DNA of 53,002 bases, taken from positions 1-53,002 of IMG/VR virus record IMGVR_UViG_3300027881_000018; one strand, given 5' to 3'. The DNA comes from a virus. Lineage: Duplodnaviria > Caudoviricetes. Positions 1 to 53,002 of this stretch are shown piece after piece. Position numbers and translations under genes: made by a program. Each line of letters starts with the position of its first letter. Within the stretch, counting starts at the first letter, position 1. Under the pieces are notes generated by a model. The model saw nothing but the letters and a program-made list of their open reading frames with translations, ran no database searches and was not told where the DNA came from.

Positions 1-42
1 GTCTACAGCAGAGGCCGTCAAGTATATTGCGGCCCCCCCCCT
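1..42 (-). other. Probable cos-proximal genome end (downstream of HNH)
   Basis: Minus strand ends with a G-run then CCGCAATATACTTGACGGCCTCTGCTGTAGAC; the other end has TTTTGCGTAGTCAAATTTGAACC plus a G-run; this resembles the HNH-cos-terS junction of HK97-like phages. Confidence 0.5.
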
Positions 43-303
43 CTACTCTTCCTGCTCCACGTGACCAGTGATGTCGAGGCCAAGGTCGGTGTCATCGTCC
101 CCCTCCTCGGCCTGTTCCTCTGGCTCTGGCTCAGGTTCGGGCTCTGGCTCGGGCTCCGGTTCTGGCGTTGGGCCAGCCACCTCGTTCTCAAGATCCCACT
201 GTTCCTCGCAGTAGGCTCGGCGCTCCTCGGATGCCTTAAGCCGCTGTCGGACGTTCGGGTCATTCATCAGGCGCTCGATGAACTCCATTTTACTTTCGCT
301 CAT
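43..303 (-). CDS. Acidic hypothetical protein with (PE)n repeat
   Basis: 86 aa ORF, AAGGAG RBS upstream, PEPEPEPEPEPEPE tract. Confidence 0.6.
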   Translation of the reverse strand: MSESKMEFIERLMNDPNVRQRLKASEERRAYCEEQWDLENEVAGPTPEPEPEPEPEPEPEPEEQAEEGDDDTDLGLDITGHVEQEE

Positions 304-327
304 GTCGTTCTCCTTGGGTTGGTCTTG

Positions 328-699
328 TCAGGCGGTGGGCTTGGCATGGAACCTACCTCCCCGCCGTGGTGTGTCTAGTCTCGCCGTCTTGCTTGAGTGA
401 CACGGCTTGCACGCCGCTCTCAGGTTGTGCCACTCGTTGGTACCGCCGTCGGCCAGCGCCAGCACGTGGTCCACCTCTGTAGCGGGTGTGCCGAGCCTGC
501 ACTTGCGGTTGTACGCACAGTTCGGGTGGGCCTTGAGGTACGCCGCCCTTATACGCTGCCAGTGGATGTCGTAGCCGCGCTTACCCGCGCTGGGCCTCTG
601 GTCTGGTTGCTTCGGGTATGGGTGTCGATCGCAGCGACCGCCCGCTACAAGCGTGGTGCACCCCGGATAGCTGCATATGGTGACCGCCTTAGTGGGCAT
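328..699 (-). CDS. HNH endonuclease (terminase-associated, HK97 gp74-like)
   Basis: MPTKAVTICSYPGC...RGYDIHWQRIR...ATEVDHVLALADGGTNEWHNLRAACKPCHSSKT; last major gene before cos. Confidence 0.9.
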   Translation of the reverse strand: MPTKAVTICSYPGCTTLVAGGRCDRHPYPKQPDQRPSAGKRGYDIHWQRIRAAYLKAHPNCAYNRKCRLGTPATEVDHVLALADGGTNEWHNLRAACKPCHSSKTARLDTPRRGGRFHAKPTA

Positions 700-794
700 C
701 ACATCATTACCAGCAGGCCGCGGGCCAGCCAGTATCCGTGCCACATCAGATAGGCGAGCAGCAGCAGCGCTAGCAGCAGCCCGATCTTCTTCAC
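699..794 (-). CDS. Small membrane peptide (31 aa)
   Basis: GTG-start KKIGLLLALLLLAYLMWHGYWLARGLLVMM; stop overlaps HNH ATG (TGATG); below ORF-track cutoff. Confidence 0.45.
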   Translation of the reverse strand: MKKIGLLLALLLLAYLMWHGYWLARGLLVMM

Positions 795-797
795 GAC

Positions 798-1418
798 TTA
801 CGTCAGGAAGTCGACGTCGGCGTCGTTGAGGTTGAACGTCCCGTCAGAGGCGAACAGCTCCTCGCGGATCTGCCAGAACCTTACGTCCTGATCGCCTTGG
901 GTTGTCAGCGTTATGCCGCTGAACGGTGAGGCAGCCTTGGTGGCCTGCACCTCGAAGTCGTCTGCCGTCTCGTTGCCGACGTAGTAGATCGTCCCCTCGG
1001 ACAGTCCACCCGGTGCCGTGCCGCCGATGAACACCACGCCGTCGTCTGCTACCAGACCGTGCGCGGGTGCCTCGATGGTGTCCCCGGCTACATCCACAAC
1101 GTACCGCATTGGCCCGACGTCACCAGCCTGCTGGTTGGGCACCATGCCCATGAAGGCATCCGGTGACGGTACCGTGTCGTAGTAGCCCACGAACCGAATC
1201 GTGTTGCCACTCGGCACGCTGAACGACGGTGCATTGCTCGAGTTCAGCGCGGCTGATGCGGCGGCGTTCCACGTGATCGCCTGTCTGGCATACGATCCGC
1301 CGGTGACCTCGTTCGTGCCGGTGAGGCTGAATGCCGTGTGCAGGCTCACCTCGTCAAGCAGTGCGGCCAGTGCGTCCAGCATGGCCTCAAGGCCGGTGTC
1401 AACAAAAGCGTTAGCCAT
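798..1418 (-). CDS. Putative virion structural / fibre-associated protein
   Basis: LHTA...NEVTGGSYARQAITW motif seen in phage minor structural proteins; inserted AHGL...LSEGTIYYV beta domain; strong RBS. Confidence 0.65.
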   Translation of the reverse strand: MANAFVDTGLEAMLDALAALLDEVSLHTAFSLTGTNEVTGGSYARQAITWNAAASAALNSSNAPSFSVPSGNTIRFVGYYDTVPSPDAFMGMVPNQQAGDVGPMRYVVDVAGDTIEAPAHGLVADDGVVFIGGTAPGGLSEGTIYYVGNETADDFEVQATKAASPFSGITLTTQGDQDVRFWQIREELFASDGTFNLNDADVDFLT

Positions 1419-1434
1419 CTTTCTCTCTCCTGTC

Positions 1435-1794
1435 CTACGTTAAATTTACTGCGAAGCTGATCCAGCCCCGATTCGTCACGGCCTCCCTGCCGGTGCTATC
1501 CGTCACCTTGCACTCGTAGTAGTAGTCCCCTTCGAGCGCCTCCGTGTTCTCGTCCGTGATCGTCACCGTAAGCAGACCGTTTGCCGCATCCGTGAAGATC
1601 ACGCTCGCGGTGGGCGGTGACGCCTCCGAGTCGATGTCGATGGTCGTCGCCCTCGGCTTGCGGGCCATGGCGAAGCGGCCCGATGCGCCCGACAGGTTGA
1701 CGATCGCGTCGTCATTGTCCCTCACGGTTATGGGCAACACCAGCTCGTCGCCGGACATGGCCGGAAAGGATTGCATTGCTGGTGCCTGACCCAT
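1435..1794 (-). CDS. BppU-N-like Ig-fold adaptor protein
   Basis: GDELVLPITVRD...VNLSGA...DAANGLLTVTITDENTEALEGDYYYECKVTD pattern. Confidence 0.6.
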   Translation of the reverse strand: MGQAPAMQSFPAMSGDELVLPITVRDNDDAIVNLSGASGRFAMARKPRATTIDIDSEASPPTASVIFTDAANGLLTVTITDENTEALEGDYYYECKVTDSTGREAVTNRGWISFAVNLT

Positions 1795-1803
1795 GCGCGG
1801 ATA

Positions 1804-4800
1804 CTACACCGGGTCGGCCTCGCCATCTAGCGTGACGGTCGGATCGAACAGACCGGTGAGCGGAGCGTCAGGGTCGAACACGCCGTCGAGTCGGCACGTC
1901 AGGTCGAACACGCCGTCCAGCGGCACGACCCGCGCTATGGTTCCGGCCACGCCGACGAAGAAGTCCGTTGCTGGTCGCAGCGCGAATCGGTTGAATGCTA
2001 TCCCCGCAATCGACTTCTCGCCGTCGTTCTCGGGCCGTATGGCCAGCCTTGCCAGTATCGCGCCTGCGGTCGTCTTGGCTGCGGCGTCGGTTGCCCTCAG
2101 CGCCATTGCCGTGCGGGTGGTGCCGATCTTGGCGAACGTGCGCTCGGTACCCGACCTCAGCGCCAGCGACGCGCGGGTCGTGGCGTTGACCACGAATCGC
2201 AGTACGCCCGTCGCCCTGACCGCCACAGATACGGCAGACACGGCCCCGACGATCTTGGCCGCTGCCTGCGCGGGCCTCGTCTGAACCCGAGCGAGCGCGA
2301 CCTGCCCGACCGTCTTGGCACTTGCCGCGGCGTGCCGCACCGCGAGACTCGCGCTCACGGCGGCGTTGAATACCGCCTCTACGATACCCGCCACCGTGGA
2401 TCTCAGCGCCAGTGATGCGACTGCCACGGCCGCGACTGTCTTCTGTGCGGTAGTCGTGGCGCGCACGGCCAGCGAGCTGGCAGCTATTCCGGCGGCGACC
2501 TTCTGCGCGGCCTCAGCCGTCCTCACGGCGAGGCTGGCGGCGCTGATTCCTATGCTCGTCTTGGCGTCTGCCGTGGTAGAGCGCAGCGCGAGGCTGACGG
2601 CCGATATGGCGTTGAATATGGCGGCAGGAATAGCCGCGACCGTCGCTCGCACGGCGAGACTGACCGCAGATACAGCCGCGATCACCTTGGCCGCGGCGGA
2701 GCTCGCCCTTAGTGCCATGCTCGCGCTCGCCGCAGAGGCAGCCGTCTTGGCCGCGTCCGTGCTCTCGCGCATGGCCATGCTGTCAGTCGCCGTGCCGTCT
2801 GCCGCCTTATCGGCTGCCGAGAGTGAGCGCAGGGCAAGCCGGAGGGCGCTGACGAAGCCGTGGACGGTGACGCCCTCAGCAAAAGTACGCACGGCGAGGC
2901 TGACGGCTGCTACCTGAGCCACAGTCTTGGCGGCGGCGTCGCTTGCTCTGAGCGCGAGGCTTGCGGCGGCTGCGGAGGCGGTCGTCTTGGCCGCGCCGGT
3001 AGTCTCACGCAGCGCCACGCTCACGCTCGACACGGCCTGAAAAACAATTCCGGCTACGCTTGCCAGCGTCGAGCGCAGGGCCACGCTGACCGCTGACACC
3101 GAGCTGATCGTCTTGGCCGCCGCGTCACTGGCTCTGGTCACCATCCTCGCGAACGTCGTCCCCGTACTCGTCTTCGCGGCGGCGTCACTCGACCGCAGCG
3201 CCATGCTGTCCAGCGCCACTCCTGCCGCCGTCTTGTCAGATGCCGAGAATGTGCGCAGCGCAAAGCGGGCAACGGCGACGAAACCGTGAACGGTAATGGC
3301 CTCGACTATCGTCCGCAGCGCGACGCTTGCCTGAGCTACCGCAGGTACCGTCTTGGCGGCCTCCGCTGTCGGCCTGAGCGCCAGCCGCATGACGGCGACG
3401 AAGCCGTGCACGGTCGTAAATGCAGCCAGCGCCCTTATGGCGAGGCTGACCGAAGACGCCGACGGCACGGTCTTAGATCCAGCAGAGGCGTGCCGCATGG
3501 CAAAGCGCGCGACGACGACCGCGTTGAATCCGCGTACCCCGTCCTGCAGGGATCGCAGCGCCATGCTCGCGGCGGCTACCGCGTCGGCGACCTTGCTCCC
3601 AGCCGTGCCGGTGAACAGCGCCACCCTTGCTACCGCTGCAGATGCCGTCGTCTTGGCCGACTCGTCGAGGGCGCGAACGCCAAGGCGCACGACCGACACG
3701 GCCTCGATGACCTTTAGCCCTACCGCATCGACGAGGCCGCGCAGGGCCACGCTGGCGGCAGCTATTGAGCCGATAGTCTTGGCAGCCGCCGAGCTGGATC
3801 TCAGGGCCATGCTGTCAGCCGCTATTCCGGCTGCGGCCTTGTCGTAGGACGACGCGGATCTGAGCGCGAACCGAACGACAGCGACGAAGCCGTGAACGGT
3901 GATCGCCTCTGTGATCGTCCGCAGCGCGACCCTCGCCTGAGAGACGGCAGTCGTCGTCTTGGCCGCACCTGAGGTCGGCCTGAGCGCGAGTCTCACTGTC
4001 GCGACGAATCCGTGCGTCGTGGTGAATACGCTCAGGGCGCGCAGCGCCATGCTGATCGAGGCTGTTCCCGGCGCAGTCTTAGCCGCCCCTGCGGCGTGGC
4101 GAAGCGCGAACCGAGCGATTACGACCGCATTAAATCCGCGTACTCCGTCCAGCGTTGATCGCAGCGCGAGGCGGGCGGCAGCGGCTGCATCGGCTACCTT
4201 GGCGGCCGCCGTACTAGTAAACAGCGCGAGCCGAGCGAGGCTGACCTGAGAGACCGTCTTCTGAGCGGCGTCCGTTGACCTGAGCGCCATGCTGTCTGCT
4301 GCCGTGCCTATGGCAGTCTTGTCTGAGGTAAAGAATGGGCGCAGCGCGAGGCGCACGACATTGACGAAGGCGTGGACGCTAATTCCATCGACGAGGGCGC
4401 GCACGGCGAGACTCGCCGCCGCTACCTGAGAGACCGTCTTGGCCGCCGCATCACTGACCCTGAGCGCGAGCCGGGCGATCACCGCCGAGGTCGTCGCCTT
4501 GGCCGAGGCTGTCGTCTCGCGCATGGCCAGACTCACGCTTGAGATCGCGTCGAATACTGCCGCAGCGGCGGCGTCTACGGAGGCCCGCAGCGCCATGCTC
4601 ACAGAGCTAATCGCCGCGGCTACCTTGTTCGCTGCGGTCGAGCTGCGCGGCGCGATCCGGCCTATAACGATGCCGTCCGCGGCCTTATCGTCTGCCGTAG
4701 TAGATCTCAGCGCGAGTCGAGCCCGCACCGCCGCAATGAAGGCCCGGATGCCATCGACCGTAGATCTGAGCGCCATGCTGACACTCGATACGGATGCGCT

Positions 4801-5058
4801 CGTCTTGGCCACCGCGTCTACCGGCCTGAGCGCGAGCCGAGCCAGTGCCGTGTCCACGACCGTCTTGGCCGAGTCGTTCGCTGCATTGAGGGCCATGCTG
4901 GCGGCCCCGACCTGCGGCATGGTCTTATCCGCGTCGTCGCTTGCCCTCGTTGCCAGCTTGGCCGCTACTGCGGCGTTGAAGGTCGGCGCGGCAGGGGCGG
5001 TCGGTAATATAAAACCCACGCCGAGCCGGCGGCGCCTGACCGGCCGCTTGACCCACAA
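1804..5058 (-). CDS. Long Ala-rich ~20-aa repeat protein (putative fibre stalk)
   Basis: 1084 aa, almost entirely [S/R][L/M/V]A[L/V]R-x6-K[T/A] repeats; C-terminal GVFD/GLFD repeats; TTG start uncertain. Confidence 0.75.
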   Translation of the reverse strand: MWVKRPVRRRRLGVGFILPTAPAAPTFNAAVAAKLATRASDDADKTMPQVGAASMALNAANDSAKTVVDTALARLALRPVDAVAKTSASVSSVSMALRSTVDGIRAFIAAVRARLALRSTTADDKAADGIVIGRIAPRSSTAANKVAAAISSVSMALRASVDAAAAAVFDAISSVSLAMRETTASAKATTSAVIARLALRVSDAAAKTVSQVAAASLAVRALVDGISVHAFVNVVRLALRPFFTSDKTAIGTAADSMALRSTDAAQKTVSQVSLARLALFTSTAAAKVADAAAAARLALRSTLDGVRGFNAVVIARFALRHAAGAAKTAPGTASISMALRALSVFTTTHGFVATVRLALRPTSGAAKTTTAVSQARVALRTITEAITVHGFVAVVRFALRSASSYDKAAAGIAADSMALRSSSAAAKTIGSIAAASVALRGLVDAVGLKVIEAVSVVRLGVRALDESAKTTASAAVARVALFTGTAGSKVADAVAAASMALRSLQDGVRGFNAVVVARFAMRHASAGSKTVPSASSVSLAIRALAAFTTVHGFVAVMRLALRPTAEAAKTVPAVAQASVALRTIVEAITVHGFVAVARFALRTFSASDKTAAGVALDSMALRSSDAAAKTSTGTTFARMVTRASDAAAKTISSVSAVSVALRSTLASVAGIVFQAVSSVSVALRETTGAAKTTASAAAASLALRASDAAAKTVAQVAAVSLAVRTFAEGVTVHGFVSALRLALRSLSAADKAADGTATDSMAMRESTDAAKTAASAASASMALRASSAAAKVIAAVSAVSLAVRATVAAIPAAIFNAISAVSLALRSTTADAKTSIGISAASLAVRTAEAAQKVAAGIAASSLAVRATTTAQKTVAAVAVASLALRSTVAGIVEAVFNAAVSASLAVRHAAASAKTVGQVALARVQTRPAQAAAKIVGAVSAVSVAVRATGVLRFVVNATTRASLALRSGTERTFAKIGTTRTAMALRATDAAAKTTAGAILARLAIRPENDGEKSIAGIAFNRFALRPATDFFVGVAGTIARVVPLDGVFDLTCRLDGVFDPDAPLTGLFDPTVTLDGEADPV

Positions 5059-5072
5059 TGTTCTGCGCGTAG

Positions 5073-5579
5073 CTATGCCGACCCCGTAAGGCCAATCATC
5101 GCGCCAACCTCAAAGGTCAGCGATACTGACGGCGGCCATACCATCCTGAATCCGATCCCGCTGGTGGCAGGCGAGATAATCAGCGGCGTGCCCGTATCGG
5201 CCCACGTCCAGCGCCAGCCACTGGCGAGATTGAAGGGCCGAGCGCCGCCGAGTACGTCCGTCACAGGTGGCGGCGTCGACCATCCGTCAGCGTCCACGTT
5301 AATGCCGAGCATCATGCCTGCGCCGACAGGATTGCCTAAATCGAGTGCTTCCTGAGTCATATTGCTGCCGCCGCTGCCCTCAGATGAGGTGCGCACGATC
5401 TCCATTGCATTGTTCTCGTGCAAGAAGTCGGTGCCTCTCGGAGAGAACCACAGCTCATAGACTAGGATTACCGTGGCGTTGGTGGGATTAGAAAAGCTCA
5501 TCAGCACCTCGTCGGTGCCGATCTGCCTTACGATTGACGCGTTACTGCCGAGGTAATATCGCGGCCCGGACGGAAACAT
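5073..5579 (-). CDS. Hypothetical beta-rich virion-associated protein (paralog B)
   Basis: 168 aa; shares MFP start, NAMExVRxS, DVLGG.xPFNLAxGWxWxW and IGFR with neighbour. Confidence 0.7.
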   Translation of the reverse strand: MFPSGPRYYLGSNASIVRQIGTDEVLMSFSNPTNATVILVYELWFSPRGTDFLHENNAMEIVRTSSEGSGGSNMTQEALDLGNPVGAGMMLGINVDADGWSTPPPVTDVLGGARPFNLASGWRWTWADTGTPLIISPATSGIGFRMVWPPSVSLTFEVGAMIGLTGSA

Positions 5580-6064
5580 TACCCACCTATTTCAAGAATT
5601 GTCATTCCAACGTGGCAGTTCATAGCCGTCGACAGCGGATCGACGATCCTGAATCCGATGCGCCCTGAGGGCGAGACGACTATCGGCGCTGACTGTGTCC
5701 ACGACCATTGCCAGCCCGTCGCCAAATTAAAGGGCGTGCCGCCGCCGAGAACGTCGCTCACCGTCGGCTCGGCTGTCCAGTCGCCAGCGTCTATAGCCAG
5801 GCCTGTGGCGCCGGTAGCAGGGTCACCGACCTCACGCGGCTCGAATAAGATCGTGCTGCCGCCAGTACCGTCGGTCGATAGGCGAACCATTTCCATGGCG
5901 TTCGGCTCGTTCAGATCATCCTGTCCGATGATGGCGAACCATGCCTCAAGCACCATCAGAATCGCGTCGCTCGGCGCGCTGACGCGGCAGATCACCTCGT
6001 CGGCGAGCAGCGACCTCGAGAACGTCGGGATCTCGCAGTCGTACATTCTTCCAAAGGGAAACAT
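5579..6064 (-). CDS. Hypothetical beta-rich virion-associated protein (paralog A)
   Basis: 161 aa from MFPFGRMY; TAATG coupling to next gene. Confidence 0.7.
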   Translation of the reverse strand: MFPFGRMYDCEIPTFSRSLLADEVICRVSAPSDAILMVLEAWFAIIGQDDLNEPNAMEMVRLSTDGTGGSTILFEPREVGDPATGATGLAIDAGDWTAEPTVSDVLGGGTPFNLATGWQWSWTQSAPIVVSPSGRIGFRIVDPLSTAMNCHVGMTILEIGG

Positions 6065-6065
6065 A

Positions 6066-7799
6066 TCAGTAGTACCTCGCTCCAATTTTATGCTGCAACA
6101 AAAATCCCGGGTTCATCTTGACGCCGGCGATCAGCACTTTCTCATTGTACTTCTGCACGCCGCCGTCGTCATAGACATAAGCCATGACAATTGGTGGTGG
6201 TGAGTAATAAACCTTCATTTGCATAGAATCAATCTGCGTCTTGCTCACAAATGTCGTGTTATTAGTAGAGCCACAAAAGAAGCCAAAATTTGAGTTAACA
6301 ACATCGTCGCGTCCTATCAATTCAGACCACAAATCAAGCTGCCCACCAAAATCAAATGTTTGCGGGGTTGCTACTATTGAAGGCGATGTCTCGGTCACGC
6401 TGCCATCTGAATCATCGGCTAAAATAAGCTTTATAGTCGTAAAAATGTGACCACCACCAGAGTGATCGGGGGCACTGACATCCTCAAATCTTATTTCTAT
6501 TCCAGTTATAAAGCTGCCTACTGGAATACTAAAATTAAAATTTGACGCCGCTAATCCAGAACTGCTTTCATTCTCGCCTAAAGCACTCGTTGTTTCCGCT
6601 TCGCTACTATCATCAGCCTTGCAATTATCTACATTAGACCAATCGGTATCGGAACCCGCAATCGTCCTGTTGCCAACCATCGTGCCGGGAAATACCCAAC
6701 CAGTATCAGTGGGAGCTGCATTCGAATAAATATTGGCTGATATGTAGTTGACGGTTATACCGTCTATTTCTTCTGTTGGGGTGTCCCATGTAGCGCCGTC
6801 GTCAGTGCTTTTTGTATAATAAAGGTCTTGATCTTCGCCACGAAGATCGCCGCCCGAATATAGTTGATGTAAATCTCCGTTTAACTCGATCCCGCTTAGA
6901 ATTGCGTTTTCCAGGGTGGAGCTACCATACCCCTGCCGATTGTCCGAAAGCGCCTCAATGTCAACACTGTCTAGTGATATGTTGTCCGAGCCATCTTCAG
7001 TCGCCAAGACATGTTTGCGCGGGCTTTTATTAGGACTAAAACTGAATGCGACGGCCATGACAATAATGCGTTGAGTCCCAGCATCATCGTAGGAAAGTGC
7101 GTGGGCCATTCCGGTCATCGTCAAATCACTATCCGCATCAGAAAGTGTAGATACAGTACTTAGCGTGTCGCTTGAATTTAATGTACGTCCTTCGCCATCA
7201 ACCCATCCCGTCGGTGGATCATCGGCAGTACTGATTTGAGTCTGCCAAACGCAATGAACAAAATCATTCGTGCCTAAAACACAGTTGGGGTTGCCGTAAT
7301 GAACATCCCCGCCCGCATCTAATGCAACCGGGCCACCCCAAGAACCAGATGTTCTTACGTTTACATCAACACGCTCTTTGGTATCGCCCATGTTCCGGTC
7401 GGTGTCACCAGCATAGACAACAACTACATCACCGTCTGAGCGGACTGCTATTGATGCCCAAGGGAAGGTAGGTGCATTGGTAGGCGTTTCTATCGCCTGA
7501 TCGACAACCCACGCATCAGTAGCCATGTTGAACGTGTAGTATTCATACGCCGCAGAACTCCACGCGACCATATGAATAACGTCGCCATCCTGAACGGTAG
7601 AAAAACCTAAGATGGTTCCCGCATGAACGGGATTGGTGCCCTGTACTGACCACGAATCCGTAGGGTCTGTGGCTTTGTAAACGTCTAGCTCATCGGCATC
7701 GGTTCGCACGACAGCATAAAACGCGCCGCCACTGGACTTATACGGCGGGTGATGCCCACCAAGACCCGCGGCAGCCAAAACTGTCGTTGGCAACGCCAT
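6066..7799 (-). CDS. Beta-propeller/BNR (sialidase-like) putative receptor-binding protein
   Basis: 577 aa; Asp-box YTKSTDDGATWD; repeated blade-like motifs; visibly AT-richer DNA. Confidence 0.6.
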   Translation of the reverse strand: MALPTTVLAAAGLGGHHPPYKSSGGAFYAVVRTDADELDVYKATDPTDSWSVQGTNPVHAGTILGFSTVQDGDVIHMVAWSSAAYEYYTFNMATDAWVVDQAIETPTNAPTFPWASIAVRSDGDVVVVYAGDTDRNMGDTKERVDVNVRTSGSWGGPVALDAGGDVHYGNPNCVLGTNDFVHCVWQTQISTADDPPTGWVDGEGRTLNSSDTLSTVSTLSDADSDLTMTGMAHALSYDDAGTQRIIVMAVAFSFSPNKSPRKHVLATEDGSDNISLDSVDIEALSDNRQGYGSSTLENAILSGIELNGDLHQLYSGGDLRGEDQDLYYTKSTDDGATWDTPTEEIDGITVNYISANIYSNAAPTDTGWVFPGTMVGNRTIAGSDTDWSNVDNCKADDSSEAETTSALGENESSSGLAASNFNFSIPVGSFITGIEIRFEDVSAPDHSGGGHIFTTIKLILADDSDGSVTETSPSIVATPQTFDFGGQLDLWSELIGRDDVVNSNFGFFCGSTNNTTFVSKTQIDSMQMKVYYSPPPIVMAYVYDDGGVQKYNEKVLIAGVKMNPGFLLQHKIGARYY

Positions 7800-8506
7800 C
7801 AGAGATACACTAAACCATCAGTTGAAATTACTTCCGAACCCGATGGCAATAAATCAAATAAGTCCTGATAACTCCTAGCTAAAGTTTGCTTATATACCCA
7901 GATCAGTCGCTGTGAACCACCAAAACCATTACCCGCATTCCGGGCATTGATAATATCCTGGTCTGTCCATGTGTCATCAACAATATTTTCATACACAACA
8001 ACAGTAGGCCAATTATTGCCTAAAGCTGAACGTATTGCTTGTCGTGATCCATTTGTTGCAGCATCTTCTTGTAACAATATTGTGTTTGTGCGCGGTTGGG
8101 CATCATATATGAAACTCATAATTTCAAGCCCACGGCCCTCGTCGGGATCTAACCCAGTCGCCGTTACTTCTGCGCGTAGTTCTGTTTCCTCTGTATTAGT
8201 CTTTTCCGCATTGATATAATCAGATATATCAATTCCTACAACTGTTGCTCCTGTCTCTGAGACAATAGCCTCAACGCCCCATCCAAATCCCGCACCAACT
8301 ACACAAACGTAATCAGTTGAAAGGATATTAAGAACAGGCTGTAATCTCGCCCACATAGAAGCAAGAACAGGCTTCATAGCCCACTTGTGATAATGGACTT
8401 TGAACTCTGATCTGCCTTCGCTCGGACCGGGGCCACCACCGGGCATGTAACGCTCTACACGCCATCTGTAGTTTAAGTCGTAATCTGCCTTAGTCCATCC
8501 AGCCAC
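7799..8506 (-). CDS. SAM-dependent methyltransferase-like protein
   Basis: VCVVGAGFGWG...VVGIDIS Rossmann motifs; AT-richer; GGAG RBS with GTG start. Confidence 0.55.
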   Translation of the reverse strand: MAGWTKADYDLNYRWRVERYMPGGGPGPSEGRSEFKVHYHKWAMKPVLASMWARLQPVLNILSTDYVCVVGAGFGWGVEAIVSETGATVVGIDISDYINAEKTNTEETELRAEVTATGLDPDEGRGLEIMSFIYDAQPRTNTILLQEDAATNGSRQAIRSALGNNWPTVVVYENIVDDTWTDQDIINARNAGNGFGGSQRLIWVYKQTLARSYQDLFDLLPSGSEVISTDGLVYL

Positions 8507-8533
8507 AGCGGTTTATCTCCAGTAGGGCGATCA

Positions 8534-11086
8534 TCACGGCACCGGGTTCACGTGTCCGGCCAGCGGTACGCTCAGGTCGAACACGCCATTCAGCGGCACC
8601 TTACGGACTATAGTTCCACGGAGGCCAACTGAAAAGGCAGTCGCCGTCGTCAGCGCGAACCTGTTGAACGCGACTCCTGACAGCGACTTCTCGCCGTCGT
8701 TCTCCGGGCGTATGGCGAGCCTCGCCAGAATTGAGCCCGCCGCAGTCTTGCCGGTCGCGTCCGTCGCCCGCAGGGCCAGCGCCGTCCGGGTCGCGCCGAT
8801 CTTTGAGAATGCCGTGTCCGTGGTGGATCGCAGCGCCAGAGATACCTTGGACGCGGCGCTGAACCCGACGCTCAGTGCGGTACTCGCTCGGGCAGCCAGC
8901 GAGGCCACCGCCGCAGAGTCAATGATCTTGCTCGCCGCGCTGACCGACCTGAGCTGGACACGAGCGAGCGCGATCTGCGTCGCCGTCTTGGCGCTCGCCG
9001 CAGTAGAGCGAAGCGCGAGGCCAGCGGTGATCGACGCGTTGAATACAGACGCGACGGCACCGACCAGCGTAGATCTGAGCGCCAGAGAGGCGGCTACCGC
9101 AGCATCGAATGTCTTTTGTGCAGCCGTAGTAGCGCGTGCAGCAAGCGAGCTGATGGCGACCCCGACCCCGATCTTGGCGCCTTCCGTACTTGAGCGAAGC
9201 GCGAGACTAATCGACGATACGGCGTCAAATGCCGCGCCAACTGCGCCCTCGATTACGCCGCGTACCGCTAGGCTCGCCGCTGATATGCCGTCCGCGATCT
9301 TGGCCGCCGCAGAGCTGGCCCGCAGCGCCGTGCTTGCGCTCGTGGCCGATGCCGCTGTCTTAGCCGCATCAGTACTCTCGCGTGTCGCCATGCTGACAGC
9401 CGCCGTGCCGTCTGCCGCCTTATCGGCTGCCGAGAGTAGTCGCAGGGCAAGCCGGAAGGTGCTGACGAAACCGTGAGCAGTGACGCCCTCGACAAAAGTG
9501 CGTATGGCAAGGCCAGCGGCGGCAATCTGATCTGCGGTCTTGGCGGCTACCGCACTGGCCCGACTGGCGAGACTGGCGACGGATACGCCTGCGCCGGCCT
9601 TAGCGTCGGCTGTCGTGGCGCGAACTGCAATGTTATCAAGAATGGCAGACGAGGCGACCTTGTCTGCGTCGGTCGTCGAACGCGCAGCGAGGCGAGCGAT
9701 TACCGCCGCGTTGAAGGCCCGAACGCCGTCGATCAGGGCCCGCAGGCTGACGCTGACCGCACCCACGGCCGCGACCGTCTTCTGGTCCGCGCCGAATGGT
9801 CTGAGGGCGATGCTTCCCTGACCTGCAGCTACGGCACTCTTGGCCGCGCCGTTGCTCGGTCGGGTTGCCATGCTCGACTGCCCGATCTCAACGACCGTCT
9901 TGGCTCCGGCATCGATGGCGCGCATGGCTAGGCTTGCCAGCATCACCGCGTCGAAGGTCTGCGCCGACGGCTCGCGTATGGCGACGAAGGTTCGCTCGCG
10001 GCATATCCTTTGGTCGGTGGTTGCGCCCTCCCAGAATATCGTGAGGTCTTCGGTCGAGCCCGTCGTGGTGACGCGTACACCCGCACGAGTAGAGATGTCC
10101 GCGCTGTCGAGTGAGTTCTCGTTCTCGTTGCCGCGCTCGCTGTCCGTGACCAGCGTCCCGGCGACGCGGTTGCTGTAGGTAGCCAAGCCCGCTGGCGCAG
10201 TAATGTCGCCCCAGAACTGCGAGGACGTGAAGATCGTGAGGTACGTGTCGACTCCGGGGTCGGTGATAAGCATGTCGTCGATCTGCTTGTCGGTCGTGGT
10301 GCTGTCGGAGTCGTCGGCGGTTGCGCTGGCCTCGAAGATGTCGGCGCCGTCAGTGGGGACGATGTTCAGGGTACGTTCGGCGACTACTATCGTGCTGGTG
10401 TTTCCCTCCTCGCGGAACTCGATCTCAACGTCTTGGCTGCCGTTCGGGTTGATCTCGCAGGCGAGGCCCATGAACCACATATCGTCGGCAGCAGAACTCT
10501 CGTGTTCGTTCGTTCGCACGGTATGGGCGATAGGGGTGCCGCCAACCGTCACGCGGAACTGAGCCCGCGCGCCTGCGGGCCCCTCGTTGGAGCAGCTGAA
10601 CGTCAGTATGTACGCGCCGCTTGCGGGATCGGGGATTGACATCCCGACGAGCAGTGACCACGTGGACGAACTCGTTGAGTCGGTAGCCGTCGCGCTCGCC
10701 TCGAGGTCGGTGCCGACAATAGGGAACAGGCACATCTCCCGGTTGATCGCGACGAGCGGCGAGGTCGTACTCGTCGTGTCGTGCCGGATCTCTACGTCCT
10801 GCGAGCCATTCGGGTTGACCATGCAGGTCAGCATGACCGTTAGCGTCGTGTCATCGACGCTGGTGTCCTCGTCGAATATCCGCTCCGAGTGGTCTATGAC
10901 GCTGCCACCGACATAGACCAAGAAGTGCGTCCTGCCAGATGCGCCGGTCCCTATCTGACACTGAACCGTGGCGTGCAGCAGGTACTCGCCGGACGCAGGG
11001 TCCGTCAGGATCATGCCGTTGATTAGCGTCGGCGACGTAGAGTCGAGCGTGTCGCTGGCGGTCGCTTGGGCCCGCAGAATGGTCAT
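8534..11086 (-). CDS. Fibre-like protein: three tandem beta-sandwich head domains plus Ala-rich repeat stalk
   Basis: 850 aa; three ~125-aa N-terminal repeats; C-terminal half homologous to 1804..5058. Confidence 0.75.
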   Translation of the reverse strand: MTILRAQATASDTLDSTSPTLINGMILTDPASGEYLLHATVQCQIGTGASGRTHFLVYVGGSVIDHSERIFDEDTSVDDTTLTVMLTCMVNPNGSQDVEIRHDTTSTTSPLVAINREMCLFPIVGTDLEASATATDSTSSSTWSLLVGMSIPDPASGAYILTFSCSNEGPAGARAQFRVTVGGTPIAHTVRTNEHESSAADDMWFMGLACEINPNGSQDVEIEFREEGNTSTIVVAERTLNIVPTDGADIFEASATADDSDSTTTDKQIDDMLITDPGVDTYLTIFTSSQFWGDITAPAGLATYSNRVAGTLVTDSERGNENENSLDSADISTRAGVRVTTTGSTEDLTIFWEGATTDQRICRERTFVAIREPSAQTFDAVMLASLAMRAIDAGAKTVVEIGQSSMATRPSNGAAKSAVAAGQGSIALRPFGADQKTVAAVGAVSVSLRALIDGVRAFNAAVIARLAARSTTDADKVASSAILDNIAVRATTADAKAGAGVSVASLASRASAVAAKTADQIAAAGLAIRTFVEGVTAHGFVSTFRLALRLLSAADKAADGTAAVSMATRESTDAAKTAASATSASTALRASSAAAKIADGISAASLAVRGVIEGAVGAAFDAVSSISLALRSSTEGAKIGVGVAISSLAARATTAAQKTFDAAVAASLALRSTLVGAVASVFNASITAGLALRSTAASAKTATQIALARVQLRSVSAASKIIDSAAVASLAARASTALSVGFSAASKVSLALRSTTDTAFSKIGATRTALALRATDATGKTAAGSILARLAIRPENDGEKSLSGVAFNRFALTTATAFSVGLRGTIVRKVPLNGVFDLSVPLAGHVNPVP

Positions 11087-11088
11087 GG

Positions 11089-11553
11089 CTAGATGCTGGC
11101 GGTTCGGTCGATCACCCTCGCGACGAGTCGGGTCAGGTTCTTCAGCACAGCGTCCTTCTGCGCCGCGTCGAGGCTGTCCCAGTTCTGGAATCGGTCTATC
11201 AGGATGTCCTTGGCCGCGACGTCTGCCTGCTTGGCGATCTGAAGGTCTGACAACTGCGATCCGTCGTGCGCCGCGAGCAGGCCGTCGAGTATCGTCTCTT
11301 GTCCGGCATCAAGCGGCGGCTCGAAGTTGTAGCGAAGCTCCCCCGGATCGGCCTCGTCCTCGAAGTCCCCGCCCGCGGGGTTTGTCCGCCTCGCGATCAC
11401 CTGTCGGGTCGCGTTCGGCGTATGGAGTGCGTTGCCCTGTGCGGTGAAGCCCGCGAACAGCAGCCCGCCCGGTGGAAGGCCGAGCGCGTCGTGCTGCTGC
11501 TTGAGCAGCGCCGCGTTCAGATCCTTGACCGCGAACTTTATGAGCTGCGCCAC
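11089..11553 (-). CDS. Hypothetical protein (appendage module)
   Basis: 154 aa, tightly coupled to both neighbours. Confidence 0.65.
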   Translation of the reverse strand: MAQLIKFAVKDLNAALLKQQHDALGLPPGGLLFAGFTAQGNALHTPNATRQVIARRTNPAGGDFEDEADPGELRYNFEPPLDAGQETILDGLLAAHDGSQLSDLQIAKQADVAAKDILIDRFQNWDSLDAAQKDAVLKNLTRLVARVIDRTASI

Positions 11554-11951
11554 TACGGCGGCCCCGGTGGGTCATCCAGTATTGGCGGGTTCGGCCTCGC
11601 GGGATTGACCACTCGCAGCACTACGTTCGAGGCACGCGACTCCTGTCCCGCGGTGTCTACGTGCGTCGCGTGGCAGGTGTGGCTGCCGATGGTTAGGTTG
11701 CCGGTGATGTTCTGGTCGGCTCCGGCCTCGGTCGAGACCAGTACGCCGTCACAGTAGAGCCGCGTCTCCGCGATGTCCGCTAGTGCCAGTGGCGAGCCGT
11801 CAACGCGTTCCGTGGCGCGAATGTAGCTGAACCCTACAGTCTCAGCGTAGAGCCCGCCGCTGATGATGCCGAGCGCGATCAGTACCGAGATTGCCCACGC
11901 CTTACCGTGCCGCCAAGCCGAGACAGACTGGCGCTTGATCCACTTCCACAT
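11553..11951 (-). CDS. Secreted or membrane-anchored FN3-like protein
   Basis: N-terminal hydrophobic segment; DGSPL...ATHVDTAGQESRASN...PNPP FN3-type signature. Confidence 0.6.
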   Translation of the reverse strand: MWKWIKRQSVSAWRHGKAWAISVLIALGIISGGLYAETVGFSYIRATERVDGSPLALADIAETRLYCDGVLVSTEAGADQNITGNLTIGSHTCHATHVDTAGQESRASNVVLRVVNPARPNPPILDDPPGPP

Positions 11952-11981
11952 GATCTTCTCCGCTGCGTGACTGCGGCAAGT

Positions 11982-12371
11982 CTAACACCGGGGCGCGACC
12001 TTGAGTATGCCCTGATCGAACAGGCGCTCGAGCGTCAGACACAGCGCCTTCATCCTGATCGTCGCGTCCTTGCGGCACTCGTTGTCGATCGCGTGGTGGC
12101 ACACGTCGCAGAGGTGGGCGACCAGCCAGTCGTGGGTTTTCTGCCCGGTGCCAGCGGGCATCCCGTAGAATGATCCGGGCAGGTGCGCGGGCACGACGGT
12201 GTCGCGCTTCATCTCGCGCTCGCACAGGACGCAGAGCTGACCCCTCGCGGCGTCGAGTAGCTCTCGGCTGCGGAACCGCTTTATCTTGGCCTGTGGACCT
12301 GCGGCAATCCGCCGCCGTTTCCCTTGGTTAGCTTGTCGATCTCGCCGACCTGCTTCATGATCTGCCGACAT
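11982..12371 (-). CDS. DUF1364/YbcO-like HNH-type nuclease
   Basis: SRELLDAARGQLCVLC...TVVPAH...GTGQKTHD...AHLCDVCHHAID; start uncertain. Confidence 0.7.
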   Translation of the reverse strand: MSADHEAGRRDRQANQGKRRRIAAGPQAKIKRFRSRELLDAARGQLCVLCEREMKRDTVVPAHLPGSFYGMPAGTGQKTHDWLVAHLCDVCHHAIDNECRKDATIRMKALCLTLERLFDQGILKVAPRC

Positions 12372-12499
12372 ATTTCGTGCGCCTTGTCGATTGGAAAGCT
12401 CAGTGTACCGCCGCCGTGGATGTGCATTATCACGAACCAGCTATTGCCGTGCAGCTCGCGCCCGAAGCTGACCTCCTGCGGGGTGGCAATCTTAGCCAC
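12281..12499 (-). CDS. Hypothetical protein
   Basis: GTG start overlapping upstream stop region; 72 aa. Confidence 0.45.
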   Translation of the reverse strand: MAKIATPQEVSFGRELHGNSWFVIMHIHGGGTLSFPIDKAHEICRQIMKQVGEIDKLTKGNGGGLPQVHRPR

Positions 12500-12959
12500 T
12501 AGCCTTTTCCTCTCCCTGCTCCAACTCGGGCAGCGTGAGCTGGCGCTCGACGACCTCAAGCTCGACCGTGCCCTTGAGCCACTTGTGCAGCTCGACGATC
12601 TCGTTGCCGATCTCAATGCAGCGGATCGAAAGCTCGACCTGACACCTGCCGCCGTGTCTCGGCGTGATGCTTACCTTGCGAATGTCAGCGCCGGTCATCG
12701 TTATTGTTTTCTTACCGACGGTCATCGTCGCCGCCACGTTCTCGATGGTGTGCTGCACCTTTACCGGGTAGGTCTCCTGCAGAATCAGCGCGTCTCCGTG
12801 CCAGTACTCCTCGATGTCGGCTATCGCGGAGTCGAGCCGCTTGGCCTCCACGTCCGCTACGATCAGCTTAACGTCCACGGCCCTGACCAGATCGTCACCG
12901 TGGGCCTCCATCCTCAGGTTGACGTTCTTGATCTCGGCTGCGCTCTTGATTACAAACAT
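12492..12959 (-). CDS. Hypothetical phage protein
   Basis: MFVIKSAAEIKNVNLRMEAHGDD...; GAGGAG RBS. Confidence 0.7.
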   Translation of the reverse strand: MFVIKSAAEIKNVNLRMEAHGDDLVRAVDVKLIVADVEAKRLDSAIADIEEYWHGDALILQETYPVKVQHTIENVAATMTVGKKTITMTGADIRKVSITPRHGGRCQVELSIRCIEIGNEIVELHKWLKGTVELEVVERQLTLPELEQGEEKASG

Positions 12960-12972
12960 TTTTCTCTCCTCG

Positions 12973-13356
12973 TTACACCTCTGTGATGCGATAGCCCATT
13001 GCCTCCATGAGCGCCCGCTTGATCTTATAGACTTCTGTCCGGTGGCCCGACTGCATCTTGACGTCTTCGATGACGACCTCCTCGAGGACCAGATCAACGT
13101 AGCTGAAGTCTGCTACATAGGTAAGCTTGCGCCCGTTCGGGTATCCCTTGGATCGCATCAGCACGGTGATGCCGCCTATCTTGATCGGGTATCGCGGGTG
13201 CAGCTTGAGGCTCTCGATCTGACCGTACGCCAGCATGAGCTTCAGCTCTCCGTATCGGTTGGCCTCGTGCTGCGAGTCGAACCGGTGACCGTCCACGACC
13301 GGCTTCTTGACGTTGGCGTACCGACTCCGAAGGTGGTCTTTCAGCTTGGGTCTCAT
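12973..13356 (-). CDS. DUF1064 family PD-(D/E)XK nuclease
   Basis: VDGHRFDSQHEANRY...YVADFSY...VIEDVK...YKIKRALM. Confidence 0.85.
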   Translation of the reverse strand: MRPKLKDHLRSRYANVKKPVVDGHRFDSQHEANRYGELKLMLAYGQIESLKLHPRYPIKIGGITVLMRSKGYPNGRKLTYVADFSYVDLVLEEVVIEDVKMQSGHRTEVYKIKRALMEAMGYRITEV

Positions 13357-13538
13357 GGCTCGCCTCCGTTGCAGCGAATGTATCCGCGGTCGCTGTCGTT
13401 GATCTTGCTCGGGTTCGAGGTGCCCTCTGGCACCGTGCCGTATCCACCGCAGCGCGGGCAGAGGTCGTTGTTCACCTGCATCGTGACGCCGCTACGATTC
13501 TCCCCGCTGCCCTTGCAGAGCCTGCACTTCACGCTCAT
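13353..13538 (-). CDS. Small DnaJ-type zinc-finger protein
   Basis: CRLCKGSG...CPRCGGYG; ATGA overlaps at both ends. Confidence 0.6.
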   Translation of the reverse strand: MSVKCRLCKGSGENRSGVTMQVNNDLCPRCGGYGTVPEGTSNPSKINDSDRGYIRCNGGEP

Positions 13539-14128
13539 GCTGCCTTCCTCCGCGCTGCGGCCAGTACCCGATCGCCGAGCGACAGTCCGTAGGCCGCGTC
13601 GAGCCGCTTCACGAACAGCTCGGCCAGCTCGGCGCACACCTCGTTCGGCGTGATCTCCTCCGCAGCTATCGACACCCGGTATCCGGGCACGTAGTCCCGC
13701 ATCAGCTCGGCCTTGATCTTGAGCGCCAGCTTGGTGCTCGGTAGGCCGCCTGCGGTAAGTACGTACACGCGGAATACCCGTCCGATCAGAGACTCCTCCC
13801 ACGGCACCTCTGGCTCTGGCTCCTGCGACGGAGGCACGTAGCGCCCGGTGTCGGGCCTGCGCTCGTCCTTCTCGATCTCGTCCTCCCACCCCTCGTCGTA
13901 CCAGCGCATCGCGTTGATCCAGCTCGACGGGTGCGGAACCTTGCTCTTGTCCTTCGACCACCAGCGCAGCCGCGTCCGCTTCTTTACGTCGTCGATGGCG
14001 GCCTGCGCCATGTACATGTCGTCCTCGACGCCGTTCTTGGTCCACGCCCTGAACGCGAGCGGCTTGGCTACTTTGCGCGGGTACGCCTTCCAGAACTCCT
14101 CGAACTTCGGCGGGTACGCTTCAGCCAT
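13535..14128 (-). CDS. Phage replication-initiator C-terminal-like domain protein
   Basis: FEEFWKAYPRKVAK..AFRAW...VPHPSSWIN..RWYDE motif. Confidence 0.7.
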   Translation of the reverse strand: MAEAYPPKFEEFWKAYPRKVAKPLAFRAWTKNGVEDDMYMAQAAIDDVKKRTRLRWWSKDKSKVPHPSSWINAMRWYDEGWEDEIEKDERRPDTGRYVPPSQEPEPEVPWEESLIGRVFRVYVLTAGGLPSTKLALKIKAELMRDYVPGYRVSIAAEEITPNEVCAELAELFVKRLDAAYGLSLGDRVLAAARRKAA

Positions 14129-14291
14129 ACAGGTCCATCGCTTCGTTGTAGCAGTCGTCGCAGATCAGAACCAACGGCTCTGGTTTGTCTAGAAACCCAT
14201 TGTCATTTGCCTCGCGCATCGCGTCGTCGTCGGACCATTCCTTGTCGAATGTACCGCCGCACGCAGCGCACGTAAATTTGTCCTCAGCCAC
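14121..14291 (-). CDS. Small zinc-finger protein (56 aa)
   Basis: GTG-AEDKFTCAACGGTF...LICDDCY; overlaps neighbours. Confidence 0.55.
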   Translation of the reverse strand: MAEDKFTCAACGGTFDKEWSDDDAMREANDNGFLDKPEPLVLICDDCYNEAMDLYG

Positions 14292-14511
14292 TTTCGCGCT
14301 CCAGCAGCAGCCGGTACGCCTCGTTCAGCGCGAGCCGGTAGCTCGACGGGTGCGTGGCACTGGTCTCTGGCATCGTCGGAATCCTTGCTATGGTGGCGCG
14401 GCAGATGTGGCCGCCGCCGATCAGGACACTCGGCACGAGCCGGACGTCGTACTGGTCGTCGTACCGCCGTCTCAGCTCGCACATAATCTCGTTGATCGTC
14501 ATGTCAGCCAT
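14284..14511 (-). CDS. Hypothetical protein
   Basis: 75 aa in a tightly packed operon. Confidence 0.55.
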   Translation of the reverse strand: MADMTINEIMCELRRRYDDQYDVRLVPSVLIGGGHICRATIARIPTMPETSATHPSSYRLALNEAYRLLLERESG

Positions 14512-14692
14512 ACTGGACGATCCACAGCAGCGCCTCGATCACCCACTTGGTTATGACCACGGCACCGACGCCGAAGCAGGCAAGGAAAACCAGCGGCAGG
14601 AACCAGCTGCACCACTCTGGCAGCCTCAGCCACGGCGGCTCGGGTATCAGCTCAGCCTGCTGGTCCTCGAAGCGTTCGGGATAGTCAGTCAG
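14504..14692 (-). CDS. Small membrane protein, probable CTG start
   Basis: GGAGG-N7-CTG then TDYPERF...WFLPLVFLACFGVGAVVITKWVIEALLWIVQYG; fills the gap in the operon. Confidence 0.45.
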   Translation of the reverse strand: MTDYPERFEDQQAELIPEPPWLRLPEWCSWFLPLVFLACFGVGAVVITKWVIEALLWIVQYG

Positions 14693-14805
14693 CTGGTGGC
14701 CTCCATTTACAGTTGGGGCAGAACCAATACCAACCGCCGCCGGTCTTCGGGCGACCCTTCAGCGTAGTTCCGCACTCGGCACACTTGTCTTTTCTCGCGC
14801 CTTGG

Positions 14806-15120
14806 TTAGACACGACCACACTCCGGGCAATTTTCGACGCCTATCTCTTTTCGGATAACGGTTTTGCCAGTTCCATGACATTCAGGGCACGTATCTGGCG
14901 GCAGTCCTTCCGAGGCGGGCTCCATTTCGTCTGCAACGACGCCGCCAACAAATAAAGCCATTTCCGGCTCAAGTTCGCTGGTATCAGCTATTGTCCAAAG
15001 CTCGCAGATCGCGGCTCGCAGGCGTTCGCCTTCACAAGACTGTGCCGTATATAGCCTTTTCCAATATTGCGCTCGTGATTCTGCCATTTTCAATGCCCTC
15101 GATTTGAATATGAGTGCCAT
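14806..15120 (-). CDS. Hypothetical protein with C-terminal CPEC..CPEC zinc finger
   Basis: 104 aa. Confidence 0.55.
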   Translation of the reverse strand: MALIFKSRALKMAESRAQYWKRLYTAQSCEGERLRAAICELWTIADTSELEPEMALFVGGVVADEMEPASEGLPPDTCPECHGTGKTVIRKEIGVENCPECGRV

Positions 15121-15354
15121 TTAATCCCGTTCCTCTAATACCCGCTCCTTTTCGCTCGGCCAATCATTCGACTCTATGGGCGTGGCTATCAAGAGAGCGC
15201 CATCTATATATGTCTGCACGGTCAGAAACATCCGGCACCCGCCAAGTTGCAGAAACCATTCGTCGTCGTCCATTTGTTCAAAATGAAACTTACCTTCACC
15301 GACAATTTCATCAAGTGTCTTAAATTCGTCATCATTTAGCCGTATTTCAATCAT
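15121..15354 (-). CDS. Hypothetical protein
   Basis: 77 aa, AT-richer. Confidence 0.5.
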   Translation of the reverse strand: MIEIRLNDDEFKTLDEIVGEGKFHFEQMDDDEWFLQLGGCRMFLTVQTYIDGALLIATPIESNDWPSEKERVLEERD

Positions 15355-15392
15355 CAGGAGCCCGCCTTGTCTGGACGGGATCGTAAATCCAC

Positions 15393-15674
15393 TTATTCAT
15401 TCCAAGGCCCGTCTCTATCAGTCGGCTCCAAGACAAAATCGGCGTCTTTGTTGCGATAACGCTCACCAACTGAGTCATCGTCCACAATATCGTCTTGTCC
15501 ATGTAACGTGGACAGCGCTGTATCCGCAACTATGAAAAATTGATACCCAATATCTCCCTCTCTGTATCGTTCCTTAGCATAGGTGCGAATATCCGACAAA
15601 GCGGTTACAAGCAACGTCAAATCTCGCACAGCTCGCTTCAATTCATCATGTTCATTGTATGGAACCCAATTCAT
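15393..15674 (-). CDS. Hypothetical protein
   Basis: 93 aa, ATGA coupled. Confidence 0.55.
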   Translation of the reverse strand: MNWVPYNEHDELKRAVRDLTLLVTALSDIRTYAKERYREGDIGYQFFIVADTALSTLHGQDDIVDDDSVGERYRNKDADFVLEPTDRDGPWNE

Positions 15675-15982
15675 TTCTGCTCCCGTTCGGGCTGATCAGG
15701 GGCAGGGCCGGGAGCGTGACGTTTGCAAACCGTCGTTTTGGAGATACGACATTCACACCCTTGATCCGGCCCTGCGTGGTCATCTTTCGGCTCTGGCATC
15801 AGGCTGTCAAGGTGGCAGTTCCAGCATCGGGCCGTCCTGTCCGGATCTCGGCTGCGCTTGCGGAACTCGGTGTGACCGCAGGATAGCGTCAGCTCGACGC
15901 AGCCGGTGTATCTCGGAAAGCCCTTCGGCCTGTAGTAGCGACGGGCGACGATCTCGCGCATCGGCCAGTTGTTCGTTCTCAT
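15671..15982 (-). CDS. Cys/His-rich hypothetical protein
   Basis: LSCGH...CWNC; GGAGG RBS. Confidence 0.55.
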   Translation of the reverse strand: MRTNNWPMREIVARRYYRPKGFPRYTGCVELTLSCGHTEFRKRSRDPDRTARCWNCHLDSLMPEPKDDHAGPDQGCECRISKTTVCKRHAPGPAPDQPEREQK

Positions 15983-16302
15983 ATCAGCCTCCCCTGCTCG
16001 GGCTCGGCCCTGACCCGCAGCGTCCAGCAGTACTCCGGGTGGCCGTACGGACCGCTGATCTGTATGTCGGTCTTGGTCAGCAGGCTGGCGTTGGTCAGGT
16101 TGGTGATCGCCCGCCTGATGCTGGTGATCGGCGCGCCCGTCAGGTTCAGGTATTGCCGCACCTGCGACGGCGTGTACTGCATCCCCGGGCGGCTCGCGAA
16201 GTACTCGTAGATCAACTCCTCCTGAGACTTCGCCTGATGCTCGCGTCGGTCACGCAGCGCCCCGGTCGCCCCGGTCGTATTGTAGTAGCTGCCGCTACCC
16301 AC
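15979..16302 (-). CDS. Winged-HTH DNA-binding protein
   Basis: YTPSQV...PITSIRRAITNLTNASLLTKT...GPYGHPEYCW. Confidence 0.65.
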   Translation of the reverse strand: MGSGSYYNTTGATGALRDRREHQAKSQEELIYEYFASRPGMQYTPSQVRQYLNLTGAPITSIRRAITNLTNASLLTKTDIQISGPYGHPEYCWTLRVRAEPEQGRLI

Positions 16303-16759
16303 TGGACTCTTCGCGTCTGCTCTCCTTGTACGCGATCAGCGAGTCCCTGTGGTGCAGAAGTTTATTTGCTGATCGCTCCATTCTCGTCGCGTTGTAGTCG
16401 ATCTCTGCGTCGGTCAGGTGCTCAAGAAGGATGTATTCCGAGTCCCTGCCGCCGCCGCGCTTAGTCGGATAGCGAGTCTGCAGGTCTGGGAAAAGTGGGT
16501 GCTGCTCTACTGTATCGTCCGTGTCCTCCTCGTCCGTCGGGTCGAACTTGTGCCGCAAAATATCGCGAGCGGCATGTCGGCACTGAAGGTTACAGCCCCA
16601 AGCGACTACGACTGGCGCGGCCGCCTTCTTATCCAGTGTCTTCATTGCCTCACTGGCTACGGCAGCAGGCCCGATGCCTATATCTCCCCCGTGTCCTAAT
16701 ACTGCCTCTCGGCAGGCCGCGTAAATAAGCTCGGTCAGCGAATGTCTTTTATTTGCCAT
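16295..16759 (-). CDS. Hypothetical protein
   Basis: 154 aa, GGAG RBS. Confidence 0.65.
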   Translation of the reverse strand: MANKRHSLTELIYAACREAVLGHGGDIGIGPAAVASEAMKTLDKKAAAPVVVAWGCNLQCRHAARDILRHKFDPTDEEDTDDTVEQHPLFPDLQTRYPTKRGGGRDSEYILLEHLTDAEIDYNATRMERSANKLLHHRDSLIAYKESRREESSG

Positions 16760-17369
16760 TTGAATCTCCGTTTATCGCCCGTAGAAAATCACGTACTGCT
16801 GGCGCAAGGCGTCGGGCGTCTGCCGCCATGGTGTCAGTCATCAGTTCAATAAGTTCGGCCACGTCTCGGGAAAATATGTCGCGCCGCTCGAAGTCTCGGA
16901 GCCTGCCCCACAACCACAGCGCATCTGAATCCATCGCGGTCTCACTGTCGCCAGACTTGCGCAGTACGCCGGTTGTCGATGGCTTGTCGGAACCACTGAT
17001 CGCGCTCTCGAACTGGTCGTCAGATATTGCGGCCAGCCTCTGCCACCTGCTCGATTGACCCTTGCTGATGCCGAGGGCATCGAGAGTTGACGCGGTATCA
17101 TTGCGTGACCGCGTGGTGCCTCTATTTGTGCCCGGCTCTCGTGCCCCTTTCGCTTTCTCCATATCAGCCAGCAGCGCACCGGCCTTCCGCTCGGCTCGCA
17201 CGCGAATGTCAGCGCACTGATGCTCTGCGTCCGTGTTCATTGCGACCTGCGCGTACTTCTCAAACGCGAGCGCCCTGTCTCTGATGTCCTTGATCTCGTC
17301 GATGTCGTAGCAGACGGCGATCGCGTGAATCATCGCGTCGTACTTGATCAGCCCGGTTTCAGTCGTCAA
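16749..17369 (-). CDS. Protein with the N-terminal domain commonly fused to phage MT-A70 methylases
   Basis: KYDAM...DEIKDIRDRA...IRVRAERKAGALL...TLDALGISKGQSSRWQRLA; no DPPW catalytic motif. Confidence 0.6.
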   Translation of the reverse strand: MTTETGLIKYDAMIHAIAVCYDIDEIKDIRDRALAFEKYAQVAMNTDAEHQCADIRVRAERKAGALLADMEKAKGAREPGTNRGTTRSRNDTASTLDALGISKGQSSRWQRLAAISDDQFESAISGSDKPSTTGVLRKSGDSETAMDSDALWLWGRLRDFERRDIFSRDVAELIELMTDTMAADARRLAPAVRDFLRAINGDSNGK

Positions 17370-17617
17370 TGCTGCTTCTCCAGTGCGTCTGTATATATCT
17401 GCCTGATCGTACCGAGCAGCTTGCCGGCCGCCTCGATGTTCAACATGCTGAGATACCCGAAGCCGACGAATGCCATCTCTGCCATGTATGCCTGCTCATC
17501 GTCCTGCGTGATGCTGAGACATGACTCGTGCAGCTCCGCGAGCGCCTCTGTAATTTCCAGCGGAAAGCTACCGCGCAGCGAGTCCGCCAGTGCCTTGACG
17601 TCGATGTCATCCATCAT
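17366..17617 (-). CDS. Hypothetical protein
   Basis: MMDDIDVKAL...; coupled to neighbours. Confidence 0.55.
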   Translation of the reverse strand: MMDDIDVKALADSLRGSFPLEITEALAELHESCLSITQDDEQAYMAEMAFVGFGYLSMLNIEAAGKLLGTIRQIYTDALEKQH

Positions 17618-17846
17618 CGGCCCAGCGTCGAAATACCGGCGCGTCCGGGCAGGTCGCGAAGTGCGACTCGTGCTCGTCGTAGCTGAACTTGGTCTCGCCC
17701 GCATTCGGGCCCCGCTTCTTGGAGTCGGTCGGCACGACGTTGACCGGGATGTACTTGCCGCGCTTCGTCTTCATGAACACGATGTCGGCGTCGCATCCCT
17801 TGCATTGCTTGACGTCTTTCGGGTACGGGCCCGCGCCGAGGATCAT
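17607..17846 (-). CDS. Conserved phage zinc-binding protein
   Basis: CKGCDADIVFMKTKRGKYIPVN...SHFATCPDA motif. Confidence 0.7.
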   Translation of the reverse strand: MILGAGPYPKDVKQCKGCDADIVFMKTKRGKYIPVNVVPTDSKKRGPNAGETKFSYDEHESHFATCPDAPVFRRWADDG

Positions 17847-17998
17847 GTTGACTCGAACTCGACATTGCAGTCGGCGCAGTAGTAGTGCTCGATAATTTTC
17901 TTTCCAGCCCCGGTCGTGTTGCAGATCGGAGCCATGCCGCCGCACTCAGGACAGGCTTCAGTTGGTGTCTCTGGCCACGGTTCCTTGGGTTCACTCAT
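17843..17998 (-). CDS. Small zinc-ribbon protein (51 aa)
   Basis: MSEPKE...CPECGG...YYCADC; GGAG RBS; ATGA overlap. Confidence 0.55.
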   Translation of the reverse strand: MSEPKEPWPETPTEACPECGGMAPICNTTGAGKKIIEHYYCADCNVEFEST

Positions 17999-18120
17999 TG
18001 TCGTTTTGCTCCATGATCGCTAGATTCAAATGCGCCGAACTTCCCAAAACGATGGGCTGTTCGACGCGCACTCATGATCGCTGAGTTCATTTATGCTCGG
18101 AGCTACTGTCAACTTTCGCT

Positions 18121-18230
18121 GCCCGATCTTGCGGCTTCTCCGTTGCCTGCCGCTGCGCTGCGCCGGGTTCCCCTTGTAGCGCGTACTCGACCACCGCAAG
18201 TGGATTCCCGTCCGGTAGGCGAGGTCGGGC
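18121..18230 (+). ncRNA. Putative multi-stem structured RNA (or ssDNA) element between divergent operons
   Basis: Nested helices 18121-30/18221-30, 18145-52/18213-20, 18155-62/18175-82, 18191-94/18200-03; G-U pairs favour + strand. Confidence 0.45.
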
Positions 18231-18426
18231 GCCGACACGTTACAGTTTCTCAAGGACTGGATGTTGTGGCTTGGTGACCGGCACCCGACTCGCCAAATAT
18301 ATACCCCTTTGGGCCCCTTGAAAACACCAGTTTGAGCCGTGGGCGCGGCCCTGTTTTATTTTCCCTGATTTTTTTGTTCTTTGTGTGCTGAATCAATGCG
18401 TTACGAGCTGTTTATTTCGTTGTTTT

Positions 18427-18456
18427 TTGGCCGCTTCAGTGTGGGTGGTATATAAT
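18427..18456 (+). promoter_or_regulatory. Putative sigma70-type early promoter
   Basis: TATAAT at 18451-18456 after a T-rich stretch, ~35 nt before the first + strand gene. Confidence 0.6.
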
Positions 18457-18489
18457 GTCCATTCGGGCAGACAACGACGGAGTGTCATC

Positions 18490-18714
18490 ATGGCAATCAC
18501 CCCCCAAGACGAGCAGGCTTTTAGGCGTTACATCGAGCCATTCGGCGGCGAGCTGATGGAGATTGTGGACGGCCAAAAAATCGTGGTCCGTTTTTCGTCG
18601 ACGCTGAAGATGATGAAGGTCATCGACGGGCTCAACGAGCTTGGCGGCCGACGGTTTGTGTACAACTCGAAAATTGTGGACGAGAAGAACTACCTGACGA
18701 TTTCTGGACGGTAG
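18490..18714 (+). CDS. Hypothetical early protein
   Basis: 74 aa, GGAG RBS. Confidence 0.65.
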   Translation: MAITPQDEQAFRRYIEPFGGELMEIVDGQKIVVRFSSTLKMMKVIDGLNELGGRRFVYNSKIVDEKNYLTISGR

Positions 18715-18756
18715 TTTTTTTTGGCTTGTTTTTTTTTGACGAACAGGAGAGACACC

Positions 18757-19008
18757 ATGGCAAACTTTTACGACACCGTCCGCTGCCCGAGCGCAGTAGT
18801 AAGAGACGACGATGCGCCCTACGTAATTCGTTGTGAAGTATCTGGCGGCGTGACAGGACGCAGGACGCACCTTCTCAAGAACTACGGGTACGTCGTGGAG
18901 TTTGCGACGCGCAAGGCCGCAGAGGCGCGAGCGCGCCAGCTTACCAAGACGACAATGGACAACCCGTACCGAACTGCCAACTTTAGCTACACCGCCGAGA
19001 AGCGGTAA
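18757..19008 (+). CDS. Hypothetical early protein
   Basis: AGGAG RBS, MANFYDT... Confidence 0.7.
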   Translation: MANFYDTVRCPSAVVRDDDAPYVIRCEVSGGVTGRRTHLLKNYGYVVEFATRKAAEARARQLTKTTMDNPYRTANFSYTAEKR

Positions 19009-19017
19009 GGAGAAATC

Positions 19018-19221
19018 ATGACAGCAATAACGGCATCAGTAGTACAGATGGAGATTCGGGAGTTTCACTGGCCGGTGCGCGGACAGTGGATGCTTCGTAT
19101 CTGGCGTGAGGGCCTTCACTGTTCCTCGTTTGCCTACGACACGTACGGCTCTCGCGATGCAGCTCACGACGCCGCGCGGGATGTTGAGGCGACGGTAGTT
19201 CTCGGCAACGCATCGGAGTGA
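19018..19221 (+). CDS. Hypothetical early protein
   Basis: AAGGAG RBS, 67 aa. Confidence 0.65.
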   Translation: MTAITASVVQMEIREFHWPVRGQWMLRIWREGLHCSSFAYDTYGSRDAAHDAARDVEATVVLGNASE

Positions 19222-19261
19222 CCCATGCGGGCGCTGTCAGAGAGCGCCCTGATGGATTCAC
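19218..19261 (+). repeat. 44-nt hairpin element copy 1
   Basis: GTGA CCCAT GC GGGCGCT GTCAGAG AGCGCCC TG ATGG AT TCAC. Confidence 0.9.
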
Positions 19262-19278
19262 ACAGAGGAGTAAATGAG

Positions 19279-19689
19279 ATGTACCGAGACAGCCAATACG
19301 GACTGACGATTGATCTGAGTGGCCCAGACGGGAACGCCTTTATCCTGCTGGGCAAGGTGCGGGAATACGCGAAGCAGTTGGACAAGGACGCGAAGGCCAT
19401 CGTCGAGGAGATGATGGCGGGCGACTACAACGACCTGATCGCGGTTTTCGCTCGCGAGTTTGGCGACGTAATCACCCTGCTGAATGTGCCCGAGAGCGCG
19501 GGCGTCCGACACGACCCTCAGCCCGGCGACGACGAGCCTTTGATAGACGGGCCAGCCGCTGCGCGGCGCTGCGCCGACAACAGCTCACCGTGCGAGCGTC
19601 GCCGCAACAGCGACGACAATACTTGCGAACACTATCCGGACGAGCCTTTTTTCAACGACCCGGACTACGCGAGCGGAGGTGACTCATGA
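19279..19689 (+). CDS. Conserved phage hypothetical protein
   Basis: IDLSGPDGNAFILLG...MMAGDYNDLIAVF motif. Confidence 0.7.
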   Translation: MYRDSQYGLTIDLSGPDGNAFILLGKVREYAKQLDKDAKAIVEEMMAGDYNDLIAVFAREFGDVITLLNVPESAGVRHDPQPGDDEPLIDGPAAARRCADNSSPCERRRNSDDNTCEHYPDEPFFNDPDYASGGDS

Positions 19690-20057
19690 GCAGCGTTGAC
19701 ATCAGAACCGGAACAGAGGGACCGCGGCACGATCCCTACGGGTACGAGGAGCTAACGGTTACGAGCGAGCGTTGCGGCACGGTCACGCTTCACGAGGGGC
19801 TGGGCTGCTGGCTACGCGTCAACGGGGCCTGTGCAAACGAGGGCGATCACGATCGATGCGTCGCACTGTTCGAGCATGTTTGCGGCATCACGGCAAAGGC
19901 GGCACGGCGAGCATACGAGCGCCTTCGCAACCGATGCCAGAACTGCGGCTGCACCGACCAGCGCGCTCTGTCCGGGTATCCCGGCGAGACGCTGTACTTG
20001 TGCGTCCGCTGCGACGCCGTCGTACACGTTGACTTCAACGAGGCGGCAATCAGATAG
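19686..20057 (+). CDS. Hypothetical zinc-ribbon protein
   Basis: CQNCG...GYPGE...CVRC; GGAGG RBS. Confidence 0.65.
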   Translation: MSSVDIRTGTEGPRHDPYGYEELTVTSERCGTVTLHEGLGCWLRVNGACANEGDHDRCVALFEHVCGITAKAARRAYERLRNRCQNCGCTDQRALSGYPGETLYLCVRCDAVVHVDFNEAAIR

Positions 20058-20059
20058 GA

Positions 20060-20103
20060 GCGACCCATGCGGCCATCGTCAGAGGGTGGCCTGATGGAAT
20101 CAC
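20060..20103 (+). repeat. 44-nt hairpin element copy 2
   Basis: GCGA CCCAT GC GGCCATC GTCAGAG GGTGGCC TG ATGG AA TCAC. Confidence 0.9.
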
Positions 20104-20118
20104 ACCAAGGAGAAACTG

Positions 20119-20523
20119 ATGCACACCAAAATCACCAAGATTGACAAGGCGGCCTGCGGGCTGATTCGGGATCGGATCAATAAGGAGCTGGCCGAGGCCG
20201 TAGCGAAACTTGGGCTGACCGCAAAGGCCGGCCACGCCAGCTACGACGACCACAGCGTGACCATCAGGGTCGAGGTTGCGCTGGCTGGCTTCGACAAGGC
20301 GCGGCACGAGTTCGACGCGTACTGCCACATGTACGGGCTCACCCTGCGCGACTACGGCAGCACGTTCCGGCGCGGCAACGCCACGTACAAGATTGTCGGC
20401 CTGAACCCGAATGCACCGAAGTATCCGATCATCGCCGAGCTACCCAGCGGCAAGCGATACAGGTTCACGCTGGACGCGATTAAGACCAGCGATAGCTGGG
20501 AGCGAAACACCGAGCTGGCGTGA
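20119..20523 (+). CDS. Hypothetical early protein
   Basis: 134 aa, AAGGAG RBS. Confidence 0.75.
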   Translation: MHTKITKIDKAACGLIRDRINKELAEAVAKLGLTAKAGHASYDDHSVTIRVEVALAGFDKARHEFDAYCHMYGLTLRDYGSTFRRGNATYKIVGLNPNAPKYPIIAELPSGKRYRFTLDAIKTSDSWERNTELA

Positions 20524-20563
20524 TCCCTGCGAGCGTCGTGACAGGGCGCTCTGAGGGAATCAT
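20520..20563 (+). repeat. 44-nt hairpin element copy 3
   Basis: GTGA TCCCT GC GAGCGTC GTGACAG GGCGCTC TG AGGG AA TCAT. Confidence 0.9.
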
Positions 20564-20585
20564 CCCATGCAACGAGGAGAACATC

Positions 20586-20762
20586 ATGACTGAAAGAACA
20601 CCGATGGAAAAATTGGCCGGCATTAAGACCGAGCTGATCACACTGAAGCCGCGGCTGACGCAGGAGTACCAGCGCAACATTGAGACCTGTATCGGATGGT
20701 GCCGTGATCTTGAGGAACACTTGACGGTGATCGACGCCGAGGACGACGACGATACATCGTGA
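20586..20762 (+). CDS. Small hypothetical protein
   Basis: 58 aa, GAGGAG RBS. Confidence 0.6.
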   Translation: MTERTPMEKLAGIKTELITLKPRLTQEYQRNIETCIGWCRDLEEHLTVIDAEDDDDTS

Positions 20763-20802
20763 TCTCTGCGAGCGCGGCCAGAGCGCGCTCTGAGGGAATC
20801 AT
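20759..20802 (+). repeat. 44-nt hairpin element copy 4
   Basis: GTGA TCTCT GC GAGCGCG GCCAGAG CGCGCTC TG AGGG AA TCAT. Confidence 0.9.
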
Positions 20803-20825
20803 CCCGTAACCAAGAGGAGAAGACC

Positions 20826-21917
20826 ATGTCTAAGGGAATGTCATTGCAGGAACTGGCCGTCGAGCTTGAGCGTCAGAAAAACGCCAAGCGAGACTTCATG
20901 GCCGACACGAAGGAACTGAGGGTAGAGCCGAACGAGGCGAGCCCGACGAACCTGTCGCTGCACATCGGGCAGCAGGATCAGTTCCCGATCAACAAGCACG
21001 CCGTCCGTCAGATCGGGGCGCGTCTCGAGATACCGGCGAAGTACGTTGACCGGCTGGCAGAGAAGCATCCCGACCTTCTGGCGTGGAATGTCAACACGCT
21101 GTTTGAGCGCGAGCCCGAGACGCGAATGGTTCGTGTTCTCGACGACAACGTGCGCGCCTTCCTGTCCGAGCGGTTCCGTCCCCTCGATAACTTTGACTTC
21201 GCCAACGCGGTGCTGCCGAAGCTGATCGAGACCGGCTGCGAGGTCAAGTCTTGTGAGATCACGGAGAGCCGCTTGTACATCAAGGCTTTTCGCCCCGGCG
21301 TCGAGCGCGAGATCAAGAAGCCCGGTACGCACATGGGCGACGGCGGTCACAACGTGATCCACAAGCTGCGACCCGGACTGTGCCTCAGCAACAGCGAGGT
21401 CGGCGCGGGATCGATGGCGGTTCAGCCCGGTGTCGATGAGGAGTGGTGCAGCAACTTGGCGCTGTTCAGCAAGAACGCCATGAAGAAGTACCACGTCGGG
21501 CGCAAGCAGGGCAACGATCAGGAGTCGATGTGGGAGATCTTCACCGACGCCACCAAGCGAGCCAGCGACAAGGCATTCTGGCTACAGGTGGCCGATCTGG
21601 TCGACGCCTCTCTGGACGGCGATCTGTTCGAGCAGATGGTCGCGGAGTGCGAGGCCAAGATGCTCGGCACCGAGATCGTCAAGCCGAGCGTTGCCATCAA
21701 GGAGCTGGCCAACCTCTCCGAGACTGAGGAGGAGGGCATCCTCGCTGAGCTGATCAAGGGCGGCGACCTGTCGCAGTTCGGGATGCAGTACGCCGTAACC
21801 CGGTTCGCGCAGGCGCGCGACGTCAGCTACGACCGGCAGGTCGAGCTTGAGCAACTGGGCGGCAACATCATCGAGCTACCCACCAAGGACTGGGAACGTA
21901 TCGCGCTGGCCGCGTAG
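20826..21917 (+). CDS. DUF932-family protein
   Basis: SLQELAVELERQ...RAFLSERFRPLDN...GLCLSNSEVGAGS...WCSN. Confidence 0.75.
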   Translation: MSKGMSLQELAVELERQKNAKRDFMADTKELRVEPNEASPTNLSLHIGQQDQFPINKHAVRQIGARLEIPAKYVDRLAEKHPDLLAWNVNTLFEREPETRMVRVLDDNVRAFLSERFRPLDNFDFANAVLPKLIETGCEVKSCEITESRLYIKAFRPGVEREIKKPGTHMGDGGHNVIHKLRPGLCLSNSEVGAGSMAVQPGVDEEWCSNLALFSKNAMKKYHVGRKQGNDQESMWEIFTDATKRASDKAFWLQVADLVDASLDGDLFEQMVAECEAKMLGTEIVKPSVAIKELANLSETEEEGILAELIKGGDLSQFGMQYAVTRFAQARDVSYDRQVELEQLGGNIIELPTKDWERIALAA

Positions 21918-21927
21918 AAGAAACGCC

Positions 21928-22131
21928 ATGCTGTTAACACGCAAGCAACGCGAAGCACTGAAGGCCGTATTTGATCGGCAGCCAGTGTACGAGCAGTTCA
22001 CGCGAAACCGGCTAACTTATCGCCAGTTCAGGCGCTTAGTGAAACCGGAAATAGGTGGCTTTGGCGCGGCGATGGTGCCGTGGTGCGGTATGTGGCTAGG
22101 CATCGAAAAAGATGGCCACACCCACAGCTAG
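21928..22131 (+). CDS. Conserved small phage protein
   Basis: TYRQFRR...MVPWCGMWLGIEKDGHTHS. Confidence 0.65.
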   Translation: MLLTRKQREALKAVFDRQPVYEQFTRNRLTYRQFRRLVKPEIGGFGAAMVPWCGMWLGIEKDGHTHS

Positions 22132-22136
22132 AGGAG

Positions 22137-22180
22137 GTGATCCATGCGAGCGTCGTCAGAGGGCGCTCCGGTGGAATCAC
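22137..22180 (+). repeat. 44-nt hairpin element copy 5
   Basis: GTGA TCCAT GC GAGCGTC GTCAGAG GGCGCTC CG GTGG AA TCAC. Confidence 0.9.
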
Positions 22181-22194
22181 ACCGAGGAGATGAC

Positions 22195-22494
22195 ATGAGC
22201 ATTTTGTTCACGCAGTTTTTGTTACCCGACGGTCACACGCGAGAGATGTGGATCAGGCGACCGCGAGCAGTCGAGCTACTGGCCCGTCAGCTCAGGGACG
22301 CGGGACACCGCTTCGAGATCGAGACGCTGACCACTGGCGAAATCTCTATGACGGTCGAGGCCGACGGCGAGGACGGCGCGGAGATCGTGCGCTCTCACCA
22401 GATTTGTGCCAACGGACCGCCAGTTCTCAAAAGCGTCGACACGATGATGGCCGAAGCGTATCTCAACTGGCAGTCGGGCAAGGCGGCCTACTGA
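22195..22494 (+). CDS. Hypothetical protein
   Basis: MSILFTQFLLPDG...; GAGGAG RBS. Confidence 0.7.
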   Translation: MSILFTQFLLPDGHTREMWIRRPRAVELLARQLRDAGHRFEIETLTTGEISMTVEADGEDGAEIVRSHQICANGPPVLKSVDTMMAEAYLNWQSGKAAY

Positions 22495-22823
22495 TGGGGC
22501 ACCGGGAGGGTGAGAACCGCACCGTGCTGCCGTTCGCAGACGACGACGCGCGAATCATCGACGACCGGGAGTGGCCCGAGGACGACCCGTACGAACTTCA
22601 GCGACAGCGCGACATCGACGAGGAGAGAGAGATGAACCACAGGGCCGACATGGAGGCCGCCGAGGCGGCATTTAAGAACTGGCTGCACCGTCAGGGCGAC
22701 CTGAGCGCGAAGTCGATCCATCAGGCGGTGCGGACCGCCTTTTTCGACGGCGCTCAGTTCGGCATCGAGCTGTGCAAAAAGATCAACGACGAGATCATCG
22801 CAGAGGTGAAGGGCGATGACTGA
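22494..22823 (+). CDS. Hypothetical protein
   Basis: TGATG coupling; alternative internal start possible. Confidence 0.5.
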   Translation: MGHREGENRTVLPFADDDARIIDDREWPEDDPYELQRQRDIDEEREMNHRADMEAAEAAFKNWLHRQGDLSAKSIHQAVRTAFFDGAQFGIELCKKINDEIIAEVKGDD

Positions 22824-22915
22824 CGCCGAGTGGCTAGAGATGGCCCTCGTTACCATCGACCGTTGCCCCCGCATGATGGCGAGGGCGGCGGTTCTTTTTG
22901 ACATGAGACAGGAGA

Positions 22916-23785
22916 ATGACCATGACCGACAAAGACGACTACGACGACATCCCCGAGGGATACGTCGTCACCGAGAGCCTGAACGACGGCCCGATGGTGC
23001 TGGCACCGGACGGTACGCAGACCCCGCTTGAGGCATTCAGAACGGCCCTTGCTGTAGGAGCCGAACCGATCAGCGAGTTTGAGATGGGCCTGCACACGGC
23101 TGGACCGACCAGCTCGTGGATGGACAGCGACCCGGATCTGCTCGATCAGTCGCTGGCCCGACGACGCAAGAACCGCACCGCCCTCATGGACTGGCTGTGG
23201 GGTGCGCTCGTGCAGGGCGTCGACTACGGGCAGATCAAGGCGACCCAGAAGCCAGCCCTGTGGCAGCCGGGTGCAGAGAAGCTCTGCGGCTACCTCGACC
23301 TGATCCCGTCCTTCCCCGACGCGGAGAAGTACGTAGAGGTCGCGGCGCAGGGCGGCAAGATCGGCGACATCGTGGTGCGCTGCTTTTTGACGGACGCCTC
23401 CGGGCGGCTGGTGGGCGAGGGCATGGGAGCCAGAGAGCCCGAGCAGAACCCCAAGCTGAACGACCGCATCAAGATGGCGCAGAAGTCGGCGCTGATCGAC
23501 GCGGTGAAACGCTGCGCCGGTCTCAGCGAGGTGTTCACTCAGGACGAGGCAGACGAGGGTGCGGGCGCTCCCATCGACAAGGAGGCCCGGAACTATCTGC
23601 TGGAGAAGGCGCAGGCGCTGTTCGGAGAGGAGAAGGGCGATGCCGTTCTCATGTCCCTTGCCAAGCGGCGCTTCGGCTTCGACGGCGGCGACTGGCACCT
23701 GATCCCGGCCATGCGATTGCAGGATGCGGTCAGGTCGCTTGAGGAGAAGGCCGCCGAGGGCTTCAAGCCGGAGGCCGAGGCGTGA
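22916..23785 (+). CDS. Putative single-strand annealing protein / recombinase
   Basis: GVDYGQI...KPALWQPGAEKL...IKMAQKSALIDAV...SEVFTQD; YqaJ exonuclease in same operon. Confidence 0.6.
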   Translation: MTMTDKDDYDDIPEGYVVTESLNDGPMVLAPDGTQTPLEAFRTALAVGAEPISEFEMGLHTAGPTSSWMDSDPDLLDQSLARRRKNRTALMDWLWGALVQGVDYGQIKATQKPALWQPGAEKLCGYLDLIPSFPDAEKYVEVAAQGGKIGDIVVRCFLTDASGRLVGEGMGAREPEQNPKLNDRIKMAQKSALIDAVKRCAGLSEVFTQDEADEGAGAPIDKEARNYLLEKAQALFGEEKGDAVLMSLAKRRFGFDGGDWHLIPAMRLQDAVRSLEEKAAEGFKPEAEA

Positions 23786-24090
23786 ACCAGTGCTACGAGT
23801 GCAAGTACCGAAGGCCGGCGCCGGGCAGCACGCACAGCAAGTGCGAGCATCCCGCGACGAAGGGCGGCGACAACAAGAGGGCCGAGCTGCTGGCAATTCT
23901 GGCGAGCGTCGGTCGAGGCGGACCCGCCATTGGGCCGGGTGCCGAGGAGCTGGCGATAACAGCCGACGCGCACGGACTGGCAAGTGGCTGGTTCAACTGG
24001 CCCTTTAACTTCGATCCCACATGGCTCGGCAACTGCGACGGCTTTACAGCGAAGGAGACACAGCATGAGAACGCTACTGGTCGGGCTTGA
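23782..24090 (+). CDS. Cys-rich hypothetical protein
   Basis: CYECKY...HSKC...GWFNWPFNFDPTWLGNCDGF. Confidence 0.65.
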   Translation: MNQCYECKYRRPAPGSTHSKCEHPATKGGDNKRAELLAILASVGRGGPAIGPGAEELAITADAHGLASGWFNWPFNFDPTWLGNCDGFTAKETQHENATGRA

Positions 24091-24583
24091 CAACCCGCAC
24101 TCTACCGATCCGAAGAACGCGCTGGCCCCGCTTCCGGCGAACGCTACCGGAAGCCGGATCGTCGAGATGATTCAGACGAGCCTGACCGACTACACGATGC
24201 GAGACTATCTGCGCGACTTCGACCGGCTGAACCTCTATCCGATCAAGGCCGCCGCGTCCGGCAAGGGCGCGACCAAGACGGATCGGCTCATGGCCCAGTG
24301 GTGCCTGATGGTTGCCGTCGTAGCGGGGTACGACAATATCGTGCTGTTCGGCAATCGGGTCAGGGCCGCGTTCGCGGACATCGTGGAACTGGACGCTGAC
24401 CTTGCTCTCGACTACCGAACCATCGACGCGGACTGGCTCGTGAAGGGACACAGGCTCACGTTCTTTGCCGTGCCGCATCCGTCCGGTCGCAACCGCTGGT
24501 ACAACGACAAGCGCAATCAGGTGGCCGTCGGCGACACGCTCATGCGGCTCAGAGAGCGACGACACAAGGAGCGATCAAGATGA
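24065..24583 (+). CDS. Uracil-DNA glycosylase superfamily-like protein
   Basis: LLVGLDNP, IVLFGNRV and VPHPSGRNRWYND motifs. Confidence 0.65.
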   Translation: MRTLLVGLDNPHSTDPKNALAPLPANATGSRIVEMIQTSLTDYTMRDYLRDFDRLNLYPIKAAASGKGATKTDRLMAQWCLMVAVVAGYDNIVLFGNRVRAAFADIVELDADLALDYRTIDADWLVKGHRLTFFAVPHPSGRNRWYNDKRNQVAVGDTLMRLRERRHKERSR

Positions 24584-24840
24584 TGACCCGAGACGACTAC
24601 TCGAAGATGGTCGAGGGCGTGACCTGCCGGTGGTGCGGCTACACGCTGCCGACCGAGATTCAGAACTACAACCACGGCGGAGGGTGGCAGCTAGACGGCT
24701 ACACCCGCCGCCAGTGGCTCTTCGTCGAGTGCCGCCGCTGCGACTATCAGTGGTCGCTGGCCAAGCTCGGCATCCCCCGAAATGTTGGAGAAACCATACT
24801 GGCGTCGAGCGACGCCGAAGGAGCGAGACATGATCTTTGA
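24580..24840 (+). CDS. Zinc-ribbon hypothetical protein
   Basis: CRWC...CRRC. Confidence 0.6.
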   Translation: MMTRDDYSKMVEGVTCRWCGYTLPTEIQNYNHGGGWQLDGYTRRQWLFVECRRCDYQWSLAKLGIPRNVGETILASSDAEGARHDL

Positions 24841-25234
24841 CTTAATCAGAGACTCAGCAACAGAGACGCTGACGCACGGCGAGCGTGTGTTTGCCTACTA
24901 CGAGAAGCACCACAGAGCTATCGTCGAAGTGTGTTCGGCCCTAGCCAAGATCGAGGACAAGGTGATCAGAACGCAGGCGACGACCGGAGCCATCGACCTG
25001 AATATCAGCGGCGACCGGCATGTCCTGAATGCAGTATTCGCTGCGTTCCGCAAGCTCGGCTACGAGCCCGGTACCCGGCCCGGAAAGGAACCGGAGCCCA
25101 GCTTCTCGACCTACTTTAGTCACACGGAACACGACTGTAAATTCTGGCTCAGCTTCACCTCGTCCCAGTGTACCCGCGTCAAGGTCGGCACGAAGACGCA
25201 GACCATCGACGTGTACGAGACAGTCTGTGAATAG
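24830..25234 (+). CDS. Hypothetical protein
   Basis: AAGGAG RBS, MIFDLIRDS... Confidence 0.65.
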   Translation: MIFDLIRDSATETLTHGERVFAYYEKHHRAIVEVCSALAKIEDKVIRTQATTGAIDLNISGDRHVLNAVFAAFRKLGYEPGTRPGKEPEPSFSTYFSHTEHDCKFWLSFTSSQCTRVKVGTKTQTIDVYETVCE

Positions 25235-25577
25235 CGTCAGGTACGGCGACGGGCGATCAGGCGACGTCCTTCAGGATGCCGTGCGGCGTCGTGCAATCGA
25301 ACACGACTGGCACCGGCTGCGGGATCAGGACGCCGAGTGGCGGCTCTTTCAGCGGATCGTGACGCGGGTCGTCCTCGTGATCGCGGCCCTGTTCGTCCTC
25401 GGCACGCTGACCGGCTGCGACTCGCCGGAAAAGAAGTGCGGCAGGTGGGACGCCATGGTCAAGGGCTATGAGCTCTGTGCCGCCGACCCCGGCTGTCGAA
25501 TGAAGATCAGGAACTACGACGCGCTGACTCACGCACGCATCGAACGGGCGCAGTGGTGCCCGGAGGAGAAGCTATGA
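25227..25577 (+). CDS. Membrane or lipoprotein-like early protein
   Basis: VVLVIAALFVLGTLTGC hydrophobic stretch with lipobox-like LTGC; start uncertain. Confidence 0.5.
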   Translation: MNSVRYGDGRSGDVLQDAVRRRAIEHDWHRLRDQDAEWRLFQRIVTRVVLVIAALFVLGTLTGCDSPEKKCGRWDAMVKGYELCAADPGCRMKIRNYDALTHARIERAQWCPEEKL

Positions 25578-25819
25578 GCAAGTACTACTACAGCTTTGGC
25601 CAGAGCCACACGCACCGAGTCCACGGCGTGACGCTCGACAAGGACAGCATCGTCGAGATCATCGCGCCTGATGATGAAAGAGGGATGGAGGCGGCCCGAG
25701 CAAAGATGTTCGATACGTTCGGGCAGAAGTGGTCCATGCAGTACGACGATGCCAGCCTCGATCTAAGCTACTTTCCTCGCGGCATAGTCCTGACGCTTCA
25801 CGCTGGGGGCTCGCCATGA
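25574..25819 (+). CDS. Hypothetical protein
   Basis: YYSFGQSH...ARAKMFDTFGQKWSMQY; GGAGG RBS. Confidence 0.7.
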   Translation: MSKYYYSFGQSHTHRVHGVTLDKDSIVEIIAPDDERGMEAARAKMFDTFGQKWSMQYDDASLDLSYFPRGIVLTLHAGGSP

Positions 25820-26049
25820 ATATCACCATCACAATCAATACCGATAACGCAGCATTTGACGACTGGCACGGCGGTGAATTGCGCAACATCCTAGCGGCTA
25901 TCGCAGACGGGATTGAGGCCGGTCGCTACTCTGCCCGTCCGGCAGACCCCGCACAACTGTGTACGGATAACGAAGCATTCGGCGAAAATGGTGCGCGGAT
26001 TATGGACAGCAACGGGAACACGTGCGGCAGCATCAAGGTGTCGCCATGA
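25816..26049 (+). CDS. Conserved small phage protein
   Basis: ITINTDNAAF...IMDSNGNTCG. Confidence 0.65.
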   Translation: MNITITINTDNAAFDDWHGGELRNILAAIADGIEAGRYSARPADPAQLCTDNEAFGENGARIMDSNGNTCGSIKVSP

Positions 26050-26312
26050 GCATCGGAGCCGGATACGCCTGCGTGCCGTGTCAGACCTACCTGCGGCCCC
26101 GCAAGAACGAGATCGTGGTACTCGAGACGGACGACAAGCACAGGCCCTACAAGATCTGGCTGGCCGACCTGTGGGAGTGTCCCGACTGCGGCCATCAGGT
26201 CATTCTCGGCTACGGCCTGCACCACATCAGCGAGCACTACGAGCCCGACTTCGACCGCTACCTGAAGCGAGTCACGCACACGATCCTCGGCTGCCCGAGG
26301 GGTCTGCCATGA
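26046..26312 (+). CDS. Zinc-ribbon hypothetical protein
   Basis: CVPC...ADLWECPDCG. Confidence 0.65.
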   Translation: MSIGAGYACVPCQTYLRPRKNEIVVLETDDKHRPYKIWLADLWECPDCGHQVILGYGLHHISEHYEPDFDRYLKRVTHTILGCPRGLP

Positions 26313-26473
26313 GCCTGTCGCACGAAGCGTACTTTATCCATCCGACCATGACTGTCGAGCAGGCGGCGAAGGAGGCCAACAAGTACCACTGCTGGCTCAA
26401 GCTGCGCTGGACTACCGACGGCGGCCTGCGGGTCGTCGCAGTTCCACGTGAAACAGAGGAGCGGAAGCCATGA
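26309..26473 (+). CDS. Small hypothetical protein
   Basis: ATGA coupled both sides. Confidence 0.5.
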   Translation: MSLSHEAYFIHPTMTVEQAAKEANKYHCWLKLRWTTDGGLRVVAVPRETEERKP

Positions 26474-26676
26474 AGGTAACCGAGCAACAGGCCCGCAAGC
26501 TAGGCTGCCCGCTGATGCTTGGGAAGGGAGAGCGAAAGACCTGCTGTCGCGGATCGAGCTGCATGGCGTGGCGCTGGACCGACAAGCTAACCGAAGGCCC
26601 GGACTCGTACCGGGCTGAACCCGGCCCGACCGGATACTGCGGCCTCGCCGGAACACCCGAATGCGCCGGGAACTGA
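26470..26676 (+). CDS. Cys-rich small phage protein
   Basis: CP...CRGSSCMAWRW...GYCGLAG. Confidence 0.65.
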   Translation: MKVTEQQARKLGCPLMLGKGERKTCCRGSSCMAWRWTDKLTEGPDSYRAEPGPTGYCGLAGTPECAGN

Positions 26677-26706
26677 GTTCGCGGTGCAAAACAACTGGAG
26701 AAAATT

Positions 26707-27102
26707 ATGAACTTAGCAGAATACGTTGGTAAGACTACGCGACGTGGATCATGCGGCTGCGGCCGGTGCTTCGACGCGCCGGATGAGCCGAGCAAGCCGG
26801 ACGGTCACACGGTCAGCGTCGAGTTCTTCGACGTCAGCCAGCAGGGCGCGAACAAGGACACGTTCCTCGACCTCGTTCGGTCGGAGTTCCCGCACTGGCT
26901 CGACGGCAAGGAACACAGCTACCTTGAGACCGGTGCCGACATCGGAGATCAGGGGCTCGCCATGCAGGCGATGGCGCTCGGCCAACTGCTCGGCGCGTGG
27001 GAGCTGATGACCCCTAGCAAGATGCTCGGCACGGACGTCGACAAGGACATCGCGATGCAGATGGCGGGCAGCGGTTACGTCACGATCAGGTACACGTCAT
27101 GA
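26707..27102 (+). CDS. Hypothetical protein
   Basis: 131 aa, GGAG RBS. Confidence 0.7.
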   Translation: MNLAEYVGKTTRRGSCGCGRCFDAPDEPSKPDGHTVSVEFFDVSQQGANKDTFLDLVRSEFPHWLDGKEHSYLETGADIGDQGLAMQAMALGQLLGAWELMTPSKMLGTDVDKDIAMQMAGSGYVTIRYTS

Positions 27103-27488
27103 GCCTTGAGCTATCGGAGAAGACGGTCGGCATCTGGGCCGTCGATATGATGAACGGCAGCGACTTCCTCGGCGCCGTGTGGCGCGAGAGTGACAACTAC
27201 GTCATCGAGTATCGCTTCCGGTACTACGAGGACGACAAGGTGTTCGACAGCGAGGACAAGAAGAACTGGTACCGGGCCGAGATCCCGACCGACCGGGCCA
27301 GCGAGGAGGAGTTGATCGACGCTATGAAGGTGGTCGTCGAGGCGCTCTGGAAGAAGAGCGGCGGCAAGCGATACGAGATCCTGATGGGCTCCGGCGGCGT
27401 CGAGGAGATGACGTCCGCCCTGAAGAAGTGGCCGTCGATCTCGATGCTGACCCTGACGCCCGAACAGGCCAAGGAGCGCGGGCTGTGA
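27099..27488 (+). CDS. Hypothetical protein
   Basis: 129 aa, ATGA coupled. Confidence 0.7.
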   Translation: MSLELSEKTVGIWAVDMMNGSDFLGAVWRESDNYVIEYRFRYYEDDKVFDSEDKKNWYRAEIPTDRASEEELIDAMKVVVEALWKKSGGKRYEILMGSGGVEEMTSALKKWPSISMLTLTPEQAKERGL

Positions 27489-28126
27489 AGGTTCTCTGCG
27501 ACCAGCAGCGCACGCCCGAGTGGAACGACGCACGGCGCGGCAAGCTCACGGCCTCGTGCGCCAACCTCGCCCTCGCCAAGCGCGGCGGCAAGGGCCGCCA
27601 GAACTACATCGAGGAGCTTGTCATGGACATCGAGGGCATCCCCGACTTCGGCGACGAGGATAACCCGCCGTGGTACACCGACGGCGTGTACTACGAGTCG
27701 TGGGCTCGCGGCTGGTACTCGTGGACGTTCGATGCAGACGTGCGGCAAACGGGCTTCATAATCCACGACGAGTACCAGTGGCTCGGCTGCTCGCCGGACG
27801 GGATGCTCGACCCGGACGGCGGCATGGAGATCAAGTATCGCAAGTCGCTCAAGACCTTTCAGCAGCACGCGCAGATCGGCAAGGTCGCGGCCGTGATGCC
27901 GCAGGTGCAGACGACCCTGTTCATCACCGGGCGCCGTTGGTGGGACTATGTGAACTACTGGCGCTCGGACGACCACGAGCTTGAGAAGGGCCACGTTCAG
28001 CGGATCGAGCGCGACGACGCGTACATCTACAACACCCTGCTTCCGGCCTTCGTCGGGCTGTGGCGAGAAGTCGAGGGCTTGCTAGAGACACACGAGCGAA
28101 AGTACAATCCAGACCGCGCGCGCTGA
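27485..28126 (+). CDS. YqaJ / lambda-exonuclease-like recombination nuclease
   Basis: QRTPEWNDARRGKLTAS...LGCSPDG...MEIK...PQVQ. Confidence 0.9.
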   Translation: MKVLCDQQRTPEWNDARRGKLTASCANLALAKRGGKGRQNYIEELVMDIEGIPDFGDEDNPPWYTDGVYYESWARGWYSWTFDADVRQTGFIIHDEYQWLGCSPDGMLDPDGGMEIKYRKSLKTFQQHAQIGKVAAVMPQVQTTLFITGRRWWDYVNYWRSDDHELEKGHVQRIERDDAYIYNTLLPAFVGLWREVEGLLETHERKYNPDRAR

Positions 28127-28211
28127 CCCGCGCTCCGCTTATCCGGTTGTTGCTGCCCGCATCCACCCTTAGGCACTCGACAGGGCAACGGTCAGCGCGC
28201 CTTTCCATGTC

Positions 28212-28236
28212 AAAAAAAAGCGCCCCGAAGGGCGCT
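28212..28236 (-). terminator. Rho-independent terminator
   Basis: Minus strand AGCGCCC-TTCG-GGGCGCT followed by a T-run, just after the stop of 28242..28685. Confidence 0.85.
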
Positions 28237-28241
28237 CAGTC

Positions 28242-28685
28242 CTACTTGCCGCGAATGGCGATCTCTGTGCGCGAGATTTCCGCGGCCTGAATGTCACCGA
28301 GGGTGAAGCCGTGGTCGATAACGTTCTTCCACTCGCACTTCTTGCCCGGATAGCACAGCCAGAGCAGCTTGTTTCGCGGCTGATACTCCCACACGCGGCA
28401 CCACTGTCCGGCCTTGATGTTATAGACCATGCTCATCCTCATGGTGCTGAAGCTCATGTACGACCGGTTGTCGGACTTCCCGAAGAAGACCTTTTGCCCC
28501 TGTCGCCAGCTCCTCGCATCCTCGTGGAAGGGTACGAGCTCTGCCTTCCGGATCTCGCCGCATCGGGCTCTGTGCGCCTTCTTGTTTGCGGTGATGATCC
28601 TTCTCGGCTCGGCGTTTAGATCCTTGAGCAGCTCGCTTGCCTGCTCCTTGGTGTCACACATATCGAACGTGCTATGATTGCTCAT
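28242..28685 (-). CDS. Stand-alone hypothetical protein (moron-like)
   Basis: 147 aa from MSNHSTF; own RBS, promoter and terminator. Confidence 0.7.
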   Translation of the reverse strand: MSNHSTFDMCDTKEQASELLKDLNAEPRRIITANKKAHRARCGEIRKAELVPFHEDARSWRQGQKVFFGKSDNRSYMSFSTMRMSMVYNIKAGQWCRVWEYQPRNKLLWLCYPGKKCEWKNVIDHGFTLGDIQAAEISRTEIAIRGK

Positions 28686-28774
28686 GTGATTTTCTCCAGA
28701 GAATCTAGGGTCGGCCCAGTGCCGGCCCTTCCTTTTGCCCAAATTGTTAAAGAGCGTGTTCGTCCTACATATAC

Positions 28775-28783
28775 ATTATAACA
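28775..28783 (-). promoter_or_regulatory. Extended -10 promoter (TGnTATAAT)
   Basis: Minus strand TGTTATAAT in an AT-rich patch upstream of 28685. Confidence 0.6.
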
Positions 28784-28884
28784 AATGATATTTTTCAATC
28801 ACTTGCGAGCGTATTTAGGCGAAACTCGACCAAGCCGTTTGGGCTCTAAAGTCGTTTGCGCGAAGTTGCGCGAGGTTTTTGGGG

Positions 28885-29322
28885 TCAGAGGGCCGAGACG
28901 CCGAGTATCAAAATGGCGCCTGCATACAGCGTGATCTTCTCGATGAAGTGGTGTCTGCGCTCCTCCTGAAGAATCTCAAGCCGCAGGTCTGCGACGCGCC
29001 TCTGCGCCTGTCCGGTCTCGATTAAGGTTGCTGCGGCGTCCTTGAGGTCGTCGATCTGCGCGGCGTGTTCCTCGGCCAGCTCAGTATTACCTTCACCAGT
29101 GACCCGGTATGCCTCCAGTGCGCGAGCGCCGCTGAGGTCGAACGTCACTTCGTCCTCCGTGAAGCTCGTCTCCTGCGGCCACTCAGGCAGCCTGACGGGC
29201 CTTTCAGCGGGTGTCAGATCTACCTCGACCTTGGCCCACGGATCGGAAGCCGGGGCCGTGGCGCAGCCGCTACTTAGGCTTAGGCTTGCGCCAACTGCTA
29301 ACAATGTCAGCCATGCTCGCAT
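28885..29322 (-). CDS. Spanin-like lipoprotein with additional C-terminal TM helix
   Basis: Signal with lipobox LSSGC; C-terminal ITLYAGAILILGVSAL; overlaps i-spanin-like gene. Confidence 0.65.
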   Translation of the reverse strand: MRAWLTLLAVGASLSLSSGCATAPASDPWAKVEVDLTPAERPVRLPEWPQETSFTEDEVTFDLSGARALEAYRVTGEGNTELAEEHAAQIDDLKDAAATLIETGQAQRRVADLRLEILQEERRHHFIEKITLYAGAILILGVSAL

Positions 29323-29584
29323 CGCGTTCTCCGATCTGATTCAGCCGCGCCTTGGTCCGCTTCACGGCCTCGCGCGCCCGCGCGTCGTGATCGTTGGCCC
29401 TGCCGAGCGCGGCCTTTGCCTTGTCGAGCCCCTCGTCGACGTCACTCTCGGCCTCGGCGACGGCGCGATTCTTCCACTTCTTCGCAGACGCCTTCTCGCG
29501 GCTCACCTTCGCCGCCAACATGAAGGCCATGAAGCCGAGGACGGCAACGACCAGAGCGGATCCGGCAGACTTGAGCCAGCTCAT
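29270..29584 (-). CDS. Inner-membrane spanin-like protein
   Basis: N-terminal TM then Ala/Lys/Arg coiled coil. Confidence 0.6.
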
Positions 29585-29781
29585 AGCCGGTCGAGCGGCA
29601 GGACGTTCTCTTTCTTCTTGTAGCCGATGATGACCGCGATCAGGACTGCGGAGCCAGCTTCCATGCCGGGCGGGACGAGCGCGTAGTACTCGGGCCCGAA
29701 GATCGCCAGCCCGCCGAAGCCCAGACTTGCTACCGCACCAGAGATCGCGGCCGCTGTGATTGTCGATGAAGGCTCTTTCAT
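29581..29781 (-). CDS. Holin-like protein (2 TM)
   Basis: 66 aa, two hydrophobic segments, basic C-terminus GYKKKE. Confidence 0.55.
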
Positions 29782-29785
29782 AACA

Positions 29786-30028
29786 CTACTCCCAAAGAAA
29801 ACTGTAAAAGTGCGGGATAATCCAAACGAAAAATCCACCGAGGCCAAGTCTGAATGCCCAGTGCTTTAATTTTGCATCGACGTCCTTACCCAATAAGCGC
29901 CGCGTGTAGTGCGACAGCGTGAAGTCGCCCTCTGCCTTGTCGTCGTCGATGATCGCCCTGTACTCGATCACGGCGAATCCCAGCACCCACAGGATCCATG
30001 CCCAAGCGTACTTTCCTCTCAGCTTCAT
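29786..30028 (-). CDS. Small membrane protein (2 TM)
   Basis: 80 aa, strong RBS. Confidence 0.6.
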
Positions 30029-30047
30029 GTCGTCTCTCCTCTCAGAG

Positions 30048-30130
30048 ACCGCCCGCCCGGTGGCTCTAGGTTAGCGGCGTAGTCTAAGGGAAACAGCCCG
30101 TCGCCGACCATACCTGTCCAGACGGGCGAT
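30048..30130 (-). ncRNA. Putative structured RNA in lysis-cassette intergenic region
   Basis: 13-bp closing stem AUCGCCCGUCUGG/CCGGGCGGGCGGU with G-U pairs, inner AGGU/ACCU, CGGCG/CGCCG, GGG/CCC. Confidence 0.45.
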
Positions 30131-30594
30131 CAGTCCTCGGTGCCGCAGTCAGGCGCGATGATGATCGAGCTGCGTCTGTGCGCCATGATGTGCGCTACGG
30201 CGCGGCGCGAGCTGCGCACCATTCTCCTGTTGTCCGCAATCGTCCTGACGAGCCCCGGCGCTATGCAGCCGACGATCTGCTCGACCCAGTTAGCCGAGTG
30301 AATCAGGATCTTGTAGCGGCCCTCTCGGGTGCCTCGATCCTGCTTGGTGAAGTACACGCCCAGATCAGGATTCCGCAGCGCGAGCACGTGATCTCCGTTC
30401 TGCCTCTCGTACTCGATGAGCTCATAGTGACCGTCCGGCACGCACGACTCAAAGGGCATTCCACCCGCAGGGCCTGCAATCCAGCATCGTTCCAAGGTGT
30501 AGAGAAAGTCTTCATATTCAGGTAGGTACAGTCGGCCCTCGGTCTCGGTCTCCGAGTAGCAGTAGCGCTCAAGGTGCAGCACTTCATTTCCCAT
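30130..30594 (-). CDS. DUF5675-family protein, candidate endolysin
   Basis: LYTLE...SCVPDGHY...ILIHSANW...IVGCIAPG...SR; located in lysis cassette. Confidence 0.75.
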   Translation of the reverse strand: MGNEVLHLERYCYSETETEGRLYLPEYEDFLYTLERCWIAGPAGGMPFESCVPDGHYELIEYERQNGDHVLALRNPDLGVYFTKQDRGTREGRYKILIHSANWVEQIVGCIAPGLVRTIADNRRMVRSSRRAVAHIMAHRRSSIIIAPDCGTED

Positions 30595-30802
30595 CTGTCC
30601 GTCCTCGGTTCTTCCACAGGTCAACGATTTTATCATGGAGTCGGTCGATCTTGTCGTGGATTACGCGGTGATTATTGCGGTGGGTCTCGGCCATCTTGTC
30701 GATCTTCCTGTCCTGCCGCGCCTCGATCTTCCACCAGATCGTGAACGCCGCGATCAGCAGCGGCACGCCGACGCCGGCGACCCAAGGCAACCACGTGGAC
30801 AC
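30584..30802 (-). CDS. Single-TM membrane protein (holin/antiholin-like)
   Basis: 72 aa TM plus coiled coil. Confidence 0.55.
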   Translation of the reverse strand: MSTWLPWVAGVGVPLLIAAFTIWWKIEARQDRKIDKMAETHRNNHRVIHDKIDRLHDKIVDLWKNRGRTDGK

Positions 30803-31167
30803 TAAATCTCGCCTTCGACCCTACAGCCTTCAGTTCGGTAGCAGTCGATCTTGGCGTCCAGCGCCACTATGTCATCGCTGATCTCGTCCACGTCGTCTGC
30901 CGCGTTATCGTCGTCCGGGTTGCGCCTCGCGTCTCGCCTTGCCTCGCGCAGCTCGGACTGAAGGGCCTCCTTGCGAATGGTCAGGATCTGTATGGCGGTA
31001 CTCACCTGATAGACGTCGATCTTGTCCTCGATGCGCGCGAGGTCGGCGGCGAACAGCGGCCTGCCGATGCCGAGCGCCGTCCACACGAACACGACTATCG
31101 CGACGATGGTCCCGAGGCTCATTCCCACCACGGTGTTCTTGGTGATCTCTTTACCGGCTATGTTCAT
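30802..31167 (-). CDS. Single-TM coiled-coil membrane protein
   Basis: 121 aa; GGAGG RBS. Confidence 0.6.
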   Translation of the reverse strand: MNIAGKEITKNTVVGMSLGTIVAIVVFVWTALGIGRPLFAADLARIEDKIDVYQVSTAIQILTIRKEALQSELREARRDARRNPDDDNAADDVDEISDDIVALDAKIDCYRTEGCRVEGEI

Positions 31168-31184
31168 GTCGGCCCCTCCGTCTC

Positions 31185-31216
31185 TGACGGGCGAAGTTTA
31201 CCGCTTCGCGCCGTCG
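31185..31216. promoter_or_regulatory. Hairpin between tail-tip gene and lysis cassette
   Basis: GACGG-GCGAAG...CTTCGC-G-CCGTC; no T-tract. Confidence 0.35.
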
Positions 31217-31223
31217 GCTTCCA

Positions 31224-33812
31224 TCAGATCTGCCGCAGCCTGTATCCCTTGCCGCGCACCCCCCCCGACTCCTCCGGGTCAATCGTCCACTCGCCGTCGG
31301 CGAGCGTGGTGTTGCTGCCGTGGAATATATAGCCCCATTGCAAAATTATCAGCGTGTCGTCGACGGTGTTGTCCCTGTACACCACCGTGCCGATATTATT
31401 CATGGTCGTATTGGTAATTTCTGGCGTGTTATCTACCGCCGGTACGTGCATCTTTGCGGTCAGCGTAAGCGCCATCGTGTCGTCTCCGGACGCATCTGCC
31501 TCTACTCCCTTGTACGGAAAGTTAGTCGTGGGCAAGCCGACGAAAAAGTCGCCGCTGCCGAACTCTTCTAGATCGTTCGGGGTGTTGAACGAGGCCATCT
31601 GCCACACCTCGGTAAGCACCGTCGCCGGAGCCGTCAGGGTGTCGTTGGCGTCATTGGTGGCAACCCGGTGGAAGAATCGATGTGTATTGTCACCGGTATT
31701 GCTGAACTCGCCCCACGTCGGCGGACTGGCACTAACCTCAGCGGGAGTGGCCATCAGGCCCTTGCCGTAGACATGAACTAACAGCACGTCTCCTGCTACG
31801 CGGCTCGGTAGCGGTATCGCCGTGGCGCTGGTGCCCGACTGCTCCGTCGTGTGCGCGGCGGCTGTGTCGCGTAGATTGATCAGATCGGTGGTCTGCTCTG
31901 CGGTCAGGTCGAAGATCGCAGTCGCCAGCACGTTGCTGCCAAACTGATCGTCTGCGATCTCTAGCGTGATGTTCGCGGCATCTGTGCCTATGGTCGAGCG
32001 CACGATGGTCCATGACCGCGACGTCGAGAGCGCCTCCCACGTGCCCTCGGTTCCCGTGTCCAGCGTGCCGCTGTTCAGGGTCGCCCGTACCCAGTAGTCG
32101 CCGGGTATGAGCATCCACTCGTCGTCGGGCACTCCGACCAGAGTAAAGACGCCAGCGGCGTTGGCGTACTCTAGCTGGCCGCTGGAATTAAGTTGCACGC
32201 CGCTGGTCGTCGTCGCGTCTAGGCTACTGTTGTGGATGTTGCCGCCGGTCAGCTTTACCGGCCCCTGATCTACCGACAGCAGCTCGCCGGTCGGAGTGCG
32301 GACGGCGTAGTCGCCGACGTCCGGGTCAGCCCAGACCGTATCGTCCTCCTCCACCAGCGTGAGGCTGACGCCGGAGGCGTTCTTCTGCAGCACCCACTCG
32401 GTGACGAACCACTTGGTCAGCGGTGAGGTATCGAGGCCAAGCTCCGCGACGCTCAGCTGCACCACACTGCCCGGCTGAACGCGGAAGCACGACCAGTTGC
32501 CGGGGAATACCAGCGTGCGCTGAAGCCGGGACTGGCGCAGTCGGATGATCGCGTCGCGCTGCGCCTCGAACGAGTTGTTGGCCGTGTTGATGTCGAAGAT
32601 GTTGTAGCGCACCTCCGTGTCGCTGGCCTCGAAGCTGGCGCTGCGCTGCTCGGGATAGACGGCGGCGGTGTAGTTCCTGCTCGGGTCGATGAACTTGCCG
32701 CGCACACGGTTGTATCGCTCCTGCGAGCCGGTGCTGGCCTGCATCTGTATGGCGCCTGCAAGGTTGGCCTCGGTCAGTATTACGTCCGGCGTGATGGCGG
32801 CGCCCGCCCACATCTTCCACTGGCCCTGACTGAACACGGTGCGCCCGAGCATGGATGTCTCCAACATCTCCTTGATCTCGTCCCGACTGCGATTGGCAAA
32901 GAAGGTCAGGTTGCACGTGTATCGTTTCTGCTCCGTGGTCGGTGATGCGGGCGGAATCAGTACAAGTTCGTCGCAGATGTCTGCGGCGGCGGCGCACTTC
33001 GGCCAGTCGACGCGGTCGTCCTCCTCGCCCATGCCGACGATGTCCCACCGGATGAAGTCGGCCAGCAGCAGCGCGGGATTCTCAGACCACTCCCACGTGG
33101 TGTCGTCGTCCGTTCGGTGCGCGCCGCTGCCGGTAGTAGGCGGCGAGGTGGTGGGGTCGATGACCTGCGTCGAGTCGAGGCGCGGATCGTAGATCAGGTG
33201 GCCGTCGCATAGTGCTCGAAGGTTCTGCGGGATGCCGTTCTCATAGGTCGTGTCGCCCGCTTCGAGCGTCATCTTGGCGTACATCAGAGACCAGCTTCTG
33301 GCCCGATGGTCGCTCGTCCACAGCGACGGGAAGGTTCCGGTCATGCCGCCCATAGCCGTCTGCGTCGTGCTGCCGAGCCGCCGATCTATCTCCAAGACAC
33401 CAGCGAACTTTCCTCCGGTTACGGCTCCCACAGCAGTGGACATGTCGCCCGGCGAGCCGATTGAGATGTCGTCGTCGTCGATGCGGTAGGCGATGATCGA
33501 GTCGATCTCCCTGCCGTGCATGGCGACGATGCGGTGCAGATCCTCGCTGCCGTCGCCCGCCACCTGCGCCCAGATCAGCGGGCCGGAGATCATGTCGCGC
33601 CCGTAGGTGAACCCCTGCGGCTGCACCGTGCCCCTGACTGTCAGCAGCTTGCTGGACGCCGTCTCGGTGAGATCCAGCTTCGGTGCGGTGAGCTTTGACG
33701 CCAGCGACAGCAGCGCAATCCGGGCGAGGTTGACCGCGAGCACGTAGATCGCGCTGGCCCCGGCAGCCGTGCCGAACAGCACCGCGCCGAGGAAACCGAT
33801 TACCGGGCCCAC
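31224..33812 (-). CDS. Tail tip / central tail fibre protein (gpJ-like)
   Basis: YGR..ISG...IYDPRLDS...WEWSENPALLLAD...YNRVRGKF. Confidence 0.85.
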   Translation of the reverse strand: MGPVIGFLGAVLFGTAAGASAIYVLAVNLARIALLSLASKLTAPKLDLTETASSKLLTVRGTVQPQGFTYGRDMISGPLIWAQVAGDGSEDLHRIVAMHGREIDSIIAYRIDDDDISIGSPGDMSTAVGAVTGGKFAGVLEIDRRLGSTTQTAMGGMTGTFPSLWTSDHRARSWSLMYAKMTLEAGDTTYENGIPQNLRALCDGHLIYDPRLDSTQVIDPTTSPPTTGSGAHRTDDDTTWEWSENPALLLADFIRWDIVGMGEEDDRVDWPKCAAAADICDELVLIPPASPTTEQKRYTCNLTFFANRSRDEIKEMLETSMLGRTVFSQGQWKMWAGAAITPDVILTEANLAGAIQMQASTGSQERYNRVRGKFIDPSRNYTAAVYPEQRSASFEASDTEVRYNIFDINTANNSFEAQRDAIIRLRQSRLQRTLVFPGNWSCFRVQPGSVVQLSVAELGLDTSPLTKWFVTEWVLQKNASGVSLTLVEEDDTVWADPDVGDYAVRTPTGELLSVDQGPVKLTGGNIHNSSLDATTTSGVQLNSSGQLEYANAAGVFTLVGVPDDEWMLIPGDYWVRATLNSGTLDTGTEGTWEALSTSRSWTIVRSTIGTDAANITLEIADDQFGSNVLATAIFDLTAEQTTDLINLRDTAAAHTTEQSGTSATAIPLPSRVAGDVLLVHVYGKGLMATPAEVSASPPTWGEFSNTGDNTHRFFHRVATNDANDTLTAPATVLTEVWQMASFNTPNDLEEFGSGDFFVGLPTTNFPYKGVEADASGDDTMALTLTAKMHVPAVDNTPEITNTTMNNIGTVVYRDNTVDDTLIILQWGYIFHGSNTTLADGEWTIDPEESGGVRGKGYRLRQI

Positions 33813-33813
33813 G

Positions 33814-34236
33814 TCAGCCCCACCAACCGATGCGAACCCGCAGGCGATTCACGAACCCGACCGGCTTGGTCTTCCAGCCTGATCGCGCCTCGCTCAGCGG
33901 TACCCGCAGGATCGTGCGCCTGTACTTGACGGCAATATAGTCCGGCATTATCAGGCCGATGTTAGACGGCGGTAGCCACGCTATGTCTCCCACGTCAAGA
34001 TCGCTCATCGGGATGTCCTGCCCGAGGTGCTCGCTGATCGCCTCGTCGAGTCCTCCCGCAGCCCGCAGACGATCTACCGCGCTGCGGCGGCCGTCATATT
34101 GCAGCCTGATCAGGTAGTCTCTGTTCCAGCCCTCGCGCAGCGCCTCGAACACGAACGACACGCAGTCGAACTTGCCGAATTTGGCCGGTCTGGCCGCGGC
34201 CGCGATCAGATACTTGTGCAGGGCCCAGACGTTCAT
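33814..34236 (-). CDS. NlpC/P60-like tail-tip associated protein (DUF6950-like)
   Basis: FGKFDCVSF...VGDIA; position between hub and tip genes. Confidence 0.7.
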   Translation of the reverse strand: MNVWALHKYLIAAAARPAKFGKFDCVSFVFEALREGWNRDYLIRLQYDGRRSAVDRLRAAGGLDEAISEHLGQDIPMSDLDVGDIAWLPPSNIGLIMPDYIAVKYRRTILRVPLSEARSGWKTKPVGFVNRLRVRIGWWG

Positions 34237-34862
34237 TACGCCCAGCCGGGAGTGCCGCCGCCGGTGCTGCCGCCGCTCACCTCGCCGCCCCACTTGAGCT
34301 GCAGGTCGGCCATGCGGAATATGTACTCTCCGGCGAGGTCGCCGGTGAAGGCCGCCTGCAAGTCTTCGTCTGTGAAGCGCAGGTCGCTCGCTCCCTTGAG
34401 ATTGGTGGCCCGCGACTCGCAGGTGAGCGTCAGCGCGCCGATGCCCTGTCCGAGATTGATGTCCACCTTGTCCATGAAGCCCGACCAGAGGATTACCGGG
34501 TCGTCCAGCAGCTCGCCGTTCTCGTCGTCGAAGCCGAACATCAGCTCGATGTCGCGGCGGTAGTAGTCGTCGTCCAGCGCTATGTTGATGAACGAGGACT
34601 TGACGCCCGTTATGGCGATCTTGATTGACTCTGGCGCAACCGAGATCGACTCCTTGATGTCCGAGACGATACCGCCGAAGTCACCGATGCCGGTATACAG
34701 CTCGCTGCCAAATATCGGGTGCAAGGCGTTGCGCGGCCCGATCTCGGTGTGCAGCCTCTGGACGCCAGACGAGAAGGCCATTCGCGCGAACATGATCGGC
34801 CGCACGATCTGAGCGAGCACCGCGTTCTGATTCAGCGTCGTGATGGTGCGCTTGCTGGTCAT
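34236..34862 (-). CDS. Baseplate hub / minor tail protein
   Basis: YTGIGDFGGI...LWSGFMD...RFTDEDLQ...GD...LKWG. Confidence 0.75.
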   Translation of the reverse strand: MTSKRTITTLNQNAVLAQIVRPIMFARMAFSSGVQRLHTEIGPRNALHPIFGSELYTGIGDFGGIVSDIKESISVAPESIKIAITGVKSSFINIALDDDYYRRDIELMFGFDDENGELLDDPVILWSGFMDKVDINLGQGIGALTLTCESRATNLKGASDLRFTDEDLQAAFTGDLAGEYIFRMADLQLKWGGEVSGGSTGGGTPGWA

Positions 34863-35503
34863 GACTGAGTGGCGAACACGTCCTCTAGGATACCGAGGCT
34901 TATATCAGAGAGCTGCGAGGCCTTGCCCGGCTTAGACGTCCAGCCCTGACCGTCGCTGACGAGGGCGAAGATCCCGCGCGGCGCGCCGAGCACTCCGTCC
35001 TCGACGAAGATTGCCGCGCTGTTGGCCGGTGAGGCGCGCAGCCTGGGCTCGAACGCCAGCGCTGTGATCGTACCGCTGCCGCTCGAGCTGGCGTCGGCGG
35101 TGCACATCTTTAGCTCATGCTCGGTGCCTACCAGTATCGAGAAGTAATCGCCGCGCCGGATCCAGTTCGTGATGCTGTTGCTGCAGCCCTTCACGTTGAT
35201 GGTCGAGCCGGTCTGACTCGCGCCATCGACCAGCGGCGTGCCGCCGTATAGGCCGCGCTTCGGGTTGTCATGGACTATGACCCGCAGCCGGTTGGCCCGG
35301 CCGCGAGCCCCGGTGATGATGCCCATCAGCTCGGCTCTGTCGTCGGTCTGAAGGTTGGTGAAGGTCAGCGTCATCTTCCACTTCTGGCCGCCACGGTCGA
35401 TGGTCTGCGCGCTGGCGATCAGCGGCGAGTTGAACAGGCCCGTGTTGGCCTGCGGTATCACGCCGATTGCGTTTGGTACTGTGATGACGTCAAAGGTGGT
35501 CAC
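34859..35503 (-). CDS. Distal tail protein (Dit-like)
   Basis: Follows tape measure; FNSPL...QT...W...GDYF...FEPRLR. Confidence 0.7.
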   Translation of the reverse strand: MTTFDVITVPNAIGVIPQANTGLFNSPLIASAQTIDRGGQKWKMTLTFTNLQTDDRAELMGIITGARGRANRLRVIVHDNPKRGLYGGTPLVDGASQTGSTINVKGCSNSITNWIRRGDYFSILVGTEHELKMCTADASSSGSGTITALAFEPRLRASPANSAAIFVEDGVLGAPRGIFALVSDGQGWTSKPGKASQLSDISLGILEDVFATQS

Positions 35504-38148
35504 GCGAATGTCCCCCGTCTCAGCTCATCGACGAACTCGCCCTTGAGCTTGCGGTTGTTTTCCTCGAGCAGCGGGATGAGCGTCGCGGGCTCAAGCGGTC
35601 CGGATCCGGCGAAGCTGTTGCGCTGCTCGATGTTGACGACGACGTTGCCGAAGCCGCCTGCCGGTATCACCTGACCTGCCTTCTGCGGAATGAACAGCTC
35701 CGGCCCGGCTTCCCCGACGACCGATGCCTGACCAGCGGCCAGCGGCCCTCCCGATTGGCGTTTCTCTATGTCCTTCAGCACGTCGCTTGATAGCAGAGCC
35801 GTAGGCACTACGGTTCCCGCCTCGGTCGGCGCAAACAGCTCTGAGCCGCGCTTGCCGATCATGCGAAGCTGGTCGGTGGGCAGGGTTCCCTCCTCGTGTC
35901 TCTTCTCGACGTCTCGCGCCACAGCGCCCGGCAGGTTTGAGGCCGTCGGGAATGTCAGCACGTTCTTGGGGATGAATACCTCTGGCCTCTCCTCTCCGAC
36001 GATCGCCTGCTCGCGGGCCGCGACGGCACCGCCAGCCGCAAGGCCCAGCCCTGTAATGGCGCCTCTGGCAAACTGAGCGAACGCGCCGCTGCCCTTCGAG
36101 AACAGGCCGAGGAACGACAGCAGGATGCGGCGAGCGAGGAGCTGCGCCACCATCTTCTTCAGCATATCCGTGAATCCATCTACCAGACCCCTGAAGCCGC
36201 CCTTGGTGTTGGCGAAGAAGTCCGCGAGGATGTCCTGCATGTTGCGAAGTGCTTGGATACCGACCTGCGTCATTTTGCTGACCTGCGTTTGCTCTTCGAC
36301 CTGAGCTGCGATCAGTTCATCGATGAGTACCTTGCGCGCTCTCATTATCTCGTTGCGATCGCCCTCGCCCTTGACCAGCGCCTTGTTGAGAACAGCGATT
36401 TCGCGCGCGATCTTTGTGCTCTGCTTCGTGCCTCGCTCAAGTACCTGCGCCAGCTCCGTTGCCGCCTCAGTGGCGGTCTGGATGCCTTGTTCTTTCTGCT
36501 GTGCCTCGACCAGCTCTCCCATCAGCTCGGCGCGGGTACGGAGCGCCGCGTTGCGCTGCTCTTCGGTTTTAAGTACGCCGTCTGTGCCAGCGGCCAGCGC
36601 CCGATTGATGACGGCTATGTCCTCAGCGATCTTCAGCGCCTCGCTGCGGCTCCCCTTGAGTACGCCTTCGAGTCTCTTGGCCGCCTCGGTCGCCGTCTCG
36701 ATGCCCTGCTCCTCTTGCTGCGCGTCGATCAGTTCCTGCATCAGCGCGGCGCGAACCACGAGTGCGGCGTTGCGTTCCTTCTCCGTCTTCAGAAACTCGC
36801 CGCTGATCAGATTCTCGTTGATCTTCGCTATCTTTAGCGCGATCGTCAGGCTCTTCGCCTGCCCTGCGGTCAGGAGGGAGTTCAGTTCGTTTAGCCTCGC
36901 GGCTGTGTCTGCCTCTGCCGTCGCGGCCTTTTTCCTGATGTCTAGCTGCCTCTGCATTTCGGCGGAGACTTCCCTCATTTCCTCCCTCATCTCCTGTATC
37001 CGCTGGGCCTGTTCCTGCGTGAGGTTCGCGGCGTCCAACCATGCCGCCGAGAACTTATCCATTGTCTCGACGATTGCTAATCCTTCGTTCAGCAGGCCGA
37101 GCTGTTCGGTGCGGGCCTGCTCCATCCCCTTGATAAAGCCGGTGAGGCCAACCTTGTCGGCGTCGATGTCTATGCCGGGTACGAGGTCAGCGATGCGGTT
37201 CCAGCCCTCCTCGACCTTAGCCAGCGGCTTCAGGAAGAACGTGACGAGCGCAGAGCCGATTATGGCGATGGCGCGAAAGACTTGCGTAAGGGCCTTCAGA
37301 ACTCCGGCGATGGCACCGATTGACCGGACGAAGTTAAAGGGCCAACTGTCGGTCACGACGGTCACCGTAGCAGCGTCAGTCGCGAGCGACTGGATCAGGG
37401 TAGACATGATCTTGACTGCCGGCAGTAGCTGAAGGCCGATCTCGTTCCGTATGCCCTCGAAGCCGAGCCTCATCAGTACCAGATCTTGCTGCGCCGCCTC
37501 GAACTGCGCGACCTCGAACTCGTCGAGGACGGCGTTCATGTCTCTGGCGGCCTTCTCGGTATCCTTGAAGCCGGCCTCCTGCAGGAGCTTCATCGTGTTG
37601 ACCAGCCCGACGCCCTCTGTGTCCAGTAGCTTGAACCCGAGCTGAATCCGCTGGCCCTGATTTGCCACGTTCCCCATGGCTTCTGCAAGCGAACGAAACT
37701 GCTCGTCCGGCGTCATGGCAGACAGCTTCTGGGCGCTGAGTCCGAGATCGATGAGCGCCTGCTTGGCCTCGCCCGTGCCGACGGCGGCCTCTGCTATGCG
37801 CCGCGTCATGCGCTGCAGGCCGATCGTGAGGTTCCCGGTGGTCTGGCCGCTGAGCTCGGCGGCGATCTGCAAGACCTTCAGCTCGTCGGCTGCCAAGCCG
37901 AGCCGGGTGGCAAACTGGCCCAGCTCTTGGTTGGCCTCGATGGCCTGCTTGGTTATCGAGGTAAACACGGCTCCGCGTGCAAGCGCGCCGAGTGCTGTTA
38001 GGGCGACGCCGGTCTTAGCCAGCGTACCGATGAACCTCTTGGCCGACTTCTGGAACTTGCCCATGCTCCGCTGGCCTTTCTTCATTCCGCTCTGGAAGCG
38101 GCCTGTCTTCGCTACTAGGTTGACGATGATGTCAGCTGCGTTCGCCAT
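35500..38148 (-). CDS. Tail tape measure protein
   Basis: 882 aa helical; lambda-type N-terminus; C-terminal GG...VGEAGPELFIP. Confidence 0.9.
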   Translation of the reverse strand: MANAADIIVNLVAKTGRFQSGMKKGQRSMGKFQKSAKRFIGTLAKTGVALTALGALARGAVFTSITKQAIEANQELGQFATRLGLAADELKVLQIAAELSGQTTGNLTIGLQRMTRRIAEAAVGTGEAKQALIDLGLSAQKLSAMTPDEQFRSLAEAMGNVANQGQRIQLGFKLLDTEGVGLVNTMKLLQEAGFKDTEKAARDMNAVLDEFEVAQFEAAQQDLVLMRLGFEGIRNEIGLQLLPAVKIMSTLIQSLATDAATVTVVTDSWPFNFVRSIGAIAGVLKALTQVFRAIAIIGSALVTFFLKPLAKVEEGWNRIADLVPGIDIDADKVGLTGFIKGMEQARTEQLGLLNEGLAIVETMDKFSAAWLDAANLTQEQAQRIQEMREEMREVSAEMQRQLDIRKKAATAEADTAARLNELNSLLTAGQAKSLTIALKIAKINENLISGEFLKTEKERNAALVVRAALMQELIDAQQEEQGIETATEAAKRLEGVLKGSRSEALKIAEDIAVINRALAAGTDGVLKTEEQRNAALRTRAELMGELVEAQQKEQGIQTATEAATELAQVLERGTKQSTKIAREIAVLNKALVKGEGDRNEIMRARKVLIDELIAAQVEEQTQVSKMTQVGIQALRNMQDILADFFANTKGGFRGLVDGFTDMLKKMVAQLLARRILLSFLGLFSKGSGAFAQFARGAITGLGLAAGGAVAAREQAIVGEERPEVFIPKNVLTFPTASNLPGAVARDVEKRHEEGTLPTDQLRMIGKRGSELFAPTEAGTVVPTALLSSDVLKDIEKRQSGGPLAAGQASVVGEAGPELFIPQKAGQVIPAGGFGNVVVNIEQRNSFAGSGPLEPATLIPLLEENNRKLKGEFVDELRRGTFA

Positions 38149-38353
38149 CTTGTGCGCCTGCTCCCTTCATTTGTGAGACCTGCGCCTCTGCCGCAGCCCT
38201 CGCTGGCGCTGCATCATCCAGCAGGAAGTACGCCATCCACTCGGCCAGCTCCGCGCTGGTTATCCTCGCCAGAAGCTCGCTGACCGTACAGCCGAGTTGC
38301 GCCGCTAGGTAGAAGCTGAAGCGCCTGACCGGTCCGGCCTTGAGCCTTTTCCC
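38132..38353 (-). CDS. Tail assembly chaperone gpT-like segment, expressed by -1 frameshift
   Basis: After slippery G GGA AAA the -1 frame reads RLKAGPVRRFSFYLAAQLGCTVSELLARITSAELAEWMAYF... Confidence 0.85.
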   Translation of the reverse strand, partial: GKRLKAGPVRRFSFYLAAQLGCTVSELLARITSAELAEWMAYFLLDDAAPARAAAEAQVSQMKGAGAQDGERS

Positions 38354-38700
38354 AACTTCTCTAGCTCGTCCTCCCCGATGCGGCTCAGGCGTCTCGCGAT
38401 GTCCGTAACGCGATCCAGCGCGGCAGCCGACTTGGCGCCGAGCTTAATCGCGTCCTTCTCGCTGAACACGCGCTTGCCGTTCTCATCGACGATGCACAGC
38501 GAGGCCAGCTTCGCCCGCATGTTTCGGGAATCGACCGTGACCTTGGTGCCGTTGGTCTTGACGACCGACGCCTCCCACTCGTCGCGCTCGGCTCCTGTCA
38601 GCTCGCGTACTAACACGGTACCGCCCCACTCAGGTACTTCTACACTCTCAGTCTTTAGGTCATCCGCGCCGAGAATCTCGTCTCGTGTGAGTGCTTTCAT
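38305..38700 (-). CDS. Tail assembly chaperone gpG-like
   Basis: VEVPEWGGTVLVRELTGAERD...; ends ...LGK. Confidence 0.85.
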   Translation of the reverse strand: MKALTRDEILGADDLKTESVEVPEWGGTVLVRELTGAERDEWEASVVKTNGTKVTVDSRNMRAKLASLCIVDENGKRVFSEKDAIKLGAKSAAALDRVTDIARRLSRIGEDELEKLGKGSRPDRSGASAST

Positions 38701-38715
38701 ATTGCCCTCTCTCTG

Positions 38716-39129
38716 TTAGGCCCAAGCCAATGCCCCGCTGATCTTCATCCGAACGCTGCCCTTTACGGCGTCGTTGGCCTCGGTGTTCAGCGAGAACTCC
38801 ATTACCTCTGCGGCGAACGTAACCTGCGTGGACGACAGGTCAGACCATACGATGCGATAGTTCCGCACCGTGCTGCCTTCCGCGTCTGTCCTCAGGTTTA
38901 CGTGCTCCGAGTCCTGCGGGTTCCAGTTCAGCTCCATCGTGATCTCGCCCGGATCGTCGAGCGCGCCGATAAACTCCTTGGCGGCCGAGTCGAGCGCCGT
39001 GACCTCGATCTCATCCTTGGTGATCGCCGGGCCAGCGATACTAACGACATCGCCTACTGCGGTGAACACCTCTGGCGAGGCCGCGTCGCCTCGGCTTAGA
39101 ACCGTTCCACTACCTCTGAATACTGCCAT
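38716..39129 (-). CDS. Tail tube (major tail) protein
   Basis: GTVLSRGDAASPEVF...IEVTALDSAAKEFIGALDDPG. Confidence 0.85.
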   Translation of the reverse strand: MAVFRGSGTVLSRGDAASPEVFTAVGDVVSIAGPAITKDEIEVTALDSAAKEFIGALDDPGEITMELNWNPQDSEHVNLRTDAEGSTVRNYRIVWSDLSSTQVTFAAEVMEFSLNTEANDAVKGSVRMKISGALAWA

Positions 39130-39131
39130 TT

Positions 39132-39542
39132 CTATGTCTCCGTATGTATCACAATCCAATCCTGCGAGACCCTGTAGTCTCGCCGATCACCCTCAAAGTC
39201 CGGCAGGTCGCCGTCGTTGTCCAAGTACACTAACTGCACCGGCTCTGCACCGAGCAGCTTCGGGCTCGCTAACCCTACACCGTTGAGCGCCACTCTGACA
39301 GCATCGGCGAGCGCCTTCGAGCCGCCGTAGGTATTGTCCCATAGGTCAAGGCTCATTCGCACCTGCACGAAGTCGCTCGGCCCGTCGAGGTCAACCTCGC
39401 GCGCGGTGCTGACGCGCAGATAGACGATTGCCGGAAGCGCGCCGTCCTGCGGTATCTGTCCGGGATGAACCCTGTTGCCGACCAGCGCAGATACGCCTGC
39501 GTCGGCTAGAAGGTGTGCGACCAGTCCCTGCTCGATGCTCAT
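39132..39542 (-). CDS. Tail terminator/completion protein (DUF3168)
   Basis: LVGNRVHPGQIPQ...PAIVY. Confidence 0.85.
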   Translation of the reverse strand: MSIEQGLVAHLLADAGVSALVGNRVHPGQIPQDGALPAIVYLRVSTAREVDLDGPSDFVQVRMSLDLWDNTYGGSKALADAVRVALNGVGLASPKLLGAEPVQLVYLDNDGDLPDFEGDRRDYRVSQDWIVIHTET

Positions 39543-40027
39543 GCCGTTTTCTTGACCTTGCTCTTGGCCATCTCTGCGCTTATGCCCCGGTTCGTCTCGC
39601 GGATTACGTGGCGCAGGATCGCGCGAAAGTTGATGTCTGCGGCCCGCTGGATGTAGGGGTTGGCCTGCATGTTAACGGTGCCCTCCTCGACGAATCGCCA
39701 GTAGAAGGCGTTCTTCGGATTATCGCTGTCACCGATGGTCGGGTAGATCAGCGACACCTTGAGGTAGCCGCGCTTGCCGCGTCTGCCCTTGACGCGAACG
39801 AGCCGCCGCAGCCTGCCGGGCTTCGATTGCTTCTGGCCCCTGCGCACGCCCCGGCTCTCGGCTCGCGAGCGTATCGGCGCGGTGGCCTTGATGGTCTGCC
39901 GAATCTTTACGATGCCCTGCCGGATGGCGCGGCGCATGTGCTTCGTGCCGACCGTCCGAGGCACCTGCTTCAGTAGCCTGATCAGCTCGTCGGCGCCGTC
40001 GATCTTCACTTGAATATCTTTTGCCAT
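39539..40027 (-). CDS. HK97 gp10-family neck protein
   Basis: AFYWRFVEEGTVNMQANPYI. Confidence 0.85.
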   Translation of the reverse strand: MAKDIQVKIDGADELIRLLKQVPRTVGTKHMRRAIRQGIVKIRQTIKATAPIRSRAESRGVRRGQKQSKPGRLRRLVRVKGRRGKRGYLKVSLIYPTIGDSDNPKNAFYWRFVEEGTVNMQANPYIQRAADINFRAILRHVIRETNRGISAEMAKSKVKKTA

Positions 40028-40350
40028 CAGGGCCTCTCAAGCGCAAGGATCTCAAGCTCTCGCATCCTGCCGTCCTTGTCCATCGGCGTCACGATGTCAA
40101 AGGTTCTCGCGCCAAGCGTGATCCTGTCGGCGGCCGTGAGCGTGTTGGCAAGGTTGGAGTACCGGATCTTGATGCGATGGCTGACCTCGGCCTTGACCTG
40201 CTGGCTCTCGAATCGCTCGCGCGCGCCAACGGCCTCAACGCTACCCCACGCCGTCATCAGCTCCGTGTACGTCAGGCCGCCCTCGCCGAATGTGTCAAGC
40301 GCGGTGCTGCGACGCTCCAGTGTTAGCAGATGTCGCTTAGTTCCGATCAT
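40027..40350 (-). CDS. Head closure / head-tail adaptor
   Basis: RH.LTLER...D.FG...WGSVEAVGARERF...HRIKIRY. Confidence 0.85.
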   Translation of the reverse strand: MIGTKRHLLTLERRSTALDTFGEGGLTYTELMTAWGSVEAVGARERFESQQVKAEVSHRIKIRYSNLANTLTAADRITLGARTFDIVTPMDKDGRMRELEILALERP

Positions 40351-41132
40351 GTCTCGAGTCCGTCTCGCAGGTGTCGCCACGCCTCGCCGTTCGCAAGCTC
40401 GTCGTGCGTCCACTGTCGATAGGCGAGATTGTACGCCCACTGCTCACGCTCACCCAAGTAGGGTGGATCTGAGACTTTGCGCGAGGTGACCGGCCACGCC
40501 ATCGAGCCTCGATTTATGGCGACCGTCGGCACGCCGAGACAGACCGACTCAAGCGCAGCCGTACTCGACCACGTGACGCACATCGCCGCGTCTCTGAGAG
40601 ATTGTGACAACGGGCCCATCTCGTCGGCCATCAGCGGGTGCGGTCGGTAGATGCTGTTCAGTTTCATGTCAGGCTCGGCGTCGTGCAGCGCAGCTACCCA
40701 CCACCTGCGATTACCGGGAGACACGGAGTCGCCGGGATGCTGGTCGCAGATCAGGATGTAGTTGCCGCCGGTTCTCCACGGCCGCAGCTTGACGCCGATG
40801 GCCTCCCACCTGTCTGGTGGACAGTCGAGCGGTCCCGGATCAGCGCAACCGTGCAGCCCGTTCCACCCGACTGACACGAACCGCAGGCGATCCTTGACGT
40901 AGTCGCCCGACCGTCCGTTGATGTATCCGGCCTCAAGAATCAGCCTCGGCTTGTCGCGCAGCTCTGCGGGAACCTTGTCTCCCCACCACGCGACGAAGTC
41001 GGCCTGCTCTGCGCTCGCTGTGCCGGGACTGATGTCGATGTGTACGCCGTGTCTTGCCAGACCGGAGCCGAGCGCGATCATTGCGTCGAGCTGATGCGCC
41101 GCGCGCGACTCGTAGTGCAGGAACGCTCTCAT
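40347..41132 (-). CDS. GT-B-like glycosyltransferase (capsule-synthesis KpsC/S-like), paralog 2
   Basis: ILEAGY...RPHP...VTWSSTAALESVCLGVP...LAYRQWT. Confidence 0.6.
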   Translation of the reverse strand: MRAFLHYESRAAHQLDAMIALGSGLARHGVHIDISPGTASAEQADFVAWWGDKVPAELRDKPRLILEAGYINGRSGDYVKDRLRFVSVGWNGLHGCADPGPLDCPPDRWEAIGVKLRPWRTGGNYILICDQHPGDSVSPGNRRWWVAALHDAEPDMKLNSIYRPHPLMADEMGPLSQSLRDAAMCVTWSSTAALESVCLGVPTVAINRGSMAWPVTSRKVSDPPYLGEREQWAYNLAYRQWTHDELANGEAWRHLRDGLET

Positions 41133-41917
41133 CCCAACCCTCTCTGAATGTGTGGCCACGCCGTGCCGTCGGCCAGCTCTTCCATAGTCCACTGTCGATA
41201 CGCGAGCCTGTTTGCCCACGTTGTTCGATCGCCGACGTATGGCTCATCCGAGAGCAGCGGTCTCGTTACTGGCGCAGCAATCGATCCGGGGCCAAGCGTA
41301 TAGGTAGGCACGCCCGCGATCACGGCCTCCACCGCTGCTGTCGAGCACCACGTGACAGCAAACAGTGCGTTGGACAGATCCTCTGCCAGTGTGCGCTCGT
41401 TTCGGTAGTAGCTTGGGTGAGGCCGCCTGTGAAACGTCCACTGACGTCGCTCGCACTCGCGCTTTATATCTCGACGGAACTTCCCGACGTCCGGCGCTGC
41501 CCTGTCTCCTACGTGCTGTTCCAGCAGCAGCACGTACTCGCCGGTCAGCTTCCAAGGCTTCAGCTCAACGCCGAACGCGTTCCACCGCTCGCCGCATATT
41601 TCTTTCGGCCATGCCCAGTCAGACAGTCCGTGCCGCTTATTCCACGACGCAGAGATGAAGCGCATTCGATTCTCATTGTAATTGTCGCCGCTGCCGTTGA
41701 TGTACCCGCACTCTAGGATCAGGTGCGGTACGCGAGAGTGCGGCACTTCCTTGTCGCCCCAAGTCACGACGAAGTCGTCGTCTGGACGAGGCGAGGCCGG
41801 GGCCGATTTTACCCTAGCCTCGATTCCGCACAGCCCCATGCCGTCTGCCAAGGCGCACATCGCGTCGCGCTGATGGTCGTAGTGCGGACCGCTCTTGGCT
41901 GCGAGCAGCGCCTTCAC
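41129..41917 (-). CDS. GT-B-like glycosyltransferase (capsule-synthesis KpsC/S-like), paralog 1
   Basis: ILECGY...RPHP...VTWCSTAAVEAVIAGVP...LAYRQWT; GTGA coupling. Confidence 0.6.
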   Translation of the reverse strand: MKALLAAKSGPHYDHQRDAMCALADGMGLCGIEARVKSAPASPRPDDDFVVTWGDKEVPHSRVPHLILECGYINGSGDNYNENRMRFISASWNKRHGLSDWAWPKEICGERWNAFGVELKPWKLTGEYVLLLEQHVGDRAAPDVGKFRRDIKRECERRQWTFHRRPHPSYYRNERTLAEDLSNALFAVTWCSTAAVEAVIAGVPTYTLGPGSIAAPVTRPLLSDEPYVGDRTTWANRLAYRQWTMEELADGTAWPHIQRGLG

Positions 41918-42507
41918 CGCCACGCTCGCCAAGTCTCCGAGACGTACTGCTTGTTGGTCATGCGCTCGACGGTCCACTCGGACAGCCACGCTCGGATCAG
42001 CTTGTCCCACTCGTCGTAGGGCCGCTTGTTCACGTGTAGCTGCGTCTTGGTCGTGGGGTCTATCGAGTCCTTGTTGTTCGCCGTCAGCGCGATGCAGTCG
42101 CGGGCGATCCGGCCCATCTGCGTTACGAGTAGCTGATCGTCGTCCGGCAGCAGGTGCTCGATCACGTCGAAGCTGGTTACCATCGAGTACGCCGCGTCCG
42201 GGCAGCGGTGCAGGTCGTGGACAAACATCAGGGATACGCCCTCGCGCTCGCACAGTCCGGGGACGACCTCGGCTCCGGAGGCGGTGTGGAAGCCGATCTC
42301 GGTCGCGTAGTCGAGCATTTCGCCGCGTCCGCAGCCGATGTCCAGATACGATCCTGCCCCTCGCTCTAAGGCCCAGACCAGATCCTCCCTCGCGTCGATC
42401 ATGCGCGTTGGCCCCATGGCGTAGTTGTACGTCTTCTGAACGTAGCAGTGAACGTACTTGGCACGCTCGAACTCGCGGGCCTCGGTGCTCGGTGCGCTCA
42501 GTTCCAT
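41914..42507 (-). CDS. Class I SAM-dependent methyltransferase
   Basis: YLDIGCGRG...FDVIEHL...LHVN. Confidence 0.85.
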   Translation of the reverse strand: MELSAPSTEAREFERAKYVHCYVQKTYNYAMGPTRMIDAREDLVWALERGAGSYLDIGCGRGEMLDYATEIGFHTASGAEVVPGLCEREGVSLMFVHDLHRCPDAAYSMVTSFDVIEHLLPDDDQLLVTQMGRIARDCIALTANNKDSIDPTTKTQLHVNKRPYDEWDKLIRAWLSEWTVERMTNKQYVSETWRAWR

Positions 42508-43082
42508 ATCGGCAGCGTCCAGTTGGCGAGCATCATGGATGCCGCGCTTGCGATCGCCTCGCTCTCGGGATCTCCGGGCGCTCGCGCCTGCTCAAACTCC
42601 GCGAACTTCAGGAGTATGGCCTGCCGGACGGTCAGCGGAATGTTCGCCTGCGCCCAGCCGGCCTCAAGCGTGACCTGTGCCGCGCCCATGAAGTCGCCTG
42701 TGATCGGCCACGAGTCGTCGCGCTTCGGCCTGAGTCGCGGCGAGAAGTCGGTGTCGAGATCCGTCTCGTACGGCAGCGGCGAGCTGGTCCACGTTTGCAG
42801 AAACCCGTCGGCGTCGATGTACTTGACGCTCACGATGCTCGCGACCCGACCGAGCGGCAGCGCCCACGCGCCTGCCGGAAAGCCGTCTCGCGTAATCCTG
42901 TGCTCGCGAAGCACGATGGCCCTGCGGGTACTCTCGGTCGCCCACTCGAAGGCTCCTTGCAGGTAGCTTCGAAGAAGCTCGTCCTCCTCGTCGCCGGTAA
43001 TCTTGACGTGGGCCTTCGCCTCCTCAAGCGTTACCGGAAGCTGGCCGAGTTCGTCTGTGGTGATGATTCGCTCTCTGGTCAT
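42498..43082 (-). CDS. Head-tail connector (gp6-like)
   Basis: PVTLEEAKAHVKI...IP..VRQAILL. Confidence 0.85.
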   Translation of the reverse strand: MTRERIITTDELGQLPVTLEEAKAHVKITGDEEDELLRSYLQGAFEWATESTRRAIVLREHRITRDGFPAGAWALPLGRVASIVSVKYIDADGFLQTWTSSPLPYETDLDTDFSPRLRPKRDDSWPITGDFMGAAQVTLEAGWAQANIPLTVRQAILLKFAEFEQARAPGDPESEAIASAASMMLANWTLPIWN

Positions 43083-43747
43083 AGCACCTCTCTGATCTCT
43101 ATCTTGCGAAATGCGCTGATGCGCGACTGTGGACTACAGTTGATTATCTCCACGTGCGGCCAGCGGCCCGGCACCTGATTGTACTTGGCTGCCCACTGGT
43201 CGAACGGCGGCTCGCTGCTGAATCTAGGCTCTCGGTTGGGATGGCAGTTTCGCTTGTTGCCGCCGCAGTCGTAGCCGAGCAGGATGATCCGGGTCGCGCC
43301 GAGGGTAAGCGCAAGGCCTAGCGCCTGAAAGCCGCTGTGATCTCCGCTGACTACCGAGCCCGGTTCTCGCGGCATCGGTTCTCCGCGAGCCAGCATTGTG
43401 AGTGGAGTCGTCTCGACGTCCTTGACCTCCTCGCCGCTGATGCGCAGGCCGGTGAAGGCGGGATTGTAGAACTGCCACCAGCGAGCGTCGGCGGCGTACA
43501 GGATGTCGGCCCACGGTGCGGCCAGCGGCAGGTTGCGCCGCAGCCCAGCGTCGTTGATGGCGATGGCGCGCATTGTCATCGCGCCGTGCTTGCGATAGCT
43601 GTGAACCATCGTGAGCTGTTCTTCGGTCAGGCTCGGGCCAGTGCCGATGCACACGCAGGTGTTCTGATGCCAGTCAGGCCACTTGCTTGGTCTCACGCTC
43701 GCCTTTTTCTCTGATCCTGATGCCAACTCCGGCAGCGATAGCGCCAT
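43079..43747 (-). CDS. Maf/DUF115 (MptE/sialyltransferase-like fold) protein
   Basis: CIGTGPSL...AIND...SGFQALGLALTLGATRIILLGYD...IINCS; true start may be GTG at 43696. Confidence 0.65.
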   Translation of the reverse strand: MALSLPELASGSEKKASVRPSKWPDWHQNTCVCIGTGPSLTEEQLTMVHSYRKHGAMTMRAIAINDAGLRRNLPLAAPWADILYAADARWWQFYNPAFTGLRISGEEVKDVETTPLTMLARGEPMPREPGSVVSGDHSGFQALGLALTLGATRIILLGYDCGGNKRNCHPNREPRFSSEPPFDQWAAKYNQVPGRWPHVEIINCSPQSRISAFRKIEIREVL

Positions 43748-43862
43748 GTGCTGCGTCCTTTGGTATGTCTATGCCGACGACGTAGTCGCCCGGCTTCAAG
43801 GGCTTGAGGAGAGCGCCCATGCGCTCCCCCCAAGTGTAGGGCTTCAATAGCCTGATCTTCAT
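43674..43862 (-). CDS. Small post-capsid protein
   Basis: 62 aa MKIRLLKPY...; position typical of small head-packaging proteins. Confidence 0.55.
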   Translation of the reverse strand: MKIRLLKPYTWGERMGALLKPLKPGDYVVGIDIPKDAAHGAIAAGVGIRIREKGERETKQVA

Positions 43863-43864
43863 TC

Positions 43865-45166
43865 TTACCGAAGCGCGACCTTTGCCGCATCGTTGTTGAG
43901 GATGATCCCGCCCTCGCGGCGGAAGAAGTACCAGCGGATGAAGCCGGGGTTCGTGATCTCGTCGCGGATCACTCGAACGTCTGACCTCTGCACCAGCAGA
44001 TAGAAGCGACCCCAGTTGCCGAAGGCAATCGGCGTGGTCGTCAGCGGGCTGTCTGGCCCGGTCTGCATGTCTTCCCAGACCACGAAGCTGAAGCCGACGA
44101 TCGTCGAGGGCTGGCCGGCGATTAGGCTCGGCTGCCACAGGTACTGACCGTTGCTGTCCTTCGCTCGCCTGATCTGACTCAGGATGGTGCTGTTCATCGT
44201 GAACGCGGCGCCTTGTCTGTACGCGCTATTCAGCGTGTAGATCAGGGAGATCACGTGCTCGGTGATGTCGTCCGGTGACGGAGCAGCGACGAACTGGCAC
44301 GCCTCGGCGCTACGCAGCGGGCTCGCGCCATCTGCCGTAGATACCGGAGACGTATTCAGGAAGCCGGTCGGCTTGTTGGTGCCGTCGCCGAGAATGACCG
44401 CAAGGCCCTCCTCCTTGGCGAACTCCTGCGCGACGCTGCGAGACAGCCAGCCGTCCACGGATGCGAGATCCATAGCCGCCCACTGAGTCGCCTCTGGCCG
44501 AGCGTACAGCTCGCCCATCGTCGGTGCGCGTTGCCTGAGCTGCGGGGTGCCGGTCACGCTTCGCGCGTCGGCCTCTCCGACCCAGCCGGATCCGGTACCG
44601 AGGATGTCCACCACCTGCTTGAAGTCGTTGGTGGTGATGTCAACGACCGGGATCAGCTGCCTCACTGGTGACAGCAACTGCTCCATCGTCTCGACCTCGG
44701 CCCTGATGACCTCTGGCAGTAGGAACTCGCCCGATGCGCCTGCGGTCAGATCGACGCGCTTCTGCTCGTCGCTGTAGCTGGCGATGACTCGCTCCTGTAC
44801 TTGGTGCAGCTTCTCCGTATCTCCGTGCCTGCCGCCCGATCGCAGCATCTTGTAGAAGGCTTCCCGATGCTCCTCGTGCAGCTTCTTCGTGACGTCGCCG
44901 CCAGCGCCTCCGGCCTGATACAGAGCTTCCAGCTCCTCGATGCGCTCCTTGTAGGCGCTCATCATTGTGTCGATCTCCGTTTTCTTCGTCTCGGCCTTGG
45001 TTACGGCCTCCTCGATGCGATCGAGCTTTTCCTCGATCTCAGAGACTGACTCGTTGCTGGCTTTCTGTTCCAGCATCGTGTCGTTCGTCTCCTTGAAGGC
45101 GGTGACCGCCGTGCCGAGCTCCTCGATAGAGTCGCGAAGCTCGCTATATTTCGGTTCATTGTCCAT
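43865..45166 (-). CDS. Major capsid protein (HK97 fold)
   Basis: Coiled-coil delta domain; GDGTNKPTG; KDSNGQYLWQP; IAFGNW. Confidence 0.95.
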   Translation of the reverse strand: MDNEPKYSELRDSIEELGTAVTAFKETNDTMLEQKASNESVSEIEEKLDRIEEAVTKAETKKTEIDTMMSAYKERIEELEALYQAGGAGGDVTKKLHEEHREAFYKMLRSGGRHGDTEKLHQVQERVIASYSDEQKRVDLTAGASGEFLLPEVIRAEVETMEQLLSPVRQLIPVVDITTNDFKQVVDILGTGSGWVGEADARSVTGTPQLRQRAPTMGELYARPEATQWAAMDLASVDGWLSRSVAQEFAKEEGLAVILGDGTNKPTGFLNTSPVSTADGASPLRSAEACQFVAAPSPDDITEHVISLIYTLNSAYRQGAAFTMNSTILSQIRRAKDSNGQYLWQPSLIAGQPSTIVGFSFVVWEDMQTGPDSPLTTTPIAFGNWGRFYLLVQRSDVRVIRDEITNPGFIRWYFFRREGGIILNNDAAKVALR

Positions 45167-45812
45167 TTCGTAAATCCTGTGCGAGCGTCCTGAGCGTGTC
45201 GCTCAGTTGCCCGATGTCTGGTGACTGTCCGTTGCCAGAGTGAGTGTCCCACTCGCTGTCGTCGGTCTCTTTTCTAATCAGGGCCGCAACGTGCTTGGCG
45301 CTCCGTTTGTTCAGCCCGTAGTCCTCTCTGAGACTACGTTCCAACTCTCTGCGCGTGGCGTGCTTTACACCCGCGATCCGCGCGTCCGGGTTCATTGGAA
45401 ATGTTGCCAAGCTGACCTCGATGAGATCAACCCGCTTCAGGACGCGAACCTCGTCCTCAAATTCAAAGTCCTTCGGGATGTAGCCGATTGACAGGCCCTT
45501 CACGGCGCCCTGCTTGGCGAGTGAGCGCGCCTCGCGGCCCTGCTGTACGTCGAGGTTGATGTCACCCTCTACGACCAGACCTTTGGCGCTCTCGCGCAGG
45601 CCGTCCCACAGGCCGATCGGTGCGTCGGAGAAGTGCTGCCACAGCATCGGCACGCCGTCCTTGAGCTTCTTCAGCGTCTCCTTGAAGGCGCCGCGCTCGA
45701 TGCGATCGAAGCCGAGGTCCACGTTGCCGAATACCGCGCCCAGTCCCTCGATGCGGCCGTCGTCCTGCAGTGCTTTGATCTGCAAACCGCAGTCCAGCCA
45801 TAGTCGTCTCAT
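45156..45812 (-). CDS. Prohead protease (HK97 family)
   Basis: MLWQH...GLSIGY...EVSLATFPMN. Confidence 0.95.
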   Translation of the reverse strand: MRRLWLDCGLQIKALQDDGRIEGLGAVFGNVDLGFDRIERGAFKETLKKLKDGVPMLWQHFSDAPIGLWDGLRESAKGLVVEGDINLDVQQGREARSLAKQGAVKGLSIGYIPKDFEFEDEVRVLKRVDLIEVSLATFPMNPDARIAGVKHATRRELERSLREDYGLNKRSAKHVAALIRKETDDSEWDTHSGNGQSPDIGQLSDTLRTLAQDLRNGQ

Positions 45813-45841
45813 GGCGCTCTCCGTTTTCTGCTGTCAGTTAT

Positions 45842-46156
45842 TCAGGCTGCTTCAAGCACGACGTCCACGCCGCGCGGGAACTGATCGTCAACGATCTCCA
45901 AGTCTCCGAGCGGCTTGCCGAGCATACGCTGTCTGAACTTGTACCTGCTGGCGTCCTCGTCGAGAGACCTGAACGGCAGCTCGTGGTCGTCTAGGAATAC
46001 CAGCGCGTGGCTGCGATCCCATCCCTCGCCGTGATTGATGCGAGCCGGGCTCTCGGTCTTACTAAACCGCACTGAGAGCAGTCGATCCTGTATCTTCGTC
46101 AGACTCGCCTTCCGCAGGCTCGTCGCCAGTTCCCTCATCTCCAGTGTCGTTCTCAT
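45842..46156 (-). CDS. Hypothetical head-region protein overlapping the portal C-terminus
   Basis: LSVRFSK...W...AL.FLDDH...DEDASRYKFRQ; fills the gap before the protease; start uncertain. Confidence 0.5.
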   Translation of the reverse strand: MRTTLEMRELATSLRKASLTKIQDRLLSVRFSKTESPARINHGEGWDRSHALVFLDDHELPFRSLDEDASRYKFRQRMLGKPLGDLEIVDDQFPRGVDVVLEAA

Positions 46157-47366
46157 CGATGTTACTCCCCATCTGAGGATTCGCGTAGGCGTCTCCGCCC
46201 GGATCGGTGCGCGGATTCATGCCTTCGCGAGCCCTGATCTCGTTCGGATTGATGGCCCCGACGCGGTGAAGCTTCTCGTAGCCATCGACCCTGCTCTTGA
46301 AGTCGGCGCGAACCGCTGCGTCCATGTCGAATCGTACCACCACGCCCTTGCGCCTGTCACTGACCGTTAACAGATCGCGCTCCATGGCCTGCTCGAACAG
46401 CTTCACGTACGGCAGCATAACGTCCTGACTGAACTCGACGCCCTGATGCTCGATGTTGCTGAAGGTGGCTCGCTCAAGGTCGGCCAGCTTGTGCGGCGGT
46501 ACTCCCCACACCGAAGCGATCTCGGTGCGCTGAAACTTGCGTGCTTCGAGTAGCTGCGCGTCCATCGGCTTGAAGGTCAGCTCCTTGGCCTCCATCCCCT
46601 CGGGCAGCATTCCGACGCCGCCGCGATCGCCGCCCTTGCCGTAGGTCTGCTCAAACGACTTGACCCACATGTCGTACTGCTCCTTGCTCGTGAACTTGCC
46701 GCCAGTCAGCAGCAGGGCCGGGATGGCGCCGTTGCCGTATAGCTCGGACAACAGTCGCTCGGCGGCCAGACACAGGCCGATTGCCTCTGTGGCCTCCTCG
46801 ACGGGTGAGTCGCCCTTGGAGCCGTCCACGCTGATGCCGCCGGTGATGTGCAGGATCTTGTTAGCCGTGAACTTGCGCTCGCCGGCCTTGAGCCGAACCG
46901 TGTAGATGGGATTCAGCGGATCGTCGTCGTTGATCGAAACGGTGTCGGGATGCACCGGCCTGAGAAACAGAATCGGCCCGGTCGCACCCTGCCCCTTGAT
47001 CGAGTAGTGGTTCCCCCACAGCGCAACGTGCGTCATGGCGCGCCTGAAGAACTGGGTCTGAGTCTGACGTCTGTTCGGCACTCGCAGCAGCCGCACTACG
47101 GAGTGGTTCGGCAGAGGCTCCAGCGTGACCTTGCCGTCGTCGTCCTTGATCTCCTTGAACACCGAGGGCGGGAACGATCCGATGGCGTTGGTCAGCGCTC
47201 GGACGATTGCGTGAACCGTGCTGCACCGCATGGCGTTCGCTGGCGTTACGTTCTCGCCCGACGCGGCAACGTTGGTGAGCATCAGCCGAATGATCTCGTC
47301 GAAGCTCCTGTCCTTCGACTGTATCGACGAGCCGCGGCCCCAAGTGGAAGGTCTGAGAATGTTCAT
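46062..47366 (-). CDS. Portal protein (HK97 family)
   Basis: DAQLLEARKFQRTEIASVWGVPPH...TFSNIE...NPNEIRAREG. Confidence 0.95.
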   Translation of the reverse strand: MNILRPSTWGRGSSIQSKDRSFDEIIRLMLTNVAASGENVTPANAMRCSTVHAIVRALTNAIGSFPPSVFKEIKDDDGKVTLEPLPNHSVVRLLRVPNRRQTQTQFFRRAMTHVALWGNHYSIKGQGATGPILFLRPVHPDTVSINDDDPLNPIYTVRLKAGERKFTANKILHITGGISVDGSKGDSPVEEATEAIGLCLAAERLLSELYGNGAIPALLLTGGKFTSKEQYDMWVKSFEQTYGKGGDRGGVGMLPEGMEAKELTFKPMDAQLLEARKFQRTEIASVWGVPPHKLADLERATFSNIEHQGVEFSQDVMLPYVKLFEQAMERDLLTVSDRRKGVVVRFDMDAAVRADFKSRVDGYEKLHRVGAINPNEIRAREGMNPRTDPGGDAYANPQMGSNIDENDTGDEGTGDEPAEGESDEDTGSTALSAV

Positions 47367-49078
47367 ATCACACGGACGACTCCTTCACCCGGAAAGTATG
47401 TCGCCTCCTGCGCCCGGAGACGGTTCAGCGCCATGAGCAGGGCCACGACGCCGTCGATCTTTCTGTTCGCCGCGCCCTTGCGCGGGTAGATATTATCCTT
47501 CTGGTCGCGCTTCACCTCAACGTTAGAAACCATCCACGTCAGCACCGGGCAGTTGTGGTGAAACGTGCCGTCCTTGACGTACGCCTCAAGCCACTTCATC
47601 GGCTCGCTGAAGTTTAGCACCGTCGGCCGCACGTCGACGACGAGTATGCCCTGTTGTGCCATGTGGACGCCGTACTGAGTCGAGTTGTGCATCGGATCGA
47701 CCGCGAGCTCGACCAGATTAAATATGCCGCTGACCTCCGCGAGCGTGTCGGCCTCGATCTGGTCAACGTCGATGACGTTGCCCGGCGTGGTTCTCATGTG
47801 GCCCGCGCGCACCCAGCCGTCGTACTGCGCGTTTGGATCTTCCAGTACCGCCGTCTCTGGCAGCCAGTGGCGCATGAAGCAATAGATGTGCTGCTTGCCG
47901 TCGATCTCGCGCTCGAATAGCTGCGCCATCGAGTTCACGTCGATCTTTGACGCCAGATCCAGACCGCCGTAGGTGTCCTCGCCGAGGAAGTCTTCGAGCT
48001 TCAGGTGCGGGTCGTGGCACGCCTCCCACTTCCGCATGTCCATCCACGCCTCTGCGGCGTTGACCCAGACGTTCATCCGCTTGGTCAGGAAGGCGTTCAC
48101 CTGACTGACGACCTCCGTCGCCTTGCGGCACAGGTTCTCCATGTCCAGCGGGTACACGGAGACACCGAGATTGGGGTTGGACTTGATCCACACGTCGCGG
48201 TCGGTCCAGTCGTCGTCCTTGTCGAGCGTGTAGATCACGCCGAAGAACGAGTCGTCCTCGATCTGGCCCTCAAGGATTCTGACGAGGTAGGTGCGCAGCT
48301 CGTAGCAGATCCCGCTGGTGTCGCTGCCCGCCGTGGTGATGTTGAAGATCAAGGGCTGAAGCCGAGATCCGGTCGCCGTCTCGATGACGTTGTACACGTC
48401 GCGGTTCTTCCACGCGTGCAGCTCGTCGTTCAGCGCACAGTGGATGTTGTAGCCGTCAAGGGTCTCGCCCTGAGCGTGCAGCGCCTCGAACAGGGACGCC
48501 GTCTCCGGCTTGTTGATGTTATGCGCCCGTACCTCAAGGGGTAGCTCGGCGGTTCTTTTGGCCATCGCGTTGGCGATGCCGAACACGATCTTGGCCTGAT
48601 TGCGGGTAGTTGCGGCTGAGTACACCTCTGCCCCGGCCTCGCCGTCCTCCTCTAGCATGTACAGGCCGATGGCTGCCGCCAGCGTGGACTTGGCGTTCTT
48701 GCGGGCGACCTCCTCGTAGCAGGTTCTGAATCGTCTCGTGTTGGCGCGGATCGTCAGGGCGCCGTCCGCGTCGCGGATGTCTGCCGCGTGCAGCCAGCCG
48801 AAGATGTTGCAGACGCTGAACATCTGCCACGGTTGCAGCACGATCAGCTCGCGCCGCTTGGCCCACTCGCCCTTGATGTGGGGCAGCATCTCTATGAAGC
48901 TGCAGGCGCGCTCTGCCGCCGCCGCGTCGAAGTACCACGGCGCGTCCTCGCGCTCAAGGTCGCTCAGGAACCTGCGGCAGGATAGCCGGGTTAGGCGGCA
49001 CGTGGTTATCTGGCGCTCGCACACGTCCTCGGCGTACTTGATCGCCGCCGTAACGTGCCGATTCGGGTCGTGGCTCAC
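47363..49078 (-). CDS. terL: Terminase large subunit
   Basis: Walker A VARKNAKST, DELH, ITTAG, GLDLAS, KIDGVVA. Confidence 0.97.
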   Translation of the reverse strand: MSHDPNRHVTAAIKYAEDVCERQITTCRLTRLSCRRFLSDLEREDAPWYFDAAAAERACSFIEMLPHIKGEWAKRRELIVLQPWQMFSVCNIFGWLHAADIRDADGALTIRANTRRFRTCYEEVARKNAKSTLAAAIGLYMLEEDGEAGAEVYSAATTRNQAKIVFGIANAMAKRTAELPLEVRAHNINKPETASLFEALHAQGETLDGYNIHCALNDELHAWKNRDVYNVIETATGSRLQPLIFNITTAGSDTSGICYELRTYLVRILEGQIEDDSFFGVIYTLDKDDDWTDRDVWIKSNPNLGVSVYPLDMENLCRKATEVVSQVNAFLTKRMNVWVNAAEAWMDMRKWEACHDPHLKLEDFLGEDTYGGLDLASKIDVNSMAQLFEREIDGKQHIYCFMRHWLPETAVLEDPNAQYDGWVRAGHMRTTPGNVIDVDQIEADTLAEVSGIFNLVELAVDPMHNSTQYGVHMAQQGILVVDVRPTVLNFSEPMKWLEAYVKDGTFHHNCPVLTWMVSNVEVKRDQKDNIYPRKGAANRKIDGVVALLMALNRLRAQEATYFPGEGVVRVI

Positions 49079-49494
49079 TGTGACTGAACCCGCGTCCGCG
49101 AGCTGGGCGTCATGCCGAACTCGGTCAGTATGTCCATGCAGGTCCGCTGGGCCTTGTTTGCGATCGCCAAGAACGGGTTTTGGATCGGGTATCCCTTCGG
49201 GCTCTTCACGATCATGCCCATCTCGCGAACCTTGATGACTGAGTCTCGCCAGCGAACGAAGTTGACTGCGTATATCGAGAGGGCGTCGATGTCGTACTCG
49301 GTCATCACCCTCATGCGCGCCAGCTTCGCGGCGTTGTCGGTAAAGACGGCCGTCTCGTCTGGCTCAAGGTGACTCGGGGCATCGGGAATGGTGACGGGTA
49401 CGACCGGCTCGTCCGCATTCATCCGGTCTGGACGATCCGTGCCCCGTATTAGGCGCAGATTTCTTGGTGTCGGCTTCGGCCCTCGCTTACTCAT
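49075..49494 (-). CDS. terS: Terminase small subunit (P27 family)
   Basis: RGPKPTP...QNP...EFGMTPSSR. Confidence 0.93.
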   Translation of the reverse strand: MSKRGPKPTPRNLRLIRGTDRPDRMNADEPVVPVTIPDAPSHLEPDETAVFTDNAAKLARMRVMTEYDIDALSIYAVNFVRWRDSVIKVREMGMIVKSPKGYPIQNPFLAIANKAQRTCMDILTEFGMTPSSRTRVQSQ

Positions 49495-50407
49495 CGCTCG
49501 CGTCTTCCTCGATCATCGCTCGCAGCGCCTTGCTCGCTGTCTCGCGCCCCTCTACGGTTCGCAGCACCATCTTGTACTTGTCGTTGCTCCTGATCTTATC
49601 CCAGTCGATGTCTGTCCGTCTCCTCAGGGGCGTGTCGAAGTGCTGCCAGTTCTTCTTGATCTCAAAGTGCGGCCTCTCGAATCTCCTGTCGACGCTCGCC
49701 ACCTGCGGCCACGCTCGCTCAAGCAGCCGCGCCCCGCGCAGCCTGCCGTCGCCGTCGTAGAGCTTGCCCATGCCGCCCGGCATCTTCATGGTCGGAACCT
49801 TCTGGCACAGAAAGGCGTTTAGCTGCACCGTACACCAGCCGTCTGACAGCACCTGCAGGCACATGTCCACGTCGTCGTTCTGCTCTAGCCGCCACCGCTG
49901 ACTCAGCTCATTCAACACCAGCGTGCAGGAGTACACGTGCGCGTTCAGCACGAACGGCGGCTGCGGTACGCCCGCGAAGTTGACGTAGTTCAGGCCAGCG
50001 ACGGCGACGTTCTCGTAGCGATCGCAAAAGTCCTCGCACGCGGCCAGCGCGATGCCTGCGCGGATCGGCAGCCGCTTCTGCCTGTGCATCCGACAGAGGT
50101 ACCGGATGTTGTCGTCGAGCTGCCAGTGCCGCTTGTCGCCTCGCGCTACAGAGTGATCCTTGATCCAGTTGCGGGCCGCCACCAGTCCCTTGTCTGACCA
50201 CGGCAGAACCAGCACCTCGGCTGCCGGGTATCGCTTCTCGTACTCCTCGGCCTGATGCGGCTCGGCCACGATGTAGTGCGGAACCTTGTCGCGCTCCAAG
50301 AACCTCAGCGTCGGCGCGGGTGCAGGCGGCAGGTGATCCCACCTCCGGTGCCGGATCTCGTAGCGGTCCTTGGACGGTACGTATATGGGGTAGCGCGGCT
50401 CGATCAT
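49487..50407 (-). CDS. GREB1/TAGT-like GT-A glycosyltransferase
   Basis: YPIYVPSKDR, ARNWI, HWQLDDNI, NDDVDMCLQVL.DGWCTV motifs. Confidence 0.75.
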   Translation of the reverse strand: MIEPRYPIYVPSKDRYEIRHRRWDHLPPAPAPTLRFLERDKVPHYIVAEPHQAEEYEKRYPAAEVLVLPWSDKGLVAARNWIKDHSVARGDKRHWQLDDNIRYLCRMHRQKRLPIRAGIALAACEDFCDRYENVAVAGLNYVNFAGVPQPPFVLNAHVYSCTLVLNELSQRWRLEQNDDVDMCLQVLSDGWCTVQLNAFLCQKVPTMKMPGGMGKLYDGDGRLRGARLLERAWPQVASVDRRFERPHFEIKKNWQHFDTPLRRRTDIDWDKIRSNDKYKMVLRTVEGRETASKALRAMIEEDASDE

Positions 50408-51228
50408 GTCTGGCCGCCCCTTCTCTTGCGCCAGAACATCGGGCGGCTGTTCCACAGCGTCGTCTGCATCTTGTCGTAGCCGAGCTTTCGCAGCGCCTTG
50501 TTGAATAGCTTCGACGTCTGCCTTCCGCCGACTGTCCTGCCGAATATCTCGTAGTCCACGAAGTGCCCGGTGGACAGCGTGCCGAACGAGTTTGCGATCA
50601 GCAGGTACCGCGGCTGAAGGTACTCGATGACCTCGAACAGGTGGGAGATCGGCGCGAGAATATGCTCGAAGTACTCGCTGGCGAACACGAGGTCGGTCTG
50701 CCCCTCGGCGTCCATGACGGTCGCGGCCATCGAGAATCCGTAGCGGTCGCCCATCACTGTCGCGACGCTCATCTGCACCGTGCCGTCGAGGTTCGTGCCG
50801 ACGACCTCGGCCTCTGGAAATAGCTGCGCGAGCGCGGCGGTCGAGTGGCCGCAGCCGCAGCCGAGATCGACGACGCGCCGCACGTGGCCCATGCTGCCGA
50901 CGATGCCCGCTGGCGGCATTGACTTGTCCTGCTGGATCTCCGTCAGGTACTTGCGCGAGTAGATGATCCACGACGACCACAGGTCGCCGACGTACTCGTC
51001 GGTGTCGTACACGGCGTAGTCTGGCTCGGGCAGAGAGTCGTACCAGCGCCTCTCCAGATCGATCAGCTCCGGTGCGTTGTCCGGCTGCGTCACGCTGCCG
51101 TTCTTCCAGCGAACCGTGCTCCTGCAGATCTCTCCGATCTTCTCCTCGTCGATCTCGCGGAACGAGCCGAAGTCACTCAAGAATACCTGAAGCGTATCGC
51201 TCGGATTCTCTTGGAGGATTGTGTTCAT
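50404..51228 (-). CDS. Class I SAM-dependent methyltransferase
   Basis: VVDLGCGCG...FASEYFEH; ATGA coupling on both sides. Confidence 0.8.
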   Translation of the reverse strand: MNTILQENPSDTLQVFLSDFGSFREIDEEKIGEICRSTVRWKNGSVTQPDNAPELIDLERRWYDSLPEPDYAVYDTDEYVGDLWSSWIIYSRKYLTEIQQDKSMPPAGIVGSMGHVRRVVDLGCGCGHSTAALAQLFPEAEVVGTNLDGTVQMSVATVMGDRYGFSMAATVMDAEGQTDLVFASEYFEHILAPISHLFEVIEYLQPRYLLIANSFGTLSTGHFVDYEIFGRTVGGRQTSKLFNKALRKLGYDKMQTTLWNSRPMFWRKRRGGQT

Positions 51229-51950
51229 TGATCTTCGCTGGTCGGATCCGCTTCCTCGAAGATAACCGAGGTGATGTCGTCGTCCTCTCGCTCCGGCCAC
51301 CACGACGACCAGACCCTCACCTTGTAGTGGGCCTTCTGTGCGGACGGAACTAGGTCGAGACCGGCCAGCCGCATGAAGTCGTTGGTCTTGCAGAACTCGA
51401 CGCGGTCCTCGTTGTTGTCGAATGAGACTATGACCTTCAGCCTGTTCTTCAGCGGCTCGTAGTCCGGCATCCCCAGCCACTCGGCGGCGGCGTCAGAGTC
51501 CTTGATCTCCGATGCCGGGCGGGTAATCATCACCAAGCTGGCGAGCATCACGTCGTCGAAGCCGGTTCCCTCAAGCCCCCACTCGTCGAACTCCTTGACC
51601 TCCTTCAGAAGCTCGGTGAGCTCGCGGTCGTCGATCTCGGCGAAGCGGGCCAGCTCGTTGTCTGCGGCGAGTAGCTTGAGCGCCTGCGGTGAGTCCGGGT
51701 CGAGGTCCATCCGGATCGCGCTGACCGAAGTCCAGCCGATGCTCTTCGCGGCCCTGACCACGCCGTGTCCGGCCAAGATGGTCGAGTCCTTGGCGATTAC
51801 CACGTTTCGGTACTGGCCGTGCTGAGTCAGGCTCTGGCCGATGTGCTCGACCTGATCGTCGGTATGCTTGCGGTAGTTGCGCGGGTGTTCGGTGAGCTTC
51901 GCAAGCGCCACCGACTCGGCTCCGTATGTTCTCTCGACTGCCGCCTCCAT
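51225..51950 (-). CDS. ParB/Srx N-terminal domain protein with EWxGMP C-terminal domain
   Basis: HPRNYRKH...ILAGHGVVRAA...ADN; C-terminal EWLGMPDY...VSF...WWP; TAATG coupling. Confidence 0.85.
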   Translation of the reverse strand: MEAAVERTYGAESVALAKLTEHPRNYRKHTDDQVEHIGQSLTQHGQYRNVVIAKDSTILAGHGVVRAAKSIGWTSVSAIRMDLDPDSPQALKLLAADNELARFAEIDDRELTELLKEVKEFDEWGLEGTGFDDVMLASLVMITRPASEIKDSDAAAEWLGMPDYEPLKNRLKVIVSFDNNEDRVEFCKTNDFMRLAGLDLVPSAQKAHYKVRVWSSWWPEREDDDITSVIFEEADPTSEDQ

Positions 51951-52951
51951 TACTCGCACCTCATGCAGTGCCCGCAGACCGGGTGCTCGTGCCACTCGTT
52001 GGCGGCGTGCATCCGGCGCAGAGGCTCCATCTCCGACCACGCCTCCGCGAGCGTCATGCTCGCCACGTTGCCGAGCGCCAAGTCCTTGCTCGTCAGCTTG
52101 CAGCACGGCAGCATGACTCCCCTGTGATCGACGACGATCTGCTTGAACGGAAACTTGCAGCCCATGTCCGGGTCGCTGTAGTGAAACGTGAGCCCGGTCT
52201 CGACGTCCGGAACCTCGTTCATCTTCTGGAATGACACCACGTCCGCTAGGCCGACCCACTTCTCGGCGAACGCCTCGGCCTCGTGCTCGTTGAGCTGGTT
52301 CTTCAGAAAGCTGACCAGCACCAGCGGGAACTCGTAACCGGCCTCGTTGCGCTCTCGGATGAACGCCTCGACGTTGCCGACCACCCTGTCGAACCGGCCC
52401 GACGTTCGCTGACGATCGTACGTCTCTGCGGTCACCGCGTCGATGGAGCAGAACAGCTTGGTGAGGGTACTGCCCAGAAGTCTCTTGCGGCGCGGCGGCG
52501 TGAGCAGTAGCCCGTTGGTGACGAAGTAGATGTTGAGCATACCCCGCGCAGTCGCATACTCGATCAGCTCCTCGAGATCGCGCCGCATCAGGGGCTCGTT
52601 GATGTAATTCAGCTTGAGCGATCTGGCCCCGAGATCAACCGCCTGATCCACTAGGTTCTTGTAGACCCTGACCGGCATCGCGAGGTTCGGCCTCTGCTCG
52701 TAGCCGTGGAGGCAAAACGGACAGCTCATGTTGCAGCCGCCGTTCAGCTCCACGTCGAGCTGGATCGGGTGTGCCCAGAACTGTAGCCGCTCGCTCGCCT
52801 TGTACTTGGCGATGAACTCGGCCCACTGTCGCTCCTGAATCCACGGCGGGCAGCGGTTGAATGCGTCCCGGTTCCTGATGTCGAACCAGTTGTCCGTCTC
52901 GACGGCCTGCTCCGCTACCTGCGCCCTGTTCTGATTGGCTGCGTCAAACAT
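51950..52951 (-). CDS. Radical SAM protein with SPASM/twitch domain
   Basis: CNMSCPFC, NEPL, TNG; C-terminal CKFPF...PCC...GN...CGHC. Confidence 0.9.
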   Translation of the reverse strand: MFDAANQNRAQVAEQAVETDNWFDIRNRDAFNRCPPWIQERQWAEFIAKYKASERLQFWAHPIQLDVELNGGCNMSCPFCLHGYEQRPNLAMPVRVYKNLVDQAVDLGARSLKLNYINEPLMRRDLEELIEYATARGMLNIYFVTNGLLLTPPRRKRLLGSTLTKLFCSIDAVTAETYDRQRTSGRFDRVVGNVEAFIRERNEAGYEFPLVLVSFLKNQLNEHEAEAFAEKWVGLADVVSFQKMNEVPDVETGLTFHYSDPDMGCKFPFKQIVVDHRGVMLPCCKLTSKDLALGNVASMTLAEAWSEMEPLRRMHAANEWHEHPVCGHCMRCE

Positions 52952-52954
52952 TCG

Positions 52955-53002
52955 GTGTCTCTATACCCCCCCGGTTCAAATTTGACTACGCAAAAGTGTT
53001 GC
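52955..53002 (-). other. Probable cos-proximal genome start
   Basis: Minus strand GCAACACTTTTGCGTAGTCAAATTTGAACC plus G-run precedes the first gene. Confidence 0.45.

Follow-up and report, generated by a model that had tools for sequence, protein, structure and literature searches.

Gene organization of the early segment

The window, i.e., the complete stretch of 53,002 nt from an uncultivated phage that was analyzed, contains a rightward early segment of eleven small ORFs, which are our own calls from the ORF lists. Two of the eleven ORFs matched PHROG families (phrog_1933 and phrog_1362), both of unknown function, and none matched a Pfam family. The segment comprises the following features:

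18427..18456, + strand: sigma-70-like promoter candidate, TTGGCC, 18 nt, TATAAT (10/12; consensus match only)
18490..22823, + strand: eleven small early ORFs
18490-18714, 18757-19008, 19018-19221, + strand: early ORFs 1-3
19279-19689, 19686-20057, + strand: early ORFs 4 and 5
20119-20523, 20586-20762, + strand: early ORFs 6 and 7
20826-21917, 21928-22131, + strand: early ORFs 8 and 9
22195-22494, 22494-22823, + strand: early ORFs 10 and 11
22858..22901, + strand: terminator-like hairpin, 14 pairs followed by UUCUUUUU (putative function)

The promoter candidate precedes the gene that opens the rightward operon (ATG 18490). The promoter scan yielded + strand sites only at 18427, 25635, 28079, and 28651, and none in the region 19200-22200. 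The terminator-like hairpin sits in a 92-nt gap after the ORF 22494-22823, and the 111-nt stretch that contains it has a predicted folding energy of -43.2 kcal/mol (z -3.8). The two sites at 18427 and 22858 are the probable limits of a transcription unit.

A family of structured 44-nt repeats

An earlier note on this DNA had described five hairpins of 44 nt at 19218, 20060, 20520, 20759, and 22137, and both the coordinates and the proposed consensus were confirmed. A repeat search of the window unites them in one five-copy family with spacings of 842, 460, 239, and 1378 nt, and all five lie between the promoter-like site at 18427 and the terminator-like hairpin at 22858, which closes the segment:

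19218..19261, + strand: hairpin copy 1, -23.1 kcal/mol, z -4.33; covariance model 70.1 bits
20060..20103, + strand: hairpin copy 2, -18.9 kcal/mol; 67.2 bits; outer stem with one C/A mismatch
20520..20563, + strand: hairpin copy 3, -24.0 kcal/mol; 67.3 bits; loop GUGACAG
20759..20802, + strand: hairpin copy 4, -22.6 kcal/mol; 66.9 bits; loop GCCAGAG
22137..22180, + strand: hairpin copy 5, -23.0 kcal/mol; 69.7 bits

The common fold, found in 5/5 copies, consists of 4 bp, a 1x2 loop, 4 bp, a 2x2 loop, 7 bp, and a 7-nt apical loop, and the ends read GYGA/TCAY. Folded singly, each copy adopts ((((.((((..(((((((.......)))))))..))))..)))) or a near variant, with energies of -18.9 to -24.0 kcal/mol and z values of -2.2 to -4.3. 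The reverse complement folds worse than the + strand RNA (mean of -17.4 versus -22.3 kcal/mol), and all seven wobble cells are G-U or U-G on the + strand, as had been claimed in favor of a structure in the mRNA. As single-stranded DNA the hairpin fold is weak (-7.1 to -12.5 kcal/mol, z -0.55 to -4.1).

That the arms differ among the copies and nevertheless stay paired is borne out by the statistics. Of the 75 pair cells of the five copies 98.7% hold standard pairs, compared to an average of 87.7% in shuffles, and the observed value was reached by 0/500 shuffles; the sole unpaired cell is C2/A43 of copy 2. Double-sided changes occur at 5/15 pairs, which was reached by 1/500 shuffles, and the covariation score of the five copies was reached by 0/500. 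When the 3' partners were slid by 1-3 columns, pairing fell to 35-48%. Addition of a sixth copy, from a 1.8-kb metagenome contig (L017, see below), raised the fraction to 98.9% of 90 cells. The family thus consists of six copies from two genomes, and the copies are not fully independent because copies in the same genome can exchange sequence. The pattern of substitutions indicates that the hairpin structure is under selection.

Both internal loops (1x2 and 2x2) are present in 6/6 copies, and 23 of the 44 columns are invariant across six copies and two phages. The apical loop occurs in only three variants (GUCAGAG, GUGACAG, GCCAGAG). A conserved 7-nt loop and 2x2 internal loop had been proposed; their presence in 6/6 copies holds, whereas their special conservation is weaker than stated, with 6/14 unpaired columns varying versus 15/30 paired columns.

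A covariance model was built from the five window copies and used to scan all 53,002 bases on both strands with filters off. The five copies scored 66.9-70.1 bits, and the next best place in the 53-kb record only 11.6 bits. The assumption that the RNA motif is undescribed also stood: none of the 4227 families of Rfam 15 matched the whole window at gathering thresholds, and in E-value mode the region 19150-22260 gave two matches with E above 3, neither of them on a hairpin. These results support the view that the hairpin is an uncatalogued, structured element of the sense strand.

The hairpins mark the long gene junctions

The five hairpins fill five gaps of 57-63 nt and group the eleven early ORFs in the pattern 3+2+1+1+2+2. 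At the remaining junctions these ORFs either overlap or are separated by 9, 10, or 42 nt. Each hairpin starts on the upstream stop codon or 2-5 nt past it, and is followed after 3-11 nt by the ribosome binding site (RBS) of the next gene:

Copy 1: upstream ORF 19018-19221, TGA = hairpin positions 2-4; RBS GAGGAG 19265-19270, ATG 19279 (19265..19281, + strand), 3 nt past the hairpin
Copy 2: upstream ORF 19686-20057, TAG 2 nt before the hairpin; RBS AAGGAG 20107-20112, ATG 20119 (20107..20121, + strand), 3 nt past the hairpin
Copy 3: upstream ORF 20119-20523, TGA = hairpin positions 2-4; RBS GAGGAG 20574-20579, ATG 20586 (20574..20588, + strand), 10 nt past the hairpin
Copy 4: upstream ORF 20586-20762, TGA = hairpin positions 2-4; RBS GAGGAG 20814-20819, ATG 20826 (20814..20828, + strand), 11 nt past the hairpin
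Copy 5: upstream ORF 21928-22131, TAG 5 nt before the hairpin; RBS GAGGAG 22184-22189, ATG 22195 (22184..22197, + strand), 3 nt past the hairpin

The use of a built-in TGA as stop codon by three copies, reported in the earlier note, therefore applies to copies 1, 3, and 4, and the AGGAG said to follow every hairpin is part of GAGGAG at four copies and of AAGGAG at one; an AGGAGG is found immediately 3' of copy 5. In the centroid fold the RBS hexamer is unpaired at 6/6 junctions. No T-run (U-run in the RNA) and no terminator-like site was found at any of the five copies, and because none has a U-run the hairpins are not intrinsic terminators.

Occurrence outside of this phage

The covariance model detected one copy outside of the record, on the 1.8-kb contig L017, which stems from a distant relative (66.4 bits). 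Fold and stop/RBS context are retained in this copy, and its UGA is used as a real stop. It shares 32-39 of 44 nt with the window copies, which share 28-37 of 44 nt with one another. In blastn, hairpin plus RBS are 80-84% identical over 55-62 nt for 4/5 copies, whereas the four syntenic proteins of the two phages are only 36-45% identical. Copy 3 and L017 do not differ at positions 9-35, which cover the topmost pair of the middle stem, the 2x2 internal loop, and the upper stem with its loop. Taken as a whole, the L017 hairpin is a mosaic that combines the lower stems of copy 1 with the apical part (upper stem plus loop) of copy 3. Judged from these comparisons, the hairpin is conserved beyond the divergence of the syntenic genes. 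L017 keeps the window ORFs 1, 2, 4, and 11 in order, with other genes between them, and its hairpin is located at a different junction; the first two early genes are common to both hairpin-bearing phages.

Other relatives share single genes without the hairpin, namely those for a 363-aa protein (66-70% identity), the terminase (up to 84%), and a 289-aa protein (45%), and therefore the element is dispensable for those genes. Four other contigs are homologous to the window only in the 363-aa gene, which lies downstream of hairpin 4, and in one of them (L007) a repeated promoter module precedes this gene instead. A strict pattern search of 185,579 species genomes gave three matches, none above 14.7 bits, and the covariance model gave none in 5 + 151 genomes, a sample that may miss the host.

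A probable junction module in the early mRNA

The hairpins very probably represent a functional RNA-level element of gene junctions. They would be cis-acting elements in the sense mRNA of the first rightward transcription unit, from 18427 to 22858, and each module would comprise a built-in UGA at the 5' base, which serves as a real stop in 3/5 copies and in L017, the irregular 44-nt hairpin, 3-11 unpaired nt, and a GAGGAG or AAGGAG Shine-Dalgarno sequence with the next start codon. The placement at individual junctions together with a layout similar to that in T7 favors processing or stabilization, and we lean, tentatively, toward the interpretation that the hairpins process, stabilize, or insulate the early cistrons in a T7-like manner. 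A host double-strand-specific endonuclease of the RNase III type, and/or 3' exonucleases that are stopped by the hairpin, would act at the junctions and convert the early transcript of about 4.4 kb into six stable segments, each carrying 1-3 genes. Every upstream segment would keep a protective hairpin at its 3' end, and every downstream RBS would be presented in a fixed, unstructured context, independent of the neighboring gene. Cleavage, stabilization, and insulation are functions that we infer by analogy. The cis-regulatory RNA proposed in the earlier note holds up as a structured sense-strand element, but sequence analysis cannot choose among its suggested functions as a nuclease site, an antitermination element, a protein binding site, or a recombination hub.

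The geometry of the helix may count against the RNase III-type reading. T7-type sites call for a quasi-continuous helix of about two turns, and the hairpins have 15 pairs plus the 1x2 and 2x2 internal loops, or about 18-19 stacked layers; 2-5 extra flanking pairs, predicted in some copies, are not conserved. RNase III has little sequence requirement, and because positions 9-35 are identical in copy 3 and L017 despite proteins at 36-45% identity, a sequence-specific reader would fit this feature better.

Comparison with known systems

The early transcript of T7 contains five RNase III sites, e.g., R1.1 (PMC4858673; PMC1540722). R1.1 RNA is 60 nt long and gives products of 47 and 13 nt (PMC4858673), and internal loops can confine RNase III to one cut, leaving a protective 3' hairpin (PMC1540722). 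The resemblance includes the number of five sites, irregular hairpins with internal loops in intercistronic gaps of one polycistronic early transcript (presumed in the case of our phage), the predicted mono- and dicistronic pieces, and a hairpin that would remain at the 3' end of the upstream message with the next RBS close behind. Internal loops of the kind that can restrict cutting to one strand are present in 6/6 copies and may have this effect. Unlike the T7 sites, to which no sequence relationship is known, the hairpins have a shorter helix than R1.1 (15 bp in 44 nt), a stop codon built into the base, and strong sequence conservation across phages. Most likely, judged by analogy, a junction job known from T7 is performed here by a hairpin family that has not yet been catalogued.

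The extended start-associated sequences (ESAS) of Cluster K mycobacteriophages are imperfect inverted repeats with 17-bp arms and a spacer of mostly 4-13 bp, followed immediately by a conserved motif that contains the RBS, and by the start codon; they precede many genes in one orientation, and their function is unknown, with a translational role being suspected (PMC3203893). The architecture is alike: an inverted repeat 5' of the RBS, repeated in one orientation, in our case with 18-nt arms, a 7-nt loop, and 3-11 nt to the RBS. However, the ESAS arms hold a consensus per phage group, whereas the arms of the hairpins covary copy by copy, and the 13-nt SAS GGGATAGGAGCCC given in that report (PMC3203893) is absent upstream of the starts in our phage, where by inspection only AGGAG is common. 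The host clade is also different, and the new element is tied to the upstream stop codon.

Promoter-early stem-loops (PeSLs) of T4-type phages are repeated modules between small early genes of mostly unknown function. Extending from the upstream stop codon to the Shine-Dalgarno sequence and start codon, they include a stem-loop in which G-T pairs occur, and they have been linked to gene shuffling; their defining features are a strong sigma-70 promoter and a stem-loop that acts as terminator or attenuator (PMC2839356; PMC4122927). The stop-to-start intergenic modules with a stem-loop between small early genes correspond. PeSL cassettes would mark endpoints of gene insertions, deletions, or replacements between related phages; in the 1.8 kb of L017, the only comparison, gene content differs between the shared genes. 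Two features of a PeSL cassette are lacking in our phage: there is no + strand promoter site in 19200-22200, and neither a T-run nor a terminator-like site was found at any copy.

REP/BIME elements are imperfect palindromes of about 35-45 nt inside bacterial operons, which are transcribed with the mRNA, can protect upstream cistrons from 3' decay, and are present at very high copy number in the host chromosome. The hairpins are likewise intra-operon imperfect palindromes that would be transcribed with the mRNA, but unlike REPs they were found in no bacterial genome searched.

Alternative explanations

In view of the high sequence conservation across phages, a specific binding protein still has to be considered. 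A sequence-specific RNA-binding protein of phage or host could read the apical and internal loops and time or tune downstream translation, or protect the message. The 23 invariant columns, the identity at positions 9-35, the mere three loop variants, the distance of 3-11 nt to the RBS, at which a bound protein could affect entry of the 30S subunit, and the presence of the first two early genes in both hairpin-bearing phages are in line with such an operator. Still, we consider it unlikely: the search for a candidate protein was negative, with no RNA-binding Pfam family in the 23 rightward ORFs tested, the only resemblance of the Atlas model for the first early protein is to a SecD head subdomain, variation is about as frequent in unpaired as in paired columns, and the stem covaries among copies of the same genome, so that any reader must tolerate stem changes. 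The recombination hub of the earlier note receives indirect support from the mosaic copies and the differing gene content between the hairpin-bearing relatives. The repeats would then serve as DNA-level homology patches for gain, loss, and swapping of small early genes, with hairpin and RBS carried along as an expression adaptor, which is compatible with an RNA function. The L017 hairpin at another junction among different genes, the four contigs with homology limited to the 363-aa gene, the promoter module in its place in L007, and the PeSL precedent of regulatory repeats that mediate shuffling (PMC2839356) would fit. However, compensatory base changes are not needed for homology alone, and therefore a structural function must exist too; no recombination endpoint was mapped to a hairpin with the one hairpin-bearing relative, and on its right side the shared 363-aa gene ends at an ordinary junction of 10 nt that lacks a hairpin. 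As the main explanation this is quite unlikely.

Very unlikely is a termination-reinitiation relay, in which ribosomes that terminate on the UGA within GUGA would reinitiate on the GUG that overlaps it and translate a linker ORF of 16-21 codons through the hairpin to a stop at or beside the next AUG, coupling translation across the 60-nt gap. In 6/6 copies no stop codon interrupts the frame from hairpin position 1 within the hairpin. Copies 1 and 5 have the linker stop 1 nt ahead of the following AUG, in copy 2 the two overlap, in L017 the linker stop overlaps the second AUG, and the frame of copy 3 continues directly into the next gene. For copies 1, 2, and 5, a stop of this kind is produced by 3-6% of spacer shuffles, but copies 1 and 5 have a common ancestry in the spacer, copy 3 and L017 are uninformative (null 0.83 and 1.0), and the stop-position criterion was picked post hoc. 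Moreover, the linker stop of copy 4 lies 16 nt before the AUG, copy 2 begins with GCG instead of GUG, the downstream genes own strong, free RBSs, and the linker peptide is not conserved. A processive antitermination RNA of the HK022 put or lambda nut type would enable RNA polymerase to pass the terminator-like hairpin at 22858 and to transcribe the recombination and replication genes beyond it. The copies, all of them conserved structured RNAs on the nascent transcript, are located downstream of the promoter-like site and ahead of the first terminator-like structure. There are, however, five of them, and each long intercistronic gap has its own copy, linked to a stop codon and RBS, which argues for a per-junction rather than a per-operon job and against this type of element. 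In addition, no Rfam family matched, and a single hairpin differs from the put layout of two hairpins; this reading is highly improbable. A single-stranded-DNA hairpin site, attC- or REP-like, used by a recombinase or transposase hardly comes into consideration. It would agree with the preference for one strand, the conserved mismatches, and the cassette-like gene arrangement. Against it stand the weak DNA fold, the lack of an integrase, Y1 transposase, or other recombinase family among the 23 + 24 + 23 ORFs scanned, with the record being about 70% complete, the hairpin ends GYGA/TCAY and the lack, by inspection, of attC core sites, which speak against an integron attC site, the results in the bacterial genomes (three matches under 15 bits, none with the model), which speak against a host repeat in the genomes searched, and the link to stop codon and RBS, which points to RNA.

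A further reading is that of a self-contained universal gene joint, made of a stop codon, a folded insulator that is read by a dedicated phage or host factor, and an RBS, which would serve both the plugging-in and the exchange of cassettes. Such a joint is speculative and quite doubtful at present. If it should be true, any small gene could be inserted by this phage lineage into the early operon, expressed there, and exchanged as a cassette, and the hairpin-based cassette system would be a functional parallel to integrons that operates via mRNA.

Organization of the early region

The record is linear, 53,002 bp long and about 70% complete (IMG/VR), and its source is an uncultivated siphovirus. 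The minus strand carries HK97-type head, portal, terminase, tape-measure and tail genes, and a block of small rightward genes covers about 10 kb, from 18.5 to 28.1 kb. The gene calls of this block are our own and were derived from ORF lists and RBS positions.

Features of the rightward block and its upstream region
18324-18296, minus strand: promoter-like site, divergent to the following one; both are promoter-like only
18427-18456, plus strand: sigma-70-like promoter site (TTGGCC, 18 nt, TATAAT) ahead of the first ORF, from the promoter scan
18490, plus strand: start ATG of the first early ORF, from the ORF list
19218, 20060, 20520, 20759 and 22137, plus strand: 44-nt hairpin copies 1 to 5
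22858-22901, plus strand: terminator-like hairpin, 14 pairs and then UUCUUUUU, in the 92-nt gap after the eleventh ORF and ahead of a 289-aa gene
27428-28126, rightward: YqaJ-type exonuclease, from the Pfam/PHROG scan

Eleven ORFs extend from the ATG at 18490 to position 22823. Neighboring ORFs overlap or are separated by 9, 10 or 42 nt, except at five long gaps of 57, 61, 62, 63 and 63 nt, each of which is filled by one hairpin, and the ORFs are thereby split into groups of 3+2+1+1+2+2. No Pfam family was found in the 11 early ORFs (23 rightward ORFs were tested), and two of them match PHROGs of unknown function. The 111-nt stretch that contains the terminator-like hairpin folds with -43.2 kcal/mol (z -3.8), and the hairpin is absent from the list of the consensus terminator scan. 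Judging from its predicted fold, it looks like an intrinsic terminator or attenuator, and it appears to mark the boundary between an immediate-early segment and the genes for recombination and replication. Beyond it most ORFs overlap or are at most 30 nt apart, and the model search of the record retrieved no further copies of the 44-nt hairpin there. Because the long gaps are all filled by hairpins and the terminator-like hairpin closes the segment, the hairpins seem to punctuate a single early transcription unit of about 4.4 kb.

Two side observations concern other parts of the window. In a genome with about 60% G+C, the 42-nt gap that separates the first two early ORFs (18715-18756) is U-rich and includes runs of 8 and 9 T; a similar T-rich repeat is present at 18353-18375. 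Hypermodification- or glycosylation-type genes are located among the head and packaging genes (40347-41219, 43079-43747, 49487-50980 and 51950-52951); they include a TET-associated glycosyltransferase (PF20691, 3.6e-39), a radical SAM and SPASM protein, a DUF6716 putative glycosyltransferase and a sialyltransferase-like PHROG.

Fold and covariation of the hairpin

The earlier note had placed five 44-nt repeats in this region. Inspection of the window bore this out, and a repeat search recovered the five-copy family with spacings of 842, 460, 239 and 1378 nt. The ungapped alignment of the five copies contains 23 invariant columns out of 44. Folding of each copy alone yielded a stem I of 4 bp, a 1x2 loop, a stem II of 4 bp, a 2x2 loop, a stem III of 7 bp and a 7-nt loop, with energies of -18.9 to -24.0 kcal/mol and z-scores of -2.2 to -4.3. 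The arms were said to differ and yet to stay paired, and indeed 98.7% of the 75 pair cells (base-pair positions times copies) are standard pairs in the five copies. The shuffle mean was 87.7%, and none of 500 shuffles reached the observed value. Double-sided changes occur in 5 of the 15 pairs, which was matched by 1/500 shuffles, and the covariation score is 0.493 versus 0.255 in shuffles (0/500). When the partners were slid by 1-3 columns, pairing was merely 35-48%.

It had been argued that the non-Watson-Crick pairs are G-U on the plus strand and that this points to an mRNA structure. The first is true of all seven wobble cells, and the second agrees with the fold energies, since the plus strand has a mean of -22.3 kcal/mol and the reverse complement is weaker (-17.4 kcal/mol). 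Folding with DNA parameters is weak (-7.1 to -12.5 kcal/mol). A covariance model built from the five copies scores them with 66.9-70.1 bits, and the next best site in the whole record has 11.6 bits (both strands, filters off). The special conservation of the apical and internal loops was overstated, as 6 of 14 unpaired columns are variable versus 15 of 30 paired ones. The hairpin element is structural, its sense strand folds, and it belongs to the cistron junctions. The observation is confirmed and its interpretation is supported in part only.

Stop codons, ribosome binding sites and junction context

As had been noticed, the upstream stop codon is built into the hairpin in copies 1, 3 and 4 (TGA at positions 2-4). 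In the other two, a TAG stop lies 2 nt (copy 2) and 5 nt (copy 5) upstream. The RBS reported after every copy was also found, namely GAGGAG or AAGGAG at distances of 3, 3, 10, 11 and 3 nt past hairpins 1 to 5, and the start codon follows 14-23 nt downstream of the hairpin. With 100-109 nt of context, the core hairpin is kept in the minimum-energy fold of 6/6 junctions, the sixth being that of a second phage described below, and in none of the six centroid structures is the RBS hexamer paired.

The element is neither a terminator nor a promoter. Neither of the two scans detected a promoter-like or terminator-like site on any of the five hairpins, and the reading as intrinsic terminators was rejected because no copy is followed by a U-run. 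A protein-coding role was also discarded, as the peptides are unconserved in all three frames and two frames contain conserved stops. The frame that continues past the UGA stays open in copies 1 and 4, where it is in phase with the following gene. Stop-codon readthrough of a SECIS-like type was rejected because this frame closes after 5 codons in copy 3 and in the second phage, and copies 2 and 5 use UAG. A kink-turn, a T-loop, an anticodon-stem mimic and a CRISPR-repeat mimic did not fit by eye.

Copies 1, 2 and 5 (19214-19227, 20055-20069 and 22129-22146) have a GGAG, AGGAG or AGGAGG 6 nt before an additional AUG at hairpin positions 8-10. In copies 1 and 5 this AUG shares the frame of the following gene and would add 18 and 17 residues; in copy 2 it is out of frame. 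The AGGAGGUGAUCC of copy 5 offers 12 nt complementary to the usual 3' end of 16S rRNA. Copies 3 and 4 have a CUG instead and lack a Shine-Dalgarno-like site.

A second phage with the hairpin

One further copy was found on L017, a metagenome contig of 1,848 nt from a distant relative. The contig carries homologs of the first, second, fourth and eleventh early ORFs in the order of the window (40, 45, 36 and 39% identity), with other genes interposed between them. Its single hairpin occupies a junction different from those of the window. It opens with GTGA, the TGA of which terminates the upstream ORF, and is followed after 5 nt by AAGGAG and then ATG. When this copy is added, 98.9% of 90 cells are paired. 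It is identical to the window copies at 32-39 of 44 nt, compared to 28-37 of 44 among the window copies themselves, and is a mosaic whose lower stems are those of copy 1 and whose upper stem and loop are those of copy 3. Since copies within one genome are as diverged as those between genomes and all keep the fold, these alignments indicate long-standing selection. Hairpin and RBS are 80-84% identical between window and L017 over 55-62 nt (four copies) and are among the best-conserved DNA stretches of the pair. This high identity beside proteins of 36-45% identity implies selection on the sequence or exchange of the module.

The best-conserved DNA between both phages is a 150-nt stretch at 18081-18229 (78.7% identity). 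It is probably non-coding, because tblastx matches were obtained in all six frames. For the minus strand, RNAalifold of the two sequences predicted 37 pairs and 4 compensatory changes; the corresponding plus-strand values were 38 and 2. No Rfam match was found for the stretch. It may be a leader or a small RNA of the leftward operon.

Distribution of the element

The motif had been proposed to be undescribed, and it has no match in Rfam 15 at gathering thresholds; in E-value mode (E up to 10, hairpin region) nothing was found on the hairpins. Comparison of 6 kb of the window with GenBank phages by blastn gave no match. No more than 46% of a 71-nt hairpin query was covered in phages (8 records, E of at least 2), and no more than 37% in PLSDB plasmids (9 records, E 6).

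Searches for outside copies beyond the chosen genomes were exact-pattern scans. A strict pattern matched 0 loci in IMG/VR, 3 in species genomes and 5 in metagenome contigs, and rescoring with the model left L017 (66.4 bits) as the sole real copy, the other seven scoring at most 15.1 bits. A looser pattern matched 25 viral loci and at least 120 genome loci. Among the matches listed, full pairing (11/11) is confined to the window's own loci and L017; two loci have 10/11 but lack the outer stem, and the rest have 9 or fewer. The literal upper-stem pattern has no match in IMG/VR viral contigs.

Relatives of the window's genes were also searched. Profiles of the first two early proteins found no relatives in viral contigs, and that of the second found none in 401 genomes of the order searched. 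Four viral contigs share the 363-aa protein encoded after hairpin 4 at 66-70% identity; their best hairpin score is 10.8 bits, and they contain no comparable repeat. One of them, L007, carries a 41-nt sigma-70-like module (TTGACT...TATAAT) at 1602-1642 and 4398-4438, the copies of which are 85% identical. One copy lies directly upstream of the 67%-identical 363-aa homolog, and thus the same gene stands behind a different kind of junction module. Terminase relatives were found at 52 viral loci, and 5 of these 52 records were searched whole with the model. A single 17-bit match was rejected, as the upper stem is missing and the region looks coding. The hairpin was not found in L216, a record that shares the terminase and, at 45% identity, the 289-aa protein. 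L216 has blocks of 33-nt periodic repeats at 6671-6975 and 12275-12728 with 12 copies of a 38-nt unit, which probably encode repeat proteins.

Among prophage terminases, the nearest reach no more than 51% identity and reside mostly in Oxalobacteraceae-type and other betaproteobacterial genomes, a weak pointer to the host. A model search of five of the prophage-terminase genomes and 151 genomes of one family found no hairpin; within these genomes, the element does not occur as a host repeat. Only two phage sequences are known to carry it.

Possible functions of the hairpin

We tentatively consider processing, stabilization or insulation of cistrons to be the most likely role of the hairpin, because the layout matches that of the T7 early transcript. 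In both cases five irregular hairpins occupy the gaps of one early polycistronic unit, and here, as in T7, the hairpin directly follows a stop codon and lies just ahead of a free RBS. In T7, a precursor of about 7,000 nt is cleaved by host RNase III at five sites, which yields mono- and dicistronic mRNAs (PMC4858673). Internal loops can confine the cut to a single strand, so that a protective hairpin remains at the 3' end (PMC1540722). Two features count against a plain RNase III site, i.e., the helix of 15 bp plus two internal loops is somewhat short, and the sequence conservation exceeds what such a site needs.

The main rival, which we regard as unlikely, is that a sequence-specific RNA-binding protein reads the hairpin. 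No candidate protein emerged, and Atlas look-ups of the first two early proteins yielded only a SecD-head-like fold and unnamed viral clusters. Rather unlikely, and compatible with an RNA function, is a cassette junction at the DNA level. The mosaic nature of the L017 copy and the different gene content of L017 between the shared genes would fit, as would the four other contigs that share only the 363-aa gene after hairpin 4, which in L007 sits behind a repeated promoter module instead; however, no recombination endpoint could be mapped to a hairpin. The weaker rivals include a termination-reinitiation relay, which seems improbable. In 6/6 copies, no stop interrupts the hairpin in the frame that begins at its first position; this frame ends at or beside the next AUG in four of them and enters the next gene in a fifth, and spacer shuffling gives such a stop in 3-6% of cases each for copies 1, 2 and 5. 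However, only these three copies are informative in this comparison, copies 1 and 5 are related in their spacers, and the criterion was chosen post hoc. An antitermination RNA is quite improbable, and a single-stranded-DNA site is highly improbable.

The hairpin has known functional analogs. Besides the T7 early RNase III sites, which share its layout, two systems come closest. The ESAS/SAS elements of Cluster K mycobacteriophages contain an inverted repeat directly before an RBS motif; as described in PMC3203893, they resemble the window hairpins in architecture and are of unknown function, but the SAS motif is absent from these hairpins. The PeSLs of T4-type phages, as described in PMC2839356, are likewise stop-to-start intergenic modules with a stem-loop and a link to shuffling, whereas on the window hairpins the scans gave no sign of the promoter and terminator functions that define PeSLs. 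A literature search for conserved intergenic stem-loops that recur among the early genes of phages retrieved none. The claim that the hairpin is not in print rests on this search, on the PeSL, T7 RNase III and SAS literature, and on Rfam. At the sequence level the hairpin forms a new family; in kind it is a variant of something partly known and does not open a new category.

Early operons of phages are crowded with small genes that have no known function; many of these act in host takeover or anti-defense. To our knowledge, the individual expression and the exchange of such genes are poorly understood outside T7 and T4. The immediate impact of the hairpin is limited, since its distribution is narrow (two genomes) and no cultured host is available. 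As a compact and strongly covarying element of cistron junctions, with a stop codon of its own and a position just ahead of each RBS, it is a clean and testable example of operon punctuation. Should it prove to be a processing or insulating site, it would add a family to this class and could also be used as a small natural insulator part; should a specific protein read it, the two would form a new RNA-protein pair.
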